Source: an uncultured delta proteobacterium
Lineage (GTDB): Bacteria > Desulfobacterota > Desulfobaccia > Desulfobaccales > 0-14-0-80-60-11
Assembly (NCBI GenBank): GCA_963709285.1
Contig: CAVPVR010000009.1
Coordinates: forward strand, 201,063-265,062
Reading direction: 5' to 3'
Length of the DNA: 64,000 nucleotides
Shown here: positions 1-64,000 of the stretch, in pieces
How the letters are laid out: every line of letters begins with the position of its first letter
Position numbering within the stretch: the first letter of the stretch is position 1
Notes under the pieces: model-generated
Databases searched by the model: none
Seen by the model: only the letters and a program-made list of their open reading frames with translations
Told to the model about the DNA's origin: nothing
Program-made: the position numbers and the translations under genes

Positions 1-49
1 GAGTCTGGGGACCAACAGGGAGGCAAGGGCGAAGCAAAGGAGTCTCGGC

Positions 50-1708
50 GTGCGCAGCAAGTTGATGAAATCAGGCCTGGAAAAGTATCCACACCGCTCT
101 CTTCTTAAGGCCATGGGCCTCACCGACCGGGAGATCGAGCAGCCCTTCATCGGGGTGGCCAATGCCTATAATGAACTTATTCCCGGCCACATCCATCTGG
201 ATAAAATCACCCGGGCCGTCAAAGCCGGGGTGCGCCTGGCTGGGGGCACCCCCCTGGAGTTCGGGGTCATCGGCGTGTGCGACGGCCTGGCCATGCATCA
301 CCAGGGAATGAAGTATTCCCTGCCCTCCCGGGAGCTCATCTGTGACTCCATCGAAGTTATGGCCATGGCCCACCCTTTTGACGGACTGGTGCTGGTGGCC
401 AACTGTGACAAGATCGTCCCTGGTATGCTCATGGCGGCGCTGCGCCTGAACATCCCGGCCATCCTGATCAGTGGCGGCCCCATGCTGGCCGGCCAGTATC
501 GGGACCGGAAAGTTGACCTGATCACCGTCTTCGAGGGCGTGGGTGCAGTCAAAGCCGGACGGATGAGCGAAACGGAGCTGGCCGAGCTGGCGGATTGCGC
601 CTGTCCCGGTTGTGGCTCCTGCGCCGGCATGTTCACCGCCAACTCCATGAACTGCCTGAGCGAAGCCATCGGCCTGGCCCTTCCCGGGAACGGCACCATC
701 CCCGCGGTGCACGCCGCCCGCTTCCGCCTGGCCAAGGAAGCAGGCTTTAAAATCATGGAACTGGTGCAAAAAGAGCTTCTCCCCAGGCAGATCGCCACGC
801 TGGAAGCCTTTCAAAACGCCATGGCAGTGGACATGGCCCTGGGCTGCTCCACCAATACCGTGCTCCACGTGCCGGCCATCGCCCGGGAAGCGGGAATCGA
901 CCTGAACCTGGACCAGTTCAACGAAATCTCCGAACGCACGCCCCACCTTTGCCACCTCAGCCCTGGCGGGCCCCACCACCTGGAAGACCTGGACCGGGCC
1001 GGAGGGGTGCCGGCGGTGATGAAGGTGCTCCTGGAAGCCGGGCTGGTTTCCGGGGAGCCCCTCACCAGCACCGGCCACCGGGTGGCCGAGAATTTGGCTG
1101 GGGCCCGGGTGTTGGATGACACGGTCATCCGCCCGGTGGACCGTCCTTACCGCCCGGAGGGCGGCATCGCCATCCTCCATGGCAACCTGGCCCCGGAAGG
1201 CGCCGTGGTCAAACAGTCAGGCGTGGCCCCGGAAATGTTGGTGAACGAGGGCACTGCCAGAGTATTTGAATCAGAAGAAGACGCCACTGAAGCCATCCTG
1301 GGCGGCCGGATCAAATCCGGTGATATTATCGTGGTGCGCTACGAGGGGCCCAAAGCCGGCCCCGGCATGCGGGAAATGCTCACCCCCACCTCGTCCATTG
1401 CCGGCATGGGTCTGGACAAGGAGGTGGCCCTGCTGACCGACGGCCGCTTCAGCGGCGGCACCCGGGGCGCGGCCATCGGCCATATCTCACCTGAGGCCGC
1501 GGATGGCGGTCCCATCGCCTTCATTCAGGAGGGGGACCGCATCAGAATTGATATACCCCAAAAGACCCTGACGTTGTTGGTGGATGAGGCCGAGTTGGCC
1601 ACCAGAAAAAAATCCTGGCGTCCGCCGGAGCCCAAGATCAAGCACGGTTACGCCGCCCGCTACAGCCGTATGGTCAGTTCCGGGAGTACCGGCGCGGTGT
1701 GCACCTGA
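50..1708 (+). CDS. ilvD: Dihydroxy-acid dehydratase
   Basis: 552-aa ORF with GTG start shortly after AAAGGAG. Family motifs [34 protein letters not shown] and [17 protein letters not shown]. Confidence 0.93.
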
Positions 1709-1947
1709 AGGTGTTGATAACCATGTCAGGACCGTGTGGCGATAGACCCTGTTATCAGAGTCTTTTAACAGTAACCCGCGGTGACACTCTGGAGTTTGAC
1801 AAAATCTGAGGGCAACTGTTGGAAACATTCAATAACTTGAAAAAAGATTCTTGAACAATAAAGGCTGGTTATCCTACTTATTGACATTAGCGACCGAGCT
1901 TATAATTTTCATTAGAATCTATTACTTTACTTAATGGAGAATTAACC

Positions 1948-3078
1948 ATGCGCCTGAAAATGGAACGGGAAAGCCTGCTCAAAGCCGTGGGCAGGACTCT
2001 GGGAGTAGTGGACCGGCGGGGTACGATGCCCATTCTCAGCCATTTCCTCCTGGAAGCCAAAGATGACCAGGTAGCCATGGCGGCCACAGATTTGGAGGTG
2101 AGTTTTCGGGGATTTTTTCCTGCCGAGGTCATAGAACCCGGAGCCCTGACGCTCCCGGCCCACTATGTCCACAACCTTATCAAGGAACTCCCCGGCGATT
2201 CCCTGGACCTGACGGGCACCGAGAACTCCAACGTCAAAATACAGGTGGGAGAGTCCCTCTACCAGCTCTTGGGCTTGCCGGCGGACCAGTTTCCTCCGGT
2301 GCCCGAGATCGCCGACCTCACCCTGGTGGAGGTGGAGAGCCCGCAGCTCAAGGACATGATTGAAAAGACCATCTTTTCCGTGTCCGGGGACGATCTCCAG
2401 TACCACCTCTCCGGGATCTTCTGGGAGCGCCATCAGGAACCGGAAGGCTACCAGTTGCGCCTGGTCTCCACCGACGGCCATCGTCTCACTCTTATCCAGC
2501 GGCCCCTGCCGGCTAGCGAGCAGTTCGCCATCGACGAAGGCATTCTCATCCCCCGGAAAGGGGTGGCGGAAATTTCCCGGCTGCTGGCCGAGGAAGAGAA
2601 AGTGGGGTTGGGCCTGACCAAGAAAAGTCTGGCCTTGCAGGCCGACAACAAGTACCTTTTTATCCGACTCCTGGAGAAAAAATTCCCCGACTACCGGCGC
2701 ATCATCCCGGAGAGTTTCACTTTTCGTTTCACCCTGTCCCGGCAGGCCCTCTATGACACCATCCGGCGCATTTCGCTCTTGTCCACGGAACGCTTCCGGG
2801 GAGTGGTGCTGGCCCTGGGCCCGGAGACCCTCGAGGCCACTTTTCACAACCCGGAGGTGGGGGAAGGCCGGGAGGTTCTCCCCCTCACCATGGAACAGGG
2901 CGACCCCGGGGAGCTTCCCATCCAGATCGGCTTTAATGCCCGCTATTTTCTAGAACCCCTGAGCGCCATGAGCGGCGACACGGTGCTCCTGGAAATGAAC
3001 GACAAGGAGCGGCCCTGCCGCCTGGTGCAGCAGGACGACCCCAACTACTTCGCCATTATCATGCCCATGAGTTTGTGA
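1948..3078 (+). CDS. dnaN: DNA polymerase III beta sliding clamp
   Basis: 376-aa ORF with ATG 7 nt after GGAGA. N-terminus MRLKMERESLLKAVGRTLGVVDRRGTMPILSHFLLEA...ATDLEVS and overall length are typical of the beta clamp. gyrB lies directly downstream. Confidence 0.92.
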   Translation: MRLKMERESLLKAVGRTLGVVDRRGTMPILSHFLLEAKDDQVAMAATDLEVSFRGFFPAEVIEPGALTLPAHYVHNLIKELPGDSLDLTGTENSNVKIQVGESLYQLLGLPADQFPPVPEIADLTLVEVESPQLKDMIEKTIFSVSGDDLQYHLSGIFWERHQEPEGYQLRLVSTDGHRLTLIQRPLPASEQFAIDEGILIPRKGVAEISRLLAEEEKVGLGLTKKSLALQADNKYLFIRLLEKKFPDYRRIIPESFTFRFTLSRQALYDTIRRISLLSTERFRGVVLALGPETLEATFHNPEVGEGREVLPLTMEQGDPGELPIQIGFNARYFLEPLSAMSGDTVLLEMNDKERPCRLVQQDDPNYFAIIMPMSL

Positions 3079-3091
3079 GAAAAATACATGA

Positions 3092-5581
<2,490 letters not shown>

Positions 5582-5682
5582 TATTAAAGAGTGGGGGCCA
5601 GAGCTGGCCCTGTTAGCCAGGGTCCTCTGAAGAATTAGTGCCCCCTTCCCCACCAACCCAAGCTTACTGAGGAGGAACCATC

Positions 5683-6102
5683 ATGGCAAAGCGCAAAGCG
5701 GTTTACAAAATTTTCGTGACCCGGCGGGAAATGATTGGCGTAGGTGATCAGCCGGACCACACCCTGATGCTCACGGAACTGGAAGGCGAGCCCCTCGAGC
5801 TGAAGGTGGGGGTTGCAGGGGAGTTTATCTCCCGGCGGAGCGTGGGCTTCCATGACCGCATCAAAGGTTCCGGCAAGATGGAAGGGTATGCCATCAGCAC
5901 TTTCCAACACGGCCAGGTATACAGCCGCTACGAAGGCCAGCGGGATGGGGCTACCAAGATCACCAGCGGCACCTGGAAAGTGACCCAGGGCACGGGGAAA
6001 CTCGCCGGTCTCACCGGTCAGGGCACCTTCACTGTGAAACCCACGGAGAAGTCCCGGGAGTTCATCCTGGATATGGAAGGGGACTACGAGTTGGGCACCT
6101 AA
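5683..6102 (+). CDS. Hypothetical small protein, paralogue 1 of a tandem pair
   Basis: 139-aa ORF with ATG after GAGGAGG. Clearly similar to 6397..6801 (shared KI[FY]VTRREM..VGDQP[DE]HTLMLTE, GVAGEF[IV]SRRSVGFHDR, GTWKV..G.GKL, EFILDM.G.Y). No family recognised; probably a small beta-rich fold. Confidence 0.7.
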   Translation: MAKRKAVYKIFVTRREMIGVGDQPDHTLMLTELEGEPLELKVGVAGEFISRRSVGFHDRIKGSGKMEGYAISTFQHGQVYSRYEGQRDGATKITSGTWKVTQGTGKLAGLTGQGTFTVKPTEKSREFILDMEGDYELGT

Positions 6103-6187
6103 TTGAGGATGTGGCGGTAAAAGGCCTGGTCTTCCCAGGACTGCCCCGAGTCGGCACGACCTTTGTCCGGCAGTTTTTCTCTAACCT

Positions 6188-6306
6188 GTTGCAAAACCTC
6201 TTTTTCTGTCATCCTGAACGAAGTGAAGGAGCTCAACTTATTGAAAATACGAGATTCTTCGCTTCGCACAGAATGACCTTTTAGGAGGACTTGAGGATTT
6301 GCAATA
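6188..6306. repeat. MITE-like palindromic element, family A, copy 1
   Basis: Core GTCATCCTGAACGAAGTGAAGGA...GATTCTTCGCTTCGCACAGAATGAC flanked by outer inverted TTGCAAAACCTC / GAGGATTTGCAA. Related copies at 11549, 21446 and 29040, plus a variant at 52874. Confidence 0.85.
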
Positions 6307-6313
6307 GCTTGTA

Positions 6314-6348
6314 GGGAGAGGGGGTAGAGGCTCCAGGCCCCCTCTCCC
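6314..6348. repeat. G/C-tract palindrome (REP family G)
   Basis: GGGAGAGGGGGTAGAGGCTCCAGGCCCCCTCTCCC is self-complementary. Same style as the elements at 18550, 31645, 39195 and 43630. Confidence 0.75.
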
Positions 6349-6396
6349 CAAGAAAAGGTGCCACAATCTCAAGACGCTCACCGAGGAGGGGCTGTC

Positions 6397-6801
6397 ATGC
6401 ACCGCAGAGCCAGTTTCAAGATTTACGTGACCCGCCGAGAAATGCTCTATGTCGGCGACCAGCCCGAGCACACTCTGATGCTCACCGAAATGGAGGGTGA
6501 GGCCGTGGATTACACCCCGGGAGTAGCCGGGGAGTTCGTCTCCCGGCGCAGCGTGGGGTTCCATGACCGCACCAGAGGGGAAGGCCCCATGCAGGGTTAT
6601 GCCGTGACTCATTATGAACTGGGTACGGTCTTCTCCCGCTTTGAAGGAGTGCGCAAGAAGGATGTCACCACGGGTACCTGGAAGGTTTACAAGGGCATCG
6701 GCAAGCTGCAAAATCTCCAGGGAAGCGGCACCTTCGAGGTGAAGTCCACGGGGAAGCCCAATGAATTCATTCTGGACATGCAAGGGGAATATGTGCTGTA
6801 G
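6397..6801 (+). CDS. Hypothetical small protein, paralogue 2 of a tandem pair
   Basis: The ORF opens at 6358, but ATG 6397 follows the same GAGGAGG RBS as paralogue 1 and aligns with its N-terminus (MHRRASFKIYVTRREM vs MAKRKAVYKIFVTRREM). Confidence 0.7.
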   Translation: MHRRASFKIYVTRREMLYVGDQPEHTLMLTEMEGEAVDYTPGVAGEFVSRRSVGFHDRTRGEGPMQGYAVTHYELGTVFSRFEGVRKKDVTTGTWKVYKGIGKLQNLQGSGTFEVKSTGKPNEFILDMQGEYVL

Positions 6802-6949
6802 CACCTTGAACCCGGCGCGGGGGGAGAGCTCTCCCCCCTCCTTCCCCAGAAAGCCCTGCAAAAACCAACACCAAGAAGCGGAAGGAATGAAAGGGTTCCC
6901 CTGGGGCTAACACTTCTTCTTTCCCGTCGTCTAATCAAGAGAGTCCATC

Positions 6950-7303
6950 ATGGAATGTGGTCGTTGCGGAGTCACCCTTGAGGCAGGAGAAAGCCGAGAG
7001 CACGCCGGTCAGGAACTCTGTGAGGATTGCTACCTCGAGGCCTTGAGTCCACTCCAGGCCTGTGATCCCTGGGCCGTGCACTTGGCCAAGAGCGACAAGG
7101 GCAGAAGCGGTCTACAGCTCACCTCGGTCCAGCAGAAGCTTTACAACCTGGTGCAGGAACGGGGGATGATGCCGTTCCCGGAGGCGGCCCGCCTCTTAGG
7201 CCTGACAGAGGAGGAACTGCGCCGGGAGTTTGCCACCCTCCGCCACCTGGAACTCCTCCGGTCCCACCAGCACCACCAGCAGGTCCTCATCGCCCTGTTT
7301 TGA
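6950..7303 (+). CDS. Zn-ribbon (CxxC..CxxC) plus probable winged-helix small protein
   Basis: 117 aa. MECGRCG...LCEDCY gives four Cys in a ribbon-like spacing. The C-terminal LYNLVQERGMMPFPEAARLLGLTEEELRREFATLRHLELL looks HTH-like. Its TGA stop overlaps the TTG start of the ECF sigma gene. Confidence 0.6.
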   Translation: MECGRCGVTLEAGESREHAGQELCEDCYLEALSPLQACDPWAVHLAKSDKGRSGLQLTSVQQKLYNLVQERGMMPFPEAARLLGLTEEELRREFATLRHLELLRSHQHHQQVLIALF

Positions 7304-7860
7304 GCAGTTTGCCCACCGACCTGGACTATGCCCTCCTCCAGCGCATCGACCGGGGAGAGCCTGCGGCCCTGGAGGAGCTCATGCGCCGCCACGAGCGGCG
7401 TCTCTATCAGTTGGCCTACCGGCTGCTGAAGGACCCCCTGGAAGCGGAAGACGCCCTCCAGGAGGCCTTCCTCAAGGCCTATGAGCATGCCGGTCGCTTC
7501 CAGCCCTTCAGCACGGTGAAGGCCTGGCTGAACCGCATCACCGCCAACCACTGCCTGAACCGACTCCGGGAGCGAGTGCCCCAGGATTCCCTGGATGACG
7601 AGGACAGGGCCCCACGCCTGGCCTCAAAAGAGGCCAGCCCCCTCGAGGCTCTGGAAGGGTCTGACCTGGCCCGCCGCTTGGAGAGTCTGTTGGCGGCCTT
7701 GCCGGAAAACCAGCGCCGGGCCCTGGTGCTGAAACGCTTCGGTGACCTTTCTTACCAGGAGATCGCCGAGGTCATGGGGACCACTGCCAGCGCCGTGGAC
7801 GGTCTCATCAAGCGGGCCCGGCAGTTTTTACGGAAAGCGCTGGCTGAATATCTTGAATAA
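7300..7860 (+). CDS. ECF-type RNA polymerase sigma factor (sigma-70 family, group 4)
   Basis: 186 aa. Region 2: RLYQLAYRLLKDPLEAEDALQEAFLKAYEH...KAWLNRITANHCLNRLRE. Region 4: LPENQRRALVLKRFGDLSYQEIAEVMGTTASAVDGLIKRARQFLRK. TTG start at 7300. Confidence 0.9.
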   Translation: MSSLPTDLDYALLQRIDRGEPAALEELMRRHERRLYQLAYRLLKDPLEAEDALQEAFLKAYEHAGRFQPFSTVKAWLNRITANHCLNRLRERVPQDSLDDEDRAPRLASKEASPLEALEGSDLARRLESLLAALPENQRRALVLKRFGDLSYQEIAEVMGTTASAVDGLIKRARQFLRKALAEYLE

Positions 7861-7882
7861 GAGCGCCCTGCTTTTCCCGCGG

Positions 7883-8290
7883 TTATTTCTTCTTCCCGGT
7901 CAGTTCCTCCACTTCCTTCTCCCCATGGGCCAGTTCCTTGCCGTATTCGGGGTCCAGACGGAGGAGCAGGGCCTGAAATTCCCCGGCGTGGGTTTTTTCT
8001 TCCTTGGCCACGTCCAGGAGAACAGCCTTAATTTTCTCGTTGTCGGTCATGCTGGCCAACTGTTCATAGAGGTTCACCGCATCCAGTTCAGCAATGATGC
8101 CGGCCCGCAGAATTTGCTTGTCGATGTCCTCTTTTTTTATTTTGTCGAGTTTGACGGGAGTCTTAGACAGCATCTTAACTTCTGTTGGCTTTTTTCCACC
8201 CTGATACTGGGCGTATCCCAGGTCGGCCCAGGCGAGGGTGGCAGCCAGAAAAAGGGCGGTCAGGGCCATAAGCCCCAGGCGTTTTTTCAT
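7883..8290 (-). CDS. Ferritin-like protein of the encapsulated-ferritin (EncFtn) type, with N-terminal Sec signal peptide
   Basis: 135 aa. MKKRLGLMALTALFLAATLAWA is signal-like. The core ILRAGIIAELDAVNLYEQLA...LLDVAKEEKTHAGEFQALLLRLDPE matches, from memory, the ferritin-like domain fused to archaeal encapsulins and stand-alone EncFtn cargo. Confidence 0.75.
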   Translation of the reverse strand: MKKRLGLMALTALFLAATLAWADLGYAQYQGGKKPTEVKMLSKTPVKLDKIKKEDIDKQILRAGIIAELDAVNLYEQLASMTDNEKIKAVLLDVAKEEKTHAGEFQALLLRLDPEYGKELAHGEKEVEELTGKKK

Positions 8291-8375
8291 GGATAACTCC
8301 TTAGGTGATTTTCAGGGCACCATGAGGACACCGTCAAATGGAGTCGATGAGCAAGGTGCCCTGCTTTTTCCAATC

Positions 8376-8663
8376 CTATGGTTTGCCGATGAGTTCCTCT
8401 ACTTCCTCCTCCCCATGGGCCAATTCCTCTTTCTGCTCGGGGTCCAGGCGGAGGAGCATGGCCTGAAATTCCCCGGCGTGGGTTTTTTCTTCTTTGGCCA
8501 CGTCCAGAAGGATGGCCTTGAGGTTGGCATTGCCGGTCATGTGGGCCAACTGCTCGTACAGGTTCACTGCGTCCAGCTCGGCGATGATGGCGGCGCGCAG
8601 AATTTCTTTGTCCAGGTCGGCTGTGCTTACCTTGTTGAGATCGATGGGAATGCGGGACAACAT
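8376..8663 (-). CDS. Ferritin-like protein of the EncFtn type, no signal peptide
   Basis: 95 aa paralogue of 7883..8290 (ILRAAIIAELDAVNLYEQLAHMT...LLDVAKEEKTHAGEFQAMLLRLDPEQ). AGGAGAAAA RBS upstream. Confidence 0.78.
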   Translation of the reverse strand: MLSRIPIDLNKVSTADLDKEILRAAIIAELDAVNLYEQLAHMTGNANLKAILLDVAKEEKTHAGEFQAMLLRLDPEQKEELAHGEEEVEELIGKP

Positions 8664-8962
8664 GAGATTTTCTCCTTAGCTTTTGATCATCATACCCGGT
8701 ATTGCAAGGGGCAAAATCCAGGATTAAAGAGGGATGGACGGGGGGGCGCAGACCTCAAAGGGGAGGCCCACCCTTCTCGAAATTTATCATTAAATTCTTG
8801 TCAAAGGTAAGGATATAATCGGTTAATATTTTATAAGTTAATCTTTCTGGAGGCGAAAGGAAGTGCTCAAAATATTTCCCGCCGGCAGGAATCCTGAGAA
8901 TCGCATCTTTGCGCGCCGGAAAATGGCCATTTTCTGGTTATTTCTCCTAAAGGGAACACGCG

Positions 8963-9397
8963 ATGAAGTGTAACGAGGTGCAGGAACATTTGTCGGCTTG
9001 GCTGGACGGTGAAGTGCCGGAGGAGCTGCGTCCGGCTTTGGCGGCGCATCTCGACGAGTGTCCGGACTGTCAGGCGGAGTTCGCAGTCCTGGAGCGCCTG
9101 GAGGCTGCCTTGGCCGAACTCGAGGCCCCGGCGCCGGAGGGCCTGGCGGCTGCCGTGCGGCGGCGGCTCCCCCGCCCCGCCTCGCCCTGGCGACAGTCTC
9201 TGGCCTTGGCCGCCTGCCTGGTCCTGGGGATTTTTCTCGGGGGCTCGCTCACCGGGACCCTGTATCCGGAAATGAAATCTGCGAATGGCAACGGCTATGG
9301 CAACGAGGTGGCCAGTCTGGAAATCTTCCAGGATTACCCCCAGGGTTCCCTGGGCGGGGCCTTCTCCGACCAGGCGGAGGAGGATAACAGCGCATGA
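8963..9397 (+). CDS. Anti-sigma factor (zf-HC2 type), single-pass membrane protein
   Basis: 144 aa. MKCNEVQEHLSAWLDGEVPEE...HLDECPDCQAEF is the classical H-x3-C-x2-C anti-sigma N-terminus. TM segment LALAACLVLGIFLGGSL. Confidence 0.88.
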   Translation: MKCNEVQEHLSAWLDGEVPEELRPALAAHLDECPDCQAEFAVLERLEAALAELEAPAPEGLAAAVRRRLPRPASPWRQSLALAACLVLGIFLGGSLTGTLYPEMKSANGNGYGNEVASLEIFQDYPQGSLGGAFSDQAEEDNSA

Positions 9398-9957
9398 AGC
9401 GGGACTGGCTCCTGTACCTGGTGATCTTCTCTCTGGCCCTGAACGTGGGGACCATCGGCACCTTTGCCTACCTGCGCTGGCAAGACCAAGAGATGGCGCC
9501 CCCCCCGCCGAAGGCGGCGCCCTTGCCGTTCCGCAAACTGATGCGGGAACTACAGCTCGACCGCCAGCAGCGCCAGGCCTTCAGACACCTGGCCCCGGAG
9601 CACCACCGCAAGGTCCGGGCGTTGCAGCAGGAACTGGCGCAGCAACGCAGGGAACTGTTCGCCCTGCTCAAACAGGAAAGCCTGCCTGAGTGGCCGCCGG
9701 TGCAGTCCAAGGTCCGGGATATCGGCGGCCTCCAGATCCGGCTGCAAGAGGAGAAAGTGCATCACCTCCTGGAAGTTCAAAAAAATCTCAATCCTGAGCA
9801 GCGGCAGGTGCTTTTAACCAACCTGGAAAAGCACTTGTCTCATTTCTGGGGCCGGCGCGGCAGGCACCGGGGGCCGATGAAACACAGGTGGGGTCCCGGC
9901 CACCCACCTGGCCCACCTGAACCACCCGCCTCGCCAGGGCCTCCCGGGCCCCAATAG
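9394..9957 (+). CDS. Spy/CpxP/ZraP-like periplasmic stress protein (LTxxQ-type repeats), membrane-anchored
   Basis: 187 aa. N-terminal TM segment. LQLDRQQRQAF and LNPEQRQVL motifs within helical Q/R-rich repeats, and a Pro-rich tail. ATGA start/stop overlap with the anti-sigma gene. Confidence 0.72.
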   Translation: MKRDWLLYLVIFSLALNVGTIGTFAYLRWQDQEMAPPPPKAAPLPFRKLMRELQLDRQQRQAFRHLAPEHHRKVRALQQELAQQRRELFALLKQESLPEWPPVQSKVRDIGGLQIRLQEEKVHHLLEVQKNLNPEQRQVLLTNLEKHLSHFWGRRGRHRGPMKHRWGPGHPPGPPEPPASPGPPGPQ

Positions 9958-10005
9958 AACGCTTATCAGAACGCACGGTCAATTTACCCCATCAAGGAGT
10001 TACCC

Positions 10006-10314
10006 ATGCAAAAACGTAGTTGGCTTCTGATCATTATGGCCTTTTTCCTGACCGCCACCCTCACCTGGGCCGACCTGGGTTATGCTCAGGCCCAGGGGGG
10101 ACCAGGCCGGAAAGGCGCCACCCAGGGCGCCGGGTCCGGGCGAGGTGCCGGCAACCCAAACTGTCCCTACTACTCCGGCTCTCAGACCTGTCCCCGGGAG
10201 GGGGTCTGTAACAACCAGACTCGGGCCAGGAACCGTTCTCGCCGGGGCGCTACCCAGGCTCCGGCCAACCCCAACCCCCAAAGCCAAAACCCAACCCCCC
10301 AAAGCGGCAAGTAA
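10006..10314 (+). CDS. Small secreted Gly/Pro/Asn-rich protein with four Cys
   Basis: 102 aa. Signal peptide MQKRSWLLIIMAFFLTATLTWA. Mature part is low-complexity with CPYYSGSQTCPREGVC. AAGGAG RBS. Followed by a terminator. Confidence 0.65.
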   Translation: MQKRSWLLIIMAFFLTATLTWADLGYAQAQGGPGRKGATQGAGSGRGAGNPNCPYYSGSQTCPREGVCNNQTRARNRSRRGATQAPANPNPQSQNPTPQSGK

Positions 10315-10320
10315 CCCTCC

Positions 10321-10362
10321 AGCCCCGCCCCCGCCTGGACCCCCCGGGCGGGGGCTTTTTAT
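10321..10362 (+). terminator. Rho-independent terminator
   Basis: AGCCCCGCCCCC...GGGCGGGGGCT stem (one bulge) followed by TTTTTA, 7 nt after the stop of 10006..10314. Confidence 0.7.
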
Positions 10363-10511
10363 TCATTTCTCTCTGGCATCCCCCGAAAAGACAGCGTACT
10401 CTGAGAAAAAACCTATATAATTTTCAAGAACTGCTTGGTAACCGGAGAAGTCAAAACTGCCACCGACTGGCGTTTTTCAACACCCCAAGAAAAAAAGAAC
10501 GAGGCCCAACC

Positions 10512-10919
10512 ATGATCACCAGAGATCACCGCATGGAAACCATGTCTTTTGCTGACGTCCTGCGTGAAATGGACATCGAATTTCTGGTCTCCGGGGAATA
10601 TGGCATCCTGGTGGAGGAGGCCGCCAAGTTCCTGGATCATCCGCATTTCCTGTTTCTGGATGTGCGGACCCATGAAGAACATAACCATTTGGCCTTTCCC
10701 TTTGCCTTACATATTCCGGTTAATGAACTACCCGACCGGCTGGCTGAAGTGCCCCGGGACAAGTTCATCATTACCTTTTGCTTAACAGGTTTTCGGGCCG
10801 CCATGGCCTATGCGTTCTTGAGGACGCAGGGCTTTGACGAAATTAAGGCCCTCAAGGGGCGGTTAGATAATCTGGCCGGCGCCATGACCCCCGGACGCTT
10901 TTACCAACTGGCGGTTTAA
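10512..10919 (+). CDS. Rhodanese-domain sulfurtransferase-like protein
   Basis: 135 aa. FLFLDVRTHEEHNHLAFPFALHIPVNELPDRL and an active-site-like loop FCLTGFRAAMA. Confidence 0.8.
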   Translation: MITRDHRMETMSFADVLREMDIEFLVSGEYGILVEEAAKFLDHPHFLFLDVRTHEEHNHLAFPFALHIPVNELPDRLAEVPRDKFIITFCLTGFRAAMAYAFLRTQGFDEIKALKGRLDNLAGAMTPGRFYQLAV

Positions 10920-11040
10920 ATCCGGGAAGTTGGTTTTTCCGGAGAAACGTGAAATTGTTGCTCAACACGTTTCCTCGGCGTGTTCTCTGAGAGTTTTTGA
11001 TTTTCACTGACCATTTTGCTGGTATGTTGGGGTAAACACC

Positions 11041-11523
11041 ATGGCTGAACTTGAGGACAGATTATCTAGGCAGATTCAGTCTCTGTGCGAGCGCGGCGAT
11101 AAGTTCGCGAACCAGGGCGACTACGCCTCGGCCCTGGAACACTATTGGCAGGCCTGGGGTCTTCTTCCTGAGCCCAAGACGGAGTGGCACGCCGCCACCT
11201 GGATACTGGCGGCCATCGGCGACGCCAACTTCCTGGGCGGCGACTACCAGGCCGGCAAAGACAACCTGAGCACCGTCATGCACTGCCCGGATGCCATTGA
11301 CAATCCCTTCTTGCACCTGCGACTCGGGCAATGTCACTATGAACTTGGCCAGGAAGAGCAGGCCGCGGAGGAATTAACCAGAGCTTACGCCCTGGAAGGG
11401 GCAGAGCTCTTTGCCACCGAAGACCCGAAATATCTGAAACTCATCAAAGCCAAACTTAAACCACTACCAGGCGGCTGGCCTGACGAAAAGCCCGCTAAGA
11501 AGCCGTGGTGGAAAGTGTGGTGA
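11041..11523 (+). CDS. TPR-like repeat protein, function unknown
   Basis: 160 aa. GDKFANQGDYASALEHYWQAW and LRLGQCHYELGQEEQAAEELTRAY resemble TPR helices. Confidence 0.6.
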   Translation: MAELEDRLSRQIQSLCERGDKFANQGDYASALEHYWQAWGLLPEPKTEWHAATWILAAIGDANFLGGDYQAGKDNLSTVMHCPDAIDNPFLHLRLGQCHYELGQEEQAAEELTRAYALEGAELFATEDPKYLKLIKAKLKPLPGGWPDEKPAKKPWWKVW

Positions 11524-11548
11524 AAACACCACGATAAGAACCTGAAAA

Positions 11549-11672
11549 GCTATGGCAAAACCTCAAGCTTTCCTAAGAGGTCATTCTGAGCGAAGCGAAG
11601 AATCTCGTATTTTCAATAGGTTGAGATCCTTCACTGCGTTCAGGATGACAGAAAAAACGGCTTTGCAATAGG
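11549..11672. repeat. MITE-like palindromic element, family A, copy 2 (inverted relative to copy 1)
   Basis: GGCAAAACCTC...GTCATTCTGAGCGAAGCGAAGAATCTCGTATTTTCAATAGGTTGAGATCCTTCACTGCGTTCAGGATGAC...GCTTTGCAAT. Confidence 0.85.
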
Positions 11673-11838
11673 TTCCAGTGTTAACGATCTTGGCTGGCAA
11701 GCCTGGTTCAGGCGGCAAGTCCAGATAACCTTGAACAAAAAAAGCGAAAAGTTAAGCAAATCCTGAAAAAAGGGGCTTCACGCCCCACCTACCCCTTCGG
11801 TTTATTCTTCAGCAATGGCATCAATTTTCCTGCCGAAC

Positions 11839-11866
11839 TTGATTCGCCTGCCGGTCGCAGTATAAT
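11839..11866 (+). promoter_or_regulatory. Sigma-70-like promoter upstream of tkt
   Basis: TTGATT, a 16-nt spacer, then TATAAT. It lies 69 nt upstream of the tkt ATG. Confidence 0.5.
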
Positions 11867-11934
11867 AACCGTGAAGCCTGCCGCCTTCAGGTTCCCTGAA
11901 GTGCACTTTTACCAAATTCCGGAGGCCATGGCCC

Positions 11935-13785
11935 ATGTCAACCTCAGCCGACCTGACCCGGATGGAACAGCTTGCCGCCCTCATTCGCCATTACATCCTC
12001 ACCGCCACCACCACCGCCGGCTCCGGCCATCCCTCCTCTTCGTTATCGGCCGTGGAGCTCATGACCGCCCTTTTTTTCGGGGGCATCTTTCGCTACGACC
12101 CTGACCAACCCCAGCATCCCAATAACGACCGCCTGATTTTCTCCAAAGGGCATGCCTCCCCCTTGCTGTATGCCCTGTGGGTGGCCGCCGGGAAGCTGCC
12201 GGGTGAAGAGATGGCCGCCAGTTATCGCAAGTTCGGGACCACCTTAGAAGGGCACCCTGCCGTGACCTTCCCTTACGTGGAGGCAGCCACCGGCTCCCTG
12301 GGCCAGGGCCTCTCCGTGGGGGTGGGCATGGCCTTGAACGCCAAGTATCTGGACAAACTGCCTTATCGCACCTACGTTCTCCAGGGGGACAGTGAAATGG
12401 CCGAGGGTTCGGTGTGGGAGGCGCTGGAGATTGCCACCCACTACCGCCTGGACAATCTGGTGGGCATTGTGGACATCAACCGCCTGGGCCAGCGGGGTGA
12501 GACCCTTTTGGGCCATGAGGTCTCTCTCTATGCTGCGCGGGCCTCGGCTTTCGGCTGGGAGACCATCTCCGTGGACGGGCACTCCCTCGAGGAAATTCTG
12601 GCGGCCTACCACCGGGCCCTGGCAGTCACGGGGCGGCCGGTGATGATCCTGGCCAAGACCATCAAAGGCAAGGGCGTCTCCTTCATAGAAGATAAAAACG
12701 GCTGGCATGGCAAGGCCCTGAACCAGGAAGAGTGTGACCGGGCCCTGGCGGAGTTGGGGGAGGTGGACCTCACGGTCCGGGGGGAACTGGCCCGGCCCCA
12801 GGACCAGACCCCCAAAGCCCCTCGTGCCGTGCCGCTGGCCGAGTTCGACTACCCCAAAGGCACCCCGGTGGCCACCCGCAAGGCCTACGGGAACGCCCTG
12901 GCTCGCCTCGGCCCCGCCAACCAAAAGATTGTCAGCCTGGACGGAGAAGTCAGCAACTCCACCATGGCGGAGATTTTCGCCAAGGTCTGCCCGGACCGGT
13001 TTTTCGAGATGTTCATCGCCGAGCAGAACATGGCCGGGGTGGGCTTGGGGTTGGCGGTGCGGGGAAAAATCCCCTTTGTTTCATCCTTTGCGGCGTTTCT
13101 GACCCGGGCCTTCGATCAGATCCGCATGAGTCAGTATTCCGACCCCAACCTCAAGTTCGTGGGCTCCCATGCCGGGGTGTCCATCGGCTGGGACGGTCCC
13201 TCCCAAATGGGCCTGGAGGATCTGGCCATGTTCCGCACCCTGGTAAATGGCGCCGTGCTCTACCCCGCGGATGCCGTGTCCACCGAGCGCCTGGTGGAGG
13301 AGATGGTGAAGCGCCACGGCATCATGTATCTTCGCACCACCCGGGAAGCCACCCCCATTCTCTATGGCCCGGAAGATGAATTTCAACTAGGCGGGTGTAA
13401 GGTTTTGAGGTCAAGCGGCCAAGACCGGGCTACGGTGGTGAGCGCCGGCATCACCCTGTATGAGGCTTTAGCGGCCTGGGAGGCCTTGCAAAAAATGGGG
13501 ATTTTCGTCCGGATCATTGATCTGTATAGCATCAAACCCATCGCGGCCGCCACCCTCGCCGACGCCGCCCGGCAGACCGGGGCGGTTATTACCGTGGAGG
13601 ACCATTATCCCGAGGGAGGCCTGGGAGAGGCGGTGATGAGTGCTCTGGCCACAGTACCCGTGCCCGTTTATTGTCTGGCGGTGACCAAAAAGCCCAAAAG
13701 TGGCGCCCCGGAGGAGCTCCTGGACTACGAGGACATTTCCCGGGGAGCCATTGTCCGCAAAGTCAAAGAGGTCCTGGACCGCTAA
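11935..13785 (+). CDS. tkt: Transketolase
   Basis: 616 aa. TTTAGSGHPSSSLSAVELMTALFF, the ThDP motif GDSEMAEGSVWEA, and C-terminal pyrimidine-binding and transketolase-C regions. Confidence 0.9.
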   Translation: MSTSADLTRMEQLAALIRHYILTATTTAGSGHPSSSLSAVELMTALFFGGIFRYDPDQPQHPNNDRLIFSKGHASPLLYALWVAAGKLPGEEMAASYRKFGTTLEGHPAVTFPYVEAATGSLGQGLSVGVGMALNAKYLDKLPYRTYVLQGDSEMAEGSVWEALEIATHYRLDNLVGIVDINRLGQRGETLLGHEVSLYAARASAFGWETISVDGHSLEEILAAYHRALAVTGRPVMILAKTIKGKGVSFIEDKNGWHGKALNQEECDRALAELGEVDLTVRGELARPQDQTPKAPRAVPLAEFDYPKGTPVATRKAYGNALARLGPANQKIVSLDGEVSNSTMAEIFAKVCPDRFFEMFIAEQNMAGVGLGLAVRGKIPFVSSFAAFLTRAFDQIRMSQYSDPNLKFVGSHAGVSIGWDGPSQMGLEDLAMFRTLVNGAVLYPADAVSTERLVEEMVKRHGIMYLRTTREATPILYGPEDEFQLGGCKVLRSSGQDRATVVSAGITLYEALAAWEALQKMGIFVRIIDLYSIKPIAAATLADAARQTGAVITVEDHYPEGGLGEAVMSALATVPVPVYCLAVTKKPKSGAPEELLDYEDISRGAIVRKVKEVLDR

Positions 13786-13856
13786 AGAATGCAGCCCGGA
13801 GGGTAGGCTGACGGTCGGCAAACTGGTGGTTGCCGAGGATTTAAGGGAGGCTAATC

Positions 13857-15281
13857 ATGGGCCACGGCATATGTGACCTCGGCTTGGTAGGCCTCGGGGT
13901 GATGGGCCGCAACCTGGTCTTGAATTTTACCGACCATGGCTTCAAGGTGGCGGTCTACAACCGCACCCCGGACAAAACCCGTGATATTGTCGCCAGAGAG
14001 GGGGCAGGTCGGGACATCTATCCGGCTTACACCCTCCCGGAACTCCTGGACCTTCTCCGATCTCCCCGGGCCCTCCTGGTCATGGTGTCCGCCGGGCCGC
14101 CGGTGGATGCAGTAATCGCGGAATTGGCTCCTCTCCTGGATTCGGGGGACCTCGTCATCGATGGTGGCAACTCCCACTTCGCCGACACGGACCGCCGGTC
14201 TGAGGCCCTGGCGGAGGCGGGGCTCCTGTTCCTGGGCCTGGGCGTTTCCGGTGGGGAGTTGGGGGCCCGCTATGGCCCCAGCCTCATGCCCGGTGGGGCC
14301 CGGGAGGGCTATGCGCGGGTGCAGCCCCTCCTTGCCACGGCGGCAGCCCGGGTGGACGACGAGCCCTGCGTAGCCTATTTGGGGCCGGGTGCTGCCGGCC
14401 ACTTCGTCAAGATGGTGCACAACGGCATTGAGTATGCCCTGGAGCAGCTCATTGCCGAAGCTTTTGACTTGTTACACCGGGGGTTGGGGCTGAACTTCGA
14501 GGAGATGGCCGAGGTTTTCACCGGCTATAATCAGGGGCTGGTGAAATCCTATCTGGTGGAGATCACCTCCCATATTCTGAAACGCCGGGACGATCAAACT
14601 AGGCAGCCTCTCGTGGCCCTGATCCAGGATGTGGCCCGCCAGAAGGGCACCGGCATCTGGACCTCCAAGGCGGCCCTGGACCTGGGGATGCCCATTCCCA
14701 CCATCGACGTGGCGGTGACCCTGCGGCACCTTTCGGCCCTGAAAGAGGAGCGGGAAGCGGCCGCCGGTGTTCTTCCCGGGCCGGGGCCCTTTTTCCCGGG
14801 ACCGGGGGACCGGCAAGGCTTTATCGGGAAGCTGGAAAACGCCCTGTTTGCCTGTTTTGTGGTGGCCTTTGCCCAGGGCCTGGCCTTGCTGCGGCGGGCC
14901 TCCGAGGTCCATCAATACCAGATTGATTTGGCGACTGTGGCTCGTCTCTGGCGAGGGGGCTGCATCATCCGGGCGGCCCTCCTGGAGGACATCCTAACAG
15001 CCTACCAGGCCCGGCCGGACCTCCCCAATCTCCTGGTGGACCCGGACCTGGGGGGGAAGGTGGCAGCCCGGCAAGGAGACTGGCGGGAAGTGGTAAAGGC
15101 GGCCGCCGACTGGGGCCTGCCGGCCCCTGCCCTCATGGCCTCCCTGGCCTACCTCGACGCCTATCGCAGCCGGCGCCTGCCCGCCAATCTGGTCCAGGCC
15201 CAGCGCGACTACTTCGGGGCCCACACCTATGAACGGGTGGACCGCCCCGGCACTTTCCACACCGATTGGCTGATTGGGTGA
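13857..15281 (+). CDS. gnd: 6-phosphogluconate dehydrogenase (decarboxylating)
   Basis: 474 aa. GLVGLGVMGRNLVLNFTDHGFKVAVYNRT, GGNSHFADT, HFVKMVHNGIEYA and QRDYFGAHTYERVD. Confidence 0.93.
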   Translation: MGHGICDLGLVGLGVMGRNLVLNFTDHGFKVAVYNRTPDKTRDIVAREGAGRDIYPAYTLPELLDLLRSPRALLVMVSAGPPVDAVIAELAPLLDSGDLVIDGGNSHFADTDRRSEALAEAGLLFLGLGVSGGELGARYGPSLMPGGAREGYARVQPLLATAAARVDDEPCVAYLGPGAAGHFVKMVHNGIEYALEQLIAEAFDLLHRGLGLNFEEMAEVFTGYNQGLVKSYLVEITSHILKRRDDQTRQPLVALIQDVARQKGTGIWTSKAALDLGMPIPTIDVAVTLRHLSALKEEREAAAGVLPGPGPFFPGPGDRQGFIGKLENALFACFVVAFAQGLALLRRASEVHQYQIDLATVARLWRGGCIIRAALLEDILTAYQARPDLPNLLVDPDLGGKVAARQGDWREVVKAAADWGLPAPALMASLAYLDAYRSRRLPANLVQAQRDYFGAHTYERVDRPGTFHTDWLIG

Positions 15282-15288
15282 GGGTAAG

Positions 15289-16050
15289 ATGGACGCAATA
15301 GGTCGAATCCAGACTTTTCCTGACCTGGAGGCCCTGAGCGCTGCTGCGGCCAGGATTTTTTTGGAAGAGGCCGCCAGGAGTGTGGCTGCCCGTGGGCGGT
15401 TTGCCGTGGCCTTCTCCGGGGGGAGCACACCCCGTCGAACCTACCAACTCTTAGCAACGGAGCGTTTCCGGGACCGGGTCAACTGGCAGCAGGTACATAT
15501 CTTTTGGGGTGACGAGCGGGGCGTACCGCCGGAGGACCCCCGGAGCAATTATCGCCTGGCCCGGGAGGTTTTGTTAGCCCGCGTTCCCATTCCTCCTGAA
15601 AACCTTCACCCCATGGTCGCCTTTCCTTCTGTGGCCATGGGGGCCCAGAAATATGAGGCGGAGCTCAAGGCCTTCTTTGGGCACGCGCGCCCCAGCTTCG
15701 ATCTGATCTTCTTGGGGATGGGAGCGGATGGGCACATCGCTTCCCTCTTCCCCGGCGCCCCGGTGCTATGGGAGGAACGGCGCTGGGTGGCTGGCGTCTC
15801 TGTCCCGGACCAGAAAGTAGCCCGGGTCACCCTTACCTCTTGGGTAATCAACCTGGCGGCCCTGGTAGTTTTTTTGGTTGCTGGCCAAGACAAAGCCGAG
15901 GTTTTAAAGAGCGTCCTGGAAGGCCCCCGGGAACCGGTGCGCTTCCCGGCCCAACTCATCCGCCCAGTATCGCAAAGACTCCTGTGGTTGGTGGACCAGG
16001 AAGCCGCTTCCTTGCTCTCCACAGAAACTCTCAAAACCCCAGAGGCTTAG
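15289..16050 (+). CDS. pgl: 6-phosphogluconolactonase
   Basis: The ORF opens at TTG 15274 and overlaps the gnd stop; ATG 15289 is the likelier start. Motifs FAVAFSGGSTP, IFWGDERGVPPEDPRSNY and LGMGADGHIASLFPG. Confidence 0.88.
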   Translation: MDAIGRIQTFPDLEALSAAAARIFLEEAARSVAARGRFAVAFSGGSTPRRTYQLLATERFRDRVNWQQVHIFWGDERGVPPEDPRSNYRLAREVLLARVPIPPENLHPMVAFPSVAMGAQKYEAELKAFFGHARPSFDLIFLGMGADGHIASLFPGAPVLWEERRWVAGVSVPDQKVARVTLTSWVINLAALVVFLVAGQDKAEVLKSVLEGPREPVRFPAQLIRPVSQRLLWLVDQEAASLLSTETLKTPEA

Positions 16051-16091
16051 CATCTAAACCATGATGTTCATCAAGAACGGGAAGAGGTGAC

Positions 16092-16757
16092 ATGTCGAAT
16101 ACCGAGAAAAAAATATCCGCCTCCATCCTCTCCGCCGATTTCGGCCGGCTGGCCGAACAAATCCAAGCAGCAGAAGCGGCCGGGGTGGACTGGATTCACG
16201 TGGACGTCATGGATGGCCACTTCGTGCCCAACCTCACCATCGGCCTGCCGGTCCTCAGGGCTGTTCGCAAAATCACCAAACTCCCCCTGGATGTCCACCT
16301 GATGATCTCTAACCCCCATCTCTACATCCAAGAATATATTGATGCCGGGGCTGACTGGCTGGGAGTCCAGGTGGAGGCCGCCTGGCACCTGGAGCGCCTG
16401 GTGCAGCAGATCAAGGAACTGGGGGCCAAGGCCACGGTGGTCCTGAACCCCGCCACGCCTCTTTCCAGCCTAGAGGTGATTTTGGGTGAGGTGGACATGG
16501 TTCTTCTCATGACCGTGAATCCGGGCTATAGCGGTCAGAAGTTCATCCCCGCCACCCTCCCCAAGATCATAAAACTCAGGGAGATGATTGACTATCAGGA
16601 GCTTGATGTCCTGCTTCAGGTGGATGGCGGTGTGCACCTGGATACCATCGATGAGTTGGTGGCCGCCGGGGTGGACGTCTTTGTGTCGGGTTCCGGCGTC
16701 TTCGACCGCGGGGACATCGCCGGCAACGTTCGCCGACTGCGGGAGCGGCTGAAGTAA
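16092..16757 (+). CDS. rpe: Ribulose-phosphate 3-epimerase
   Basis: 221 aa. ISASILSADFGRLAEQI, HVDVMDGHFVPNLT, MTVNPGYSGQKFI and VDGGV. Confidence 0.93.
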   Translation: MSNTEKKISASILSADFGRLAEQIQAAEAAGVDWIHVDVMDGHFVPNLTIGLPVLRAVRKITKLPLDVHLMISNPHLYIQEYIDAGADWLGVQVEAAWHLERLVQQIKELGAKATVVLNPATPLSSLEVILGEVDMVLLMTVNPGYSGQKFIPATLPKIIKLREMIDYQELDVLLQVDGGVHLDTIDELVAAGVDVFVSGSGVFDRGDIAGNVRRLRERLK

Positions 16758-16813
16758 AAAATTTTGGGGGAGGGGACCAGGGGTTGTGAATCCCTCCACC
16801 ATACCCTTTGGAG

Positions 16814-16891
16814 CCAGTAACCAGTGACCAGTGACCAGTAAAGGAACTGGGAATCGATAACTGGTTACTGGCGACTGCTCACTGGTCACTG
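16814..16891. repeat. Inverted pair of 4 x 7-nt heptamer arrays (CCAGTRA) forming a long hairpin
   Basis: Left arm: CCAGTAA CCAGTGA CCAGTGA CCAGTAA (16814-16841). The right arm (16861-16891) is its imperfect reverse complement. Located between rpe and zwf. Confidence 0.8.
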
Positions 16892-16971
16892 AACAATAGG
16901 GTAAGGGCCGCGGCCACTAGCCCCCTCCTTCCAGATAATTTACTAAAAATCTATGAGGGTTGCTGCCTGCC

Positions 16972-18540
16972 ATGACCGCATTTGACAAGGATCGGCCATC
17001 CACCCCTGGCGCCCTGGTCACCGGTCAGGCCCCGGATTTGGGGCTGTCCCCGGAGGCCTGCCTGTTCGAGGGGCGTCTTGAGCCTTGCTCTGTAGTGATC
17101 TTCGGGGCCACCGGCGACCTCACCGCCATCAAGCTCATGCCAGCTCTTTACAACCTCTTCCTGCGGGGGGGCCTCCCTTCCCCCTGTTGCCTGGTGGGCT
17201 GCGCCCGCACGCCCCTGAGCCGCCAGGAGTTTCAGGAGCGCATGGCTGACGCGGTGCAAAAAGCAGGCATGGATGTTTCCCGTTGGCAGGACTTCGCCCC
17301 GGCCCTGGAGTATCTTCCCCTGGACTACGCTTCTCCCTCTGACTACAATTCCCTGGCCCGTTTCCTCCAAGACCTGGAAAAAAAACAGCAGACTGGGGGG
17401 AACCGTCTTTTCTATCTGGCCGTGCCCCCGTCCTTGTATGCTGTGGTCAGCCAGGGGCTGGGGCGGTCGGGGCTCTCGGCCGAAGGGGAGCGCGGTTGGG
17501 TGCGCCTGGTGGTGGAGAAGCCCTTCGGTCGGGATCTCACCACTGCCCAGGAGTTGAACCGGGTTATACAGGCCCATTTCCAGGAACGTCAGATCTTCCG
17601 CATCGACCACTACATGGCCAAGGAGACGGTGCAAAATATCATCATGTTCCGCTTTGCCAACGCCATCTTCGAGCCTCTCTGGAACCGCAATTTCATCGAC
17701 TCCGTGGGCATTTTGGCGGCAGAAACCGTCGGGGTGGGGAATCGTGGGGGCTTTTACGAAGAAGCCGGGGTGCTCCGGGACATGTTTCAGAACCACATGA
17801 TGCACCTGCTGGCCACCACCGCCATGGAGCCACCCTCCCTCTTCGAGGCCGAACGGGTCCGGGACGAACAGCTCAAGGTCTATCGTTCCCTCAAGCCCCT
17901 CTCCGCCCCGGAAGCAGAGGAGGACATCATTCTGGGCCAGTATGCCTCGGGAGAGGTGAACGGGCAGGAGGTTCCCGGGTACCGGGAAGAGCCCCAGGTG
18001 AGCCCTGAGTCCCTCACCCCCACCTTTGCGGCTATGCGGGTCTTGGTGGACAACTGGCGCTGGCGGGGAGTGCCCTTCTACCTGGTCTCCGGAAAGCGCC
18101 TCCCGGCCAAGCTTACCCAAATCGTTATCCAGTTCAAGGAGGTGCCCCACTCCCTTTTCCGGAATGTCCATCTGGGGGAAATCGCCGCCAATCGCATGGT
18201 GTTGGGGATTTACCCGGAGGAGAAGATCACCCTGACCTTCGAGACCAAGAACCCCGGAGCCATCGTTTGCCTGCGCCAGGTGACCATGGAGTTTCCCTAC
18301 TACTCCCATTACGGGGGGCCGGTGATGGAGGCTTATGAAAAGAGTCTCATGGACGTTATCCAGGGCGACCAGATGCTGTTCTGGCGCCAGGACGCGGTGG
18401 AGGAGTGCTGGTCCTTCTTCAGCCCCGTCATCGAAGGCTGTGAGCGCTGCCCCGACCCGGCCTCGCGCCTCAACTTTTACCCGGCCGGCACCTGGGGACC
18501 GGAAAAAGCCCGGCCCATCCTGGGCAGGCTCGTAGGCTGA
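16972..18540 (+). CDS. zwf: Glucose-6-phosphate 1-dehydrogenase
   Basis: The ORF opens at TTG 16960; ATG 16972 is likely. Motifs VIFGATGDLTAIKLMPALYNL, RIDHYMAKETVQNI and EKPFG. Confidence 0.92.
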   Translation: MTAFDKDRPSTPGALVTGQAPDLGLSPEACLFEGRLEPCSVVIFGATGDLTAIKLMPALYNLFLRGGLPSPCCLVGCARTPLSRQEFQERMADAVQKAGMDVSRWQDFAPALEYLPLDYASPSDYNSLARFLQDLEKKQQTGGNRLFYLAVPPSLYAVVSQGLGRSGLSAEGERGWVRLVVEKPFGRDLTTAQELNRVIQAHFQERQIFRIDHYMAKETVQNIIMFRFANAIFEPLWNRNFIDSVGILAAETVGVGNRGGFYEEAGVLRDMFQNHMMHLLATTAMEPPSLFEAERVRDEQLKVYRSLKPLSAPEAEEDIILGQYASGEVNGQEVPGYREEPQVSPESLTPTFAAMRVLVDNWRWRGVPFYLVSGKRLPAKLTQIVIQFKEVPHSLFRNVHLGEIAANRMVLGIYPEEKITLTFETKNPGAIVCLRQVTMEFPYYSHYGGPVMEAYEKSLMDVIQGDQMLFWRQDAVEECWSFFSPVIEGCERCPDPASRLNFYPAGTWGPEKARPILGRLVG

Positions 18541-18549
18541 TGCCTGGTG

Positions 18550-18738
18550 TGGGGGAGGGGGCCAAGGGTCGCAGACCCTTGGCCCCCTCCCCCACGCCCC
18601 CTCCCCCAATCCCGTAAGAAGGTCAGGTCCGGGGCAGTCGGGCCTAAGGGTCCGCCTGACCCGGACCCCAATAAAGGGGGTTGGGAGGGGGGTGTGGGGG
18701 GAGGGCGGGGGAGCCACTGCTCCCCCGGCCCTCCTCCC
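18550..18738. repeat. Cluster of G/C-tract palindromes (REP family G)
   Basis: TGGGGGAGGGGGCCAAGGGTCGCAGACCCTTGGCCCCCTCCCCCA (18550-18594), plus a degenerate second unit near 18676-18738. Together they fill the convergent zwf/ubiE spacer. Confidence 0.8.
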
Positions 18739-18749
18739 ACGTAGGCCTT

Positions 18750-19490
18750 TTACAGCTTCACCGCCAGGTGGATCATGGCGATGCCGTTGGTCAGGGGGTG
18801 GTAGGAGACCTGGGAGAAGCCGATGTTTTTGAGGGTGGCAGCCAATTCCTCTGGCAAGGGAAACTGGCGGATGGAGGTGGTGAGATAGGCATAAGCTTCC
18901 CGGGAGCCGGCGATGAGCCGGCCCAACAGCGGCATGACCAGAAAGGAATAGCGGTCGTAGAGCCAGCGCCAGAGGGGATTACTAGGCCGGGAAAATTCCA
19001 GGATGAGCAGGCGTCCCCCGGACTTCAGGACCCGGTGCATCTCCTGCAAACCCTTTTCCCTGTGGGCCAGGTTTCGTATCCCGAAGCCCACCAGGACCGC
19101 ATCCAGGCTCCTATCCGCCAACGCCAGGTGCTCGGCGTCTCCCTCCACCAGCCAGATATGCTCAGCCAGCCCCGCCCGTGACACCTTGAGGCGGCCGGCC
19201 AGCATCATGGCCCGGTTGATGTCGTAAAGGATGACACCTCCCGTGGGCCCCACTTCCTGGGCCGCTAGAAGAGCCAGGTCGCCGGTGCCGCCGCAAACGT
19301 CCCCGACCTGCTCCCCGGGCTTGAGGCCCAGCAGGTCCACGGCCCGCCGCTTCCACAGGTGGTGCAGGCCGAAGCTCAAGACCGTGTTCATCAGGTCGTA
19401 GCGCCGGGCCACCGCGTCGAAGTGGCGTTTTACCTCAATAGTTTTCTCTTCTGGTGGCATTTCCGTAGGTTCCGGCCTCGAAGTCCTCAT
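18750..19490 (-). CDS. ubiE: Demethylmenaquinone/ubiquinone C-methyltransferase
   Basis: 246 aa. FDAVARRYDLMNTVLSFGLHHLWKRRAV, the SAM motif DVCGGTGDLA, and FGIRN. Confidence 0.88.
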   Translation of the reverse strand: MRTSRPEPTEMPPEEKTIEVKRHFDAVARRYDLMNTVLSFGLHHLWKRRAVDLLGLKPGEQVGDVCGGTGDLALLAAQEVGPTGGVILYDINRAMMLAGRLKVSRAGLAEHIWLVEGDAEHLALADRSLDAVLVGFGIRNLAHREKGLQEMHRVLKSGGRLLILEFSRPSNPLWRWLYDRYSFLVMPLLGRLIAGSREAYAYLTTSIRQFPLPEELAATLKNIGFSQVSYHPLTNGIAMIHLAVKL

Positions 19491-19589
19491 CCGGCCCCTG
19501 TGATTATATCACCATCACACCTGGGGAGGGCTCCTCCGGGTGATTTCTCTTCAGGGTTGTAACGTAACCGAAGGTGGGGGGCAGGCCCA

Positions 19590-19617
19590 TTGACATAAGA
19601 TTTTTCCGACTTATAAG
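19590..19617 (+). promoter_or_regulatory. Sigma-70-like promoter upstream of the pirin gene
   Basis: TTGACA, a 16-nt spacer, then TATAAG. It lies 20 nt upstream of ATG 19638. Confidence 0.5.
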
Positions 19618-19637
19618 AGGGGAACAGGAGCAACAAC

Positions 19638-20546
19638 ATGCATGAGGCTCGAAAAATCCGCAAAGTCTGGAAAAGTAAGCCTACCATTGAAGGCGCCGGC
19701 GTCCACCTCAAACGGGTTTTTGGGTTCAGCCAAGTGCCGATGTTTGACCCTTTTCTGTTGCTCGACGATTTCCGCTCCGACAATCCAGCTCACTATATCA
19801 AGGGTTTCCCCTGGCACCCGCATCGGGGCATCGAGACGATCACCTATGTTCTCCGGGGAGAAGTTGAACACGGCGACAGTATGGGAAACAAGGGCGTGAT
19901 ATCCTCTGGGGACGTCCAATGGATGACCGCCGGCAGTGGGATTATCCACCAGGAAATGCCCCATGGGGACACCGATGGCCTGATGTTCGGCTTTCAGCTG
20001 TGGGCCAACCTCCCAAAATCCCACAAAATGATGGAACCGCGCTACCGGGACGTGAAAAGCGAAGAAATCCCCGCAGTGGTGATGGAAAACGGCGCCAAAA
20101 TCAACCTCATCTGCGGCAGGCTTGGGGACCGGCAAGGACCGGTGGAAGACATCGTTATTGATCCGGAATACCTTGATATTACCGTTCCTGCCAAGTCGGA
20201 ATTCCGCCATCCCACCAAGCGCGGCCACACCGTGTTCGCCTATGTCATCGGGGGAAAAGGCTACTTCTGCCAGGAGAAAAACCCCTTTTCCTATGAAATC
20301 GAAGGGGTCAACTATTTTGATATGGACCGCGAGCCATTTATCGGGAACGAAACCATCGTCCTCTTCGAGGACGGCGATCAGGTCGTGGTTTCCACGGAGG
20401 GCGAGTCAGTGAGGTTCCTGCTTGTTTCCGGGCGCCCCATCGGGGAGCCGGTCGCCTGGCATGGCCCCATTGTGATGAACACGGAGGAGGAACTGGAAAC
20501 CGCTTTTGAAGAGTACCGGCAGGGCACGTTCATCAAACATAAATAA
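19638..20546 (+). CDS. Pirin-family cupin protein
   Basis: 302 aa. FPWHPHRGIETITYVLRGEVEHGDSMGN...GDVQWMTAGSGIIHQEMP is the pirin N-terminal cupin signature. Confidence 0.9.
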   Translation: MHEARKIRKVWKSKPTIEGAGVHLKRVFGFSQVPMFDPFLLLDDFRSDNPAHYIKGFPWHPHRGIETITYVLRGEVEHGDSMGNKGVISSGDVQWMTAGSGIIHQEMPHGDTDGLMFGFQLWANLPKSHKMMEPRYRDVKSEEIPAVVMENGAKINLICGRLGDRQGPVEDIVIDPEYLDITVPAKSEFRHPTKRGHTVFAYVIGGKGYFCQEKNPFSYEIEGVNYFDMDREPFIGNETIVLFEDGDQVVVSTEGESVRFLLVSGRPIGEPVAWHGPIVMNTEEELETAFEEYRQGTFIKHK

Positions 20547-20602
20547 CTCGGGGAAATCTGGGGGCCAAAAGTCTCGATACTTAGGGCTGCAAAGGAGGAC
20601 CG

Positions 20603-21220
20603 ATGAAAATCCTGGTGGTTTATTATTCTCTGTACGGGCATGTCCGGCAACTGGCCCTGGCGGTGGCGGAGGGGGTCGCGTCCGTGCCAGGAGTTGAGCT
20701 CGTCCTGCGGCGGGTTCAGGAGTTTGCCGACATCGAGCGGGAGGTCATACCCAACAGCAAACACGCCCTGGAGGTCTGGGAACAGCATAAACATGTTCCC
20801 GTGTGCACCCTGGACGATCTAAAAGCCGCGGACGGCATTCTTTTCGGCACCCCCACCCGCTTCGGCAACATGACGGCCCAGATGAAGCGGTTGTTTGACT
20901 CGGCCGCCCCCCTCTGGCTTGAAGGGGCCCTGGAGGGCAAGCCCGCGGGAGTATTTGTTTCCACCGCCACCACCCACGGTGGCCAGGAGACCACCCCCTT
21001 GACCATGATGGTCCCCCTGCTGCATCTGGGCATGCTGATCGTGGGGGTGCCCTATTCCACACCGGGCATGCTGCATACTGAGGGTCGGGGTGGCTCTCCA
21101 TACGCCTCTTCCACCGTGGCCGGCCCCCGCAATGACCTGAAGCCCACCACGGAAGACCTGGACATTGCCCGGGCTTTAGGGAAACGGGTGGCTGAAATTG
21201 CCCAAAAGCTAAGGGGGTAG
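20603..21220 (+). CDS. wrbA: NAD(P)H:quinone oxidoreductase, WrbA-type flavodoxin-like protein
   Basis: 205 aa. MKILVVYYSLYGHVRQLALAVAEG, GTPTRFGNMTAQMK and TTHGGQETT. Confidence 0.88.
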   Translation: MKILVVYYSLYGHVRQLALAVAEGVASVPGVELVLRRVQEFADIEREVIPNSKHALEVWEQHKHVPVCTLDDLKAADGILFGTPTRFGNMTAQMKRLFDSAAPLWLEGALEGKPAGVFVSTATTHGGQETTPLTMMVPLLHLGMLIVGVPYSTPGMLHTEGRGGSPYASSTVAGPRNDLKPTTEDLDIARALGKRVAEIAQKLRG

Positions 21221-21301
21221 AATTTCTTTTCACCATACTCCCCGGAACATGAACACCATATTGTCTTGAGGGCCGTATGAAAATGGAAAAAACCTGGGTT
21301 T

Positions 21302-21412
21302 CATTCCCCCTCCCCTGGTGGGAGGGGTTAGGGGAGGGGGCTTAGGGAATTAACCTACTGGAACCCCGTTTCTTATTTCCAGCCCCGCCTTGGCCCTCCC
21401 CCATCGAGGAGT
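21302..21412. repeat. G/C-tract REP-like elements
   Basis: CCCCCTCCCCTGGTGGGAGGGGTTAGGGGAGGGGG and CCTTGGCCCTCCCCC; same family style as 29205-29262. Confidence 0.65.
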
Positions 21413-21445
21413 AGGAATTTCTGCCAATTTACTTGTTTTAGAAGG

Positions 21446-21567
21446 CATTGCAAAACCAAGGTTTTTGTCATCCTGAACGAAGTGAAGGATCTTAACCTAT
21501 TGAAAATGCAAGATTCTTCGCTTCGCTCAGAATGACATTCTATAAGAAATTGAAGTTTTGCAATGGC
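21446..21567. repeat. MITE-like palindromic element, family A, copy 3
   Basis: CATTGCAAAACC...GTCATCCTGAACGAAGTGAAGGATC...GATTCTTCGCTTCGCTCAGAATGAC...TTTTGCAATGG. Confidence 0.88.
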
Positions 21568-21603
21568 TTCTAGGAATTTTCCAGAATTCTCGAATTATTT
21601 TAC

Positions 21604-21646
21604 TTGACCCATTATTAGAATCATTTTAAAATAATAATTATTCTAA
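21604..21646 (+). promoter_or_regulatory. Promoter with two Per/Fur-box-like 7-1-7 operators upstream of perR
   Basis: TTGACC (21604), a 17-nt spacer, then TAAAAT (21627). TTAGAATCATTTTAA (21615-21629) and TAATAATTATTCTAA (21632-21646) each differ at 2 positions from TTATAATNATTATAA. Confidence 0.6.
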
Positions 21647-21653
21647 TAAAGCC

Positions 21654-22118
21654 ATGCTTGATCGAGAAAAAGTCATCAGCGAGTTTCAAGGGGCAGGATT
21701 CCGCCTGACTCCCCAGCGCCGGGCCATCCTGGACTATCTGGCCTTAACTGACGTCCACCCCAGCGCACAGCAGATTTTCCAGGAAGTCCAAAAAACCCAC
21801 CCGGATATTAGTTTGGCCACTATCTATAATACTCTGGGGGTGCTCGTGCGTCTGGGCTTTCTGAAAATGCTGGAAATCGAACCGGATAACCGCTATGAGA
21901 CCAATCTGGGTCAGCACATCAACTTGATCTGCGATATCTGCGGGAAAATCCAGGACCTGGAAGGCGACCTTCCCATCAGCCCGGAAGAGGTTATGCACCG
22001 CTCCGGTTTTCAGGTTCTGGACAGCCGCATGGAATATCACGGCGTCTGCCCCGAATGCCGCGTCCGGCAAAGGGCAGTCCCCCCAGGAACTCCCGGTGGC
22101 GAGGCCGAAGCCACCTAA
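21654..22118 (+). CDS. perR: Fur-family repressor, probably peroxide-responsive PerR
   Basis: 154 aa. FRLTPQRRAILDYL...HPSAQQIFQEV...ISLATIYNTLGVLVRLGF, plus two CxxC pairs (CDICG, CPEC). The genomic context, directly upstream of katG, supports PerR. Confidence 0.75.
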   Translation: MLDREKVISEFQGAGFRLTPQRRAILDYLALTDVHPSAQQIFQEVQKTHPDISLATIYNTLGVLVRLGFLKMLEIEPDNRYETNLGQHINLICDICGKIQDLEGDLPISPEEVMHRSGFQVLDSRMEYHGVCPECRVRQRAVPPGTPGGEAEAT

Positions 22119-22198
22119 CCAGGAGGTGTCCACTAGGGAAGAGAAAAAGGAGCCAAATGGGCACTGAATCACAATAGGCAGAGCACCACGGTGGATAA

Positions 22199-24410
<2,212 letters not shown>

Positions 24411-24640
24411 TCGTAGCATAAACGTCTTTGAGGGCTTCAAAGGCGTATGCTGAACTGCAAATCGGCTGATCAGAAAGCGATAACCGCCAGGCTGGGTTTG
24501 GCTTAAAATTAAAGTAATAATGTTAACGCCCGGAGTCTAAAACTCCGGGCCAGGGGAGGGAGGGGCAGATAGTCTCCTGCTTCTCCCTTCAGGTAACCAG
24601 AATTGGCAGACATATTCCCGAGAGGGAAGGAGGGCTGGCC

Positions 24641-26080
24641 ATGAAACTGAGTCGAAACCTTTTTTGGATTCTGTTAGGCGGACTCTTGAGCGTTGGCCTC
24701 ATTTTGGGCACCGTGGTTTCCCATGCAGCCAAAGAAAAAGCCAAAGAAAAGGGTGCGTCCAAGGAGGAGCAGAAAGTAACCAGCTATGCTCCCGTGGTCA
24801 TTAAAGAGAAGTTTGCCACGATTTTTGAACGCATGAAAGCAGAGAAACCCAAAGTCATGGCTCGCCAGAAGGCTCTTTTGGAGGAGCGCTATGATTTAGG
24901 TAACCGGGCCGCCAAAGGTGTTACCATGACCCGGGGCAAGCCGGTCCAGGAAGGAGTCCGGGCCAAGCTTCCCAAGGGCGTGACCTGGGAGAAACTGGGC
25001 GCCATGAGCCCGGAGGAGATCAAGGAAAAGGGGTGGTGGCCCAAAGGATTTTTGCCTTTGCCCCATCCCAATCACCCAGAAGGAGGTATGGTCTTCCCCA
25101 AATTCCATATTGAAGAAATCAACCAGCAAGAAGCTCGGGACCTGACCCGCTTTGATTTGGATTACGATCTTCCGGATCTCTTTCTGCCGGAATTTCCCCC
25201 GGCTATCTTTCTCACCACCCGCCCTGACCTGGGAGATGTCTCTCAAGGCAAGCTGGTAACCATCATGAATCATTTTGACCTCTTTAACGGCATTTTGAAT
25301 CCCAAGCAATTGGAAGGCCTGCGCCTCCTGGTCACCCCTTTCCCGCAACAACAGTTTAATCAGACGGACGACCGCCGTTCCGAAAAGCCCAGCCGGGGGG
25401 TAACCTGCTTTGATTGCCATGTTAACGGCCATACCAATGCTGCCACCCATCTGGTGGGGGATATCAGACCTCAGGAGTTCCGACACCGCATCGATACGCC
25501 AAGCTTGCGAGGGGTGAATATCCAACGCCTTTTCGGTTCACAGCGGGCCTTAAAGACCATCGAGGACTTTACTGAATTCGAGCAGCGAGCCGCCTATTTC
25601 GATGGTGACCCGGTGATCGCCACGAAGAAAGGGGTTAACATCCTGGAGCGCGGGAGCCAGGTGCATTTTATGGCTGAATTTCAGGCGTTGCTGGATTTTC
25701 CGCCGGCTCCCAAGTTAAATATCTACGGCATGTTAGACCCCAAAAAAGCCAGCAAAGAAGAGCTCCGGGGCCAGGAGGTGTTCTTTGGCAAGGCCAAGTG
25801 TGCCGAGTGTCATAAACCGCCCTATTACACGGACAATATGATGCACAATCTGCGCACCGAGCGGTTCTTTAAACCCCAGATGGTCAATGGCCGCATGGCC
25901 TCCATGGACGGTCCCATCAAAACCTTTCCCTTGCGGGGCATCAAGGATTCACCTCCGTACCTGCACGACGGCCGCTTGCTGACCCTCGAGGACACGGTGG
26001 AGTTCTTCAACCTGGTCCAGGAGCTGAATTTGAGCGACCAGGAGAAAAAAGACCTGGTAGTCTTTATGCGAGCCCTCTAA
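24641..26080 (+). CDS. Di-haem cytochrome c peroxidase / MauG-family protein with N-terminal membrane anchor or signal
   Basis: 479 aa. Two CxxCH motifs (CFDCH, CAECH). TPSLRGV and PLRGIKDSPPYLHDGRLLTLEDTVEFF resemble CCP family signatures. Hydrophobic N-terminus. Confidence 0.8.
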   Translation: MKLSRNLFWILLGGLLSVGLILGTVVSHAAKEKAKEKGASKEEQKVTSYAPVVIKEKFATIFERMKAEKPKVMARQKALLEERYDLGNRAAKGVTMTRGKPVQEGVRAKLPKGVTWEKLGAMSPEEIKEKGWWPKGFLPLPHPNHPEGGMVFPKFHIEEINQQEARDLTRFDLDYDLPDLFLPEFPPAIFLTTRPDLGDVSQGKLVTIMNHFDLFNGILNPKQLEGLRLLVTPFPQQQFNQTDDRRSEKPSRGVTCFDCHVNGHTNAATHLVGDIRPQEFRHRIDTPSLRGVNIQRLFGSQRALKTIEDFTEFEQRAAYFDGDPVIATKKGVNILERGSQVHFMAEFQALLDFPPAPKLNIYGMLDPKKASKEELRGQEVFFGKAKCAECHKPPYYTDNMMHNLRTERFFKPQMVNGRMASMDGPIKTFPLRGIKDSPPYLHDGRLLTLEDTVEFFNLVQELNLSDQEKKDLVVFMRAL

Positions 26081-26093
26081 AACAGAGGAGTCA

Positions 26094-26306
26094 ATGGAAA
26101 AGGAGAAGGCGATGGAAGAGAAAAAAGTTATGGTCTGTACGTGTGACAAGTGCGGCAATGAGGCCGAGATGACCATCAAGTGTGAAGAAGTGGTGGTGCA
26201 GGAAAAGTCTCCCGAGCCTGCCCCTCCGCCCCAACCCCAACAGGTCAAACGCAGCCTCGTTTGCACGAGTTGCGGCAATGAAGCCGATATGATCGTAGAT
26301 CTATAA
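26094..26306 (+). CDS. Small protein with duplicated Cys knuckle (probable Zn ribbon)
   Basis: 70 aa, with GAGGAG RBS 13 nt after the ccp stop. VCTCDKCGNEAEMTI and VCTSCGNEADMIV are separated by the Pro-rich linker SPEPAPPPQPQQ. Confidence 0.6.
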   Translation: MEKEKAMEEKKVMVCTCDKCGNEAEMTIKCEEVVVQEKSPEPAPPPQPQQVKRSLVCTSCGNEADMIVDL

Positions 26307-26325
26307 GATTCAAAGATCATGAAAA

Positions 26326-26364
26326 GCAAAGGAGTGTCAAAGAGAGACGCTCCTTTGCCTTTTA
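26326..26364 (+). terminator. Rho-independent terminator
   Basis: GCAAAGGAG...CTCCTTTGC stem followed by CTTTTAT, 20 nt after the stop of 26094..26306. Confidence 0.7.
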
Positions 26365-26502
26365 TGGGACGGCTGAAAAACCCACGCCTGTTCTTCTTCT
26401 AAATCCAACCCAAAACCTGTCCCAGGTTCTCCGAACTTAACCCCCCGGGGAAAAATTCCCTCCAGGGGTAGCTAACCAGAGAAAATTTGATACATTTGGT
26501 AA

Positions 26503-27198
26503 ATGATATTGAGAACATCAAAGTTTGCCCTACCGGCCATGGTCCTGGTCCTGGCCGTGCTGCTGTGGTCCTGGCCCGCCGCGGCGCAACCGACTGCGGA
26601 CCCCTCTGAGATCATGGCCACGGTCCAGGAAAAGTACGACCAGGCCGGGAGCTTCAAGACCTGGTTCCGCCAGGAAACCCGCCAGCAAGGGGCGGCCCAG
26701 GGGGATAACGCGTCAGGGGTCTTGTATTTTCAAAGGCCCAGCCGCATGCGCTGGCAATACCAAAGCCCGGCGGACCAGAAAAAAGAGGTGATTTCGGACG
26801 GACAACAGGTGTGGATCTATATCCCCGATGACGCCCTGGTCCTGGTCTATCCCCTGAACCAGGTAATGCGCTCTGATCTGGTGCTGCGCTTCTTTTCCGG
26901 CATCGGCGAGGTGCGCCAGGATTTTCAACTCTCCTGGCAGCGCCCCCCTGAGCCCGGGGGCAAATATGTCATCAAGCTGATACCCCGCCAGCCCCAGGCG
27001 GAACTGCAACGCCTCATCCTGACCATCGACCCCCATACCTCTATAGTGGAACGCCTGGAGTTTAGTAACGCCTTGGGGGAGACGACCCGCTTCGCCTTTT
27101 CCGGGACCAAACTGGGGGTCAAGCAACCCCAACGTTTTTTCACCTTCACCCCACCGCCGGGGGTGCAAATAGTCAGGGAAGCTCCCGAGTCCCGGTAA
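26503..27198 (+). CDS. lolA: Outer-membrane lipoprotein carrier protein LolA-like
   Basis: 231 aa. Signal peptide, then FKTWFRQETR...GVLYFQRPSRMRWQYQSP...ISDGQQVWIYIPD, typical of the LolA fold family. Confidence 0.8.
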   Translation: MILRTSKFALPAMVLVLAVLLWSWPAAAQPTADPSEIMATVQEKYDQAGSFKTWFRQETRQQGAAQGDNASGVLYFQRPSRMRWQYQSPADQKKEVISDGQQVWIYIPDDALVLVYPLNQVMRSDLVLRFFSGIGEVRQDFQLSWQRPPEPGGKYVIKLIPRQPQAELQRLILTIDPHTSIVERLEFSNALGETTRFAFSGTKLGVKQPQRFFTFTPPPGVQIVREAPESR

Positions 27199-27372
27199 CT
27201 TTTCAGGGAAATGTATTCTATGCAATCCCTCATGGGACTGAGGCTCACCCCGAAATTATGAAAATGTAGCGCCGCCGCCCCCGGCGGCGTGAACCTGGGA
27301 CACCAGGCGATCTTGCCAAGGCTTCACCGGAATTTTTCGGAATAGTATTATAAAGTATAGACTTTGCAGACT

Positions 27373-28287
27373 ATGACCTACACTTCCCAACAACAAGAGG
27401 TGCGAGAGTGGTTGTCCCGGCGGGACGCCATCCTGCTGGCTCACAACTACCAGCCCGGTGAAATCCAGGACATCGCTGACTTTACCGGCGATTCTTTAGC
27501 TTTATCCATCACGGCCTCCCAGACCCCGGCTAAAATCATTGTCTTCGCCGGGGTGCATTTCATGGCCGAAACCGCGGCCATCCTCTGCCCGGACAAGACT
27601 GTGCTCCTGCCCCGCCTGGACGTGGGCTGCTACATGGCGGACACCGTCACCGCCGACAGCCTCAAGGCCCGCAAAGCCGAGCTCCCGGGGGTGCCGGTGG
27701 TCACTTACGTCAACTCCACCGGGGCGGTGAAGGCGGAAAGTGACATTTGCTGCACGTCGGCCAACGCGGTCAAGGTGGTCAATTCCCTGCCCGCTCCCCG
27801 GGTGCTGATGGTGCCGGACAAAAACCTGGCCCTCTACACTGCCCGGCATACGGACAAGGAGGTGCTCACCTGGGCGGGCTGCTGCAATATCCACGACGCG
27901 CTCACGGCCCAGGAGGTCCTCGACGCCAAGGCCGCCCATCCCCAGGCGGTATTTATAGCCCACCCGGAGTGCCGCCCCGAAGTCCTGGACCTGGCGGACG
28001 CGGTCCGCAGCACCACCGGCATGCTGGAATTCGCCCGGCAGGCCGAGGCCCGGGAGTTCATCATCGGCACCGAAATGGGCATCCTGCACACCTTACACAA
28101 GGAAAACCCCGGCAAAGCCTTCTTGTCGCCCTCCCCTAACCTCATCTGCCCCGACATGAAGCGCATCACCCTGGACGACCTTATCAGTGCGCTCAAGGAA
28201 AACCGCCACCACATCACCATTCCCGAGGATATGCGACGGCGGGCCCTGCTGGCGGTGGAGCGCATGCTGGCCGTGCCCCGGGACTAA
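27373..28287 (+). CDS. nadA: Quinolinate synthase
   Basis: The ORF opens at TTG 27364; ATG 27373 is likely. Motifs LLAHNYQPGEIQDIADFTGDSL, GVHFMAETA, YVNSTGAVKAESDICCTSANA and HPEC. Confidence 0.92.
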   Translation: MTYTSQQQEVREWLSRRDAILLAHNYQPGEIQDIADFTGDSLALSITASQTPAKIIVFAGVHFMAETAAILCPDKTVLLPRLDVGCYMADTVTADSLKARKAELPGVPVVTYVNSTGAVKAESDICCTSANAVKVVNSLPAPRVLMVPDKNLALYTARHTDKEVLTWAGCCNIHDALTAQEVLDAKAAHPQAVFIAHPECRPEVLDLADAVRSTTGMLEFARQAEAREFIIGTEMGILHTLHKENPGKAFLSPSPNLICPDMKRITLDDLISALKENRHHITIPEDMRRRALLAVERMLAVPRD

Positions 28288-28361
28288 CAACCTGCTGCGT
28301 AAATTCACCTCATTTTCTCTTCTCAGGGTAATTCTTTCTGGCCAATAAGCCGATATAACAA

Positions 28362-28658
28362 TTGGCCTGCTTTTTGCTTCTACTCCCAGGTAAGATTGTT
28401 AAGGCAAAGACTTTTTCAGACCCTTTTGCCAGATTGGTGCAGCTCATGGAACCCGACAAGGCTTTATTCGACATCAGGCGCTCTCTTCACGAACTGGCCC
28501 AACCTCTGGCCGCGGTTACCGGGATTGTGGATCTGATGCTCCTGGAACAGGTAGGAGACTCCCCCCTCTACGAGGACATCCAATTGATCAATGAAAGGCT
28601 GGAAAAGGTCCTGGAAATTGTGGCCCACATCCAGTCCGTAACCCGGGCTGCCACCTGA
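28362..28658 (+). CDS. Stand-alone HisKA-like (DHp) domain protein
   Basis: LHELAQPLAAVTGIVDLMLLE looks like an H-box, followed by a second helix YEDIQLINERLEKVLEIVAHIQ. No ATPase domain. TTG start at 28362, or ATG 28446 (about 70 aa). Confidence 0.5.
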   Translation: MACFLLLLPGKIVKAKTFSDPFARLVQLMEPDKALFDIRRSLHELAQPLAAVTGIVDLMLLEQVGDSPLYEDIQLINERLEKVLEIVAHIQSVTRAAT

Positions 28659-29039
28659 GGGCCACTGCATTTGAGAAGAGAGTTTATTACGGGCTTGGGT
28701 TTTAAGCATGGTGTTTCCTTTCTCCTTTCCTCCATGGCCAGGGGCGGCTCCAGGGTCGCCCCTGTGTAACTCCGGTCTATGGGAGGAGTTTGATAACCAT
28801 AGTTTAATTTTTTCATGATGCACCACCCCATGAACCAACCCGGTTTGCGATTCCATCTTGACGCCTCTCCCTAAAACGCCATATCATAATTAAGCTGCGA
28901 TGTTGGTCCGCCGGGAAAAGCCAGGGTTTCCTCGGTAATGCTGTCTGCCTCGTTTCCTCTACTGGGGAAATTTTTGCCGCCTCAAGAGAAGCGGGTTCCA
29001 GAGTGCGACCACCCTCGGGCACGGCAACGACCTAAAACC

Positions 29040-29158
29040 TATTGCAAAACCGATTCTTTTGTCATCCTGAACGAAGTGAAGGATCCAAACCCATTGAAAA
29101 GGCAAGATTCTTCGCTTCGCTCAGAGTGACATTTGGGGAGAATTTGAGGTTTGGCAAC
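29040..29158. repeat. MITE-like palindromic element, family A, copy 4
   Basis: TATTGCAAAACCG...GTCATCCTGAACGAAGTGAAGGATC...GATTCTTCGCTTCGCTCAGAGTGAC...GGTTTGGCAACAG. Confidence 0.88.
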
Positions 29159-29204
29159 AGCTTCTAGTGTTGTGTTTCAGAAATACCTTGAAAAAGTATT
29201 TGAT

Positions 29205-29262
29205 GTCGGGAGGGGATATTTTCCTCCCCCTTGATGGGGGAGGGTTTGGGTGGGGGTGAATA
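29205..29262. repeat. G/C-tract REP-like element
   Basis: GGGAGGGGATATTTTCCTCCCCCTTGATGGGGGAGGGTTTGGGTGGGGGTG; related to 21302-21350. Confidence 0.65.
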
Positions 29263-29406
29263 AAATATTAGCAATTTACATGGGTTAGACAAAAGAAATT
29301 CTCCCTCCCAATGGAGGAAGGGAAGTAATCGACTTTGAACATTTTTACAAGTATGTCTGTAACAAAACACTGGCCACAGCAAGATGTATCCACGTTGTTC
29401 CCCTGA

Positions 29407-31446
<2,040 letters not shown>

Positions 31447-31518
31447 GGGGATGGCCGAAAGAGAAGGGCTCCCCCGCCCGGTCCTAAAAATTTCATACTC
31501 ACCCCCCTTTGACCGGGA

Positions 31519-31688
31519 GCACAGGCATCTTGCCTGTGCTGCACAGGCTGGAACCTGTGATCCCGAATTACGGTTGGTAGCACGGGCATCCTGCCCGTGC
31601 CTGGACGGGCTGGAAGCCCGTCCTACCAGGTATATGTAAGGGATTGGGGGAGGGGGTAAGGGTCCGCGACCCCTGGCCCCCTCCCCCA
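31519..31688. repeat. Compound repeat: two REP family C hairpin units plus one family G palindrome
   Basis: ACAGGCATCTTGCCTGTGCTGCACAGGCTGGAACCTGTG, then GCACGGGCATCCTGCCCGTGCCTGGACGGGCTGGAAGCCCGTCC, then TGGGGGAGGGGGTAAGGGTCCGCGACCCCTGGCCCCCTCCCCCA (31645-31688). Confidence 0.85.
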
Positions 31689-31719
31689 CAATCAACACCT
31701 CCATCACAAGGAGCGATCC

Positions 31720-32001
31720 ATGGCAAACTTGGCGCGGGCCCAGGTGCTCATCAGTGGCCGGGTGCAAGGGGTGTTTTACCGGGCCTACACCCGGGATCAG
31801 GCCGTGGCCCGGGGCCTCACGGGCTGGGTGCGCAATCTCCCGGACGGCCGGGTGGTTGCGGTCTTCGAAGGGGACAGGGAAAAAATCGAGAGCATGCTGG
31901 CCTGGTGTCGGGAAGGACCCCCCTACGCGGCAGTGGATGAGGTCCTAACCGACTGGCAGCCCTACCAGGGAGAATTCCAGGAGTTCCGCATTACGTATTG
32001 A
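31720..32001 (+). CDS. acyP: Acylphosphatase
   Basis: 93 aa. VLISGRVQGVFYRAYTRDQAVARGLTGWVRNLPDGRV is the family signature. Confidence 0.9.
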   Translation: MANLARAQVLISGRVQGVFYRAYTRDQAVARGLTGWVRNLPDGRVVAVFEGDREKIESMLAWCREGPPYAAVDEVLTDWQPYQGEFQEFRITY

Positions 32002-32030
32002 CACCGACACGTTCACAGGGAGAGTGGGTC

Positions 32031-32501
32031 ATGGCAGCAGAAGACAAGACCGGGATGCCCCCGGAACAAGTATGGCGCCCCTCGGCCCGGGCTTTTTTAG
32101 TTTACTATGTCGCAATGGCGATCTGTTTTGCAGGTCCTTATACTCGGCCGGACTTACTGCCTCCCTGGTTAGGGTTCCTCTTGGGCCTGGTGGTGTTGGC
32201 GGCGCTGGCGCTCCGAAAATTTGGCCAGGAGTACCGGGCTACTCCCTGGGGGCTCAAACGGGTGGGGTTTTGGCCGGCCGTGGAAGAGGAGATTCCCTGG
32301 CCAGCCGTGGGGGAGATCAAGGTGGAGCGAGGCCTCACCCAAACGCTCCTCAATGCCGGTAATGTCGTTATCCAGGATAAGAATGGCGTTCCTCGCCTGG
32401 GCTGGGAACGCCTGGCCGACCCCAAAGGCGTCAAAGCTGCCCTCGAGGCTAGACGGGCAGCCTTTTTGGAGGGGTCAGGGGAGGAAAGTGGAGTAACTTA
32501 A
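32031..32501 (+). CDS. Membrane protein with bacterial PH-like (YdbS/YdbT, DUF304-type) domain
   Basis: The ORF opens at 31998; ATG 32031 follows AGGGAGAG. Two TM helices, then ...TPWGLKRVGFWPAVEEEIPWPAVGEIKVERGLTQTLLNAGNVVI. Confidence 0.6.
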   Translation: MAAEDKTGMPPEQVWRPSARAFLVYYVAMAICFAGPYTRPDLLPPWLGFLLGLVVLAALALRKFGQEYRATPWGLKRVGFWPAVEEEIPWPAVGEIKVERGLTQTLLNAGNVVIQDKNGVPRLGWERLADPKGVKAALEARRAAFLEGSGEESGVT

Positions 32502-32743
32502 CCTTCCTGGGCCTTCTCCGATGGGGCTTCGTGCTTGCGCTGTTTGACTCCAAAGGCATTGGCCAGCCAGCCAGATAGAAAGCCCAGGATGAAAAAGCCA
32601 AAAATAATGACGGGCTGGGGAAACGGCATAATTTGAAACCCCAGGATATGAATGGGTGGATCCGGATATTGCCAATTCTGCACCGTGAAAATCGCCAGCA
32701 CGGCGCCGATAACCGCCAGAAACAAGGCCTTGAACTTATTCAT
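32498..32743 (-). CDS. Small two-TM membrane protein, LapA/DUF1049-like
   Basis: 81 aa. Two hydrophobic helices with a charged C-terminal tail. The family assignment is tentative. Confidence 0.5.
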   Translation of the reverse strand: MNKFKALFLAVIGAVLAIFTVQNWQYPDPPIHILGFQIMPFPQPVIIFGFFILGFLSGWLANAFGVKQRKHEAPSEKAQEG

Positions 32744-32758
32744 AATCCCCTCGAGTTA

Positions 32759-33112
32759 TTAGTCTTTGAGGTACCGTTTGACGGCACTTTTCAAGTCTTC
32801 CAGGTCAGAGGATTTGACCAGATAATCGTCTGACGCCCAGGTGGCGAAATCCTGCTTGTATTCACCATAAGCGGTGCTCAAGAGCACCGGCAGGCCCGGC
32901 TTTCTTTCCTTGATTTGCCGTAAGGCCTCGATACCGTCCATCTCCGGCATCTTGATGTCCAGGATCACCAGGTCCAGGGGTACGGTCTCCACGATCTCCA
33001 GGGCTTCCCGGCCGTTGGCGGCCGTGTATACTTCGTAACCCTCTTCTTTCAGTTCTTCGCTGTACAGGAGGCGAATGGCCATTTCGTCGTCCGCCACCAG
33101 GATCTTTTTCAT
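32759..33112 (-). CDS. Single-domain response regulator (CheY-like receiver)
   Basis: 117 aa. KILVADDE, LVILDIKMPEMDG, LLSTAY and DDYLVKS. ATGA overlap with the upstream kinase stop. Confidence 0.9.
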   Translation of the reverse strand: MKKILVADDEMAIRLLYSEELKEEGYEVYTAANGREALEIVETVPLDLVILDIKMPEMDGIEALRQIKERKPGLPVLLSTAYGEYKQDFATWASDDYLVKSSDLEDLKSAVKRYLKD

Positions 33113-35484
33113 CGCCGTCCTCCTGAAGGGGCGTTTAGGGCGCTGGCTAGAGCCGCGCCCTGGTCAGCGTCCTTTACCAGACAATATTTGGCAATGGGTA
33201 GGGTGACAATGAAGGTCACGCCGGTGCCCAATTCGTTTTTAACTTCAATATGTCCGTAATGGCGGGTTATGATCCGCTGGGCAATGGACAGTCCCAAGCC
33301 CGTGCCAAGGTCCTTGGTGGAGAAAAAGGGGTTAAAAATGTTATGGAGCACATCCAGGGGGATGCCGCCCCCCGTGTCGCTCACTGCGGCCGCGGCATAG
33401 ATGCCGTCCTCTCTCTCCTGGGTAAAGGTGTGAATGGTAAGGGTGCCACCGCCCTTGTGCATGGCCTGACGGGCGTTCTGAAAAAGGTTGTAAAACACCT
33501 GCTTGATCTGGCGGTCGTCGCAGTGGATCCGGGGAACTGGTTCCAGGTCTTTCACCACTTTGATGTTGCTGTCCTCCAAGTCCCGCTGGACGAGAGGCAA
33601 GGTGTCCTCGATGAGCTGGTCCAGGTTGTGGTCCCCAAAGTAGCTCAAATTTTCTCCAGTAAAATCTAAGATCTCCCGGAGAAGCTTTTCCAGCCGGGAA
33701 ACTTCCTCCTGGATGACCTCCACATAGCCCCGCAAGGGTGAATTTTTCTCCACCAATTTGCCGATACGGCGGGCGAAGCCCCCGATGGACACCAAGGGGT
33801 TCCTGATCTCGTGGGCCATGCCGGAGGCCAGGCTGGACAGGGCGGCCAACCGGTCGGATTCCAGCATGCGCTCCCGAATCAGCATGAGCTCGCGGTTGTT
33901 GGCTTCGATGGTGGAGTAGAGGTGGGCGTTCTCGAGCATCAGGGCCGCCTGGGTAGCCAACATTTGCAGGGCGTGGAGGGGTTCCGGCTCCAGGGGGCGC
34001 CCCGAAGCCTGGTTGTCCACCACAATGACCCCGGTGGCCCGGTCTTTTACCACCAGAGGGACCACGAAATACTCCTGGGCATCGTAATTTTTTTGCCAGG
34101 AATCGGCAATGCTCATCTGGGGCTGGGAGGGATGCTGATGGACAGGGCGCATCCGCAGCACCGCCTGGGCCATGGCACCCAGTCCCGGGCTGATGGGGAT
34201 CTGCCAGTCGGCCACCGGTATCTCCACCGCCAGGGGCATAAATAACACCTTGGCCAAAGGCAATTCCGGGGCCTCAGCGGGCTGTTGGGCCCCCTTGCGT
34301 CCCTGGATGGTCTGGGAGGCTTCTTCCACCTGGAGTATCAGGACCCGGTCGAACCCCAGACCGGTTGGCTGGATGAGGCCCTGGAGGATGATTTCCAGCA
34401 ACCGCTCTTCCTGGACGGTGGTGAGCATGGCCTGGGAGACCTCCTGCAGCGCCGTGAGGTTCCGCACCATGCGCTCATTGCGCTCCGCCAGGGTTTCCAC
34501 CTGCTGGTAGGTGAGGGCATTCTCCAGGGCGTTGACGATGAGCCCGGCCATGGTGAAGATCAGTTGTCGGTTCTCTGGGTCGAAAGGCTGGTGGTTCCCT
34601 CCGGGAACAATTTTATCGAAAACACACAAGGTGCCCTGGAGCTGTCCTTTAAAGGTGAGGGGCACGGCCAGATGATAATGGACCGTACCTTGGGCATCGC
34701 TGGTCTGCCCCTGAAGATAGGGCATTTCCGTCATGGACCCGGCGGCTGCAAAGGACTCCGGGATGGGAGGACAGATCTTGGCGACAGGCACCTGCCCGTA
34801 GTGAGAGGAGACCCGGGTCTCTCCGGTCTGACGGTCGATGATCTGAAGGGCAGCCCCCCGGGCATTAATGACTTTGGCGGTGGTGGAAACCACGCGCTCT
34901 AAAAGGTCGTCCAGTTCTACTGTGGCCGAGAGAGCCTTGCCTACTTCGAAAAGAACCGAAAGCTCCGCGATGCGTTTCTTGGCCTCCTCCTGGACCAAGC
35001 CCTGGCGCAAGGCGCCGGCCAGCATGAGGCTGGTGAGATGCACCGCCTGGCGCTCCAGCGGGGCGAAGGAGCGCTCGCTTTTGTCGATAAGGAGCAACAC
35101 CCCATAGAGGAAGTTGTCGTCCGCCACGGGGAAGGCCGCCAGGGTTTTGAACTTGGGCTGAAGCTTTTCGAGGGGGGCGTCGTGGGCGGGCACCCCTTCC
35201 TGGTCCCGATGGACCACCTGTGGCTTGCGGGTTTTAGCCGCTTCTCCCACCACCCCCTGCCCGGTTTGGTACTTCAGGTCGAGTTGAGGCGGCAGGGGGC
35301 CCCGGCTGCTGAGCTGTAGGCTTAAGGTTTCCTTATTCCTGTCCAAGCCGAAATAGAGAGCCAGATCAACCTTGAGGAAGCGGGCCAGGAGATGCACCAT
35401 GTTCCCCAGGCGCTCCTCGAAGCTCACCGTCGAGGTGAGGACCTCCACCATTTGAGACAGGAAGGCGGTACGGTCTGAAGCCAT
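33109..35484 (-). CDS. Multi-GAF sensor histidine kinase
   Basis: 791 aa. Several GAF-like segments. H-box LASGMAHEIRNPLVSIGGF, N-box FYNLFQNARQAM and G-boxes DTGGGI / GTGLGLSIAQRI. Confidence 0.88.
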   Translation of the reverse strand: MASDRTAFLSQMVEVLTSTVSFEERLGNMVHLLARFLKVDLALYFGLDRNKETLSLQLSSRGPLPPQLDLKYQTGQGVVGEAAKTRKPQVVHRDQEGVPAHDAPLEKLQPKFKTLAAFPVADDNFLYGVLLLIDKSERSFAPLERQAVHLTSLMLAGALRQGLVQEEAKKRIAELSVLFEVGKALSATVELDDLLERVVSTTAKVINARGAALQIIDRQTGETRVSSHYGQVPVAKICPPIPESFAAAGSMTEMPYLQGQTSDAQGTVHYHLAVPLTFKGQLQGTLCVFDKIVPGGNHQPFDPENRQLIFTMAGLIVNALENALTYQQVETLAERNERMVRNLTALQEVSQAMLTTVQEERLLEIILQGLIQPTGLGFDRVLILQVEEASQTIQGRKGAQQPAEAPELPLAKVLFMPLAVEIPVADWQIPISPGLGAMAQAVLRMRPVHQHPSQPQMSIADSWQKNYDAQEYFVVPLVVKDRATGVIVVDNQASGRPLEPEPLHALQMLATQAALMLENAHLYSTIEANNRELMLIRERMLESDRLAALSSLASGMAHEIRNPLVSIGGFARRIGKLVEKNSPLRGYVEVIQEEVSRLEKLLREILDFTGENLSYFGDHNLDQLIEDTLPLVQRDLEDSNIKVVKDLEPVPRIHCDDRQIKQVFYNLFQNARQAMHKGGGTLTIHTFTQEREDGIYAAAAVSDTGGGIPLDVLHNIFNPFFSTKDLGTGLGLSIAQRIITRHYGHIEVKNELGTGVTFIVTLPIAKYCLVKDADQGAALASALNAPSGGRR

Positions 35485-35490
35485 TTGGCA

Positions 35491-36960
35491 TCAGCCTCCC
35501 AGTGTTTGCCGGCGCTTCTCCCGAGCCCGCTCGTACAGAGCCACATAACCGGGAGCCACCCGGTCCCAGGAAAAGTCCAAGGCCATATTCTGACGCATGA
35601 GGGCCTGCCAGGCCGTTTGGTCCTGGTAAAGGGCCAGGGCCTCTTGCACGGCTTTCAGGAAGGCCTCCGGGGTGCAGTCGGTGAACTTGAACCCATTGCC
35701 GGCGCCGGTGGCGGCATCATACTGCTTAACGGTCTCGTCCAACCCCCCGGTGGCCCGGACCACCGGCACGGTACCGTAGCGCAGACAGTAAAGCTGGTCC
35801 AAACCGCAAGGTTCATAGCGTGAAGGCATGAGATAAATATCCGCCCCGGCAATGATCTGGTGGGCCAGCTCCTCCGTAAAGCCGATGGAGAGACCGATAC
35901 TCTGAGGATAGCGCAAGCTAAGTTCCTGGAGGAGGTATTGGTGCCGCTCCTCCCCGGTGCCCTGAAGGACAAAGCCTACCTTCAGGGCCATCAGGTCATC
36001 CATGATACCTTCTACCAGGTCGATGCCTTTGCGTTCATAGAGGCGAGTGGTCATGCCAATCAGGGGTCGCTCCGGAGACAGGTCCAACCCGAAGTGCTTC
36101 AGCAATGCTTCCTTGCAGGCCTGCTTCCCTTCCAGGTTGTTCGAATTATAAGTGCTGGCCAGTAAGTTGTCCCGGGAGGGATCCCAACGCTGGTAGTCCA
36201 CTCCCTCCACCACGCCGAAAAGATCCCGGGCCCGTTCCCGCAAGACGCCTTCGAGTCCAAAACCATGCTCAGGGGACAGGATCTCTTCCCGGTAGCGGTT
36301 GCTCACGGTGTTGATGAGGTCAGCAAAAACGAGCCCGCCCTTCATCAGGTTGATCTTTCCGTAAAATTCCAAAGCCTTGGGTGAGAGGAGCTCCCAGCCC
36401 AGCCCGGTGAGGGGGAAGTCATAGGATGAAAAAAGTCCCTGATAGCCCACGTTGTGCACCGTGTAGAGCACTGGCAGCTTATACAGCCGGGGCCGCTCCC
36501 GAAAGAGGGTGCGCAGGTACACGGGTACCAGCCCGGTCTGCCACTCCTGGCAGTGACAGACGTCCAGGTCCAGTTGGAGCGCCTCGATCATCTCCACGAC
36601 GGCCCGGCTGAAGAAGATGAACCGCTCGGCATTGTCTTCGAAATCTCCGTAGGCTGTTCCGTAAAGGCCTTCCCGGTTAAAAAGGGCGTCCTGGCCGATG
36701 AAGTAAAAAGTAAGGCCGGGGGCTATTTCCGTTTGGAAAATTTCCGCCTCGAGGTTCTTGAAGGATAGGGGTATGGAAAGCGTTTGGCCCGTCGAGACGT
36801 AGGTGCGCCCCTCTTCCTGGACCTGGCGATACAGGGGCATGACCACCATCACCTGGTGACCCAACCGCGTCAGGGCACAGGCCAGAGCAGACACCACTTC
36901 CGCCAAGGCACCGGTCCGGGCGAAGGGATTGGCTTCCGGGGTGGCGATCAGAATGCGCAT
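35491..36960 (-). CDS. glgA: Glycogen synthase (ADP-glucose type)
   Basis: MRILIATPEANPFARTGALAEVVSAL (KTGGL-like region) and the C-terminal LMPSRYEPCGLDQLYCLRYGTVPVVRATGGLDETV. The ORF could also start at 36972. Confidence 0.9.
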   Translation of the reverse strand: MRILIATPEANPFARTGALAEVVSALACALTRLGHQVMVVMPLYRQVQEEGRTYVSTGQTLSIPLSFKNLEAEIFQTEIAPGLTFYFIGQDALFNREGLYGTAYGDFEDNAERFIFFSRAVVEMIEALQLDLDVCHCQEWQTGLVPVYLRTLFRERPRLYKLPVLYTVHNVGYQGLFSSYDFPLTGLGWELLSPKALEFYGKINLMKGGLVFADLINTVSNRYREEILSPEHGFGLEGVLRERARDLFGVVEGVDYQRWDPSRDNLLASTYNSNNLEGKQACKEALLKHFGLDLSPERPLIGMTTRLYERKGIDLVEGIMDDLMALKVGFVLQGTGEERHQYLLQELSLRYPQSIGLSIGFTEELAHQIIAGADIYLMPSRYEPCGLDQLYCLRYGTVPVVRATGGLDETVKQYDAATGAGNGFKFTDCTPEAFLKAVQEALALYQDQTAWQALMRQNMALDFSWDRVAPGYVALYERAREKRRQTLGG

Positions 36961-36979
36961 GTCGTCCCTCACTCAGATA

Positions 36980-37978
36980 TCACAACTCCACGTCCCGCAG
37001 ATACTGGGCCGCATCCTCCGGAGGTGTAGGGTTGATGAAGAAGCCGGAGCCCCATTCAAAACCGGCCATCAGGGTGAGCTTGGGCATGATTTCGAAATGC
37101 CAGTGGTAATGAGGCAGCTCTGGCTCCCGGATGGGGGCGATGTGAAGGATGAAGTTATAGGGGGCTTTCCCCAGGGATTTCTCCAGGCGCTGCAGGGTTT
37201 CCGAGAAAATCTCCGCCAACAGCCGATAGGACTCTTCCGGCAGATGGACATAGGAGGAGTAGTGTTTCTTGGGCAGGATCCAGACTTCGAAGGGGGAGCG
37301 GGGTGCAAACGGGCAGATGGCCACAAAATCCTGGTTCTCCAGGACCACTCGCACCTTAAGCTGAAGCTCCTGCCGGATCATGTCACAAAAAACGCAGCGT
37401 TCCTTCCAGTTATAGTAGAATTTGCTGCCGGTAAGCTCCTCCATTACCAGTTCCGGCACGATAGGGAGCCCGATGAGCTGGCTGTGGCTGTGTTCCAGAG
37501 AGGCCCCGGCGACCCTCCCCATGTTCTTGAAAATGAGGACATACTTGAAGCGGCGGTCCTCGGTCAGGCTCTTGATGCGCTCCCGGTAAGCGGTGAGCAC
37601 CTCCACGAAACCGTCAATGGAGATATTGGTCAGGGTGGTCTGGTGGTCGGGGTTCTCGATGATAACTTCGTGGGTGCCGATGCCCGCCATCTTGTCGAAC
37701 ATGCCCTCGCCCTGGCGGTCCGCGTCCCCTTGGGTGATCAGGGCCGGAAACTTGTTGTGCACTACCCTGAGACTCCAGCCCGGGGTGTTGGGTTCGGTGC
37801 CCGGCTCCCGGTAAGCAAAAATTTCTGGCGGGGTGGTATGTTCGTTGCCGGGGCAGAAGGGACAGAACCCACCCTTGATCACTTCTTCTTCAATAACAAA
37901 ATCGTGAGGCCGTTTGCCCCGCTCGGTAGCGATAATTACCCAGCGGCCGATGATGGGGTCTTTACGTAGCTCCGGCAT
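36980..37978 (-). CDS. GalT-family nucleotidyl transferase (galactose-1-phosphate uridylyltransferase / ADP-glucose phosphorylase-like)
   Basis: 332 aa. RWVIIATERGKRP, Zn motif CPFCPGNE and active-site HSHSQLIG. Substrate cannot be assigned from the sequence. Confidence 0.8.
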   Translation of the reverse strand: MPELRKDPIIGRWVIIATERGKRPHDFVIEEEVIKGGFCPFCPGNEHTTPPEIFAYREPGTEPNTPGWSLRVVHNKFPALITQGDADRQGEGMFDKMAGIGTHEVIIENPDHQTTLTNISIDGFVEVLTAYRERIKSLTEDRRFKYVLIFKNMGRVAGASLEHSHSQLIGLPIVPELVMEELTGSKFYYNWKERCVFCDMIRQELQLKVRVVLENQDFVAICPFAPRSPFEVWILPKKHYSSYVHLPEESYRLLAEIFSETLQRLEKSLGKAPYNFILHIAPIREPELPHYHWHFEIMPKLTLMAGFEWGSGFFINPTPPEDAAQYLRDVEL

Positions 37979-38121
37979 CCAGGTCTCCTTGGTAGTTTGC
38001 TATGTGCCGGTAAGGGGTTGGTCTCGCTGCCTGGAAGTCGGCGGGGACCGCCTAACTCCACCCAGTATACTTATTTAGGGAAATTATACCAGGATTTTTC
38101 CGGGGTTGGGATGCAAAGCAG

Positions 38122-38361
38122 TTACCTCCGGAAGAGGTAGAGGATGAGGCTCAAAAGAATGCTGATCAGGATGCAGGTAGCCAAGGGAAAATAAAAGGTG
38201 AACCGCTCTCCCCGATAGGTGATATCCCCGGGAAGCTTGCCCAACCAGGGGATCTTGGGCGCCAGGAGCAGGACAACTCCCACCACCGCCAGAATAACCC
38301 CGAACACGATCAGCATCTTTCCCAGTCCAGACATGACCTGCCTCTTCGTTGTATTCTTCAT
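38122..38361 (-). CDS. Small membrane protein, DUF2905-like
   Basis: 79 aa. LGKLPGDITYRGERFTFYFPLATCILISILLSLILYLF matches the DUF2905 pattern from memory. Confidence 0.7.
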   Translation of the reverse strand: MKNTTKRQVMSGLGKMLIVFGVILAVVGVVLLLAPKIPWLGKLPGDITYRGERFTFYFPLATCILISILLSLILYLFRR

Positions 38362-38455
38362 TTATTATGTCTGAATTCCCCGCGGTTTTTCAAGGGGCCC
38401 GATAGCCTCGGACCCCAGGGTTGTCAGCCTGGGGGTTCTCCGATACTATTAAAAA

Positions 38456-39190
38456 ATGATTATATTCCCTGCCATTGATATCCGGGGCGGTAAATGCGTG
38501 CGCCTGGTCCAGGGGCGGGCCGACCAGGAGACGGTGTACGGCGACGACCCTGCGGTCATGGGACAACGGTGGCAGGCTGAGGGCGCTGCCTGGCTGCACG
38601 TGGTAGACCTGGACGGGGCCTTCGGCGCCAGGCCCCAGAATCTCGAGGCCATCCGCCAACTACGCCAGGCCGTTACCATCCCCATACAGCTTGGCGGTGG
38701 CCTTCGCAGCCTTGACACCATGGCCGCCTATATCGACGCGAGAATAGACCGCCTGATCCTGGGGACCGCCGTCCTGAAGGACCCGGACCTGGTGGCTCGG
38801 GCTTGCCAGGCTTATCCCGGCCGCATTGCCCTGGGCCTGGACGCCAAAAATGGCCTCCTGGCCGTGGAAGGCTGGACGGAAACCACCACTCGCACCGCGG
38901 CCGAGGTGGCCCGGGAATTGGCTCCCCTAAACCCTGCCGCCATCATTTACACGGATATCAGCCGGGACGGGGTGAAGCGGGGGGTGAACCTGGAAGCCAC
39001 CCGGGTCCTGGCCCAGGCCACCGAGATTCCCGTCATCGCCTCCGGCGGGGTGAGCTCCCTGGACGACATCAAGGCCCTATTGCCCCTGGAGCCCCTGGGG
39101 GTCATCGGGGTTATCACCGGCCGGGCCCTGTACGACGGCAACCTCGACCTCCGGGAAGCCATTCAGGTGGCAGGTGAAAAAGCTTACTAA
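38456..39190 (+). CDS. hisA: ProFAR isomerase (histidine biosynthesis)
   Basis: 244 aa. MIIFPAIDIRGGKCVRLVQG, LHVVDLDGA, QLGGGLRS and ASGGVSSLDDI. Confidence 0.92.
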   Translation: MIIFPAIDIRGGKCVRLVQGRADQETVYGDDPAVMGQRWQAEGAAWLHVVDLDGAFGARPQNLEAIRQLRQAVTIPIQLGGGLRSLDTMAAYIDARIDRLILGTAVLKDPDLVARACQAYPGRIALGLDAKNGLLAVEGWTETTTRTAAEVARELAPLNPAAIIYTDISRDGVKRGVNLEATRVLAQATEIPVIASGGVSSLDDIKALLPLEPLGVIGVITGRALYDGNLDLREAIQVAGEKAY

Positions 39191-39194
39191 TTCT

Positions 39195-39385
39195 TGGGGG
39201 AGGGGGCCAGGGGTCGCAGACCCCTGCCCCCTCCCTCAAGCTCCCTCCCCCAACCCCTTAAGGGGGAAGAGCAATGGCTGGCAAGTCGGGGCGTTTTGCC
39301 CCGCCTTGCCAGCCCCTTCTGTGGGTTGGGAGGGGGGCTTGGGGGGAGGGGAGGGACCTCAGGTCCCTGGCCCTCCCCCCAAAAC
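39195..39385. repeat. Cluster of G/C-tract palindromes (REP family G)
   Basis: TGGGGGAGGGGGCCAGGGGTCGCAGACCCCTGCCCCCTCCCTCA (39195-39238), plus GGGAGGGGGGCTTGGGGGGAGGGGAGGGACCTCAGGTCCCTGGCCCTCCCCCC. Confidence 0.82.
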
Positions 39386-39401
39386 CCTAAACAGAACTAC
39401 C

Positions 39402-41888
39402 GTGACCGATCGCTCTTATCTCAGTCGGGTGCAGCGGCCCAGCCGCTATCTGGGCCGGGAAATCAACGCGGTTTTCAAGGACCCCCGGGCCGTTAGTCTT
39501 CGGGTCGTACTGGCCTTCCCCGACCTGTATGAGGTGGGCATGTCCCACCTGGGTTTAGGCATCCTCTATGATATCCTGAACCAGCGGGAAGACCTCTGGG
39601 CCGAGCGGGTCTATGCCCCGGCGCCGGACCTGGAGGCGGTACTCCGGAGCCGCGGCCAGCTCCTGGTCAGCTTGGAGTCTGCCACTCCCCTCAAGGACTT
39701 TCACCTGGTGGGGGTGAGCCTCCAGTATGAGCTGGGCTACACGAACCTGCTCACCATCCTGGAGTTAGGGGGCATCCCTTTCTTGGCCGAAGAGCGGGGG
39801 CCTCTCGACCCCGTGGTGGTGGGGGGCGGCCCCGCAGCCCTGAATCCTGAACCGGTGTCGCCGTTCTTTGACGCCATGGTCCTGGGGGACGGGGAGGAAG
39901 CAATCCTGGAGGTGGCGGCCGTGGTCCGGGCCTGGAAGGCCGCCAAGGGCACCAGGCGGGAGCTGTGGCAGGCCCTGGAAGAGGTGGAAGGGGTGTACGT
40001 CCCTGCCCTCTTTGCCATGACCTTTAATCCCGAGGGGCGCCTGGTGGAAATCATTCCCCAGGGCCGCCGGGAGCGGGTAAACCGGCGGGTCCTGGCGGAT
40101 TTGGACAGCGTTACCCTATCTCCCCGAGCCCTGGTGCCTACCTGTCAGATTGTCCACGACCGCCTCAACCTGGAAATCTCCCGGGGTTGCACCCGGGGCT
40201 GCCGCTACTGCCAGGCCGGCATCATTTACCGGCCGGTCCGGGAGCGGCGGCCCGAAGCCGCGGTTGCCTGGGTGGAAAAGGCCCTGGCCGCCACCGGTTT
40301 CGAGGAAGTCTCCCTCCTCACCCTTAGCGCCGGGGACTACCGGCCCCTGCCCTGGCTGGTCCAGGGTCTCATGGATCGCCTGGAACCCCAACGGGTGGCC
40401 CTGTCTTTACCTTCCCTGCGGGCCGATACCCTCACCCCGGAATTGATGTCCCAAATTAAAAGGGTACGGCGCACCGGCCTCACCATCGCGCCGGAAGCCG
40501 GGAGCGAGCGCCTGCGGGCCGTGATCAACAAGAACTTGCCCGAAGAGGTCATCATCAGCTCCGCTCGGGAAGCTTTCCGGGCCGGGTGGCGCCTTCTCAA
40601 GCTCTACTTCATGATCGGCCTCCCCACCGAAACCCCGGAGGACCTGGAGGCCATCGCCGGACTGGCCCGGCAGATCCTGAAGGCCGGGCCCCAAGGTTTC
40701 AGGCCCCGGCTGAACGTCAGCCTCTCTTCTTTCATCCCCAAACCCCATACTCCGTTCCAATGGGAGGGCCAGGCGGACCTGGCAGAGAGCCAAAGGTGTT
40801 TACACCAAGTCAAAAACCTCTTGAAGCATCAAGGTGTGCAGCTCAAGTGGAACTCCGCGGCCCAGAGCTGGCTGGAAGGCATTTTCTCCCGGGGGGACCG
40901 AAGGTTGGCCCCGGTGCTGTTGGCCGCCTACCGCCGGGGCTGCCGCCTGGACGCCTGGAGCGAGCACCTGCGTCTGGAGCCCTGGCGCCAGGCCTTCCGG
41001 GAGGCCGGGGTGGCCCCGGAAGAATACCGCCGCGCCCGGGATACGGAGGAGCTCCTGCCCTGGGACCACCTGGACGCCGGAGTTAGCCGGGACTTCCTCC
41101 GGGAAGAACGGCACCGGGCCTACCGCACTCTTGAGACCCCGGATTGCCGCCAGGAGGGCTGCCAGGACTGTGGCCTGTGCGACCAGGACCGGGTGGACCT
41201 GCGGCTGGCGGAGACGCCGCTTGCAGCCACGTCCTCTCCTCCTCCCAGGTCTTCATCGGGGGAGCAGGTGCTTTGGCATCGCCTCCTTTGGGCCAAGGTA
41301 GAGGAGGCCCGCTGGCTCAGCCATCTGGAAATGGTGAACGCCGTCTACCGCAGCCTGCGACGTTCCGGGCTGCCGTTGGCCTTCAGCGCCGGCCACCATC
41401 CTCTCCCCCGGGTGGCCTTTCACGGAGCGTTGCCCGTGGGGGTGGCAAGCCTCTGTGAAACTATGGACGTGGGCTTGGCTGCCGAGGTGGGCGCCAATGA
41501 TGTGGTCGCCCGCCTCAACCAGGTTTTGCCGCCGGGGCTCAGGATTCTCAGCGCTGTGGGACTCCCCCGGGCCCCCAAACCGCCCCAGGTGGAACAGATG
41601 ACGTACCAGGTTGAGAGCCCGAGTCCTGTGTTTACCGCGGTTACCGCGGCCGACTTCATGGCTTGCCAGGATTTTCCGGTCGTCCGGCGCCGCCCCAAGG
41701 GAGAGCGCACCGTGGACCTCCGCCCTCTGGTGGCAGCCCTCGAAATTCTGGATGCTTGTCACCTGCACCTGCAGCTCCATAAAACTGAAAAGAACAACCT
41801 GAAAGTCACCGAAGTCCTGAGCAATATTTTCACTTTAAGCGAGCCCCAGACTCAGGATTTGCGTATTGTGAAAGTGCAGGTTATTTGA
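39402..41888 (+). CDS. Radical SAM protein (TIGR03960-like) fused to a DUF2344/TIGR03936-like C-terminal domain
   Basis: The ORF opens at 39174, but its first 76 codons read through REP elements. GTG 39402 gives ...SYLSRVQRPSRYLGREIN, the typical family N-terminus. Cluster CTRGCRYCQAG. C-terminal WLSHLEMVNAVYRSLRRSGLPLAFSAGHHPLPRVAF. Confidence 0.8.
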   Translation: MTDRSYLSRVQRPSRYLGREINAVFKDPRAVSLRVVLAFPDLYEVGMSHLGLGILYDILNQREDLWAERVYAPAPDLEAVLRSRGQLLVSLESATPLKDFHLVGVSLQYELGYTNLLTILELGGIPFLAEERGPLDPVVVGGGPAALNPEPVSPFFDAMVLGDGEEAILEVAAVVRAWKAAKGTRRELWQALEEVEGVYVPALFAMTFNPEGRLVEIIPQGRRERVNRRVLADLDSVTLSPRALVPTCQIVHDRLNLEISRGCTRGCRYCQAGIIYRPVRERRPEAAVAWVEKALAATGFEEVSLLTLSAGDYRPLPWLVQGLMDRLEPQRVALSLPSLRADTLTPELMSQIKRVRRTGLTIAPEAGSERLRAVINKNLPEEVIISSAREAFRAGWRLLKLYFMIGLPTETPEDLEAIAGLARQILKAGPQGFRPRLNVSLSSFIPKPHTPFQWEGQADLAESQRCLHQVKNLLKHQGVQLKWNSAAQSWLEGIFSRGDRRLAPVLLAAYRRGCRLDAWSEHLRLEPWRQAFREAGVAPEEYRRARDTEELLPWDHLDAGVSRDFLREERHRAYRTLETPDCRQEGCQDCGLCDQDRVDLRLAETPLAATSSPPPRSSSGEQVLWHRLLWAKVEEARWLSHLEMVNAVYRSLRRSGLPLAFSAGHHPLPRVAFHGALPVGVASLCETMDVGLAAEVGANDVVARLNQVLPPGLRILSAVGLPRAPKPPQVEQMTYQVESPSPVFTAVTAADFMACQDFPVVRRRPKGERTVDLRPLVAALEILDACHLHLQLHKTEKNNLKVTEVLSNIFTLSEPQTQDLRIVKVQVI

Positions 41889-41935
41889 GGGGGCGGGAGA
41901 ACGGTGTTCACCTGCTCTCCCCCAACCATTCTCAT

Positions 41936-43465
41936 ATGCCCAGCCAGTTGATTATCAGTGTGGCGCCCTGGGATGTGCGGGCGGCCCTGGTGGAGGATGG
42001 CCGCCTGGCGGAAATCTATGTGGCGCGACCCAGTCGACAGGATCCCACCGGCAACATTTATAAAGGCCGGGTGCTCCGGGTGCTCCCCGGGATGGCTGCC
42101 GCCTTCCTGGACGTGGGTCTGGAGCGACCCGGTTATCTCTTCGTTCAAGAAGCTGCCCCCTTCCTCAACGATATTCCCGAGTTTTGGCTCAAAGATGAAG
42201 AGGGTGACCTTTCGTTCCAGCCGCCGCTCCGGCTGCCCACGCCCCCCATTGCAGACCTGGTTGTCGAGGGCCAGGAACTGCTGGTCCAGGTTGGCCGGCC
42301 GCCCCTCGGGTCCAAAGGCGCCCGCCTCACCACCCACATCTCGCTGCCGGGCCGCTATCTGGTGTATCTCCCCACCGCCCCTCACCTGGCGGTTTCCCGT
42401 CGCCTGGCCCCCGAAGAGGAGCGGCAGCGGCTCAAGCATCTTCTGGAGGAGCTCAAGCCCCAGGAAGGTGGGCTTATTGCCCGAACCGCCAGCGGGGGGC
42501 AGGACCTTGACACCCTGGCCGCGGAAATGGAGGCTCTGGTGGCCTTGTGGAAAAAAATCCGCCAGAAACAGAATGCCGTCGCCGCTCCGGCACTCCTCTA
42601 CCAGGAACTGCCGGCGCTCCGCCGGCTGGTGCGGGAGCTCCTCTCCCTGGCGGTCACCCGTCTAGTGGTGGACGACCCCACCGCCTATGAAGAGATCGCC
42701 GCTTATCTGAAGCTGGAGCACCTGGACCGGACCCCCCTGGTGGAGCTCTACACCGGCCAAGAGCCCGTTTTTTCGAACTTTTACCTGGAGGAAGACTGGC
42801 GTCGCCTTCTCGCCCCCCAGGTCTGGTTGAAAAGCGGGGGCTATTTGATCATCGACACCACGGAGGCCTTGACCGCCATCGATGTCAACACCGGGCGTTT
42901 CACCGGCGGGCGGGACCTGCAAGAGACCATCCTGACCACTAATCTGGAAGCCGCCCGGGAAAGCGCCCGGCAAATCCGTCTGCGCAACCTGAGCGGCCTC
43001 ATCGTGGTGGACTTTATCGACCTGGAGACCCCGGCTCACCGGGAGCTGGTCTGCCGAACCTTCCAGGAATCTCTGCAAGGGGACCGGGCCAGGACCACGT
43101 TATACCCCATGTCGCCCCTGGGGCTGGTGGAAATGACCCGGCAGCGCTTGGGGGACAGCCTGGGGCAGGCGGTTACTGAGCCCTGCCCCTGCTGCCAGGG
43201 CCAGGGCGCGGTATTGTCGCCCCTGGTGGTGGCCCACGACATCCTGCGGCAGCTTGCCTGGGAGGCCCGGGAATTCTCTGGCTGCCTCCTCACCGTAACG
43301 GCCCACCCGGAGGTCATTGCTTTAGTCAAGACAGAAGGGGGAGATTTCTTCCAGGAACTCAAAGCAAACAAACAAATCCTGGTCCACCTCACCGAAGCCT
43401 CTCACCTTCCCCGGGGCCAGTTCGACATCACCCGGGAGTTGCATAAGGGTGGAGAAAAGGTGTAA
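41936..43465 (+). CDS. rng: Ribonuclease G / E-family endoribonuclease
   Basis: The ORF opens at 41885; ATG 41936 is likely. S1-like GNIYKGRVLRVLPGMAAAFLDVGLERPGYL, and the catalytic core IIDTTEALTAIDVNTGRF and LSGLIVVDFID. Confidence 0.88.
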   Translation: MPSQLIISVAPWDVRAALVEDGRLAEIYVARPSRQDPTGNIYKGRVLRVLPGMAAAFLDVGLERPGYLFVQEAAPFLNDIPEFWLKDEEGDLSFQPPLRLPTPPIADLVVEGQELLVQVGRPPLGSKGARLTTHISLPGRYLVYLPTAPHLAVSRRLAPEEERQRLKHLLEELKPQEGGLIARTASGGQDLDTLAAEMEALVALWKKIRQKQNAVAAPALLYQELPALRRLVRELLSLAVTRLVVDDPTAYEEIAAYLKLEHLDRTPLVELYTGQEPVFSNFYLEEDWRRLLAPQVWLKSGGYLIIDTTEALTAIDVNTGRFTGGRDLQETILTTNLEAARESARQIRLRNLSGLIVVDFIDLETPAHRELVCRTFQESLQGDRARTTLYPMSPLGLVEMTRQRLGDSLGQAVTEPCPCCQGQGAVLSPLVVAHDILRQLAWEAREFSGCLLTVTAHPEVIALVKTEGGDFFQELKANKQILVHLTEASHLPRGQFDITRELHKGGEKV

Positions 43466-43496
43466 AGATTGTAGGGGGAAAGATGCGGTATGCCAT

Positions 43497-43678
43497 TTTG
43501 GGGGGAGGGCCAGGGACCTGAGGTCCTTCGCCTTCCCATCCCCCTTTCCACCAAACCTTTGCCCGGGAGAACAGGCATCCTGCCTGTTCCTGCACAGGCT
43601 GGAAGCCTGTGCTCCCGCTTAATGTAAGGGCTTGGGGGAGGGGGTAAGGGGCTTCGCTCCTTAGCCCCCTCCCCCAAC
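43497..43678. repeat. Compound repeat: family G, family C and family G units
   Basis: GGGGGGAGGGCCAGGGACCTGAGGTCC..., then ACAGGCATCCTGCCTGTTCCTGCACAGGCTGGAAGCCTGTGC, then TTGGGGGAGGGGGTAAGGGGCTTCGCTCCTTAGCCCCCTCCCCCAA. Confidence 0.82.
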
Positions 43679-43700
43679 TCTCTCTTCACAAGGCATTCCT

Positions 43701-45620
43701 ATGGCGCTGGCACCGATAATTTTAGGAACTGCGGGTCATATTGATCACGGCAAAAGTTCTCTTATCAAGACCTTAACCGGCATCGACCCGGACCGCCTCA
43801 AGGAGGAAAAGCTCCGGGGCATCACCATCGAACTGGGCTTTGCCTCCCTCACTCTCCCCACCGGGCAGTTGCTGGGCATCGTGGATGTGCCTGGCCACGA
43901 ACGCTTTGTGCGTCACATGGTGGCCGGGGCCACGGGCATGGACCTGGTGGCCTTGGTCATCGCGGCGGACGAAGGGGTCATGCCCCAGACCCGGGAGCAC
44001 CTGGAAATCTGTGAGCTTCTCAAGGTCAAGCAGGGCCTGGTGGTTCTCACCAAGGCCGACCTGGTGGAGTCCGACTGGCTGGATCTGGTGGAGGAGGAAA
44101 TCCGGGAGGCCCTGGTGGGCACCTTCCTGGAAGGGGCTCCCATTGTGCGGTTTTCCGCGGTCACCGGGGAGGGCACGGAAACACTGCTGGGCACTCTGGG
44201 GGAGCTGGCGGCCCAGGTGCCCCCCAAACCCGCCAGCGGCATCTTTCGCCTGCCTGTGGACCGGGTTTTCACCATCAAAGGTTTCGGCACCGTGGTCACC
44301 GGCACGGCCATCACCGGCCGCCTCAAGGTAGGTGACGCGGTCATGGTGTATCCGCCGCTCTACAAGGCCCGGGTCCGGAGCCTGCAGATGCACGGGGCCT
44401 CAGTAGAGGAACTTTTGGCCGGCAGCCGAGCCGCAGTCAACCTCCAGGGCCTGGAAAAGGAAGAGATGGAGCGGGGCATGGTGGTGGCCACCCCCGGCGC
44501 CCTCATCCCCTCCCGCCGCCTGGACGTCTTTCTCGAGGTTCTGGAAAGCGCCCCCCGCCCCCTGAAGCACCGCCAGACGGTGCGCTTTCACACCGGCACC
44601 AGCGAGCGCTTGTCGGTGCCCTTGCTCCTGGATGCCGACGAAGTGCCCCCGGGGTCCTCGGGCTACGTGCAGTTTATCCTCCGGGATGCCGTGGCCGTGA
44701 AGCCCGGGGACCGCTTTGTCATCCGCAACCTCTCCCCGGCCGTCACCTGGGGCGGCGGCCAGATCCTCCACGTCAATCCAACCCGCCACAAACGCCACCA
44801 GGAAGGGGTCCTCTCTGGACTGCAGACCCTCGAACAAGGCGCCCCCGAAGAGCAGGTCCGGTTTTATCTGGAAGAGGCCGGCCCCGCCGGCCGCAGCCGT
44901 TCGGCCCTGGCGGCCATGCTCCCCTGGGAACCCACAGATTTAGCGAACCTATTAAATGCCCTGGTCCAAAGAGGCGAGGCCCTGCTCTACGACCCGGAAA
45001 ACCAGCGGTATATCCTCACGGATACAGCCCGGGCCTTGGAAGAGGAGATCCACCGGCATCTCAAGGCCTATCACCAGAAAAACCCCTTAAAGCCGGGCCT
45101 TTCCAAGGAAGAACTGCGCCGCAAGCTGCCGCCCCAAATGGAGGTGCGCCTCTTCAATGACCTGCTAGGTCGCCTGGCCCAGCAAAAGCAGGTGGCCCTG
45201 GAAAAAGACCTGGTGCGTCTGGCCAGCCACCGGGTGCAGTTGGCCACCGACCAGGAGGACGTGACCCGCCGGTTGGCAGCCCTTTACCAGCGCGGGCGAC
45301 TTTCTCCCCCCACCTTGAAGGAAGTGGAGGCGGCCCTCAAGCTTCCCCTGGCCAAACTCCAGCCCCTCCTCGCCGTCCTGGTGAACCAGGGGAGCCTGGT
45401 CAAGGTGAAAGAAGACCTCTACTTTCATACCGAGGCCGTGGCCCAACTCAAAGCCGCGTTGGTGGACTTCTTGAAGAAGAACGGGGAAATCTCCGTCCCG
45501 CAGTTTAAAGACCTGACCCAGACCTCCCGGAAATTTACCATTCCGCTCTTGGAACATTTCGACACCAACCGGGTGACGGTCCGGGTGGGGGAAGCCAGGC
45601 GCCTGCGAGAGGGAGTGTAA
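43701..45620 (+). CDS. selB: Selenocysteine-specific translation elongation factor
   Basis: 639 aa. [27 protein letters not shown] and TKADL G-domain motifs, followed by a long C-terminal winged-helix extension typical of SelB. Confidence 0.9.
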
Positions 45621-45721
45621 TACCAGGGTTCATTCAAGGGGTAATTTTTGGTAGCCGCAGCCGGCGCTGCCCCGGCTAACCGCCGCAGCCACCTGTTGAT
45701 GACGATGTGGCTTAAAGAGGG

Positions 45722-45762
45722 CAGGGGTGGGCCGGGGGTCGCGGACCCCGGCCCAAGTTCTT
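45722..45762. repeat. G/C-tract palindrome (REP family G, short)
   Basis: GGGCAGGGGTGGGCCGGGGGTCGCGGACCCCGGCCC. Confidence 0.6.
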
Positions 45763-45982
45763 CAGAGTTACCCCGGTCTGATAAACAATAATACCACGCC
45801 TATCATCCAGATATCGCCACTACTTCCAAACTGCAGATATGACCAGTTATCAATAAAGACGGACTACATTTTTTCCTTGTGTATCTTTTCCAATTTTACA
45901 AAGCTTGAGCCTAGACTTATACTAAGTTGCGTTCTAATGAGTAATATGATAGACTGCTCCAAAAATTATCAAGGGGGCAGTC

Positions 45983-46489
45983 ATGGGAAAAGTTACCAAG
46001 AGTATCCCCCACCTTTCCAAGGAAGAAATTCAGGCAAAAATTAAAGCAACGGTGGGGTTTTGGCGAGTGCAAAAATGGCTGGTTATTTGGAATGCCCTGG
46101 TTGATCCTCGCTCTGCCGGGGAAATTGCTTTGCATACCGGACTTGCGGAGCAATCGGTTCATAATCTGATTTCCAGATATAATCGCTGGGGGCCGGAAGC
46201 GGTGGAGGGACCCGGGAAGGGTGGACGGCGCCGCTCCTATTTAAGCTGGGACGAAGAGACTGCCTTTATAGAATCATTCAGGCAGATGGCGCTTACCGGC
46301 CAGATTGTTACCGTAGCAGAAATCAAGGAGGCTTTGGAAAGACGGATCGGTCGAACAGTCCACAAGACCACCGTCTATCGGTTACTTAAACGGCAGGGTT
46401 GGCGGAAAGTGGTGCCCCGGCCGTTCCATGTCGATGCCGATAAAGAGGAGCAGGAGGCTTTTAAAAAAACTTCCCGAAATAATGGCTGA
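45983..46489 (+). CDS. IS630-family transposase, N-terminal HTH part (orfA)
   Basis: 168 aa. Helix-turn-helix regions and ...VYRLLKRQGWRKV. The ORF ends shortly after an A7 run (46463-46469). Confidence 0.85.
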   Translation: MGKVTKSIPHLSKEEIQAKIKATVGFWRVQKWLVIWNALVDPRSAGEIALHTGLAEQSVHNLISRYNRWGPEAVEGPGKGGRRRSYLSWDEETAFIESFRQMALTGQIVTVAEIKEALERRIGRTVHKTTVYRLLKRQGWRKVVPRPFHVDADKEEQEAFKKTSRNNG

Positions 46490-47042
46490 AAAACTGGCCG
46501 ACAGAGCCCCGGAAGATCATCGTCCGGTGTTACTCTTTGCTCAAGACGAGGGACGCTTTGGCCGCATCAGTGATGTCAGGCGCGCCTGGTCGCCTCTGGG
46601 GACGAGGCCGCAAGCGCCCCGGCAGGTTATTAGAACTTATCTCTATGTCTTCACAGCGGTGTGCCCGGCATTGGGGAGAATGACCTCCCTCATCTTGCCT
46701 TGGGCCAATACGGAGATGATGAATATCTTCTTGAGGCAGGTGGCGGAGGATTTTCCGGATTATTTTATCCTCATGCTGGTAGATCAGGCCGGGTGGCATA
46801 TCTCCCGGAGATTGGAGGTACCCGAAAATATTAGGCTGATCAAGTTGCCTCCGCGCAGCCCAGAGTTGAATCCTTCCGAACATATTTGGGAGGAGTTACG
46901 GGAGAAGAATTTTGCCAACAAGGCGTTAAGGGATCTTGATGAGGTAGAGGACAACCTCTGTCAGGGTCTGAACAATCTTGCCAAAGACCCGAAAAAACTT
47001 CGTTCGATGACAAACTTCCCCTACCTTAATATTACTTGTTAG
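46428..47042 (+). CDS. IS630-family transposase, DDE catalytic part (orfB)
   Basis: FAQDEGRFG, LVDQAGWH and PPRSPELNPSEHIWEELR form the DD(35)E triad context. It lies in the +1 frame relative to orfA; dropping one A from the A7 run fuses them as ...EAFKKLPEIMAEKLADR. Confidence 0.87.
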   Translation: MSMPIKRSRRLLKKLPEIMAEKLADRAPEDHRPVLLFAQDEGRFGRISDVRRAWSPLGTRPQAPRQVIRTYLYVFTAVCPALGRMTSLILPWANTEMMNIFLRQVAEDFPDYFILMLVDQAGWHISRRLEVPENIRLIKLPPRSPELNPSEHIWEELREKNFANKALRDLDEVEDNLCQGLNNLAKDPKKLRSMTNFPYLNITC

Positions 47043-47193
47043 ATTGCATCTTGGTATTATCCTCCCTCAGAGCCCGATCTAATAATAAATTCAGCTTTCC
47101 ATTTGCGCCATTCTGGCTGAACCAGATAAGTCTCTTATTTTCCTAATAATATATTACAAAAAACCGTGATTATTACGAACATATAGTCAAAAG

Positions 47194-47213
47194 TGACCAT
47201 ATCTAATTGGTCA
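47194..47213 (+). promoter_or_regulatory. 20-bp palindromic operator TGACCA-N8-TGGTCA, copy A
   Basis: TGACCATATCTAATTGGTCA, followed after exactly 10 nt by TAGAAT (47224-47229). Same architecture at 49081 and 56194. Confidence 0.7.
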
Positions 47214-47315
47214 ACTCGTTCTATAGAATTCCTTTCCTTCGTTCGTTAATATTTGTGCTTTAATTGATTCAAACCTGGATCTGATCATAGAGTTCTGCTC
47301 ACAAGCTGAGAACCT

Positions 47316-47426
47316 ATGAATGCTTATCTCGTGGCCGGTGGTATTTTCCAAGCTATTAACTTCCCAGTATCGACCTGGAAAATAGAAAAAAGTCAGCATG
47401 ACCATCACAGTGGAGAAAATAGATGA
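47316..47426 (+). CDS. 36-codon ORF translationally coupled to the radical SAM gene (candidate leader or precursor peptide)
   Basis: Encodes MNAYLVAGGIFQAINFPVSTWKIEKSQHDHHSGENR. TGA 47424-47426 overlaps ATG 47423. The first 11 residues and flanking DNA are conserved with the start of ORF 49201..49560. Too short for the ORF track. Confidence 0.45.
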   Translation: MNAYLVAGGIFQAINFPVSTWKIEKSQHDHHSGENR

Positions 47427-49015
47427 AGGCCCTGTTCATTTACCCTGAATTTCCGGAAACCTTCTGGAGTCTCCGGCATGCCATCAAGTTCCTCGGGGTC
47501 AAGGCTCTTGGTCCGCCCCTGGCTCTCCTCACCGTGGCCGCCATGCTGCCCCCGGATTGGGACAAGCAACTGGTGGACCTGAATGTGGAGCCGCTGACGG
47601 AGGAACACCTGGCCTGGGCTGACCTGGCTTTTGTCAGCGCCATGACCGTCCAGTTTCCCTCGGCGGACACCGTCGTCCAGCGCTGCCGGGCTGCGGGCGT
47701 CAAAGTCTGCGCCGGGGGAGTCCATTATAGCACCCCGGGGGCGCCGTTCGAGCCGGTGGATCACCTCTTCATCGGCGAAGCGGAAGAGGTCCTGCCAATC
47801 TTCCTGGCGGACCTGGCCCAGGGCCAGGCGTTGCCGGAATACCGGGCTTCCCGCTTTCCAAGTCTGGCCTGCTCGCCGGTGCCGGCCTGGGAGCTTCTTG
47901 ACCATTCTCATTATATGAACATGCTGGTCCAGGTGTGCCGGGGTTGTCCCCACGACTGCGACTTTTGCCACGTCATCGTGCAATATGGCCGCCACCCCCG
48001 TTACAAAGAACCGGACCAGGTCGTGGCCGAGCTCCAGGGGCTCTATGACTCAGGGTGGCGGAGGGATATTACCTTTGCCGACGACAATTTTATCTGTCAT
48101 CATGGCAAAGCCAAGGCCATCCTGCGAGCCGTGAGTCGCTGGCAAGCCGAACACGGCTACCCCTTCCTGTTCGTGGCCCAAGCCAGCCTCGAAGTAGTGG
48201 ACGATCCGGAGTTATTGCCTCTCATGGCCCAGGCGGGTTTTTCGGGGCTGTTCCTGGGGATCGAAACCCCAGACCCTGTTTCGCTAAAGGAATGTAATAA
48301 GCGCCAAAACCTGAACCGGGACCTGATGGACGCCATGCGGACCATACAGGCCCATGGCATTGAAGTCAGCGGCGGGTTCATCGTGGGCTTTGACTCGGAC
48401 TCCCCCGACGTCTTCGACCATCAGGCGGATTTTATCGAAGAAGCCGCCATCCCCACGGCCATGATCAATCTGCTGACCGCTCCCCCCGGCACCCGCCTGT
48501 ATCGGCGCTTGGAGTCAGAAGGACGCCTTCTGGGCGACAGTGATGGGGACACCACCATGAATGCTGGCTGCCTGAACTTCATACCCAAGATGGAGCGGGA
48601 GCGCTTGCTGGATGGTTACAAGACCCTCCTGAATCGGCTTTTTGCGCCCAAGCCGTTCTATCACCGAGTCCTTACCTTCCTGGGGCATTACCGCCCCAAC
48701 CCCCTCCTGCCGGCCCGCCCCCCCACCCACCGGGAAGTGCTGGCGGTTTTGAAAATCATCTTTGCCTTGGGCTTCAAAGAACCGGGCCGACGGGCCTTCT
48801 GGTCTTTCCTGGGGCGTCTCCTCTGGCGTCATCCCCAATGTTTCCCTCTCGGAATAACCATCGCTGTACAGGGGTTCCATTACCGCATGATAACCAACCG
48901 GTTCTGTGCGGCACCCTATGAACCGGCCCCTGGGATGCTCGCGGTGGCTAACCTCCAGAAAGAACCCTTTTCCCACCCAGACCAGCAACAAGAGTTAACC
49001 GAGGTCACCGCGTGA
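47423..49015 (+). CDS. B12-binding-domain radical SAM enzyme with DUF4070-like C-terminal region
   Basis: 530 aa. N-terminal Rossmann-like LALLTVAAMLPPDW...DLAFVSAM. Cluster VCRGCPHDCDFCHV. GLFLGIETPD. Long helical C-terminus. GGAG RBS at 47411. Confidence 0.82.
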   Translation: MKALFIYPEFPETFWSLRHAIKFLGVKALGPPLALLTVAAMLPPDWDKQLVDLNVEPLTEEHLAWADLAFVSAMTVQFPSADTVVQRCRAAGVKVCAGGVHYSTPGAPFEPVDHLFIGEAEEVLPIFLADLAQGQALPEYRASRFPSLACSPVPAWELLDHSHYMNMLVQVCRGCPHDCDFCHVIVQYGRHPRYKEPDQVVAELQGLYDSGWRRDITFADDNFICHHGKAKAILRAVSRWQAEHGYPFLFVAQASLEVVDDPELLPLMAQAGFSGLFLGIETPDPVSLKECNKRQNLNRDLMDAMRTIQAHGIEVSGGFIVGFDSDSPDVFDHQADFIEEAAIPTAMINLLTAPPGTRLYRRLESEGRLLGDSDGDTTMNAGCLNFIPKMERERLLDGYKTLLNRLFAPKPFYHRVLTFLGHYRPNPLLPARPPTHREVLAVLKIIFALGFKEPGRRAFWSFLGRLLWRHPQCFPLGITIAVQGFHYRMITNRFCAAPYEPAPGMLAVANLQKEPFSHPDQQQELTEVTA

Positions 49016-49080
49016 GAGTCTTAAGGTGATCCAGTGCCGGGAGGGACACCTTGTGATTCCTAAAATCATTTAGTCAAAAG

Positions 49081-49100
49081 TGACCATATCAAAATGGTCA
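49081..49100 (+). promoter_or_regulatory. 20-bp palindromic operator TGACCA-N8-TGGTCA, copy B
   Basis: TGACCATATCAAAATGGTCA, then 10 nt, then TAGAAT (49111-49116). Upstream of ORF 49201. Confidence 0.7.
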
Positions 49101-49200
49101 ACACGTCCCATAGAATTCCCTCCCTTTTTTTCCTCATAATAAGGCTCTTCTTTAGAACTCAAACCTGAGTTTGAATATCTGCTTCGAAAGTTGAGAACCT

Positions 49201-49560
49201 ATGACCACATATCTCGTGGCCGGCGGCATTTTCCCAGGCCGACAAGGTGAAGAGAGGTTCACTCTGGTGTGCCCGAGCTCAGAGGAACTGCCCTACGTTT
49301 TTGAAGACGGTGTGATGTCCTATTTCAAGCTGATATGGCAACACGCCCACCTATACCGGGTGGAGGACGATTACACTCTTGCCCTGAGGGCTTTTTCACC
49401 TGAAGCAATTCATTGGGGCGTAAAGGCACCTGAAAGGGTCACGCCTGACACAGACTTGCTGGAAAAGTTACGAGCCGTTCTGCAACCCTGCCAAACCGGT
49501 TTGAAACCGAATGGGACTAAGATTGTAAAATCAATAGGATCAGATCACTGTCTCGACTAG
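49201..49560 (+). CDS. Hypothetical protein sharing its N-terminus with the 36-codon ORF
   Basis: 119 aa. MTTYLVAGGIFPGRQGEERF... No family recognised. Same upstream cassette as at 47165-47350. Confidence 0.6.
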   Translation: MTTYLVAGGIFPGRQGEERFTLVCPSSEELPYVFEDGVMSYFKLIWQHAHLYRVEDDYTLALRAFSPEAIHWGVKAPERVTPDTDLLEKLRAVLQPCQTGLKPNGTKIVKSIGSDHCLD

Positions 49561-49778
49561 TAACTTATCAACCCGCTGGAAGTTCAACTGAGTCAATACC
49601 TGGCAACTCTTCTTGGTCTGAGCCTTAATCCAAATTCTTCCCTTAATTTTCTGCATCCCCTCCCCCCCATACCCTCCTCAGGATGAGACCTGGTTAGGCC
49701 AGCCAACAAAATATTTTCCATTTTTCAGAATTTGCACTACAGTTGGTAGAAGAGTACAAGGCTCGGAGAGGTTAAATT

Positions 49779-52700
49779 ATGGCCCAGAAAAAATCACCCC
49801 CACCAAAGACCCGCCAGGGAAAGAAACCTCAGAAAAAGACCATCGAGCCACGCCAGGAAAATCGCCGATCCTTCCCTGTCGTCGGCATCGGCGCTTCTGC
49901 CGGGGGCCTGGAGCCTCTGGAAGCCTTTTTCGCCAACATGCCCACTGATAGGCCGCCAGCCGAAGACATGGCTTTTGTGGTCATTCAGCATTTAAGCCCC
50001 AAACACAAAAGCATCATTGGGGAAATCCTCAAAAAAGACACTGAGATGCCCATCAAGGAAATTGGGGACGGCATGGAACTGGAGCCCCATACCATCTATT
50101 TCAACCCGCCTGCCAGAGATGTGGGCATCTACCGGGGGGTGTTTCATCTGGTGGAGCCCTCCGAGGCCCGTCACGTCCGCATGCCCATCGACTTCTTTTT
50201 CCGGTCGTTGGCCCAGGACCTGGAAGAGAAGGCCATCTGTATCGTACTCTCCGGCACCGGCAGCGACGGCACCCTGGGGCTGGAGGCTGTCAAAGGCTCG
50301 GGCGGCATGACCATGGCCCAGGCAGAGGAGCAGGCCAAGTACCCGTTCATGCCCCGGAGCGCCATCGACACCGGCCTGGTGGACTTTGTCCTGCCCGTGG
50401 AGCAGATGCCTGAAGAGCTCATCCGCTACTTGCAACACCCCTATCTCCTGGGCCAGGAAAAAAAGCTCCCCGCGGACAAGCACTATCAGAGCTTTCTGCA
50501 TAAGATCCTCATGCTGGTGCGGGCCAGTACCAAGCACGATTTCAGTCATTACAAACAAACCACTATCCGCCGGCGCATTGGCCGCCGTATGGCGGTCCAC
50601 AAGATCGAGGACATCGCCGCCTACTTTCGCTATCTCCAGCAAAATCCCTCAGAGATCCAGACCCTTTTTAAAGACCTGGTCATCTGCGTCACCAGCTTCT
50701 TCCGGGACCCCGAGGCCTTCAAGGCTCTGGAAACCAAGGTGATCCCCAATATCCTGGCCCACAAATCCCTAAACCAGCCTCTTCGGGTCTGGGTGCCCGG
50801 TTGCGGCACCGGAGAAGAGGCCCTGTCCATCGCTATCCTCTTTCAGGAGGCCATGGAAAAGACCGGCAAACACCTTAATGTGCAAATTTTTGCCACGGAT
50901 ATCGACACGGATGCCATCGACAAGGCCCGCCTGGGCGAATACCCGGAAAGCATTGCCGCGGACATCAACCCCGAGCGCCTGAAAAGATCCTTCGTTAGAA
51001 AGGACGGCCGTTACAAAATCAGGCAGGAAATCCGGGAAATGGTAGTGTATGCCGCGCAAAATGTCATCGGTGACCCGCCCTTCTCCCGCCTGGACCTCAT
51101 CAGTTGCCGGAACGTCCTCATTTACTTCGATAATGATTTGCAAAAACAGATCCTGCCCTTATTCCACTTCACCTTAAACCCCAATGGATTTCTTTTTTTG
51201 GGCTCTTCCGAGACCATCGGCGGCGCTGCGGACCTGTTTGCCACGGTGGACTCGAAATGCAAGATTTTCCAGCGCAAGGGCCCGGTGCACCGCCGTTTAT
51301 CGGAATACCCCGCCATGACGCTACCTGCGGCCGTGGTCCGGCCTTACCACAAAGAGGAGTCTCCCCGGGAAGTCAACGTTCGCACCCTCATGGAGAGAAT
51401 CGTTTTAGAAGAATATGCGCCCCCTACCATCCTCATCAACAACCGCTACGACGTGCTCTATCTTCAGGGGAACACTGACAAATTTCTAGGCATGCCCAAA
51501 GGGGAACCCAGCTACAATCTCTTTAATCTGGCCCACGAAGACCTGCGTCCCAAGCTGCTCACCGTCCTGCACCAGGCCGTAAGCGAAAAAAGGGCGATCA
51601 AGACCGAGTCTATTCCCTTCCGGCAGCCCGAGGGGAGAATAGGGTACCTGGATTTGATTGTGCGGCCCCTGGGCACGCCAGGTACGGCCAACCTTTTTCT
51701 TGTGGTGTTTGAGGAATTGCCCCTCCCCCAGCCACCCCAAACCACCAAGGGCAAAGGCAAAGCCCAGGCCTTGCCGGAGGAGGAGTCCCGAGTCGCCATT
51801 TTGGAACACGAACTCCAGGCCACCAAGGAATACCTCCAGACTACGGTGGAGGAGCTGGAGGCCAGTAACGAAGAGCTCAAGTCCACCAATGAAGAACTTC
51901 AATCCACCAACGAGGAATTGCAAAGCACCAATGAAGAACTGGAGACCGCCAAGGAAGAGCTCCAGTCCACCAACGAGGAACTGGTGACGGTGAATTCCGA
52001 GCTGAACAACAAGATTGAAGAGCTCATCGAGGTCAACAATGACATCAACAACCTGCTGGCCAGCACCGAGATTGGCACCCTCTTCCTGGACCGCAACCTG
52101 CTCATCAAACGCTTCACGCCGGCCGCCACCAAGCTCTTCAACCTGATCCCTGCTGACGTGGGCCGTTCCATCAAGGACATCGCCCCCAAGACGGAATATG
52201 AAAATCTGTGGGAGGACGCTGAACAGGTGCTGCAAACCCTGCAGGTCAAGGAAATGGAGGTGAAGAGTATATCGGGGGAAACTTATGTCGCCCGCCTCTT
52301 GCCCTACCGCATTCGGGAAAATGTCATCGACGGGGTGGTGCTCACCTTTATCAACATATCGGTCCAGCACCTCCTGAGCATGGCCAAGGATTTCGCCGAA
52401 AGCATCGTGGACACCGTGCGGGATCCCCTCTTGGTCCTGGACGGCGATTTGAAGGTGATCTCAGCCAACCAGACCTTTTACCAGACGTTCCACCACGCCA
52501 AGCAAGAAACGGAAAACCAGCATATTTACAAGCTGGGGGACAGCCAGTGGGACATCCCCAAGCTGAAGGAGCTCCTGGAGGAGATCATTCCCCAGAACAC
52601 TTCATTCAAAGATTTTGAGGTGGAGCATGACTTTCCCAAGCTCGGCCATAAGACCATGCTCCTGAATGCCCGCCGCCTCCCGGCTGCGGGCAAGCGTCCC

Positions 52701-52817
52701 AGCATGATTCTCCTGGCCATCGAGGACGTTACGGACACCAAGAAAAAAGAACGTCAATATCAGGAAACCATCGCCCGGCTGGAAAAGCAGCTGGAGAAGT
52801 TGAAGGGCAGGAAATAA
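49779..52817 (+). CDS. CheB-methylesterase / CheR-methyltransferase fusion with coiled coil and C-terminal PAS domains
   Basis: 1012 aa. VVGIGASAGGLEPLEAFF and LSGTGSDGTLG (CheB-like). RVWVPGCGTGEEALSIAI and CRNVLIYF (CheR-like). STNEELQ heptad repeats. PAS-like C-terminus. Confidence 0.88.
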   Translation: MAQKKSPPPKTRQGKKPQKKTIEPRQENRRSFPVVGIGASAGGLEPLEAFFANMPTDRPPAEDMAFVVIQHLSPKHKSIIGEILKKDTEMPIKEIGDGMELEPHTIYFNPPARDVGIYRGVFHLVEPSEARHVRMPIDFFFRSLAQDLEEKAICIVLSGTGSDGTLGLEAVKGSGGMTMAQAEEQAKYPFMPRSAIDTGLVDFVLPVEQMPEELIRYLQHPYLLGQEKKLPADKHYQSFLHKILMLVRASTKHDFSHYKQTTIRRRIGRRMAVHKIEDIAAYFRYLQQNPSEIQTLFKDLVICVTSFFRDPEAFKALETKVIPNILAHKSLNQPLRVWVPGCGTGEEALSIAILFQEAMEKTGKHLNVQIFATDIDTDAIDKARLGEYPESIAADINPERLKRSFVRKDGRYKIRQEIREMVVYAAQNVIGDPPFSRLDLISCRNVLIYFDNDLQKQILPLFHFTLNPNGFLFLGSSETIGGAADLFATVDSKCKIFQRKGPVHRRLSEYPAMTLPAAVVRPYHKEESPREVNVRTLMERIVLEEYAPPTILINNRYDVLYLQGNTDKFLGMPKGEPSYNLFNLAHEDLRPKLLTVLHQAVSEKRAIKTESIPFRQPEGRIGYLDLIVRPLGTPGTANLFLVVFEELPLPQPPQTTKGKGKAQALPEEESRVAILEHELQATKEYLQTTVEELEASNEELKSTNEELQSTNEELQSTNEELETAKEELQSTNEELVTVNSELNNKIEELIEVNNDINNLLASTEIGTLFLDRNLLIKRFTPAATKLFNLIPADVGRSIKDIAPKTEYENLWEDAEQVLQTLQVKEMEVKSISGETYVARLLPYRIRENVIDGVVLTFINISVQHLLSMAKDFAESIVDTVRDPLLVLDGDLKVISANQTFYQTFHHAKQETENQHIYKLGDSQWDIPKLKELLEEIIPQNTSFKDFEVEHDFPKLGHKTMLLNARRLPAAGKRPSMILLAIEDVTDTKKKERQYQETIARLEKQLEKLKGRK
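51861..51986 (+). repeat. Six tandem 21-nt units encoding the heptad [ST][TN][NK]EEL[QKE] coiled coil
   Basis: ASNEELK STNEELQ STNEELQ STNEELE TAKEELQ STNEELV. This is a coding repeat inside the CheB-CheR gene. Confidence 0.9.
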
Positions 52818-52873
52818 CAAACGGCAAGAAACATAAAGAACGACGTGTAATTCTAAAATTCAGGTACTTTATT

Positions 52874-52935
52874 GTCATTCTGAGGGAGCTAAGCGACCGA
52901 AGCATCTAGACCCTTCGCTGCGCTCAGGGTGACAA
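52874..52935. repeat. Hairpin element related to MITE family A core (variant)
   Basis: GTCATTCTGAGGGAGCTAAGCGACCGAAGCATCTAGACCCTTCGCTGCGCTCAGGGTGAC. Confidence 0.75.
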
Positions 52936-52974
52936 GAAAAACGGTTTTGAAATAATTTGTAGCAGGACAGACCC

Positions 52975-55524
52975 ATGACCGACCCCAAGGACTTTCCCCC
53001 CGAGTTTACTGACCTGCGCCGGCAGGCCGAAGGACGGCTCGAAGCGGAGACCATCATCCCGGAAGACCTCTCTCCTACCGAGGCCGCCCGACTCATTCAC
53101 GAACTCCGGGTGCACCAGATCGAACTGGAGTTGCAAAATGAAGAACTCCGGCAGGCCCAGGCCCACCTGGCCGAATCCCGGGATAAGTACGCCGACCTGT
53201 ATGACTTCTCGCCGGTGGGCTACCTCACTTTGGACGAAGGCGGCAAGATCGTGGAGGCCAACCTTACCGCCACGACTTTCTTGGGGGTGGAGCGCAGCCG
53301 CCTCCTGGGCCGCCTCTTTCCCCTGTTACTGGTGGAATGGGACCGTCGGGTCTTTCGTCAGTTACTGAACAACGGCTTTAATCAGGGGGAGCGGCGGGGA
53401 GAGTTCCATCTCCAGGACGGCAACGGGGATATGCGAACCATGCTCCTGGACATTCTCTTTCTCTGGGACGCGGAGGGCCGGGAGCGGCGCCGCCTTGCCA
53501 TGACCGACATCACCGAGCTCAAGCGAGCTCAGGAGGAATTGCGGCTTCACAAGGAAGACTTGGAGGAGACGGTGGCCGAGAGGACCTCAGAACTGCTTCA
53601 GGTCAATGAGCAGCTCCGGGAGGTCAACGAAAAGCTCGAGGCCCTGTTCCAGGCCGCTCCCCTGGCCATAGGGGAGTTTGACGCCCAGGGCCGGATAGTG
53701 AACATCAATCCGGCCTCAGAGCGCATCTTCGGCTGGCCCCTGGAAGAAGTCCAGGGCCGCCTGCCCCCTTCCATCCCCCCGGAGGATGCGGAGGAGTCTC
53801 TGAAGGTTTTGCAGCAGGTGCTCCAGGGGAAAGCCTTCATCGGTGTCGAACTCAGGGCTCAGCGGCAGGACGGCACCCTCTTCGACCTCAGCTTCTCGGC
53901 GGCCCCCCGGCATGACCAGGAGGGGAATATCCAGGGCTTCATCGGCGTGGCCGAAGATATCACGCGCCGCAAACAGGCCGAAGAGGCCCTGAAGACCCAG
54001 GCCAGAGTATTAGAGAGCATGGCCGAAGGGGTCAGCGTCACCGACCACCATGGCAATATCCTCCATACCAACCCGGCCTTTGACACCATGTTCGGCTATG
54101 AACCGGGGGAGCTGCTGGGCCGGCACAGCGGCATATTGAATGCCTATCCCCCGGTAGAAAACTTCGGCATCGTCAAAGACATTCTCCACCAGGTGAACAC
54201 CAGGGGGGCCTGGTTCGGGGAGTTTCACAATTGTAAAAAAGACGGCACCTACTTTTTCACTGCAGCCCGCATCAGCGCTCTAGAAGTGGGCGGCAAAAAG
54301 CTCTTCATTTCCGTGCAGGAGGACATCACCGAGCGCAAGCGGGCCGAGGAGGAGCTGGCCCGGCAAAGGGAGCTTTTACAAGGGATCATCGACAACATCC
54401 CGGTTATGCTGGCGATCTATGACCCAAATCTGAAAGCTTTCCGCTGCAATCAGGAATTTCGTAAGGTGCTTGGCTGGTCGGAGGAAGACATGCTCGTGGA
54501 GGATCCCATGGAGCTGTTCTACCCCGATCCACAGTACCGGGAGCAGGTGCGGGAATACATGCAGTCCCTGGAGCCGGGATGGCGGGATTTCCAGGTGAGC
54601 GCCAAAGATGGCAGCAGCATAGAGAGCACCTGGGCCAACATCCGCCTCACTGACGACACGCAAATCGGCATCGGCATCGACATCCGAGAGCGAAAACAAG
54701 CCGAGGAGGCCCTGCACCGGGCCCACCATGAGCTGGAGGACCGGGTGGCGGAGCGCACCGCGGCCCTGAGATTGGCCAACGAGCAATTGCTCTGGGAGAT
54801 GACGGAGCGGCAGGAAGCTGAGAACAGGCTGCGGGAGAGCGAGAGGAAGCTGCGCTACCTGGCTGAACAACTCCTCACTGCCCAGGAGGACGAGCGCAAG
54901 CGGCTGGCCGCGGAACTGCATGATGAGATGGGTCATGCCCTCTTGACCTTGAAACTCACCTTGAGTACCATAGCCAAGGAACTGCTGCCGGAGCAGGAGA
55001 GCATCAAGCAGGAGATCCGCGATAAACTTGCCTACATCAATGAAGTGATTGAGGAAGTTCGGCGTCTGTATCACTATCTGGTTCCGGGCGACGTGGAGGA
55101 TTTAGGTCTGACGAAAGCCCTTCACAACTTGATCGAAGATTTTGCCCTATATCAACACCTGGTATCCTGGAAAGTGGACCTGCCTGACCTCGACCGGCTT
55201 TTTTCCCCGCCGGTGCAAACCATCATTTACCGAATTATCCAGGAAGCCTTGACGAACATCGGCAAACATGCAAATCCTTCAAACGTAACCGTTGCCGCCA
55301 AGAGAGCGGAGCATCAGATGAACTTCACCGTTCATGACAACGGCAAGGGCTTCAATGTGGAAGAGGTGCTGGACCTGCGCAGCTCTGCCCAGGGATTAGG
55401 GCTGGCAGCCATGGAGGAGCGCCTGAATATGGTGGGGGGCTCTTTTACCGTTTGGAGCCGGGAAGGAGAAGGCACCAAGCTCTCTATCGCCATTCCCACG
55501 TTGCCGGAGGAAGAAAGAGCGTGA
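52975..55524 (+). CDS. Multi-PAS sensor histidine kinase, HisKA_3 (NarX/LiaS-like) type
   Basis: 849 aa. At least four PAS/PAC segments separated by coiled coils. H-box RLAAELHDEMGHALLTLKL. ATPase motifs QEALTNIGKHA, DNGKGF and GLGLAAMEERL. Confidence 0.9.
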   Translation: MTDPKDFPPEFTDLRRQAEGRLEAETIIPEDLSPTEAARLIHELRVHQIELELQNEELRQAQAHLAESRDKYADLYDFSPVGYLTLDEGGKIVEANLTATTFLGVERSRLLGRLFPLLLVEWDRRVFRQLLNNGFNQGERRGEFHLQDGNGDMRTMLLDILFLWDAEGRERRRLAMTDITELKRAQEELRLHKEDLEETVAERTSELLQVNEQLREVNEKLEALFQAAPLAIGEFDAQGRIVNINPASERIFGWPLEEVQGRLPPSIPPEDAEESLKVLQQVLQGKAFIGVELRAQRQDGTLFDLSFSAAPRHDQEGNIQGFIGVAEDITRRKQAEEALKTQARVLESMAEGVSVTDHHGNILHTNPAFDTMFGYEPGELLGRHSGILNAYPPVENFGIVKDILHQVNTRGAWFGEFHNCKKDGTYFFTAARISALEVGGKKLFISVQEDITERKRAEEELARQRELLQGIIDNIPVMLAIYDPNLKAFRCNQEFRKVLGWSEEDMLVEDPMELFYPDPQYREQVREYMQSLEPGWRDFQVSAKDGSSIESTWANIRLTDDTQIGIGIDIRERKQAEEALHRAHHELEDRVAERTAALRLANEQLLWEMTERQEAENRLRESERKLRYLAEQLLTAQEDERKRLAAELHDEMGHALLTLKLTLSTIAKELLPEQESIKQEIRDKLAYINEVIEEVRRLYHYLVPGDVEDLGLTKALHNLIEDFALYQHLVSWKVDLPDLDRLFSPPVQTIIYRIIQEALTNIGKHANPSNVTVAAKRAEHQMNFTVHDNGKGFNVEEVLDLRSSAQGLGLAAMEERLNMVGGSFTVWSREGEGTKLSIAIPTLPEEERA

Positions 55525-56159
55525 CACCTTATACTATTGTGCTGGCCGACGATCACGCGTTATTCCGACAAGGGGTTAAAAAAATTATTGAAGAAGTGGA
55601 CGGTCTGCAGGTGGTGGGAGAGGCCAAAGACGGCCTCGAACTCCTGGAGCTTCTGAAAGAAGTGAACCCTGCCCTGGTCATCCTCGATATCTCCATGCCC
55701 AACCTGCGGGGCCTGGAAGCAGCCCGGGAAATTAAGGGGCGCTATCCCCAAATCAAGATCCTCCTCCTCACCATGCACAAGAAGAAAGATTTCCTCCAGC
55801 AAGGCGTCGAGGCCGGAGTTGATGGCTTTCTGGTGAAAGAAGACGCAGATATTGAACTTTTGCAAGCCGTCCAGGCCATTAGGAACGGGGGAAAATTCTA
55901 CTCACCTCTCCTTTCCACCAGACTGGCGGACCTGGCTCTCTCTAAGGGGCAAACCGATCCTCTCACCAAGCGGGAAAAAGAGATCGCCAAGCTCCTGGCT
56001 GAAGGAAAAAGCAGCAAAGAGATTGCCCGACTCTTGTACATCAGCATTTATACGGTGCGCCGGCACCGGGACAACATCATGAGAAAATTGGAACTCAAGG
56101 GCCTGGCAGATCTGGTGCGCTACGCCATGGAACAAGGATATACCTCAGGCAACCCCTGA
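55521..56159 (+). CDS. NarL/FixJ (LuxR-type HTH) response regulator
   Basis: GTG 55521 overlaps the kinase stop (GTGA). IVLADDHALFRQG, LVILDISMPNLRG and LTMH. C-terminal LTKREKEIAKLLAEGKSSKEIARLLYISIYTVRRHRDNIMRKL. Confidence 0.9.
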   Translation: MTPYTIVLADDHALFRQGVKKIIEEVDGLQVVGEAKDGLELLELLKEVNPALVILDISMPNLRGLEAAREIKGRYPQIKILLLTMHKKKDFLQQGVEAGVDGFLVKEDADIELLQAVQAIRNGGKFYSPLLSTRLADLALSKGQTDPLTKREKEIAKLLAEGKSSKEIARLLYISIYTVRRHRDNIMRKLELKGLADLVRYAMEQGYTSGNP

Positions 56160-56193
56160 TTACTCCCCGCCGTTTTGGTCAAATAGTCACATT

Positions 56194-56213
56194 TGACCAT
56201 CTCCAAATGGTCA
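56194..56213 (+). promoter_or_regulatory. 20-bp palindromic operator TGACCA-N8-TGGTCA, copy C
   Basis: TGACCATCTCCAAATGGTCA, then 10 nt, then TAGACT (56224-56229). Additional GGTCA/AGTCA half-sites lie just upstream (56177-56190). It sits 35 nt after the LuxR-type regulator stop. Confidence 0.7.
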
Positions 56214-56381
56214 CCTCTGAGCATAGACTCTCCCGTTAACCTGATGGAAAATAGCGCCACCTCGTAAGGTCACTCCTGAAAAGGAGAGGCCCCCTGCCTT
56301 TGACCCTTACCTGCAAAGGGAAGGGGAAAATCCCGCAGGATAATTTGTTACTGGTTTTTGAACAGGATGTGGAGGGGTGCC

Positions 56382-57470
56382 ATGCTAGCGGAAGAAATCC
56401 TCATGGTCAATGACAGTTCACTGCTCCTCAAGATGATGGGGGGCCTGTTAGAAAGCAAGGGCTACCACATCGACCTGACTGATTCCCCCGAGGAAGCCTT
56501 GGAGATGCTGAGCACCAAGCATTTCATGCTGGTGGTGATGAAACTGAATGGCCAGCAAACTGACCGCCTGGCAGTGATGCACATGGTCAAAGAGTTGAAT
56601 GGCGGGACCAAGCTGATCATCATGGGGGAGTCGACGTACCTGCCCGCGGAAATCTTTGAAATCGAGGCGGATGATTATATTCTCCTGCCGTGCCGCATTG
56701 CGGATATCTGGCGGCGTCTACTCTCAACCCTGGAAGCGGCTCCCTCCAAACCGGTATTGTCCCGGGAAGACGGCCTGACTCATCCGGTGAACCGGCGAGT
56801 CATCAACAATCTGGGACTCATGTTCCATGACATACGAGGCCTTCTCACCTCCATCAGCGAGGGCCTGAAAATCCTGCACCACAGAACCTACGGGAGGCTG
56901 GAAAGCGAGGTGGAGACGATTTTCCAGGAAACCTTTCGAAGAAGCCGCACCTTGATCAGTATGGCCGAGGAATTCTTGCAAAAGTTTCAGATCCAGAATG
57001 CCGTTCCGTCATCAACGAACCTCATGGATCTCCAAGAGGATGTGGTGGGTCCAATCCTGGAGGAGCTCAAGGATGATTTACGAAGAAACTGCATCACCCT
57101 GGATAATCGGCTTTCCTTGCTGCCGCCGAAGAAACAAATTATCCGGGGAGACCGGGTAGCCTTGAAAAGCGTCTTCCGCAACCTTCTACATAACGCCATA
57201 ACTTACGGGGATCACCGTTGCACCATTTCCATTGATATGGATGAAGCCCCCACGCATTTTCGGCTCCAGGTGCAAAATACCGGGGCTCATTTCCCCCCGG
57301 GTCGGCGGGCCATGCTTTTTGCTGGCCTGAAGCGGGCTCGAGGTGATGGCCAGGGAATGGGTCTGGGTCTCTATCTCGGGAGAGAAATTATGAGATGTCA
57401 TGGAGGGGATATCTCTTTCGAGACCGGCCAACAGGGCCCGAATTTTATCATTACCCTGCCCCGAGCCTAA
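56382..57470 (+). CDS. Histidine kinase with N-terminal degenerate (pseudo-)receiver domain
   Basis: The ORF opens at TTG 56358; ATG 56382 follows GGAGGGG. It has a receiver-like fold, but the acceptor position reads VVMKLNG (Lys, not Asp) and KP is replaced by LP. H-box MFHDIRGLLTSI, N-box FRNLLHNAITYG and G2 GQGMGLGLYLGREI. Confidence 0.8.
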   Translation: MLAEEILMVNDSSLLLKMMGGLLESKGYHIDLTDSPEEALEMLSTKHFMLVVMKLNGQQTDRLAVMHMVKELNGGTKLIIMGESTYLPAEIFEIEADDYILLPCRIADIWRRLLSTLEAAPSKPVLSREDGLTHPVNRRVINNLGLMFHDIRGLLTSISEGLKILHHRTYGRLESEVETIFQETFRRSRTLISMAEEFLQKFQIQNAVPSSTNLMDLQEDVVGPILEELKDDLRRNCITLDNRLSLLPPKKQIIRGDRVALKSVFRNLLHNAITYGDHRCTISIDMDEAPTHFRLQVQNTGAHFPPGRRAMLFAGLKRARGDGQGMGLGLYLGREIMRCHGGDISFETGQQGPNFIITLPRA

Positions 57471-57529
57471 TCATGGTGGCATAAAAATGGCCTGCCTGGG
57501 TGGCCTGCCGCCATGGACCGATCGAAGTG

Positions 57530-58306
57530 ATGGCCGATTTTCCAATTCCACTGAGCTTCATTCTCAGTGAATCCATGGAGAAAGTGGTGAGTATCTCTGA
57601 AAAGCCGACAGCATTGACCAAATACTTTCAGACAAAACTGGCAGTGGTTGAGGTAAAAGACGGGGAAACCCAGGAAGAGGCCTGGCGACGCCACCTGACC
57701 TCCATCCCGAACTATGCCAACGCCCACATAAAAAATTTTCATTATCCGGCTAAAGATTCCCTGAATAAGGCGAAGGGCCATCCGGAGTCTTTCTATTCAG
57801 GTAACGAGGAGAAAAAAGTTATGCTTGAGGACTTGATCAAGAAAGTGCAGGGAGGTTACCAGATAGACGGCCTAGACTTGCTGCGAGCCAACTGTGGTTG
57901 CGGCGGTTTGACCGGCCCGGGTGGTTATGGGGTAGGGGACTGCTGCCAGACCTACTCCACCGTGAGACAAGAGAACCACACGGTGGCTTTTTTTGCCAAG
58001 GCCACCACTCCCAGCACTAAAAATAACTACGAGTGGGGCTACCGGGTCAAAAAGGGACCGGTGGAAGTGGACGTGCTGGTCTATGATACCCGGAATCCCA
58101 AGGAGTTTACCTTTGGGGGAAAATATCCCCCTCCCGTTTCTGAGTGGCAAGCTCGCGGTTGGGAAATCCTGTCCCAGTTTGAAAGACCACTGGCAGGGAC
58201 CGGGGTGAAATTGCCTGAATGGTGCCAGAGTCCGGTGGATGCCTGCGTCCGTCCGGATAAAGGCCTGGAATCACCTCACGGGGATCTGCACCGCAAGGGA
58301 AGGTAA
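57530..58306 (+). CDS. Hypothetical protein with a Cys cluster, no recognisable family
   Basis: The ORF opens at GTG 57500; ATG candidates at 57530 and 57575. Contains NCGCGGLTGPGGYGVGDCCQTYS and a later C..C pair (WCQSPVDAC). Directly downstream of the pseudo-receiver kinase. Confidence 0.55.
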   Translation: MADFPIPLSFILSESMEKVVSISEKPTALTKYFQTKLAVVEVKDGETQEEAWRRHLTSIPNYANAHIKNFHYPAKDSLNKAKGHPESFYSGNEEKKVMLEDLIKKVQGGYQIDGLDLLRANCGCGGLTGPGGYGVGDCCQTYSTVRQENHTVAFFAKATTPSTKNNYEWGYRVKKGPVEVDVLVYDTRNPKEFTFGGKYPPPVSEWQARGWEILSQFERPLAGTGVKLPEWCQSPVDACVRPDKGLESPHGDLHRKGR

Positions 58307-59038
58307 ACTCGGTAGTAAACCTCGGTCGGTTCAGAGTTGGAGAGAACCGTCAACCACCAGAGCTGAAAAAATGCATTCTGGAAATCTAGAAACCGAACAC
58401 TAGGCCAAATGCAGAGAAATCTCCAAGCGGGTCCTTTGGAATATCGACCAAGATGTCATCCGGAGGCGGTAGGTCGATTTTTCCCCAAAATTCTTCCCCG
58501 ACGGTATCTCCCAAATCGACAAGCTTAATGGCCGTCAGCTTCGGCGCAAAAGGACGAGCGGCATATTCCGCCGCAGGGTGGAATAAAATATGGAGAATAG
58601 CTGCTATTCTTAGTAACTTTCAAGCCGCTGAAAATTCCACTTATCCATGAAATATCAACACCTTTTGGTCAAGCTATCTCCCGGTGATGCCCCCAGCCAT
58701 TCCTCAAGTCTTCTCTCCCTGCACCTACAATTTCCACCACCCTAGCCCGGATAATTCTCTTGGTTGTCAAAAGCTCGGTGGCATAGGCTTTCCAGCCTGT
58801 GCAAAAAACAGTCGGTTTTTTCGGGCTGGCCAATTATTCTAAATATTTCATCACGTTGTCTTACATTTTTAACAATTCATGAATAAAGCGGGCTAGGTAA
58901 TAAAGCCAGAGGTGCTCGGCCCGGTCCCTCCTCGAAATAAAAAAAGTTACCGCAGACTGGGGAAATTTATATAATGAGCTATCCTCTGTGTTTCCTAATT
59001 TGGATAAAAATGAGTGGATTTGTCCGTCTGTTGAATAA

Positions 59039-60256
59039 ATGCTTGCGGTAACTTCTCACATCACCCCCCCGGCGCGACGCGGTCAGGCCAAGTCTCGCAA
59101 ATTTCAGTCTTTCTTGTCTTCTGAAAGTCCTTTTGCCCTCCTGGTCTTTTTGCTTCTGTGCTTTGCCAGTATCTTTCTGCCAGCCTGTTCCGAAGGGAAA
59201 TCCGACCTGCCCCTCAAGGCCCCGCCGGTTCCCGTGACGGTGGGCACTGTCACCCAAAAGACCGTGCCGGTGATGGTCAAAGCCATCGGCAACGTGGAGG
59301 CCTATACCTCGGTATCCGTAAAAGCCCGGGTGGGAGGGGAACTGAAACAGGTTCACTTTCAGGAAGGCCAGGAAGTCAAAAAGGGTGACCTGCTCTTTAC
59401 CATCGACCCCCGGCCTTATGAAGCAAATTTACAAGAGGCCCAGGCCAAGCTGGCCCGGGACCGGGCTCTTTTGAAGAAGGCTCAAGATGACGCCCAGCGC
59501 TATACCCGCTTGATCAAAGACGATCTCATCAGCCGGGAGCAGTATGATCAGGTCATAGCCAATTCACAGGCCCTGGGAGCCACCGTGCAAGCGGATGAAG
59601 CAGCCGCGACCTATGCCCGTTTGCAAGTTGGGTACTGCTTTATTTATTCTCCCGTCTCGGGCCGCACCGGCAGTCTCCTGATCAACCAGGGCAATCTCAT
59701 CAAAGCCGAGGACGAAAAAAATCCCATTATAATCATCCACCAGATTCAGCCCATCTATGTCAGCTTTGCAGTCCCGGAAAAATATTTCCCGGAAATCAAA
59801 GCAGCCATGGAAAAGGGGACCCTGCCGGTGTCCGCGGCCATTGCCGGGGACGAGCCCCAACCGGTCCAGGGAAAACTCACCTTCATAGATAACCAGGTGG
59901 ACCGCACCACCGGCACCGTTCGAATGAAGGGCACGTTTAACAACTCTGAAAAACGCCTCTGGCCCGGCCAATTTGTCGATGCATCTGTCGAGCTGTCATC
60001 CCAGCCCAATGCCTTGGTGGTCCCCGCTGAAGCCTTGCAGACCGGGCAGGGCGAGCAGTTCGTCTTCGTGGTCAAGCCCGATCAGACGGTGGACTATCGG
60101 GCCATTCAGGTGGAGCGCATCATAAACGGCGAGGCGGTGGTGAAGAAAGGGGTGGCCGTGGGTGAGCAGGTGGTCACCGACGGCCAGTTGCGGTTGGTTC
60201 CCGGGGCCCGGGTGGAGATTAAACCACAGCCCCCGGCCAAAGACAAGTCTTCATGA
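59039..60256 (+). CDS. RND efflux periplasmic adaptor (membrane fusion protein)
   Basis: 405 aa. Lipoprotein-like LLCFASIFLPAC. VKARVGGELKQVHFQEGQEVKKGDLLFTIDPRPYEA, coiled-coil hairpin, SPVSGRTG and VPAEAL. Confidence 0.88.
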   Translation: MLAVTSHITPPARRGQAKSRKFQSFLSSESPFALLVFLLLCFASIFLPACSEGKSDLPLKAPPVPVTVGTVTQKTVPVMVKAIGNVEAYTSVSVKARVGGELKQVHFQEGQEVKKGDLLFTIDPRPYEANLQEAQAKLARDRALLKKAQDDAQRYTRLIKDDLISREQYDQVIANSQALGATVQADEAAATYARLQVGYCFIYSPVSGRTGSLLINQGNLIKAEDEKNPIIIIHQIQPIYVSFAVPEKYFPEIKAAMEKGTLPVSAAIAGDEPQPVQGKLTFIDNQVDRTTGTVRMKGTFNNSEKRLWPGQFVDASVELSSQPNALVVPAEALQTGQGEQFVFVVKPDQTVDYRAIQVERIINGEAVVKKGVAVGEQVVTDGQLRLVPGARVEIKPQPPAKDKSS

Positions 60257-63200
60257 GCATCGCCTCCCCGTTCATCCGGCGTCCGGTCATGACCACTCTG
60301 GTCATGGCGGCCATTCTGCTGTTCGGCTTCATCGCCTACCGGCATCTGCCGGTGAGCCACCTGCCCAACGTGGACTTTCCCACCATTCTGGTGAATGCTT
60401 CTCTGCCCGGGGCCACCCCCGAGACCATGGCCGCCGCAGTAGCTACCCCCCTGGAGCGGGAGTTTTCCACCATTGCGGGTTTGGATTCCATGAACTCTGC
60501 CAACGCCCTGGGGTTCAGTCAGATCACCCTGCAGTTCGCCTTGAGCCGCGACCTGGACGCCGCGGCCCAGGACGTGCAGGCGGCCATCTCCAAAGCCAGC
60601 CGCAGCCTGCCCCAGGACATGCCGAGCCCGCCCTCCTTCACCAAGGTGAACCCCGCGGACATGCCCGTGCTCTACGTGGCCCTGACCTCGCCCACCCTGC
60701 CGTTGTCCACCGTGCACGAGTACGCCGACACCCTCATGGCCCAGCGCATTTCCATGATCAGCGGCGTGGCCCAGGTCCAGGTGTACGGGGCCCAAAAGTA
60801 CGCGGTGCGCGTTCAGGTTGACCCCCAGGCCCTGGCCTCCCGGGGCATCGGCATCGACGAGGTGGGTGCCGCGGTGCAAAAAGGCAACGTCAACCTGCCC
60901 ACCGGCACCCTCTACGGCCCCCACCATGCCTTTGCCGTCCAGGCCACGGGCCAGTTAACCAATGCCGCGGCCTACCGTCCTCTCATTGTGACATATCGAG
61001 GGGGCCATCCGGTCCGTCTGGAGGAGTTGGGCCGGGTCATCGACAGCGTCGAGGAAGACAAGATCGCCAGCTGGTACAACACCACGCGGGCCGTGGTCCT
61101 GGCCATTCAGCGCCAGCCCGGCACCAACACCATTGAAGTGGTGGATGCGGTCAGAAAACTGCTCCCCACCTTCCGCACCCAGATTCCTGCGTCCATAGAG
61201 CTGGTGGTCCTCTATGACCGCTCCGTATCCATCCGGGACTCGGTGCATGACGTGAAATTCACCCTCTTTCTGGCCATGTCCCTGGTGGTCCTGGTGATCT
61301 TTCTGTTTCTGCGCAACCTCTCGGCCACGGTGATCCCGTCGCTGGCGCTCCCCATGTCCATCATCGGCACCTTCTCGGTGATGTATCTTCTGGATTATAG
61401 CGTAGATAATCTCTCCCTCATGGCTCTGACCCTGTCGGTGGGTTTTGTGGTGGATGACGCCATTGTGGTGCTGGAGAATATTGTGCGCCACATGGAGATG
61501 GGCAAGGGCCCCTGGGAGGCGTCCCTGGAAGGCTCCAAAGAAATCGGCTTCACCATCGTTTCCATGACCCTGTCTCTGGCCGCAGCCTTCATCCCGGTGC
61601 TGTTCATGGGGGGAATCTTAGGCAGGCTGCTCAATGAATTTGCCGTGACTATCGCGGCAGCCATCCTGGTTTCCGGGTTTGTCTCGCTCACTCTCACCCC
61701 CATGCTCTGCAGCCGCTATCTCAAGCCGCCGAAAGCGGAGAGGCATGGCCGGCTTTATCTTCTTACCGAGCGCTTCTTTGAGGGCATGCTCAAGCTGTAT
61801 GATGTCACCCTCAAGGCAGTGCTGCGCCACCCCCGGGCCACCCTGATCGCCTCGGGGGTGCTTCTGGTGGTCACGGCCTACCTCTTTGTGGTCATTCCCA
61901 AGGGCTTTCTTCCCAGCGAGGACCAGGGTACTATCTTCGCCTTCACGGAAGCCTCCCAGGGGATTTCTTTCGATGCCATGATGCAGCATCAGCTGGCCGT
62001 AGGGGCGGTGGTTCGCCAGAACCCTTATGTAAAATCCTATTTTTCCGCCATCGGCGCCAGCCGGCATAGCCCGGCAGCCAACACCGGCCGGATCTTCATG
62101 CAGCTCAAACCCCGGGACCAGCGTCCCCATGTAGATGAAATCATTAAGCAACTGCGGGGCCAGGTGGCTTCCGTGCCAGGAATCAAGGTCTTTCCCCAGA
62201 ACCTCCCTCCCATCCGCATCGGCGGCACTTTGACCAAAAGCCTCTACCAGTTTACGCTCCAGAGCCCGGATACCGAGGAGTTGTATCGGTTCGCCACTCT
62301 CATGGAACAGAAAATGCGGGATTTGCCCATCTTGCAGGACGTGACCAGCGACTTGTTGATCAAGAATCCCCAGGTGGATGTCAACATTGACCGGGACCAG
62401 GCCGCGGCCCTGGGAATCACGGCCCACCAGGTGGAGGATGCCCTGTACAGCGCCTATAGTTCCCGGCAGATTTCCACCATTTACGCGCCCAATAATGAAT
62501 ATAGGGTCATCATGGAGTTGGAGCCCCGGTACCAGACGGGACCCCTCGGCCCTGCCCCTGCTCTATATCAGGTCTGCCACGGGGCAATTGGTGCCGTTGA
62601 ACGTGGTGGCCAAACTAGAGCGGCACCGTGGGGCCCCTGACGGTGAACCACTCGGGGCAGCTCCCCGCGGTCACCCTGTCGTTTAACCTCAAGGCTGGCG
62701 TGGCCCTGAGCCAGGCGGTGGACGCCGTGCAAAAACTCGCCCGGGATACCCTGCCGGCCACCATCGTCACCAACTTTCAGGGCGCGGCCCAGGCTTTTCA
62801 GAGCTCCCTGCAAGGCCTGTGGATTCTTCTGCTCATGTCCATCCTGGTCATCTATTTGATCCTGGGTATTCTTTATGAAAGCTTCATCCACCCCCTGACC
62901 ATCCTGTCAGGTTTGCCCTCTGCGGGTTTCGGCGCTTTGGTGACTCTGATGCTTTTCGGCATGGACCTGAACATTTATGCCTTTCGTGGGGGTGATCATG
63001 CTGGTGGGCATCGTCAAGAAAAACGCCATCATGATGATCGACTTTGCCCTGGAAGCCCAGCGGTCGGAGGGCAAAAGCCCGGCTGAGGCCATTTATCAAG
63101 GCTGCCTGGTGCGGTTTCGGCCCATCATGATGACCACCATGGCGGCGCTGATGGGGTCTCTTCCCATCGCCCTCGGTTTCGGGGCCGGGGGAGAAGCCCG

Positions 63201-63408
63201 CCAACCTCTGGGTCTGGCCGTAGTGGGGGGCCTCATGTTTTCCCAGCTCATCACCCTCTATATCACGCCGGTCATTTACACGTATCTGGAATACTCCCAG
63301 GAAAAGATCAAGGACCTCTTGAAAATAAAGAAAGCTATTCCCCACCCCTCCTTAGCTCCAACAGAAATTGCCAGTGAACCCGAGACCTTCCGCAAAAGTC
63401 AAACCTGA
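60253..63408 (+). pseudogene. RND efflux permease (AcrB/MdtC-like), spread over three frames by three single-base insertions (pseudogene or sequence error)
   Basis: Homology is continuous across ORFs 60253..62640, 62378..62686, 62628..63086 and 62977..63408 (FIRRPVMTTLVMAAILLFG ... [21 protein letters not shown] ... [29 protein letters not shown]). Switches occur near 62534-62541, 62629-62637 and 62980-62984. Confidence 0.9.
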
Positions 63409-63487
63409 GCTGATCTGACCGCCAGCTATTCGTTAACTAAACAGTTACTAATTCTTTGTCAGGGGATCCCCTGGGTCGGGGTCAGGG

Positions 63488-63516
63488 AGGCAACCCTCAG
63501 GGGTTGGCTTCTTCTC
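63488..63516 (+). terminator. Hairpin terminator between convergent genes
   Basis: AGGCAACCC TCAG GGGTTGGCT (one G-U pair) followed by TCTTCTC. Confidence 0.4.
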
Positions 63517-63943
63517 AGGTCAAACCTGCAGACTTTAATAAGCCGCGCAGGTGGTGGGCCAGGACTTCTAGTTTGAAGGGTTTCATCAGATAATTTTCAT
63601 AAGGTGTTATCACCGCGGCGGCGATTTGTTCCTCTGAACATTCTCCGGTAATGAGCAGTAGGGGAGTGGCCTGGTATTTCTGGGAGCGCCGCATGAGCCG
63701 CAATAGTTCAAAACCGTCCATCCTGGGCATGTTGAGATCGCTAATCACCAGGCAGAAAGTATTTTCCTGGAGCATGTTCCAGGCCTCCAAACCGTCTTGG
63801 GCTTCGGCCACGGAGCCGCCCACCCCAAGGTGCAAGAGCATTTTTTTCAAGATGGTCCGCAGGGGAGACATGTCGTCTACTACGAGCACGTGCAGTTCCC
63901 TAAAGATTTCCTGATCATCCAACTGCACATCTCGCGTGGTCAT
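63515..63943 (-). CDS. Single-domain response regulator (CheY-like receiver)
   Basis: The ORF extends to 63991; ATG 63943 (MTTRDVQ) is plausible. VLVVDDMSPLR, LVISDLNMPRMDG, LLITGE and YLMKPF. Confidence 0.85.
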   Translation of the reverse strand: MTTRDVQLDDQEIFRELHVLVVDDMSPLRTILKKMLLHLGVGGSVAEAQDGLEAWNMLQENTFCLVISDLNMPRMDGFELLRLMRRSQKYQATPLLLITGECSEEQIAAAVITPYENYLMKPFKLEVLAHHLRGLLKSAGLT

Positions 63944-64000
63944 ACAGGGACCTCCCTTCCTGAAGGAGTTTGGTTGGGTTTCGTCCACCATGTCCTATAA

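Follow-up and report, generated by a model that had tools for sequence, protein, structure and literature searches.

Three perfect palindromes of the form TGACCA-N8-TGGTCA stand before poorly understood genes in the 64-kb stretch of DNA analysed here (the window), raising the question of whether they are operators of a single regulon and, if so, which protein reads them. An exact pattern scan of the window recovered all three, each on the plus strand (A, 47194-47213; B, 49081-49100; C, 56194-56213), against an expected mean of 0.01, and none of 100 dinucleotide shuffles reached three. An earlier reading made from the sequence only had described three perfect-arm palindromes, each followed after exactly 10 nt by a hexamer, and this description holds: the hexamer is TAGAAT at 47224-47229 (A) and 49111-49116 (B), and TAGACT at 56224-56229 (C). 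It had also rightly set apart from the dyads the GGTCA-type half-sites at 58663-58672 and 58764-58773, which score below 14 bits with our motif matrix and lie outside the element. Its count of three stands for exact matches but not for independent ones: the segments around A and B (47166-47352 and 49053-49237) align with 74% identity, which leaves two independent sites in the window rather than three.

A composite element and its promoter geometry

The palindrome is part of a larger, 47-bp composite, in which three ATRGTCA heptamers (direct, inverted, direct) are followed by an invariant ATAG(A/C)NT. The heptamers start 11 and 13 bp apart, giving spacings of 7-4-7 and 7-6-7, and the palindrome covers two of the three conserved heptamers, or two of four if the ATAGAC element is counted. 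The perfect 6-bp arms are a local feature; the core conserved across genomes is ACYAT-N4-A-N-W-TRGT together with the further upstream heptamer. The elements in the window are as follows.

47183-47229, plus strand: composite operator, site A (59.7 bits with the matrix); heptamers ATAGTCA 47183-47189, TGACCAT 47194-47200 and TTGGTCA 47207-47213
47223-47229, plus strand: ATAGAAT of site A, with TAGAAT at the -35 position
47247-47252, plus strand: TAATAT, predicted -10 hexamer for promoter A (17 nt downstream of TAGAAT)
49070-49116, plus strand: composite operator, site B (59.6 bits); heptamers TTAGTCA 49070-49076, TGACCAT 49081-49087 and ATGGTCA 49094-49100
49110-49116, plus strand: ATAGAAT of site B, at the -35 position
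49135-49140, plus strand: CATAAT, predicted -10 of promoter B, with an 18-nt spacer
56183-56229, plus strand: composite operator, site C (60.6 bits); heptamers ATAGTCA 56183-56189, TGACCAT 56194-56200 and ATGGTCA 56207-56213
56175-56181: TTGGTCA, an additional heptamer at site C
56223-56229, plus strand: ATAGACT of site C, at the -35 position
56247-56252, plus strand: GAAAAT, predicted -10 hexamer for promoter C (17 nt downstream of TAGACT)

The sequence-only reading had taken TAGAAT and TAGACT as -10 hexamers, with the palindrome straddling the -35 position. Alignment of 29 sites points elsewhere. Exactly 17 nt past TAGNNT, the A at position 2 and the T at position 6 of a -10 hexamer are found in 27 of them (nAnAAT in 19), whereas every other offset gives such a match in 0-8 sites. 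This implies that TAGNNT occupies the -35 position, with the palindrome upstream of it. The 17-nt distance lies within the 16-18 bp that separate the -35 and -10 elements of sigma-70-type promoters, and TAGACN agrees with TTGACA at four of six positions. The centre of the palindrome would then fall at about -55.5, as expected of an upstream activator-type site; with the -10 at -12 to -7, the heptamers would lie at roughly -76 to -70, -65 to -59 and -52 to -46. One point against this scheme is the invariant G of TAGNNT, which would be uncommon in an ordinary -35 or -10.

Some familiar classes of regulatory element were considered and rejected. A sigma-54 promoter (TGG..N..GC) would need a GC at an offset where none is found, and columns 32-40 show no conservation; the AAC/CGT-type elements of an ECF-sigma promoter are not retained in copy C; and a MerR-type operator, with its dyad inside a 19-20 bp spacer, does not fit a 17-bp spacer with the dyad upstream of the -35 position.

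Recurrence across genomes and linkage to a response regulator gene

The composite occurs at 30 sites, including other Desulfobaccales and Thermodesulfobacteriota genomes, and always faces the downstream gene. The palindromes are part of a genuine cis-regulatory motif before the genes named, as had been proposed, and the motif is conserved; the idea of a merely local regulon proved too narrow: the regulon is lineage-wide, recurring across Desulfobaccales-like genomes. Among loci retrieved through homologues of the 119-aa protein, 10 bear this composite in front of the gene, nine of them complete; the remaining one, L010, ends at a contig edge. A search with a degenerate, 36-bit pattern over 596 Gb of genomes gave 23 matches, 15 in Desulfobacterota-type metagenome-assembled genomes (MAGs; 42-62 bits) and eight in other phyla (15-32 bits); because the pattern itself fixed many matrix columns, these sites overstate conservation at those positions. 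Sites orthologous to C are found at L027, L034, L039, L042 and L050-L052, although some of these are kept through common descent and cannot count as independent. When genomes are compared, the flanks diverge and the core alone is kept, as are its orientation and its spacing from the gene downstream. Elsewhere the motif precedes a 99-aa-family gene that neighbours pnp and a gene for an M16 peptidase, with any two-component system far away; no copy of the regulator described below was found near these genes on their contigs. It also stands before further uncharacterised genes, whose products gave no informative family in Pfam.

What protein might bind it? Copy C begins 34 nt past the stop codon (56159) of a response regulator gene, and the surrounding cluster is arranged as follows.

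49201-49560, plus strand: 119-aa protein of a conserved family of about 99 aa
49779-52817, plus strand: CheB-CheR-PAS fusion protein, encoded in the same direction as the 119-aa protein and the kinase
52975-55524, plus strand: HisKA_3 histidine kinase rich in PAS domains, presumed to partner the regulator
55521-56159, plus strand: NarL/FixJ-type response regulator (receiver plus GerE helix-turn-helix), candidate binder
56382-57470, plus strand: pseudo-receiver plus HATPase kinase, conserved regulon member
57500-58306, plus strand: 268-aa Cys-cluster protein (p268), which matches no family and is conserved behind the pseudo-receiver kinase

The regulator matches the Pfam families Response_reg (8.8e-27) and GerE (1.7e-18) and does not reach the NCBIfam equivalog cut-off for NarL or NarP. 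Its aspartate pocket is canonical, D10, D11, D56 and K106 being invariant in 11 sequences. The kinase gene (HisKA_3 plus HATPase_c) shares 4 nt with the start of the regulator gene and encodes a protein that is mosaic when compared with two types of paralogous kinase; adjacent pairing of a HisKA_3 kinase with the regulator is also seen at L027, L034, L039, L050 and L052. In the pseudo-receiver kinase, by our reading of its sequence, a lysine replaces the phospho-acceptor aspartate.

In at least eight genomes the regulator gene is followed by the motif and then by the pseudo-receiver kinase gene, and the longer order of kinase, regulator (72-82% identical), motif, pseudo-receiver kinase and p268 is kept at L027, L034, L039/L029 and L042. 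At L045, L046 and L048 the site adjoins homologues of the CheBR and/or kinase genes in the window's cluster. We also examined loci selected through the regulator alone, without use of the motif (L050-L052): all three have exactly one site of at least 44 bits, between the regulator and pseudo-receiver kinase genes. Beside the sites, no other DNA-binding protein recurs. Ten regulator orthologues share an invariant recognition helix; a paralogue of 54% identity has another helix (TVNAHRSNIKKKL) and lies beside a variant motif, ATAGTTA-N4-TGACTAG..AATAAT. The synteny and the regulator-first loci bear out the earlier nomination of the neighbouring LuxR/NarL-type protein as a candidate, and this NarL/FixJ-type regulator is the best candidate for binding the motif.

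Explanations weighed and known systems compared

The explanation that we favour, and consider probable, is that the composite is an upstream operator joined to a -35/-10 promoter, bound and activated by the phosphorylated regulator. The PAS/HisKA_3 kinase would act as the regulator's partner, and one or two regulator dimers would bind upstream of, and possibly touch, a poor -35, ATAG(A/C)NT, in a weak promoter of the sigma-70 type, with the -10 (nAnAAT) placed 17 bp downstream; transcription would thereby be activated rather than repressed, from starts placed by these predicted -10 hexamers. Within the window, the regulator would control the radical SAM gene, the gene of the 119-aa protein, and those of the pseudo-receiver kinase and the 268-aa Cys protein; transcription from the 119-aa promoter possibly continues into the CheB/CheR, kinase and regulator genes. 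A response regulator acting at an upstream repeat is a conventional mechanism. Here the motif, its conservation, its fixed geometry, its orientation towards genes and its linkage to the regulator gene are direct observations; the regulator's role as binder, activation and the transcription start are inferred.

A real operator might instead be bound by a transcription factor encoded elsewhere, with adjacency to the regulator merely reflecting control of the pseudo-receiver kinase operon. We think this unlikely. It would accommodate the motif-bearing 99-aa genes that sit in housekeeping neighbourhoods without the regulator close by, the locus L037, where motif, pseudo-receiver kinase and p268 occur and the regulator is absent from the 4.6 kb upstream, and heptamer spacings that differ from those of NarL. 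Yet it gives no reason for this regulator to be the only DNA-binding protein that recurs beside the sites, for the site at each of the three regulator-first loci, or for a recognition helix that is constant with the canonical motif and different with the variant one, and no DNA-binding fold is seen in the 119-aa protein. Autoregulation by that protein was rejected on similar grounds: its AlphaFold model (pLDDT 74) consists mainly of beta structure with short helices, and there was no match to it in Pfam or NCBIfam, nor a PDB fold match at E<=0.001.

Distinctly less probable is the arrangement in which TAGAAT or TAGACT is the -10 and the palindrome, centred at about -32.5, straddles the -35, the regulator acting as a repressor or a class-II-like activator. 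TAGAAT does agree with TATAAT at five of six positions, the 10-nt gap is invariant, and a canonical -35 is missing 17 nt upstream of TAGAAT/TAGACT, but the hexamer in other genomes is often TAGCCT, TAGACC or TAGCCC (poor -10s, whereas TAGACN is a four-of-six -35), and the second hexamer at its single preferred offset would go unexplained. We give very little weight to the copies being passive repeats, from duplication or a small mobile repeat, or terminator hairpins, devoid of operator function. In their favour are the duplication of A and B, the adjoining IS630 element, the location of B and C shortly past stop codons and a simple scan that reports the palindromes as weak minus-strand hairpins. 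Against them, C shares with A and B only the 47-bp core and the -10, the core is conserved across genomes with its orientation and gene distance while the flanks are not, and a hairpin cannot account for the third heptamer or the -35/-10 spacing; an intrinsic terminator was rejected, the stem having 6 bp with three GC pairs and no T-run following on the plus strand.

Known NarL-type systems offer partial parallels. In the DevR/DosR regulon of Mycobacterium tuberculosis, a NarL-type regulator binds a 20-bp dyad box cooperatively at closely packed sites. At DevR promoters, the site nearest the transcription start overlaps the -35 element (PMC3029386). The layout here is similar, with three heptamers followed by the ATAGAC element at the -35 position and a NarL-type candidate regulator; unlike in DevR, the sequence is unrelated and the half-sites are spaced otherwise, and the regulator is a distant homologue (3c3w, E 1.8e-21). 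Escherichia coli NarL and NarP recognise the heptamer TACYYMT in 7-2-7, inverted and single arrangements and activate from upstream sites (PMC4549865). Our system resembles theirs in its receiver-GerE regulator with a HisKA_3 kinase and in having a heptamer as candidate recognition unit; it differs in that the heptamer is ATRGTCA with gaps of 4 and 6 bp, and a NarL site proper (TACYYMT-N2-AKRRGTA) was accordingly rejected. This mismatch in spacing counts against the explanation that we favour.

The best PDB sequence match to the regulator is DesR of the Bacillus subtilis DesK-DesR system (4ldz, E 1.3e-32), in which the NarL-type regulator likewise has a HisKA_3 kinase as its partner. Phosphorylated DesR binds an inverted repeat and an adjacent site upstream of the -35 of a single promoter. 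The present regulon differs in comprising several operons, in its unrelated operator sequence and in its kinase, a soluble multi-PAS sensor where DesK is a membrane thermosensor. With LuxR/TraR lux-box promoters the locus shares a dyad of about 20 bp and a GerE-type helix-turn-helix; a quorum-sensing reading was rejected, since the regulator has an N-terminal receiver in place of the autoinducer-binding domain and the dyad is predicted near -55.5, not -42.5. Literature searches for the motif and for Desulfobacca NarL regulators gave only primer coincidences or nothing.

Duplication at the radical SAM gene and reach of the regulon

The genes and elements around promoter A are these.

45983-47042, plus strand: IS630-type transposase (HTH ORF and overlapping DDE_3 ORF), directly upstream of block A
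47166-47352, plus strand: duplicated block A, comprising promoter, 5'UTR and the first 12 codons; it aligns with 49053-49237 at 74% identity
47316-47426, plus strand: 36-aa ORF that begins with a 12-codon copy (MNAYLVAGGIFQ) of the 5' end of the 119-aa gene
47423-49015, plus strand: B12-binding radical SAM protein with DUF4070, regulon member

Copies A and B stem from an old duplication of about 190 bp spanning promoter, 5'UTR and 12 codons, and the 119-aa gene is the ancestral owner of the A/B-type promoter. The supposed peptide of a peptide/radical SAM unit is accordingly a truncated duplicate, and the 36-aa ORF is likely a gene fragment or a leader ORF overlapping the radical SAM start. A RiPP precursor with a radical SAM maturase was rejected, as no short precursor is co-conserved: the gene before orthologous radical SAM genes encodes 113 or 114 aa at L053, L056 and L057, and there is no such ORF at L054 and L055. 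Elsewhere these orthologues lie behind the 113-aa gene, with a canonical or variant motif upstream. The canonical site precedes the operon at L056, and the window's copy keeps its site through the duplicated promoter. An exact-sequence look-up of the window's radical SAM protein gave no match.

A more speculative history, which we hold doubtful, is that paralogous systems read their own variants of an ancestral operator and that the radical SAM promoter was transplanted after the loci fused. RR2 would read the three ATRGTCA heptamers, and RR1, with its altered helix, ATAGTTA-N4-TGACTAG..AATAAT; in the window's lineage a rearrangement would have fused both loci, as the mosaic kinase and a cluster without RR1 suggest, and the radical SAM operon would have stayed in the regulon by copying an RR2-type promoter from the 119-aa gene, beside the IS630 element. 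If true, this would be a natural case of regulon rewiring through promoter transplantation. No less speculatively, the invariant ATAGAC at -35 may be a fourth regulator half-site that replaces the sigma -35 contact. In the window, a gene appears to have retained its regulon membership through promoter duplication following rearrangement.

Overall, the analysis defines an operator, a promoter architecture and core targets for a widespread, uncharacterised PAS-kinase/NarL-type system, with a candidate regulator, in uncultured sediment Desulfobaccales and Thermodesulfobacteriota. The core targets are the 99-aa family protein, the 113-aa protein with the B12-radical SAM enzyme, and the pseudo-receiver kinase with the Cys-rich protein; other genomes add secreted or coiled-coil proteins. 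All of these output genes lack a known function, so the motif ties them into one testable response, and its matrix can serve as a search tool in MAG annotation. An RNA element in the 5'UTRs was also considered and rejected, as the window has no Rfam match at the gathering score and no tRNAs. None of the public RNA runs contain the locus. The DNA runs that do contain it are estuary and marine sediment metagenomes.

The composite element and its predicted promoter

An exact search of the window for TGACCA-N8-TGGTCA found three + strand matches, at 47194, 49081 and 56194; 100 shuffled controls averaged 0.01 matches and never reached three. The three copies described in the sequence-only reading are therefore genuine, as is the fixed 10-nt gap between each copy and TAGAAT, TAGAAT or TAGACT, respectively. 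When two mismatches were allowed, the extra near-matches in the window were scattered and intragenic, without common flanks. Alignment of the three regions revealed a common 47-bp core, ATAGTCA-N4-TGACCAT-N6-(A/T)TGGTCA-N9-ATAGA(A/C)T, which comprises three ATRGTCA heptamers (direct, inverted, direct) and a fourth element containing ATAG. The palindrome corresponds to heptamers 2 and 3 of this larger core. Pfam domains and ORF calls place the three sites in the following gene order.

Gene order around the composite sites
45983-47042, +: IS630-type transposase
47183-47229, +: site A
47316-47426, +: 36-aa ORF, between site A and the radical SAM gene
47423-49015, +: B12-binding radical SAM protein with DUF4070 (Pfam)
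49070-49116, +: site B
49201-49560, +: 119-aa ORF
49779-52817, +: CheB-CheR-PAS fusion, CheBR (Pfam)
52975-55524, +: multi-PAS HisKA_3 kinase (Pfam)
55521-56159, +: REC-GerE response regulator (Pfam)
56183-56229, +: site C
56382-57470, +: REC-HATPase protein, the pseudo-receiver kinase (Pfam)
57500-58306, +: 268-aa Cys-cluster protein, p268 (ORF)

The blocks 47166-47352 and 49053-49237 are 74% identical over the operator, 5'UTR, ribosome-binding region and first 12 codons. Because this similarity extends well beyond the core, A and B count as a single site that was duplicated long ago, leaving two independent sites in the window and not three. Site C carries an extra TTGGTCA half-site (56175-56181) one base upstream of heptamer 1; its orthologues have only a weak ..TCA-N-ATAGTCA there (TTGATCA in locus L051, CGGTTCA in L052).

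TAGAAT/TAGACT had been read as the -10 hexamer, with the palindrome straddling -35. We aligned all 29 sites scoring at least 40 bits and found a -10-like hexamer (TAATAT, CAAAAT, GAAAAT, TAGAAT, CACAAT and similar) exactly 17 nt downstream of TAGNNT. At this offset, 27 of the 29 sites combine A2 with T6, and 19 have nAnAAT; all remaining offsets from 5 to 39 nt give counts of 0-8. The site B spacer is 18 nt. Because of this hexamer, and because TAGNNT (mostly TAGACT or TAGACC) matches TTGACA at four of six positions, TAGNNT is predicted to occupy the -35 and not the -10 position. With the -10 set at -12 to -7, the palindrome is centred near -55.5, clear of -35, and the heptamers would lie at about -76 to -70, -65 to -59 and -52 to -46. 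Promoters that depend on an activator typically have this layout, in which repeated sites precede a weak -35 hexamer together with a modest -10. ATAG is more invariant than a plain -35 would require; one possibility is that the regulator contacts it as a fourth, degenerate heptamer (ATAGAC vs ATAGTC). None of the public RNA runs searched contained the locus.

Conservation of the element across genomes

Without consulting the motif, we fetched 26 metagenome loci by homology to the 119-aa protein. The composite, with the same spacing, was present in ten of them (L001, L002, L003, L005, L010, L011, L012, L015, L019 and L023, the L010 copy being cut by a contig end), about 110-150 nt upstream of the 119-aa-family gene. 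In these ten loci that gene lies behind truB-rpsO-pnp and a gene for an M16 peptidase, and no two-component system is nearby. A degenerate 36-bit pattern built from sites in these homologue loci was then scanned over 596 Gb of species-representative genomes, giving 23 matches against roughly 17 expected by chance (a uniform-composition estimate). Fifteen fell in Desulfobacterota or Thermodesulfobacteriota MAGs, several genomes having two or three sites. These scored 42-62 bits with a site-derived matrix, some of whose columns are fixed by the search pattern, whereas the other eight (Clostridia, spirochaetes, an archaeon and others) scored 15-32 bits. Columns left unconstrained (A1, C6, T12, G13, A31 and the three bases after ATAG) were conserved in the Desulfobacterota/Thermodesulfobacteriota group only. 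Every site faces a co-directional downstream gene. From these sequence comparisons we conclude that the composite is a genuine and conserved cis-regulatory element. The proposed regulon remains reasonable, but corrections apply to the promoter geometry, to the independence of the copies, to the peptide and to the supposedly local scope, which is widened to these loci and MAGs.

The candidate regulator and its predicted targets

The adjacent response regulator, put forward earlier as the binder, is a canonical NarL/FixJ-type protein whose closest solved relatives are DesR, VraR and NarL; it reached no NCBIfam equivalog cut-off. Its orthologues form a tight group (70-98% identical, 212 aa) abundant in sediment metagenomes. 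Among the pattern matches, L027, L034, L039/L029 and L042 share one arrangement with the window: HisKA_3 kinase, regulator, motif, pseudo-receiver kinase, p268. As an unbiased test, L050, L051 and L052 were picked by regulator homology alone (85, 82 and 79% identical). Each has exactly one high-scoring site (44-50 bits), always between the regulator and pseudo-receiver kinase genes, in a spacer that has otherwise diverged. In three further loci the site adjoins homologues of the window cluster genes, lying divergent from the CheBR gene (L045, L048) or beside the start of the kinase gene (L046). No further DNA-binding protein recurs near the sites in the compared loci.

Across ten orthologues the recognition helix, YIS(I/V)xTVRRHR(D/A)N(I/V)M, hardly varies. 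A 54%-identical paralogue in L054, linked to CheBR-HK1, has the helix TVNAHRSNIKKKL, and a closer relative occurs in L057. This paralogue adjoins operons of a radical SAM gene and a 113/114-aa gene (p113) with the variant motif ATAGTTA-N4-TGACTAG..AATA(A/C)TCC, suggesting, from few genomes, that helix and motif covary. Taken together, the linkage makes the adjacent regulator a reasonable candidate, and the element is very probably its operator. A quorum-sensing LuxR protein was rejected, as the regulator lacks an autoinducer domain and its predicted site lies at a different position.

NarL recognizes heptamers, with a preference for the 7-2-7 dyad arrangement, and can activate from sites lying upstream (PMC4549865); DevR/DosR binds closely packed boxes cooperatively, the proximal box overlapping -35 (PMC3029386). 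The mechanism predicted here would resemble that of NarL-subfamily activators. Neither the heptamer sequence nor the 7-4-7 and 7-6-7 spacings match those of NarL or DevR/DosR. Our literature search found no paper on this regulator or motif.

Conserved predicted targets are the 99-aa family gene, the pseudo-receiver kinase with Cys-rich p268, and the p113-radical SAM operon, which in L056 has a canonical site (41.7 bits). In other genomes they include a secreted Gly-rich protein, a 157-aa protein, coiled-coil lipoproteins and a large secreted protein. None of the predicted targets gave an informative family match, and the main value of the element is as an entry point to unknown-function genes of uncultured sediment bacteria. 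The kinases are rich in PAS and GAF domains, in numbers that differ between genomes. The receiver of the REC-HATPase protein has Lys at the phospho-acceptor Asp position (LVVMKLNG). A sigma-70-like match just before the kinase start (52929-52956; GTGACA-16-AATAAT, upstream TG) suggests that the kinase-regulator pair may be transcribed from a promoter separate from site B.

Small proteins and a proposed history of the cluster

The 119-aa ORF is a member of a conserved family of ~99-aa proteins (129 matches, in Desulfobaccales-type metagenome contigs) with the N-terminus MxxY(L/F)VAGGIF and the pattern MxxYxVAGGIF...AHLYRVEDDYTL (window 49201-49560, L001-L026). No Pfam or NCBIfam model matched the family. 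For the 119-aa protein AlphaFold predicts a small fold of mixed beta/alpha type (pLDDT 74), for which the PDB gave no fold match. L008 has two tandem paralogues (953-1234 and 1619-1927).

The 36-aa ORF, previously taken for a peptide paired with the radical SAM enzyme, begins MNAYLVAGGIFQ; it is therefore a truncated copy of the 119-aa gene start, and it is not co-conserved with the enzyme. Radical SAM orthologues (75-89% identical) are instead preceded by the 113/114-aa gene in L053 (5175-5519), L056 (5200-5541) and L057 (7045-7389). Its conserved, Cys-containing product (…FSEFDGYCExLxRNGCISYP…) has no Pfam match and could be the enzyme's substrate or partner. No such ORF precedes the orthologue in L054 or L055, and the window retains no trace of the gene.

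The window kinase is a mosaic: over residues 1-582 it matches the CheBR-linked kinase of L045 at 61% identity, and over its catalytic core (residues 615-846) it shares 66-69% identity with the L050/L052 kinases linked to a pseudo-receiver kinase, vs only 29% with the kinase that is CheBR-linked in L054. Such a pattern suggests that two paralogous two-component loci fused in the window lineage. Taken as a set, the absence of the 113-aa gene, the IS630 element alongside and the 119-aa-type promoter transplanted upstream of the radical SAM gene suggest a merger of two ancestral loci; that gene would have stayed in the regulon through the duplicated promoter. The contig of P0124, a 91%-identical regulator homologue, has the same gene order as the window.

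The IS630 transposase, directly upstream of block A, is split into two ORFs (HTH, 45983-46489; DDE_3, 46428-47042) that overlap by ~60 nt, which looks like a programmed or accidental frameshift; a DDE_3 ORF also lies upstream of the p113-radical SAM pair in L057. Downstream of a membrane-fusion protein gene (59039-60256), an RND efflux pump gene (60253-63408) is broken by apparent frameshifts into three successive ORFs, at 60253-62640, 62628-63086 and 62977-63408, between which the frame changes; this represents a pseudogene or assembly errors. Finally, the 639-aa GTPase encoded at 43701-45620 is a putative selenocysteine elongation factor SelB, judging from its GHIDHGKS start and its long, winged-helix-like tail.
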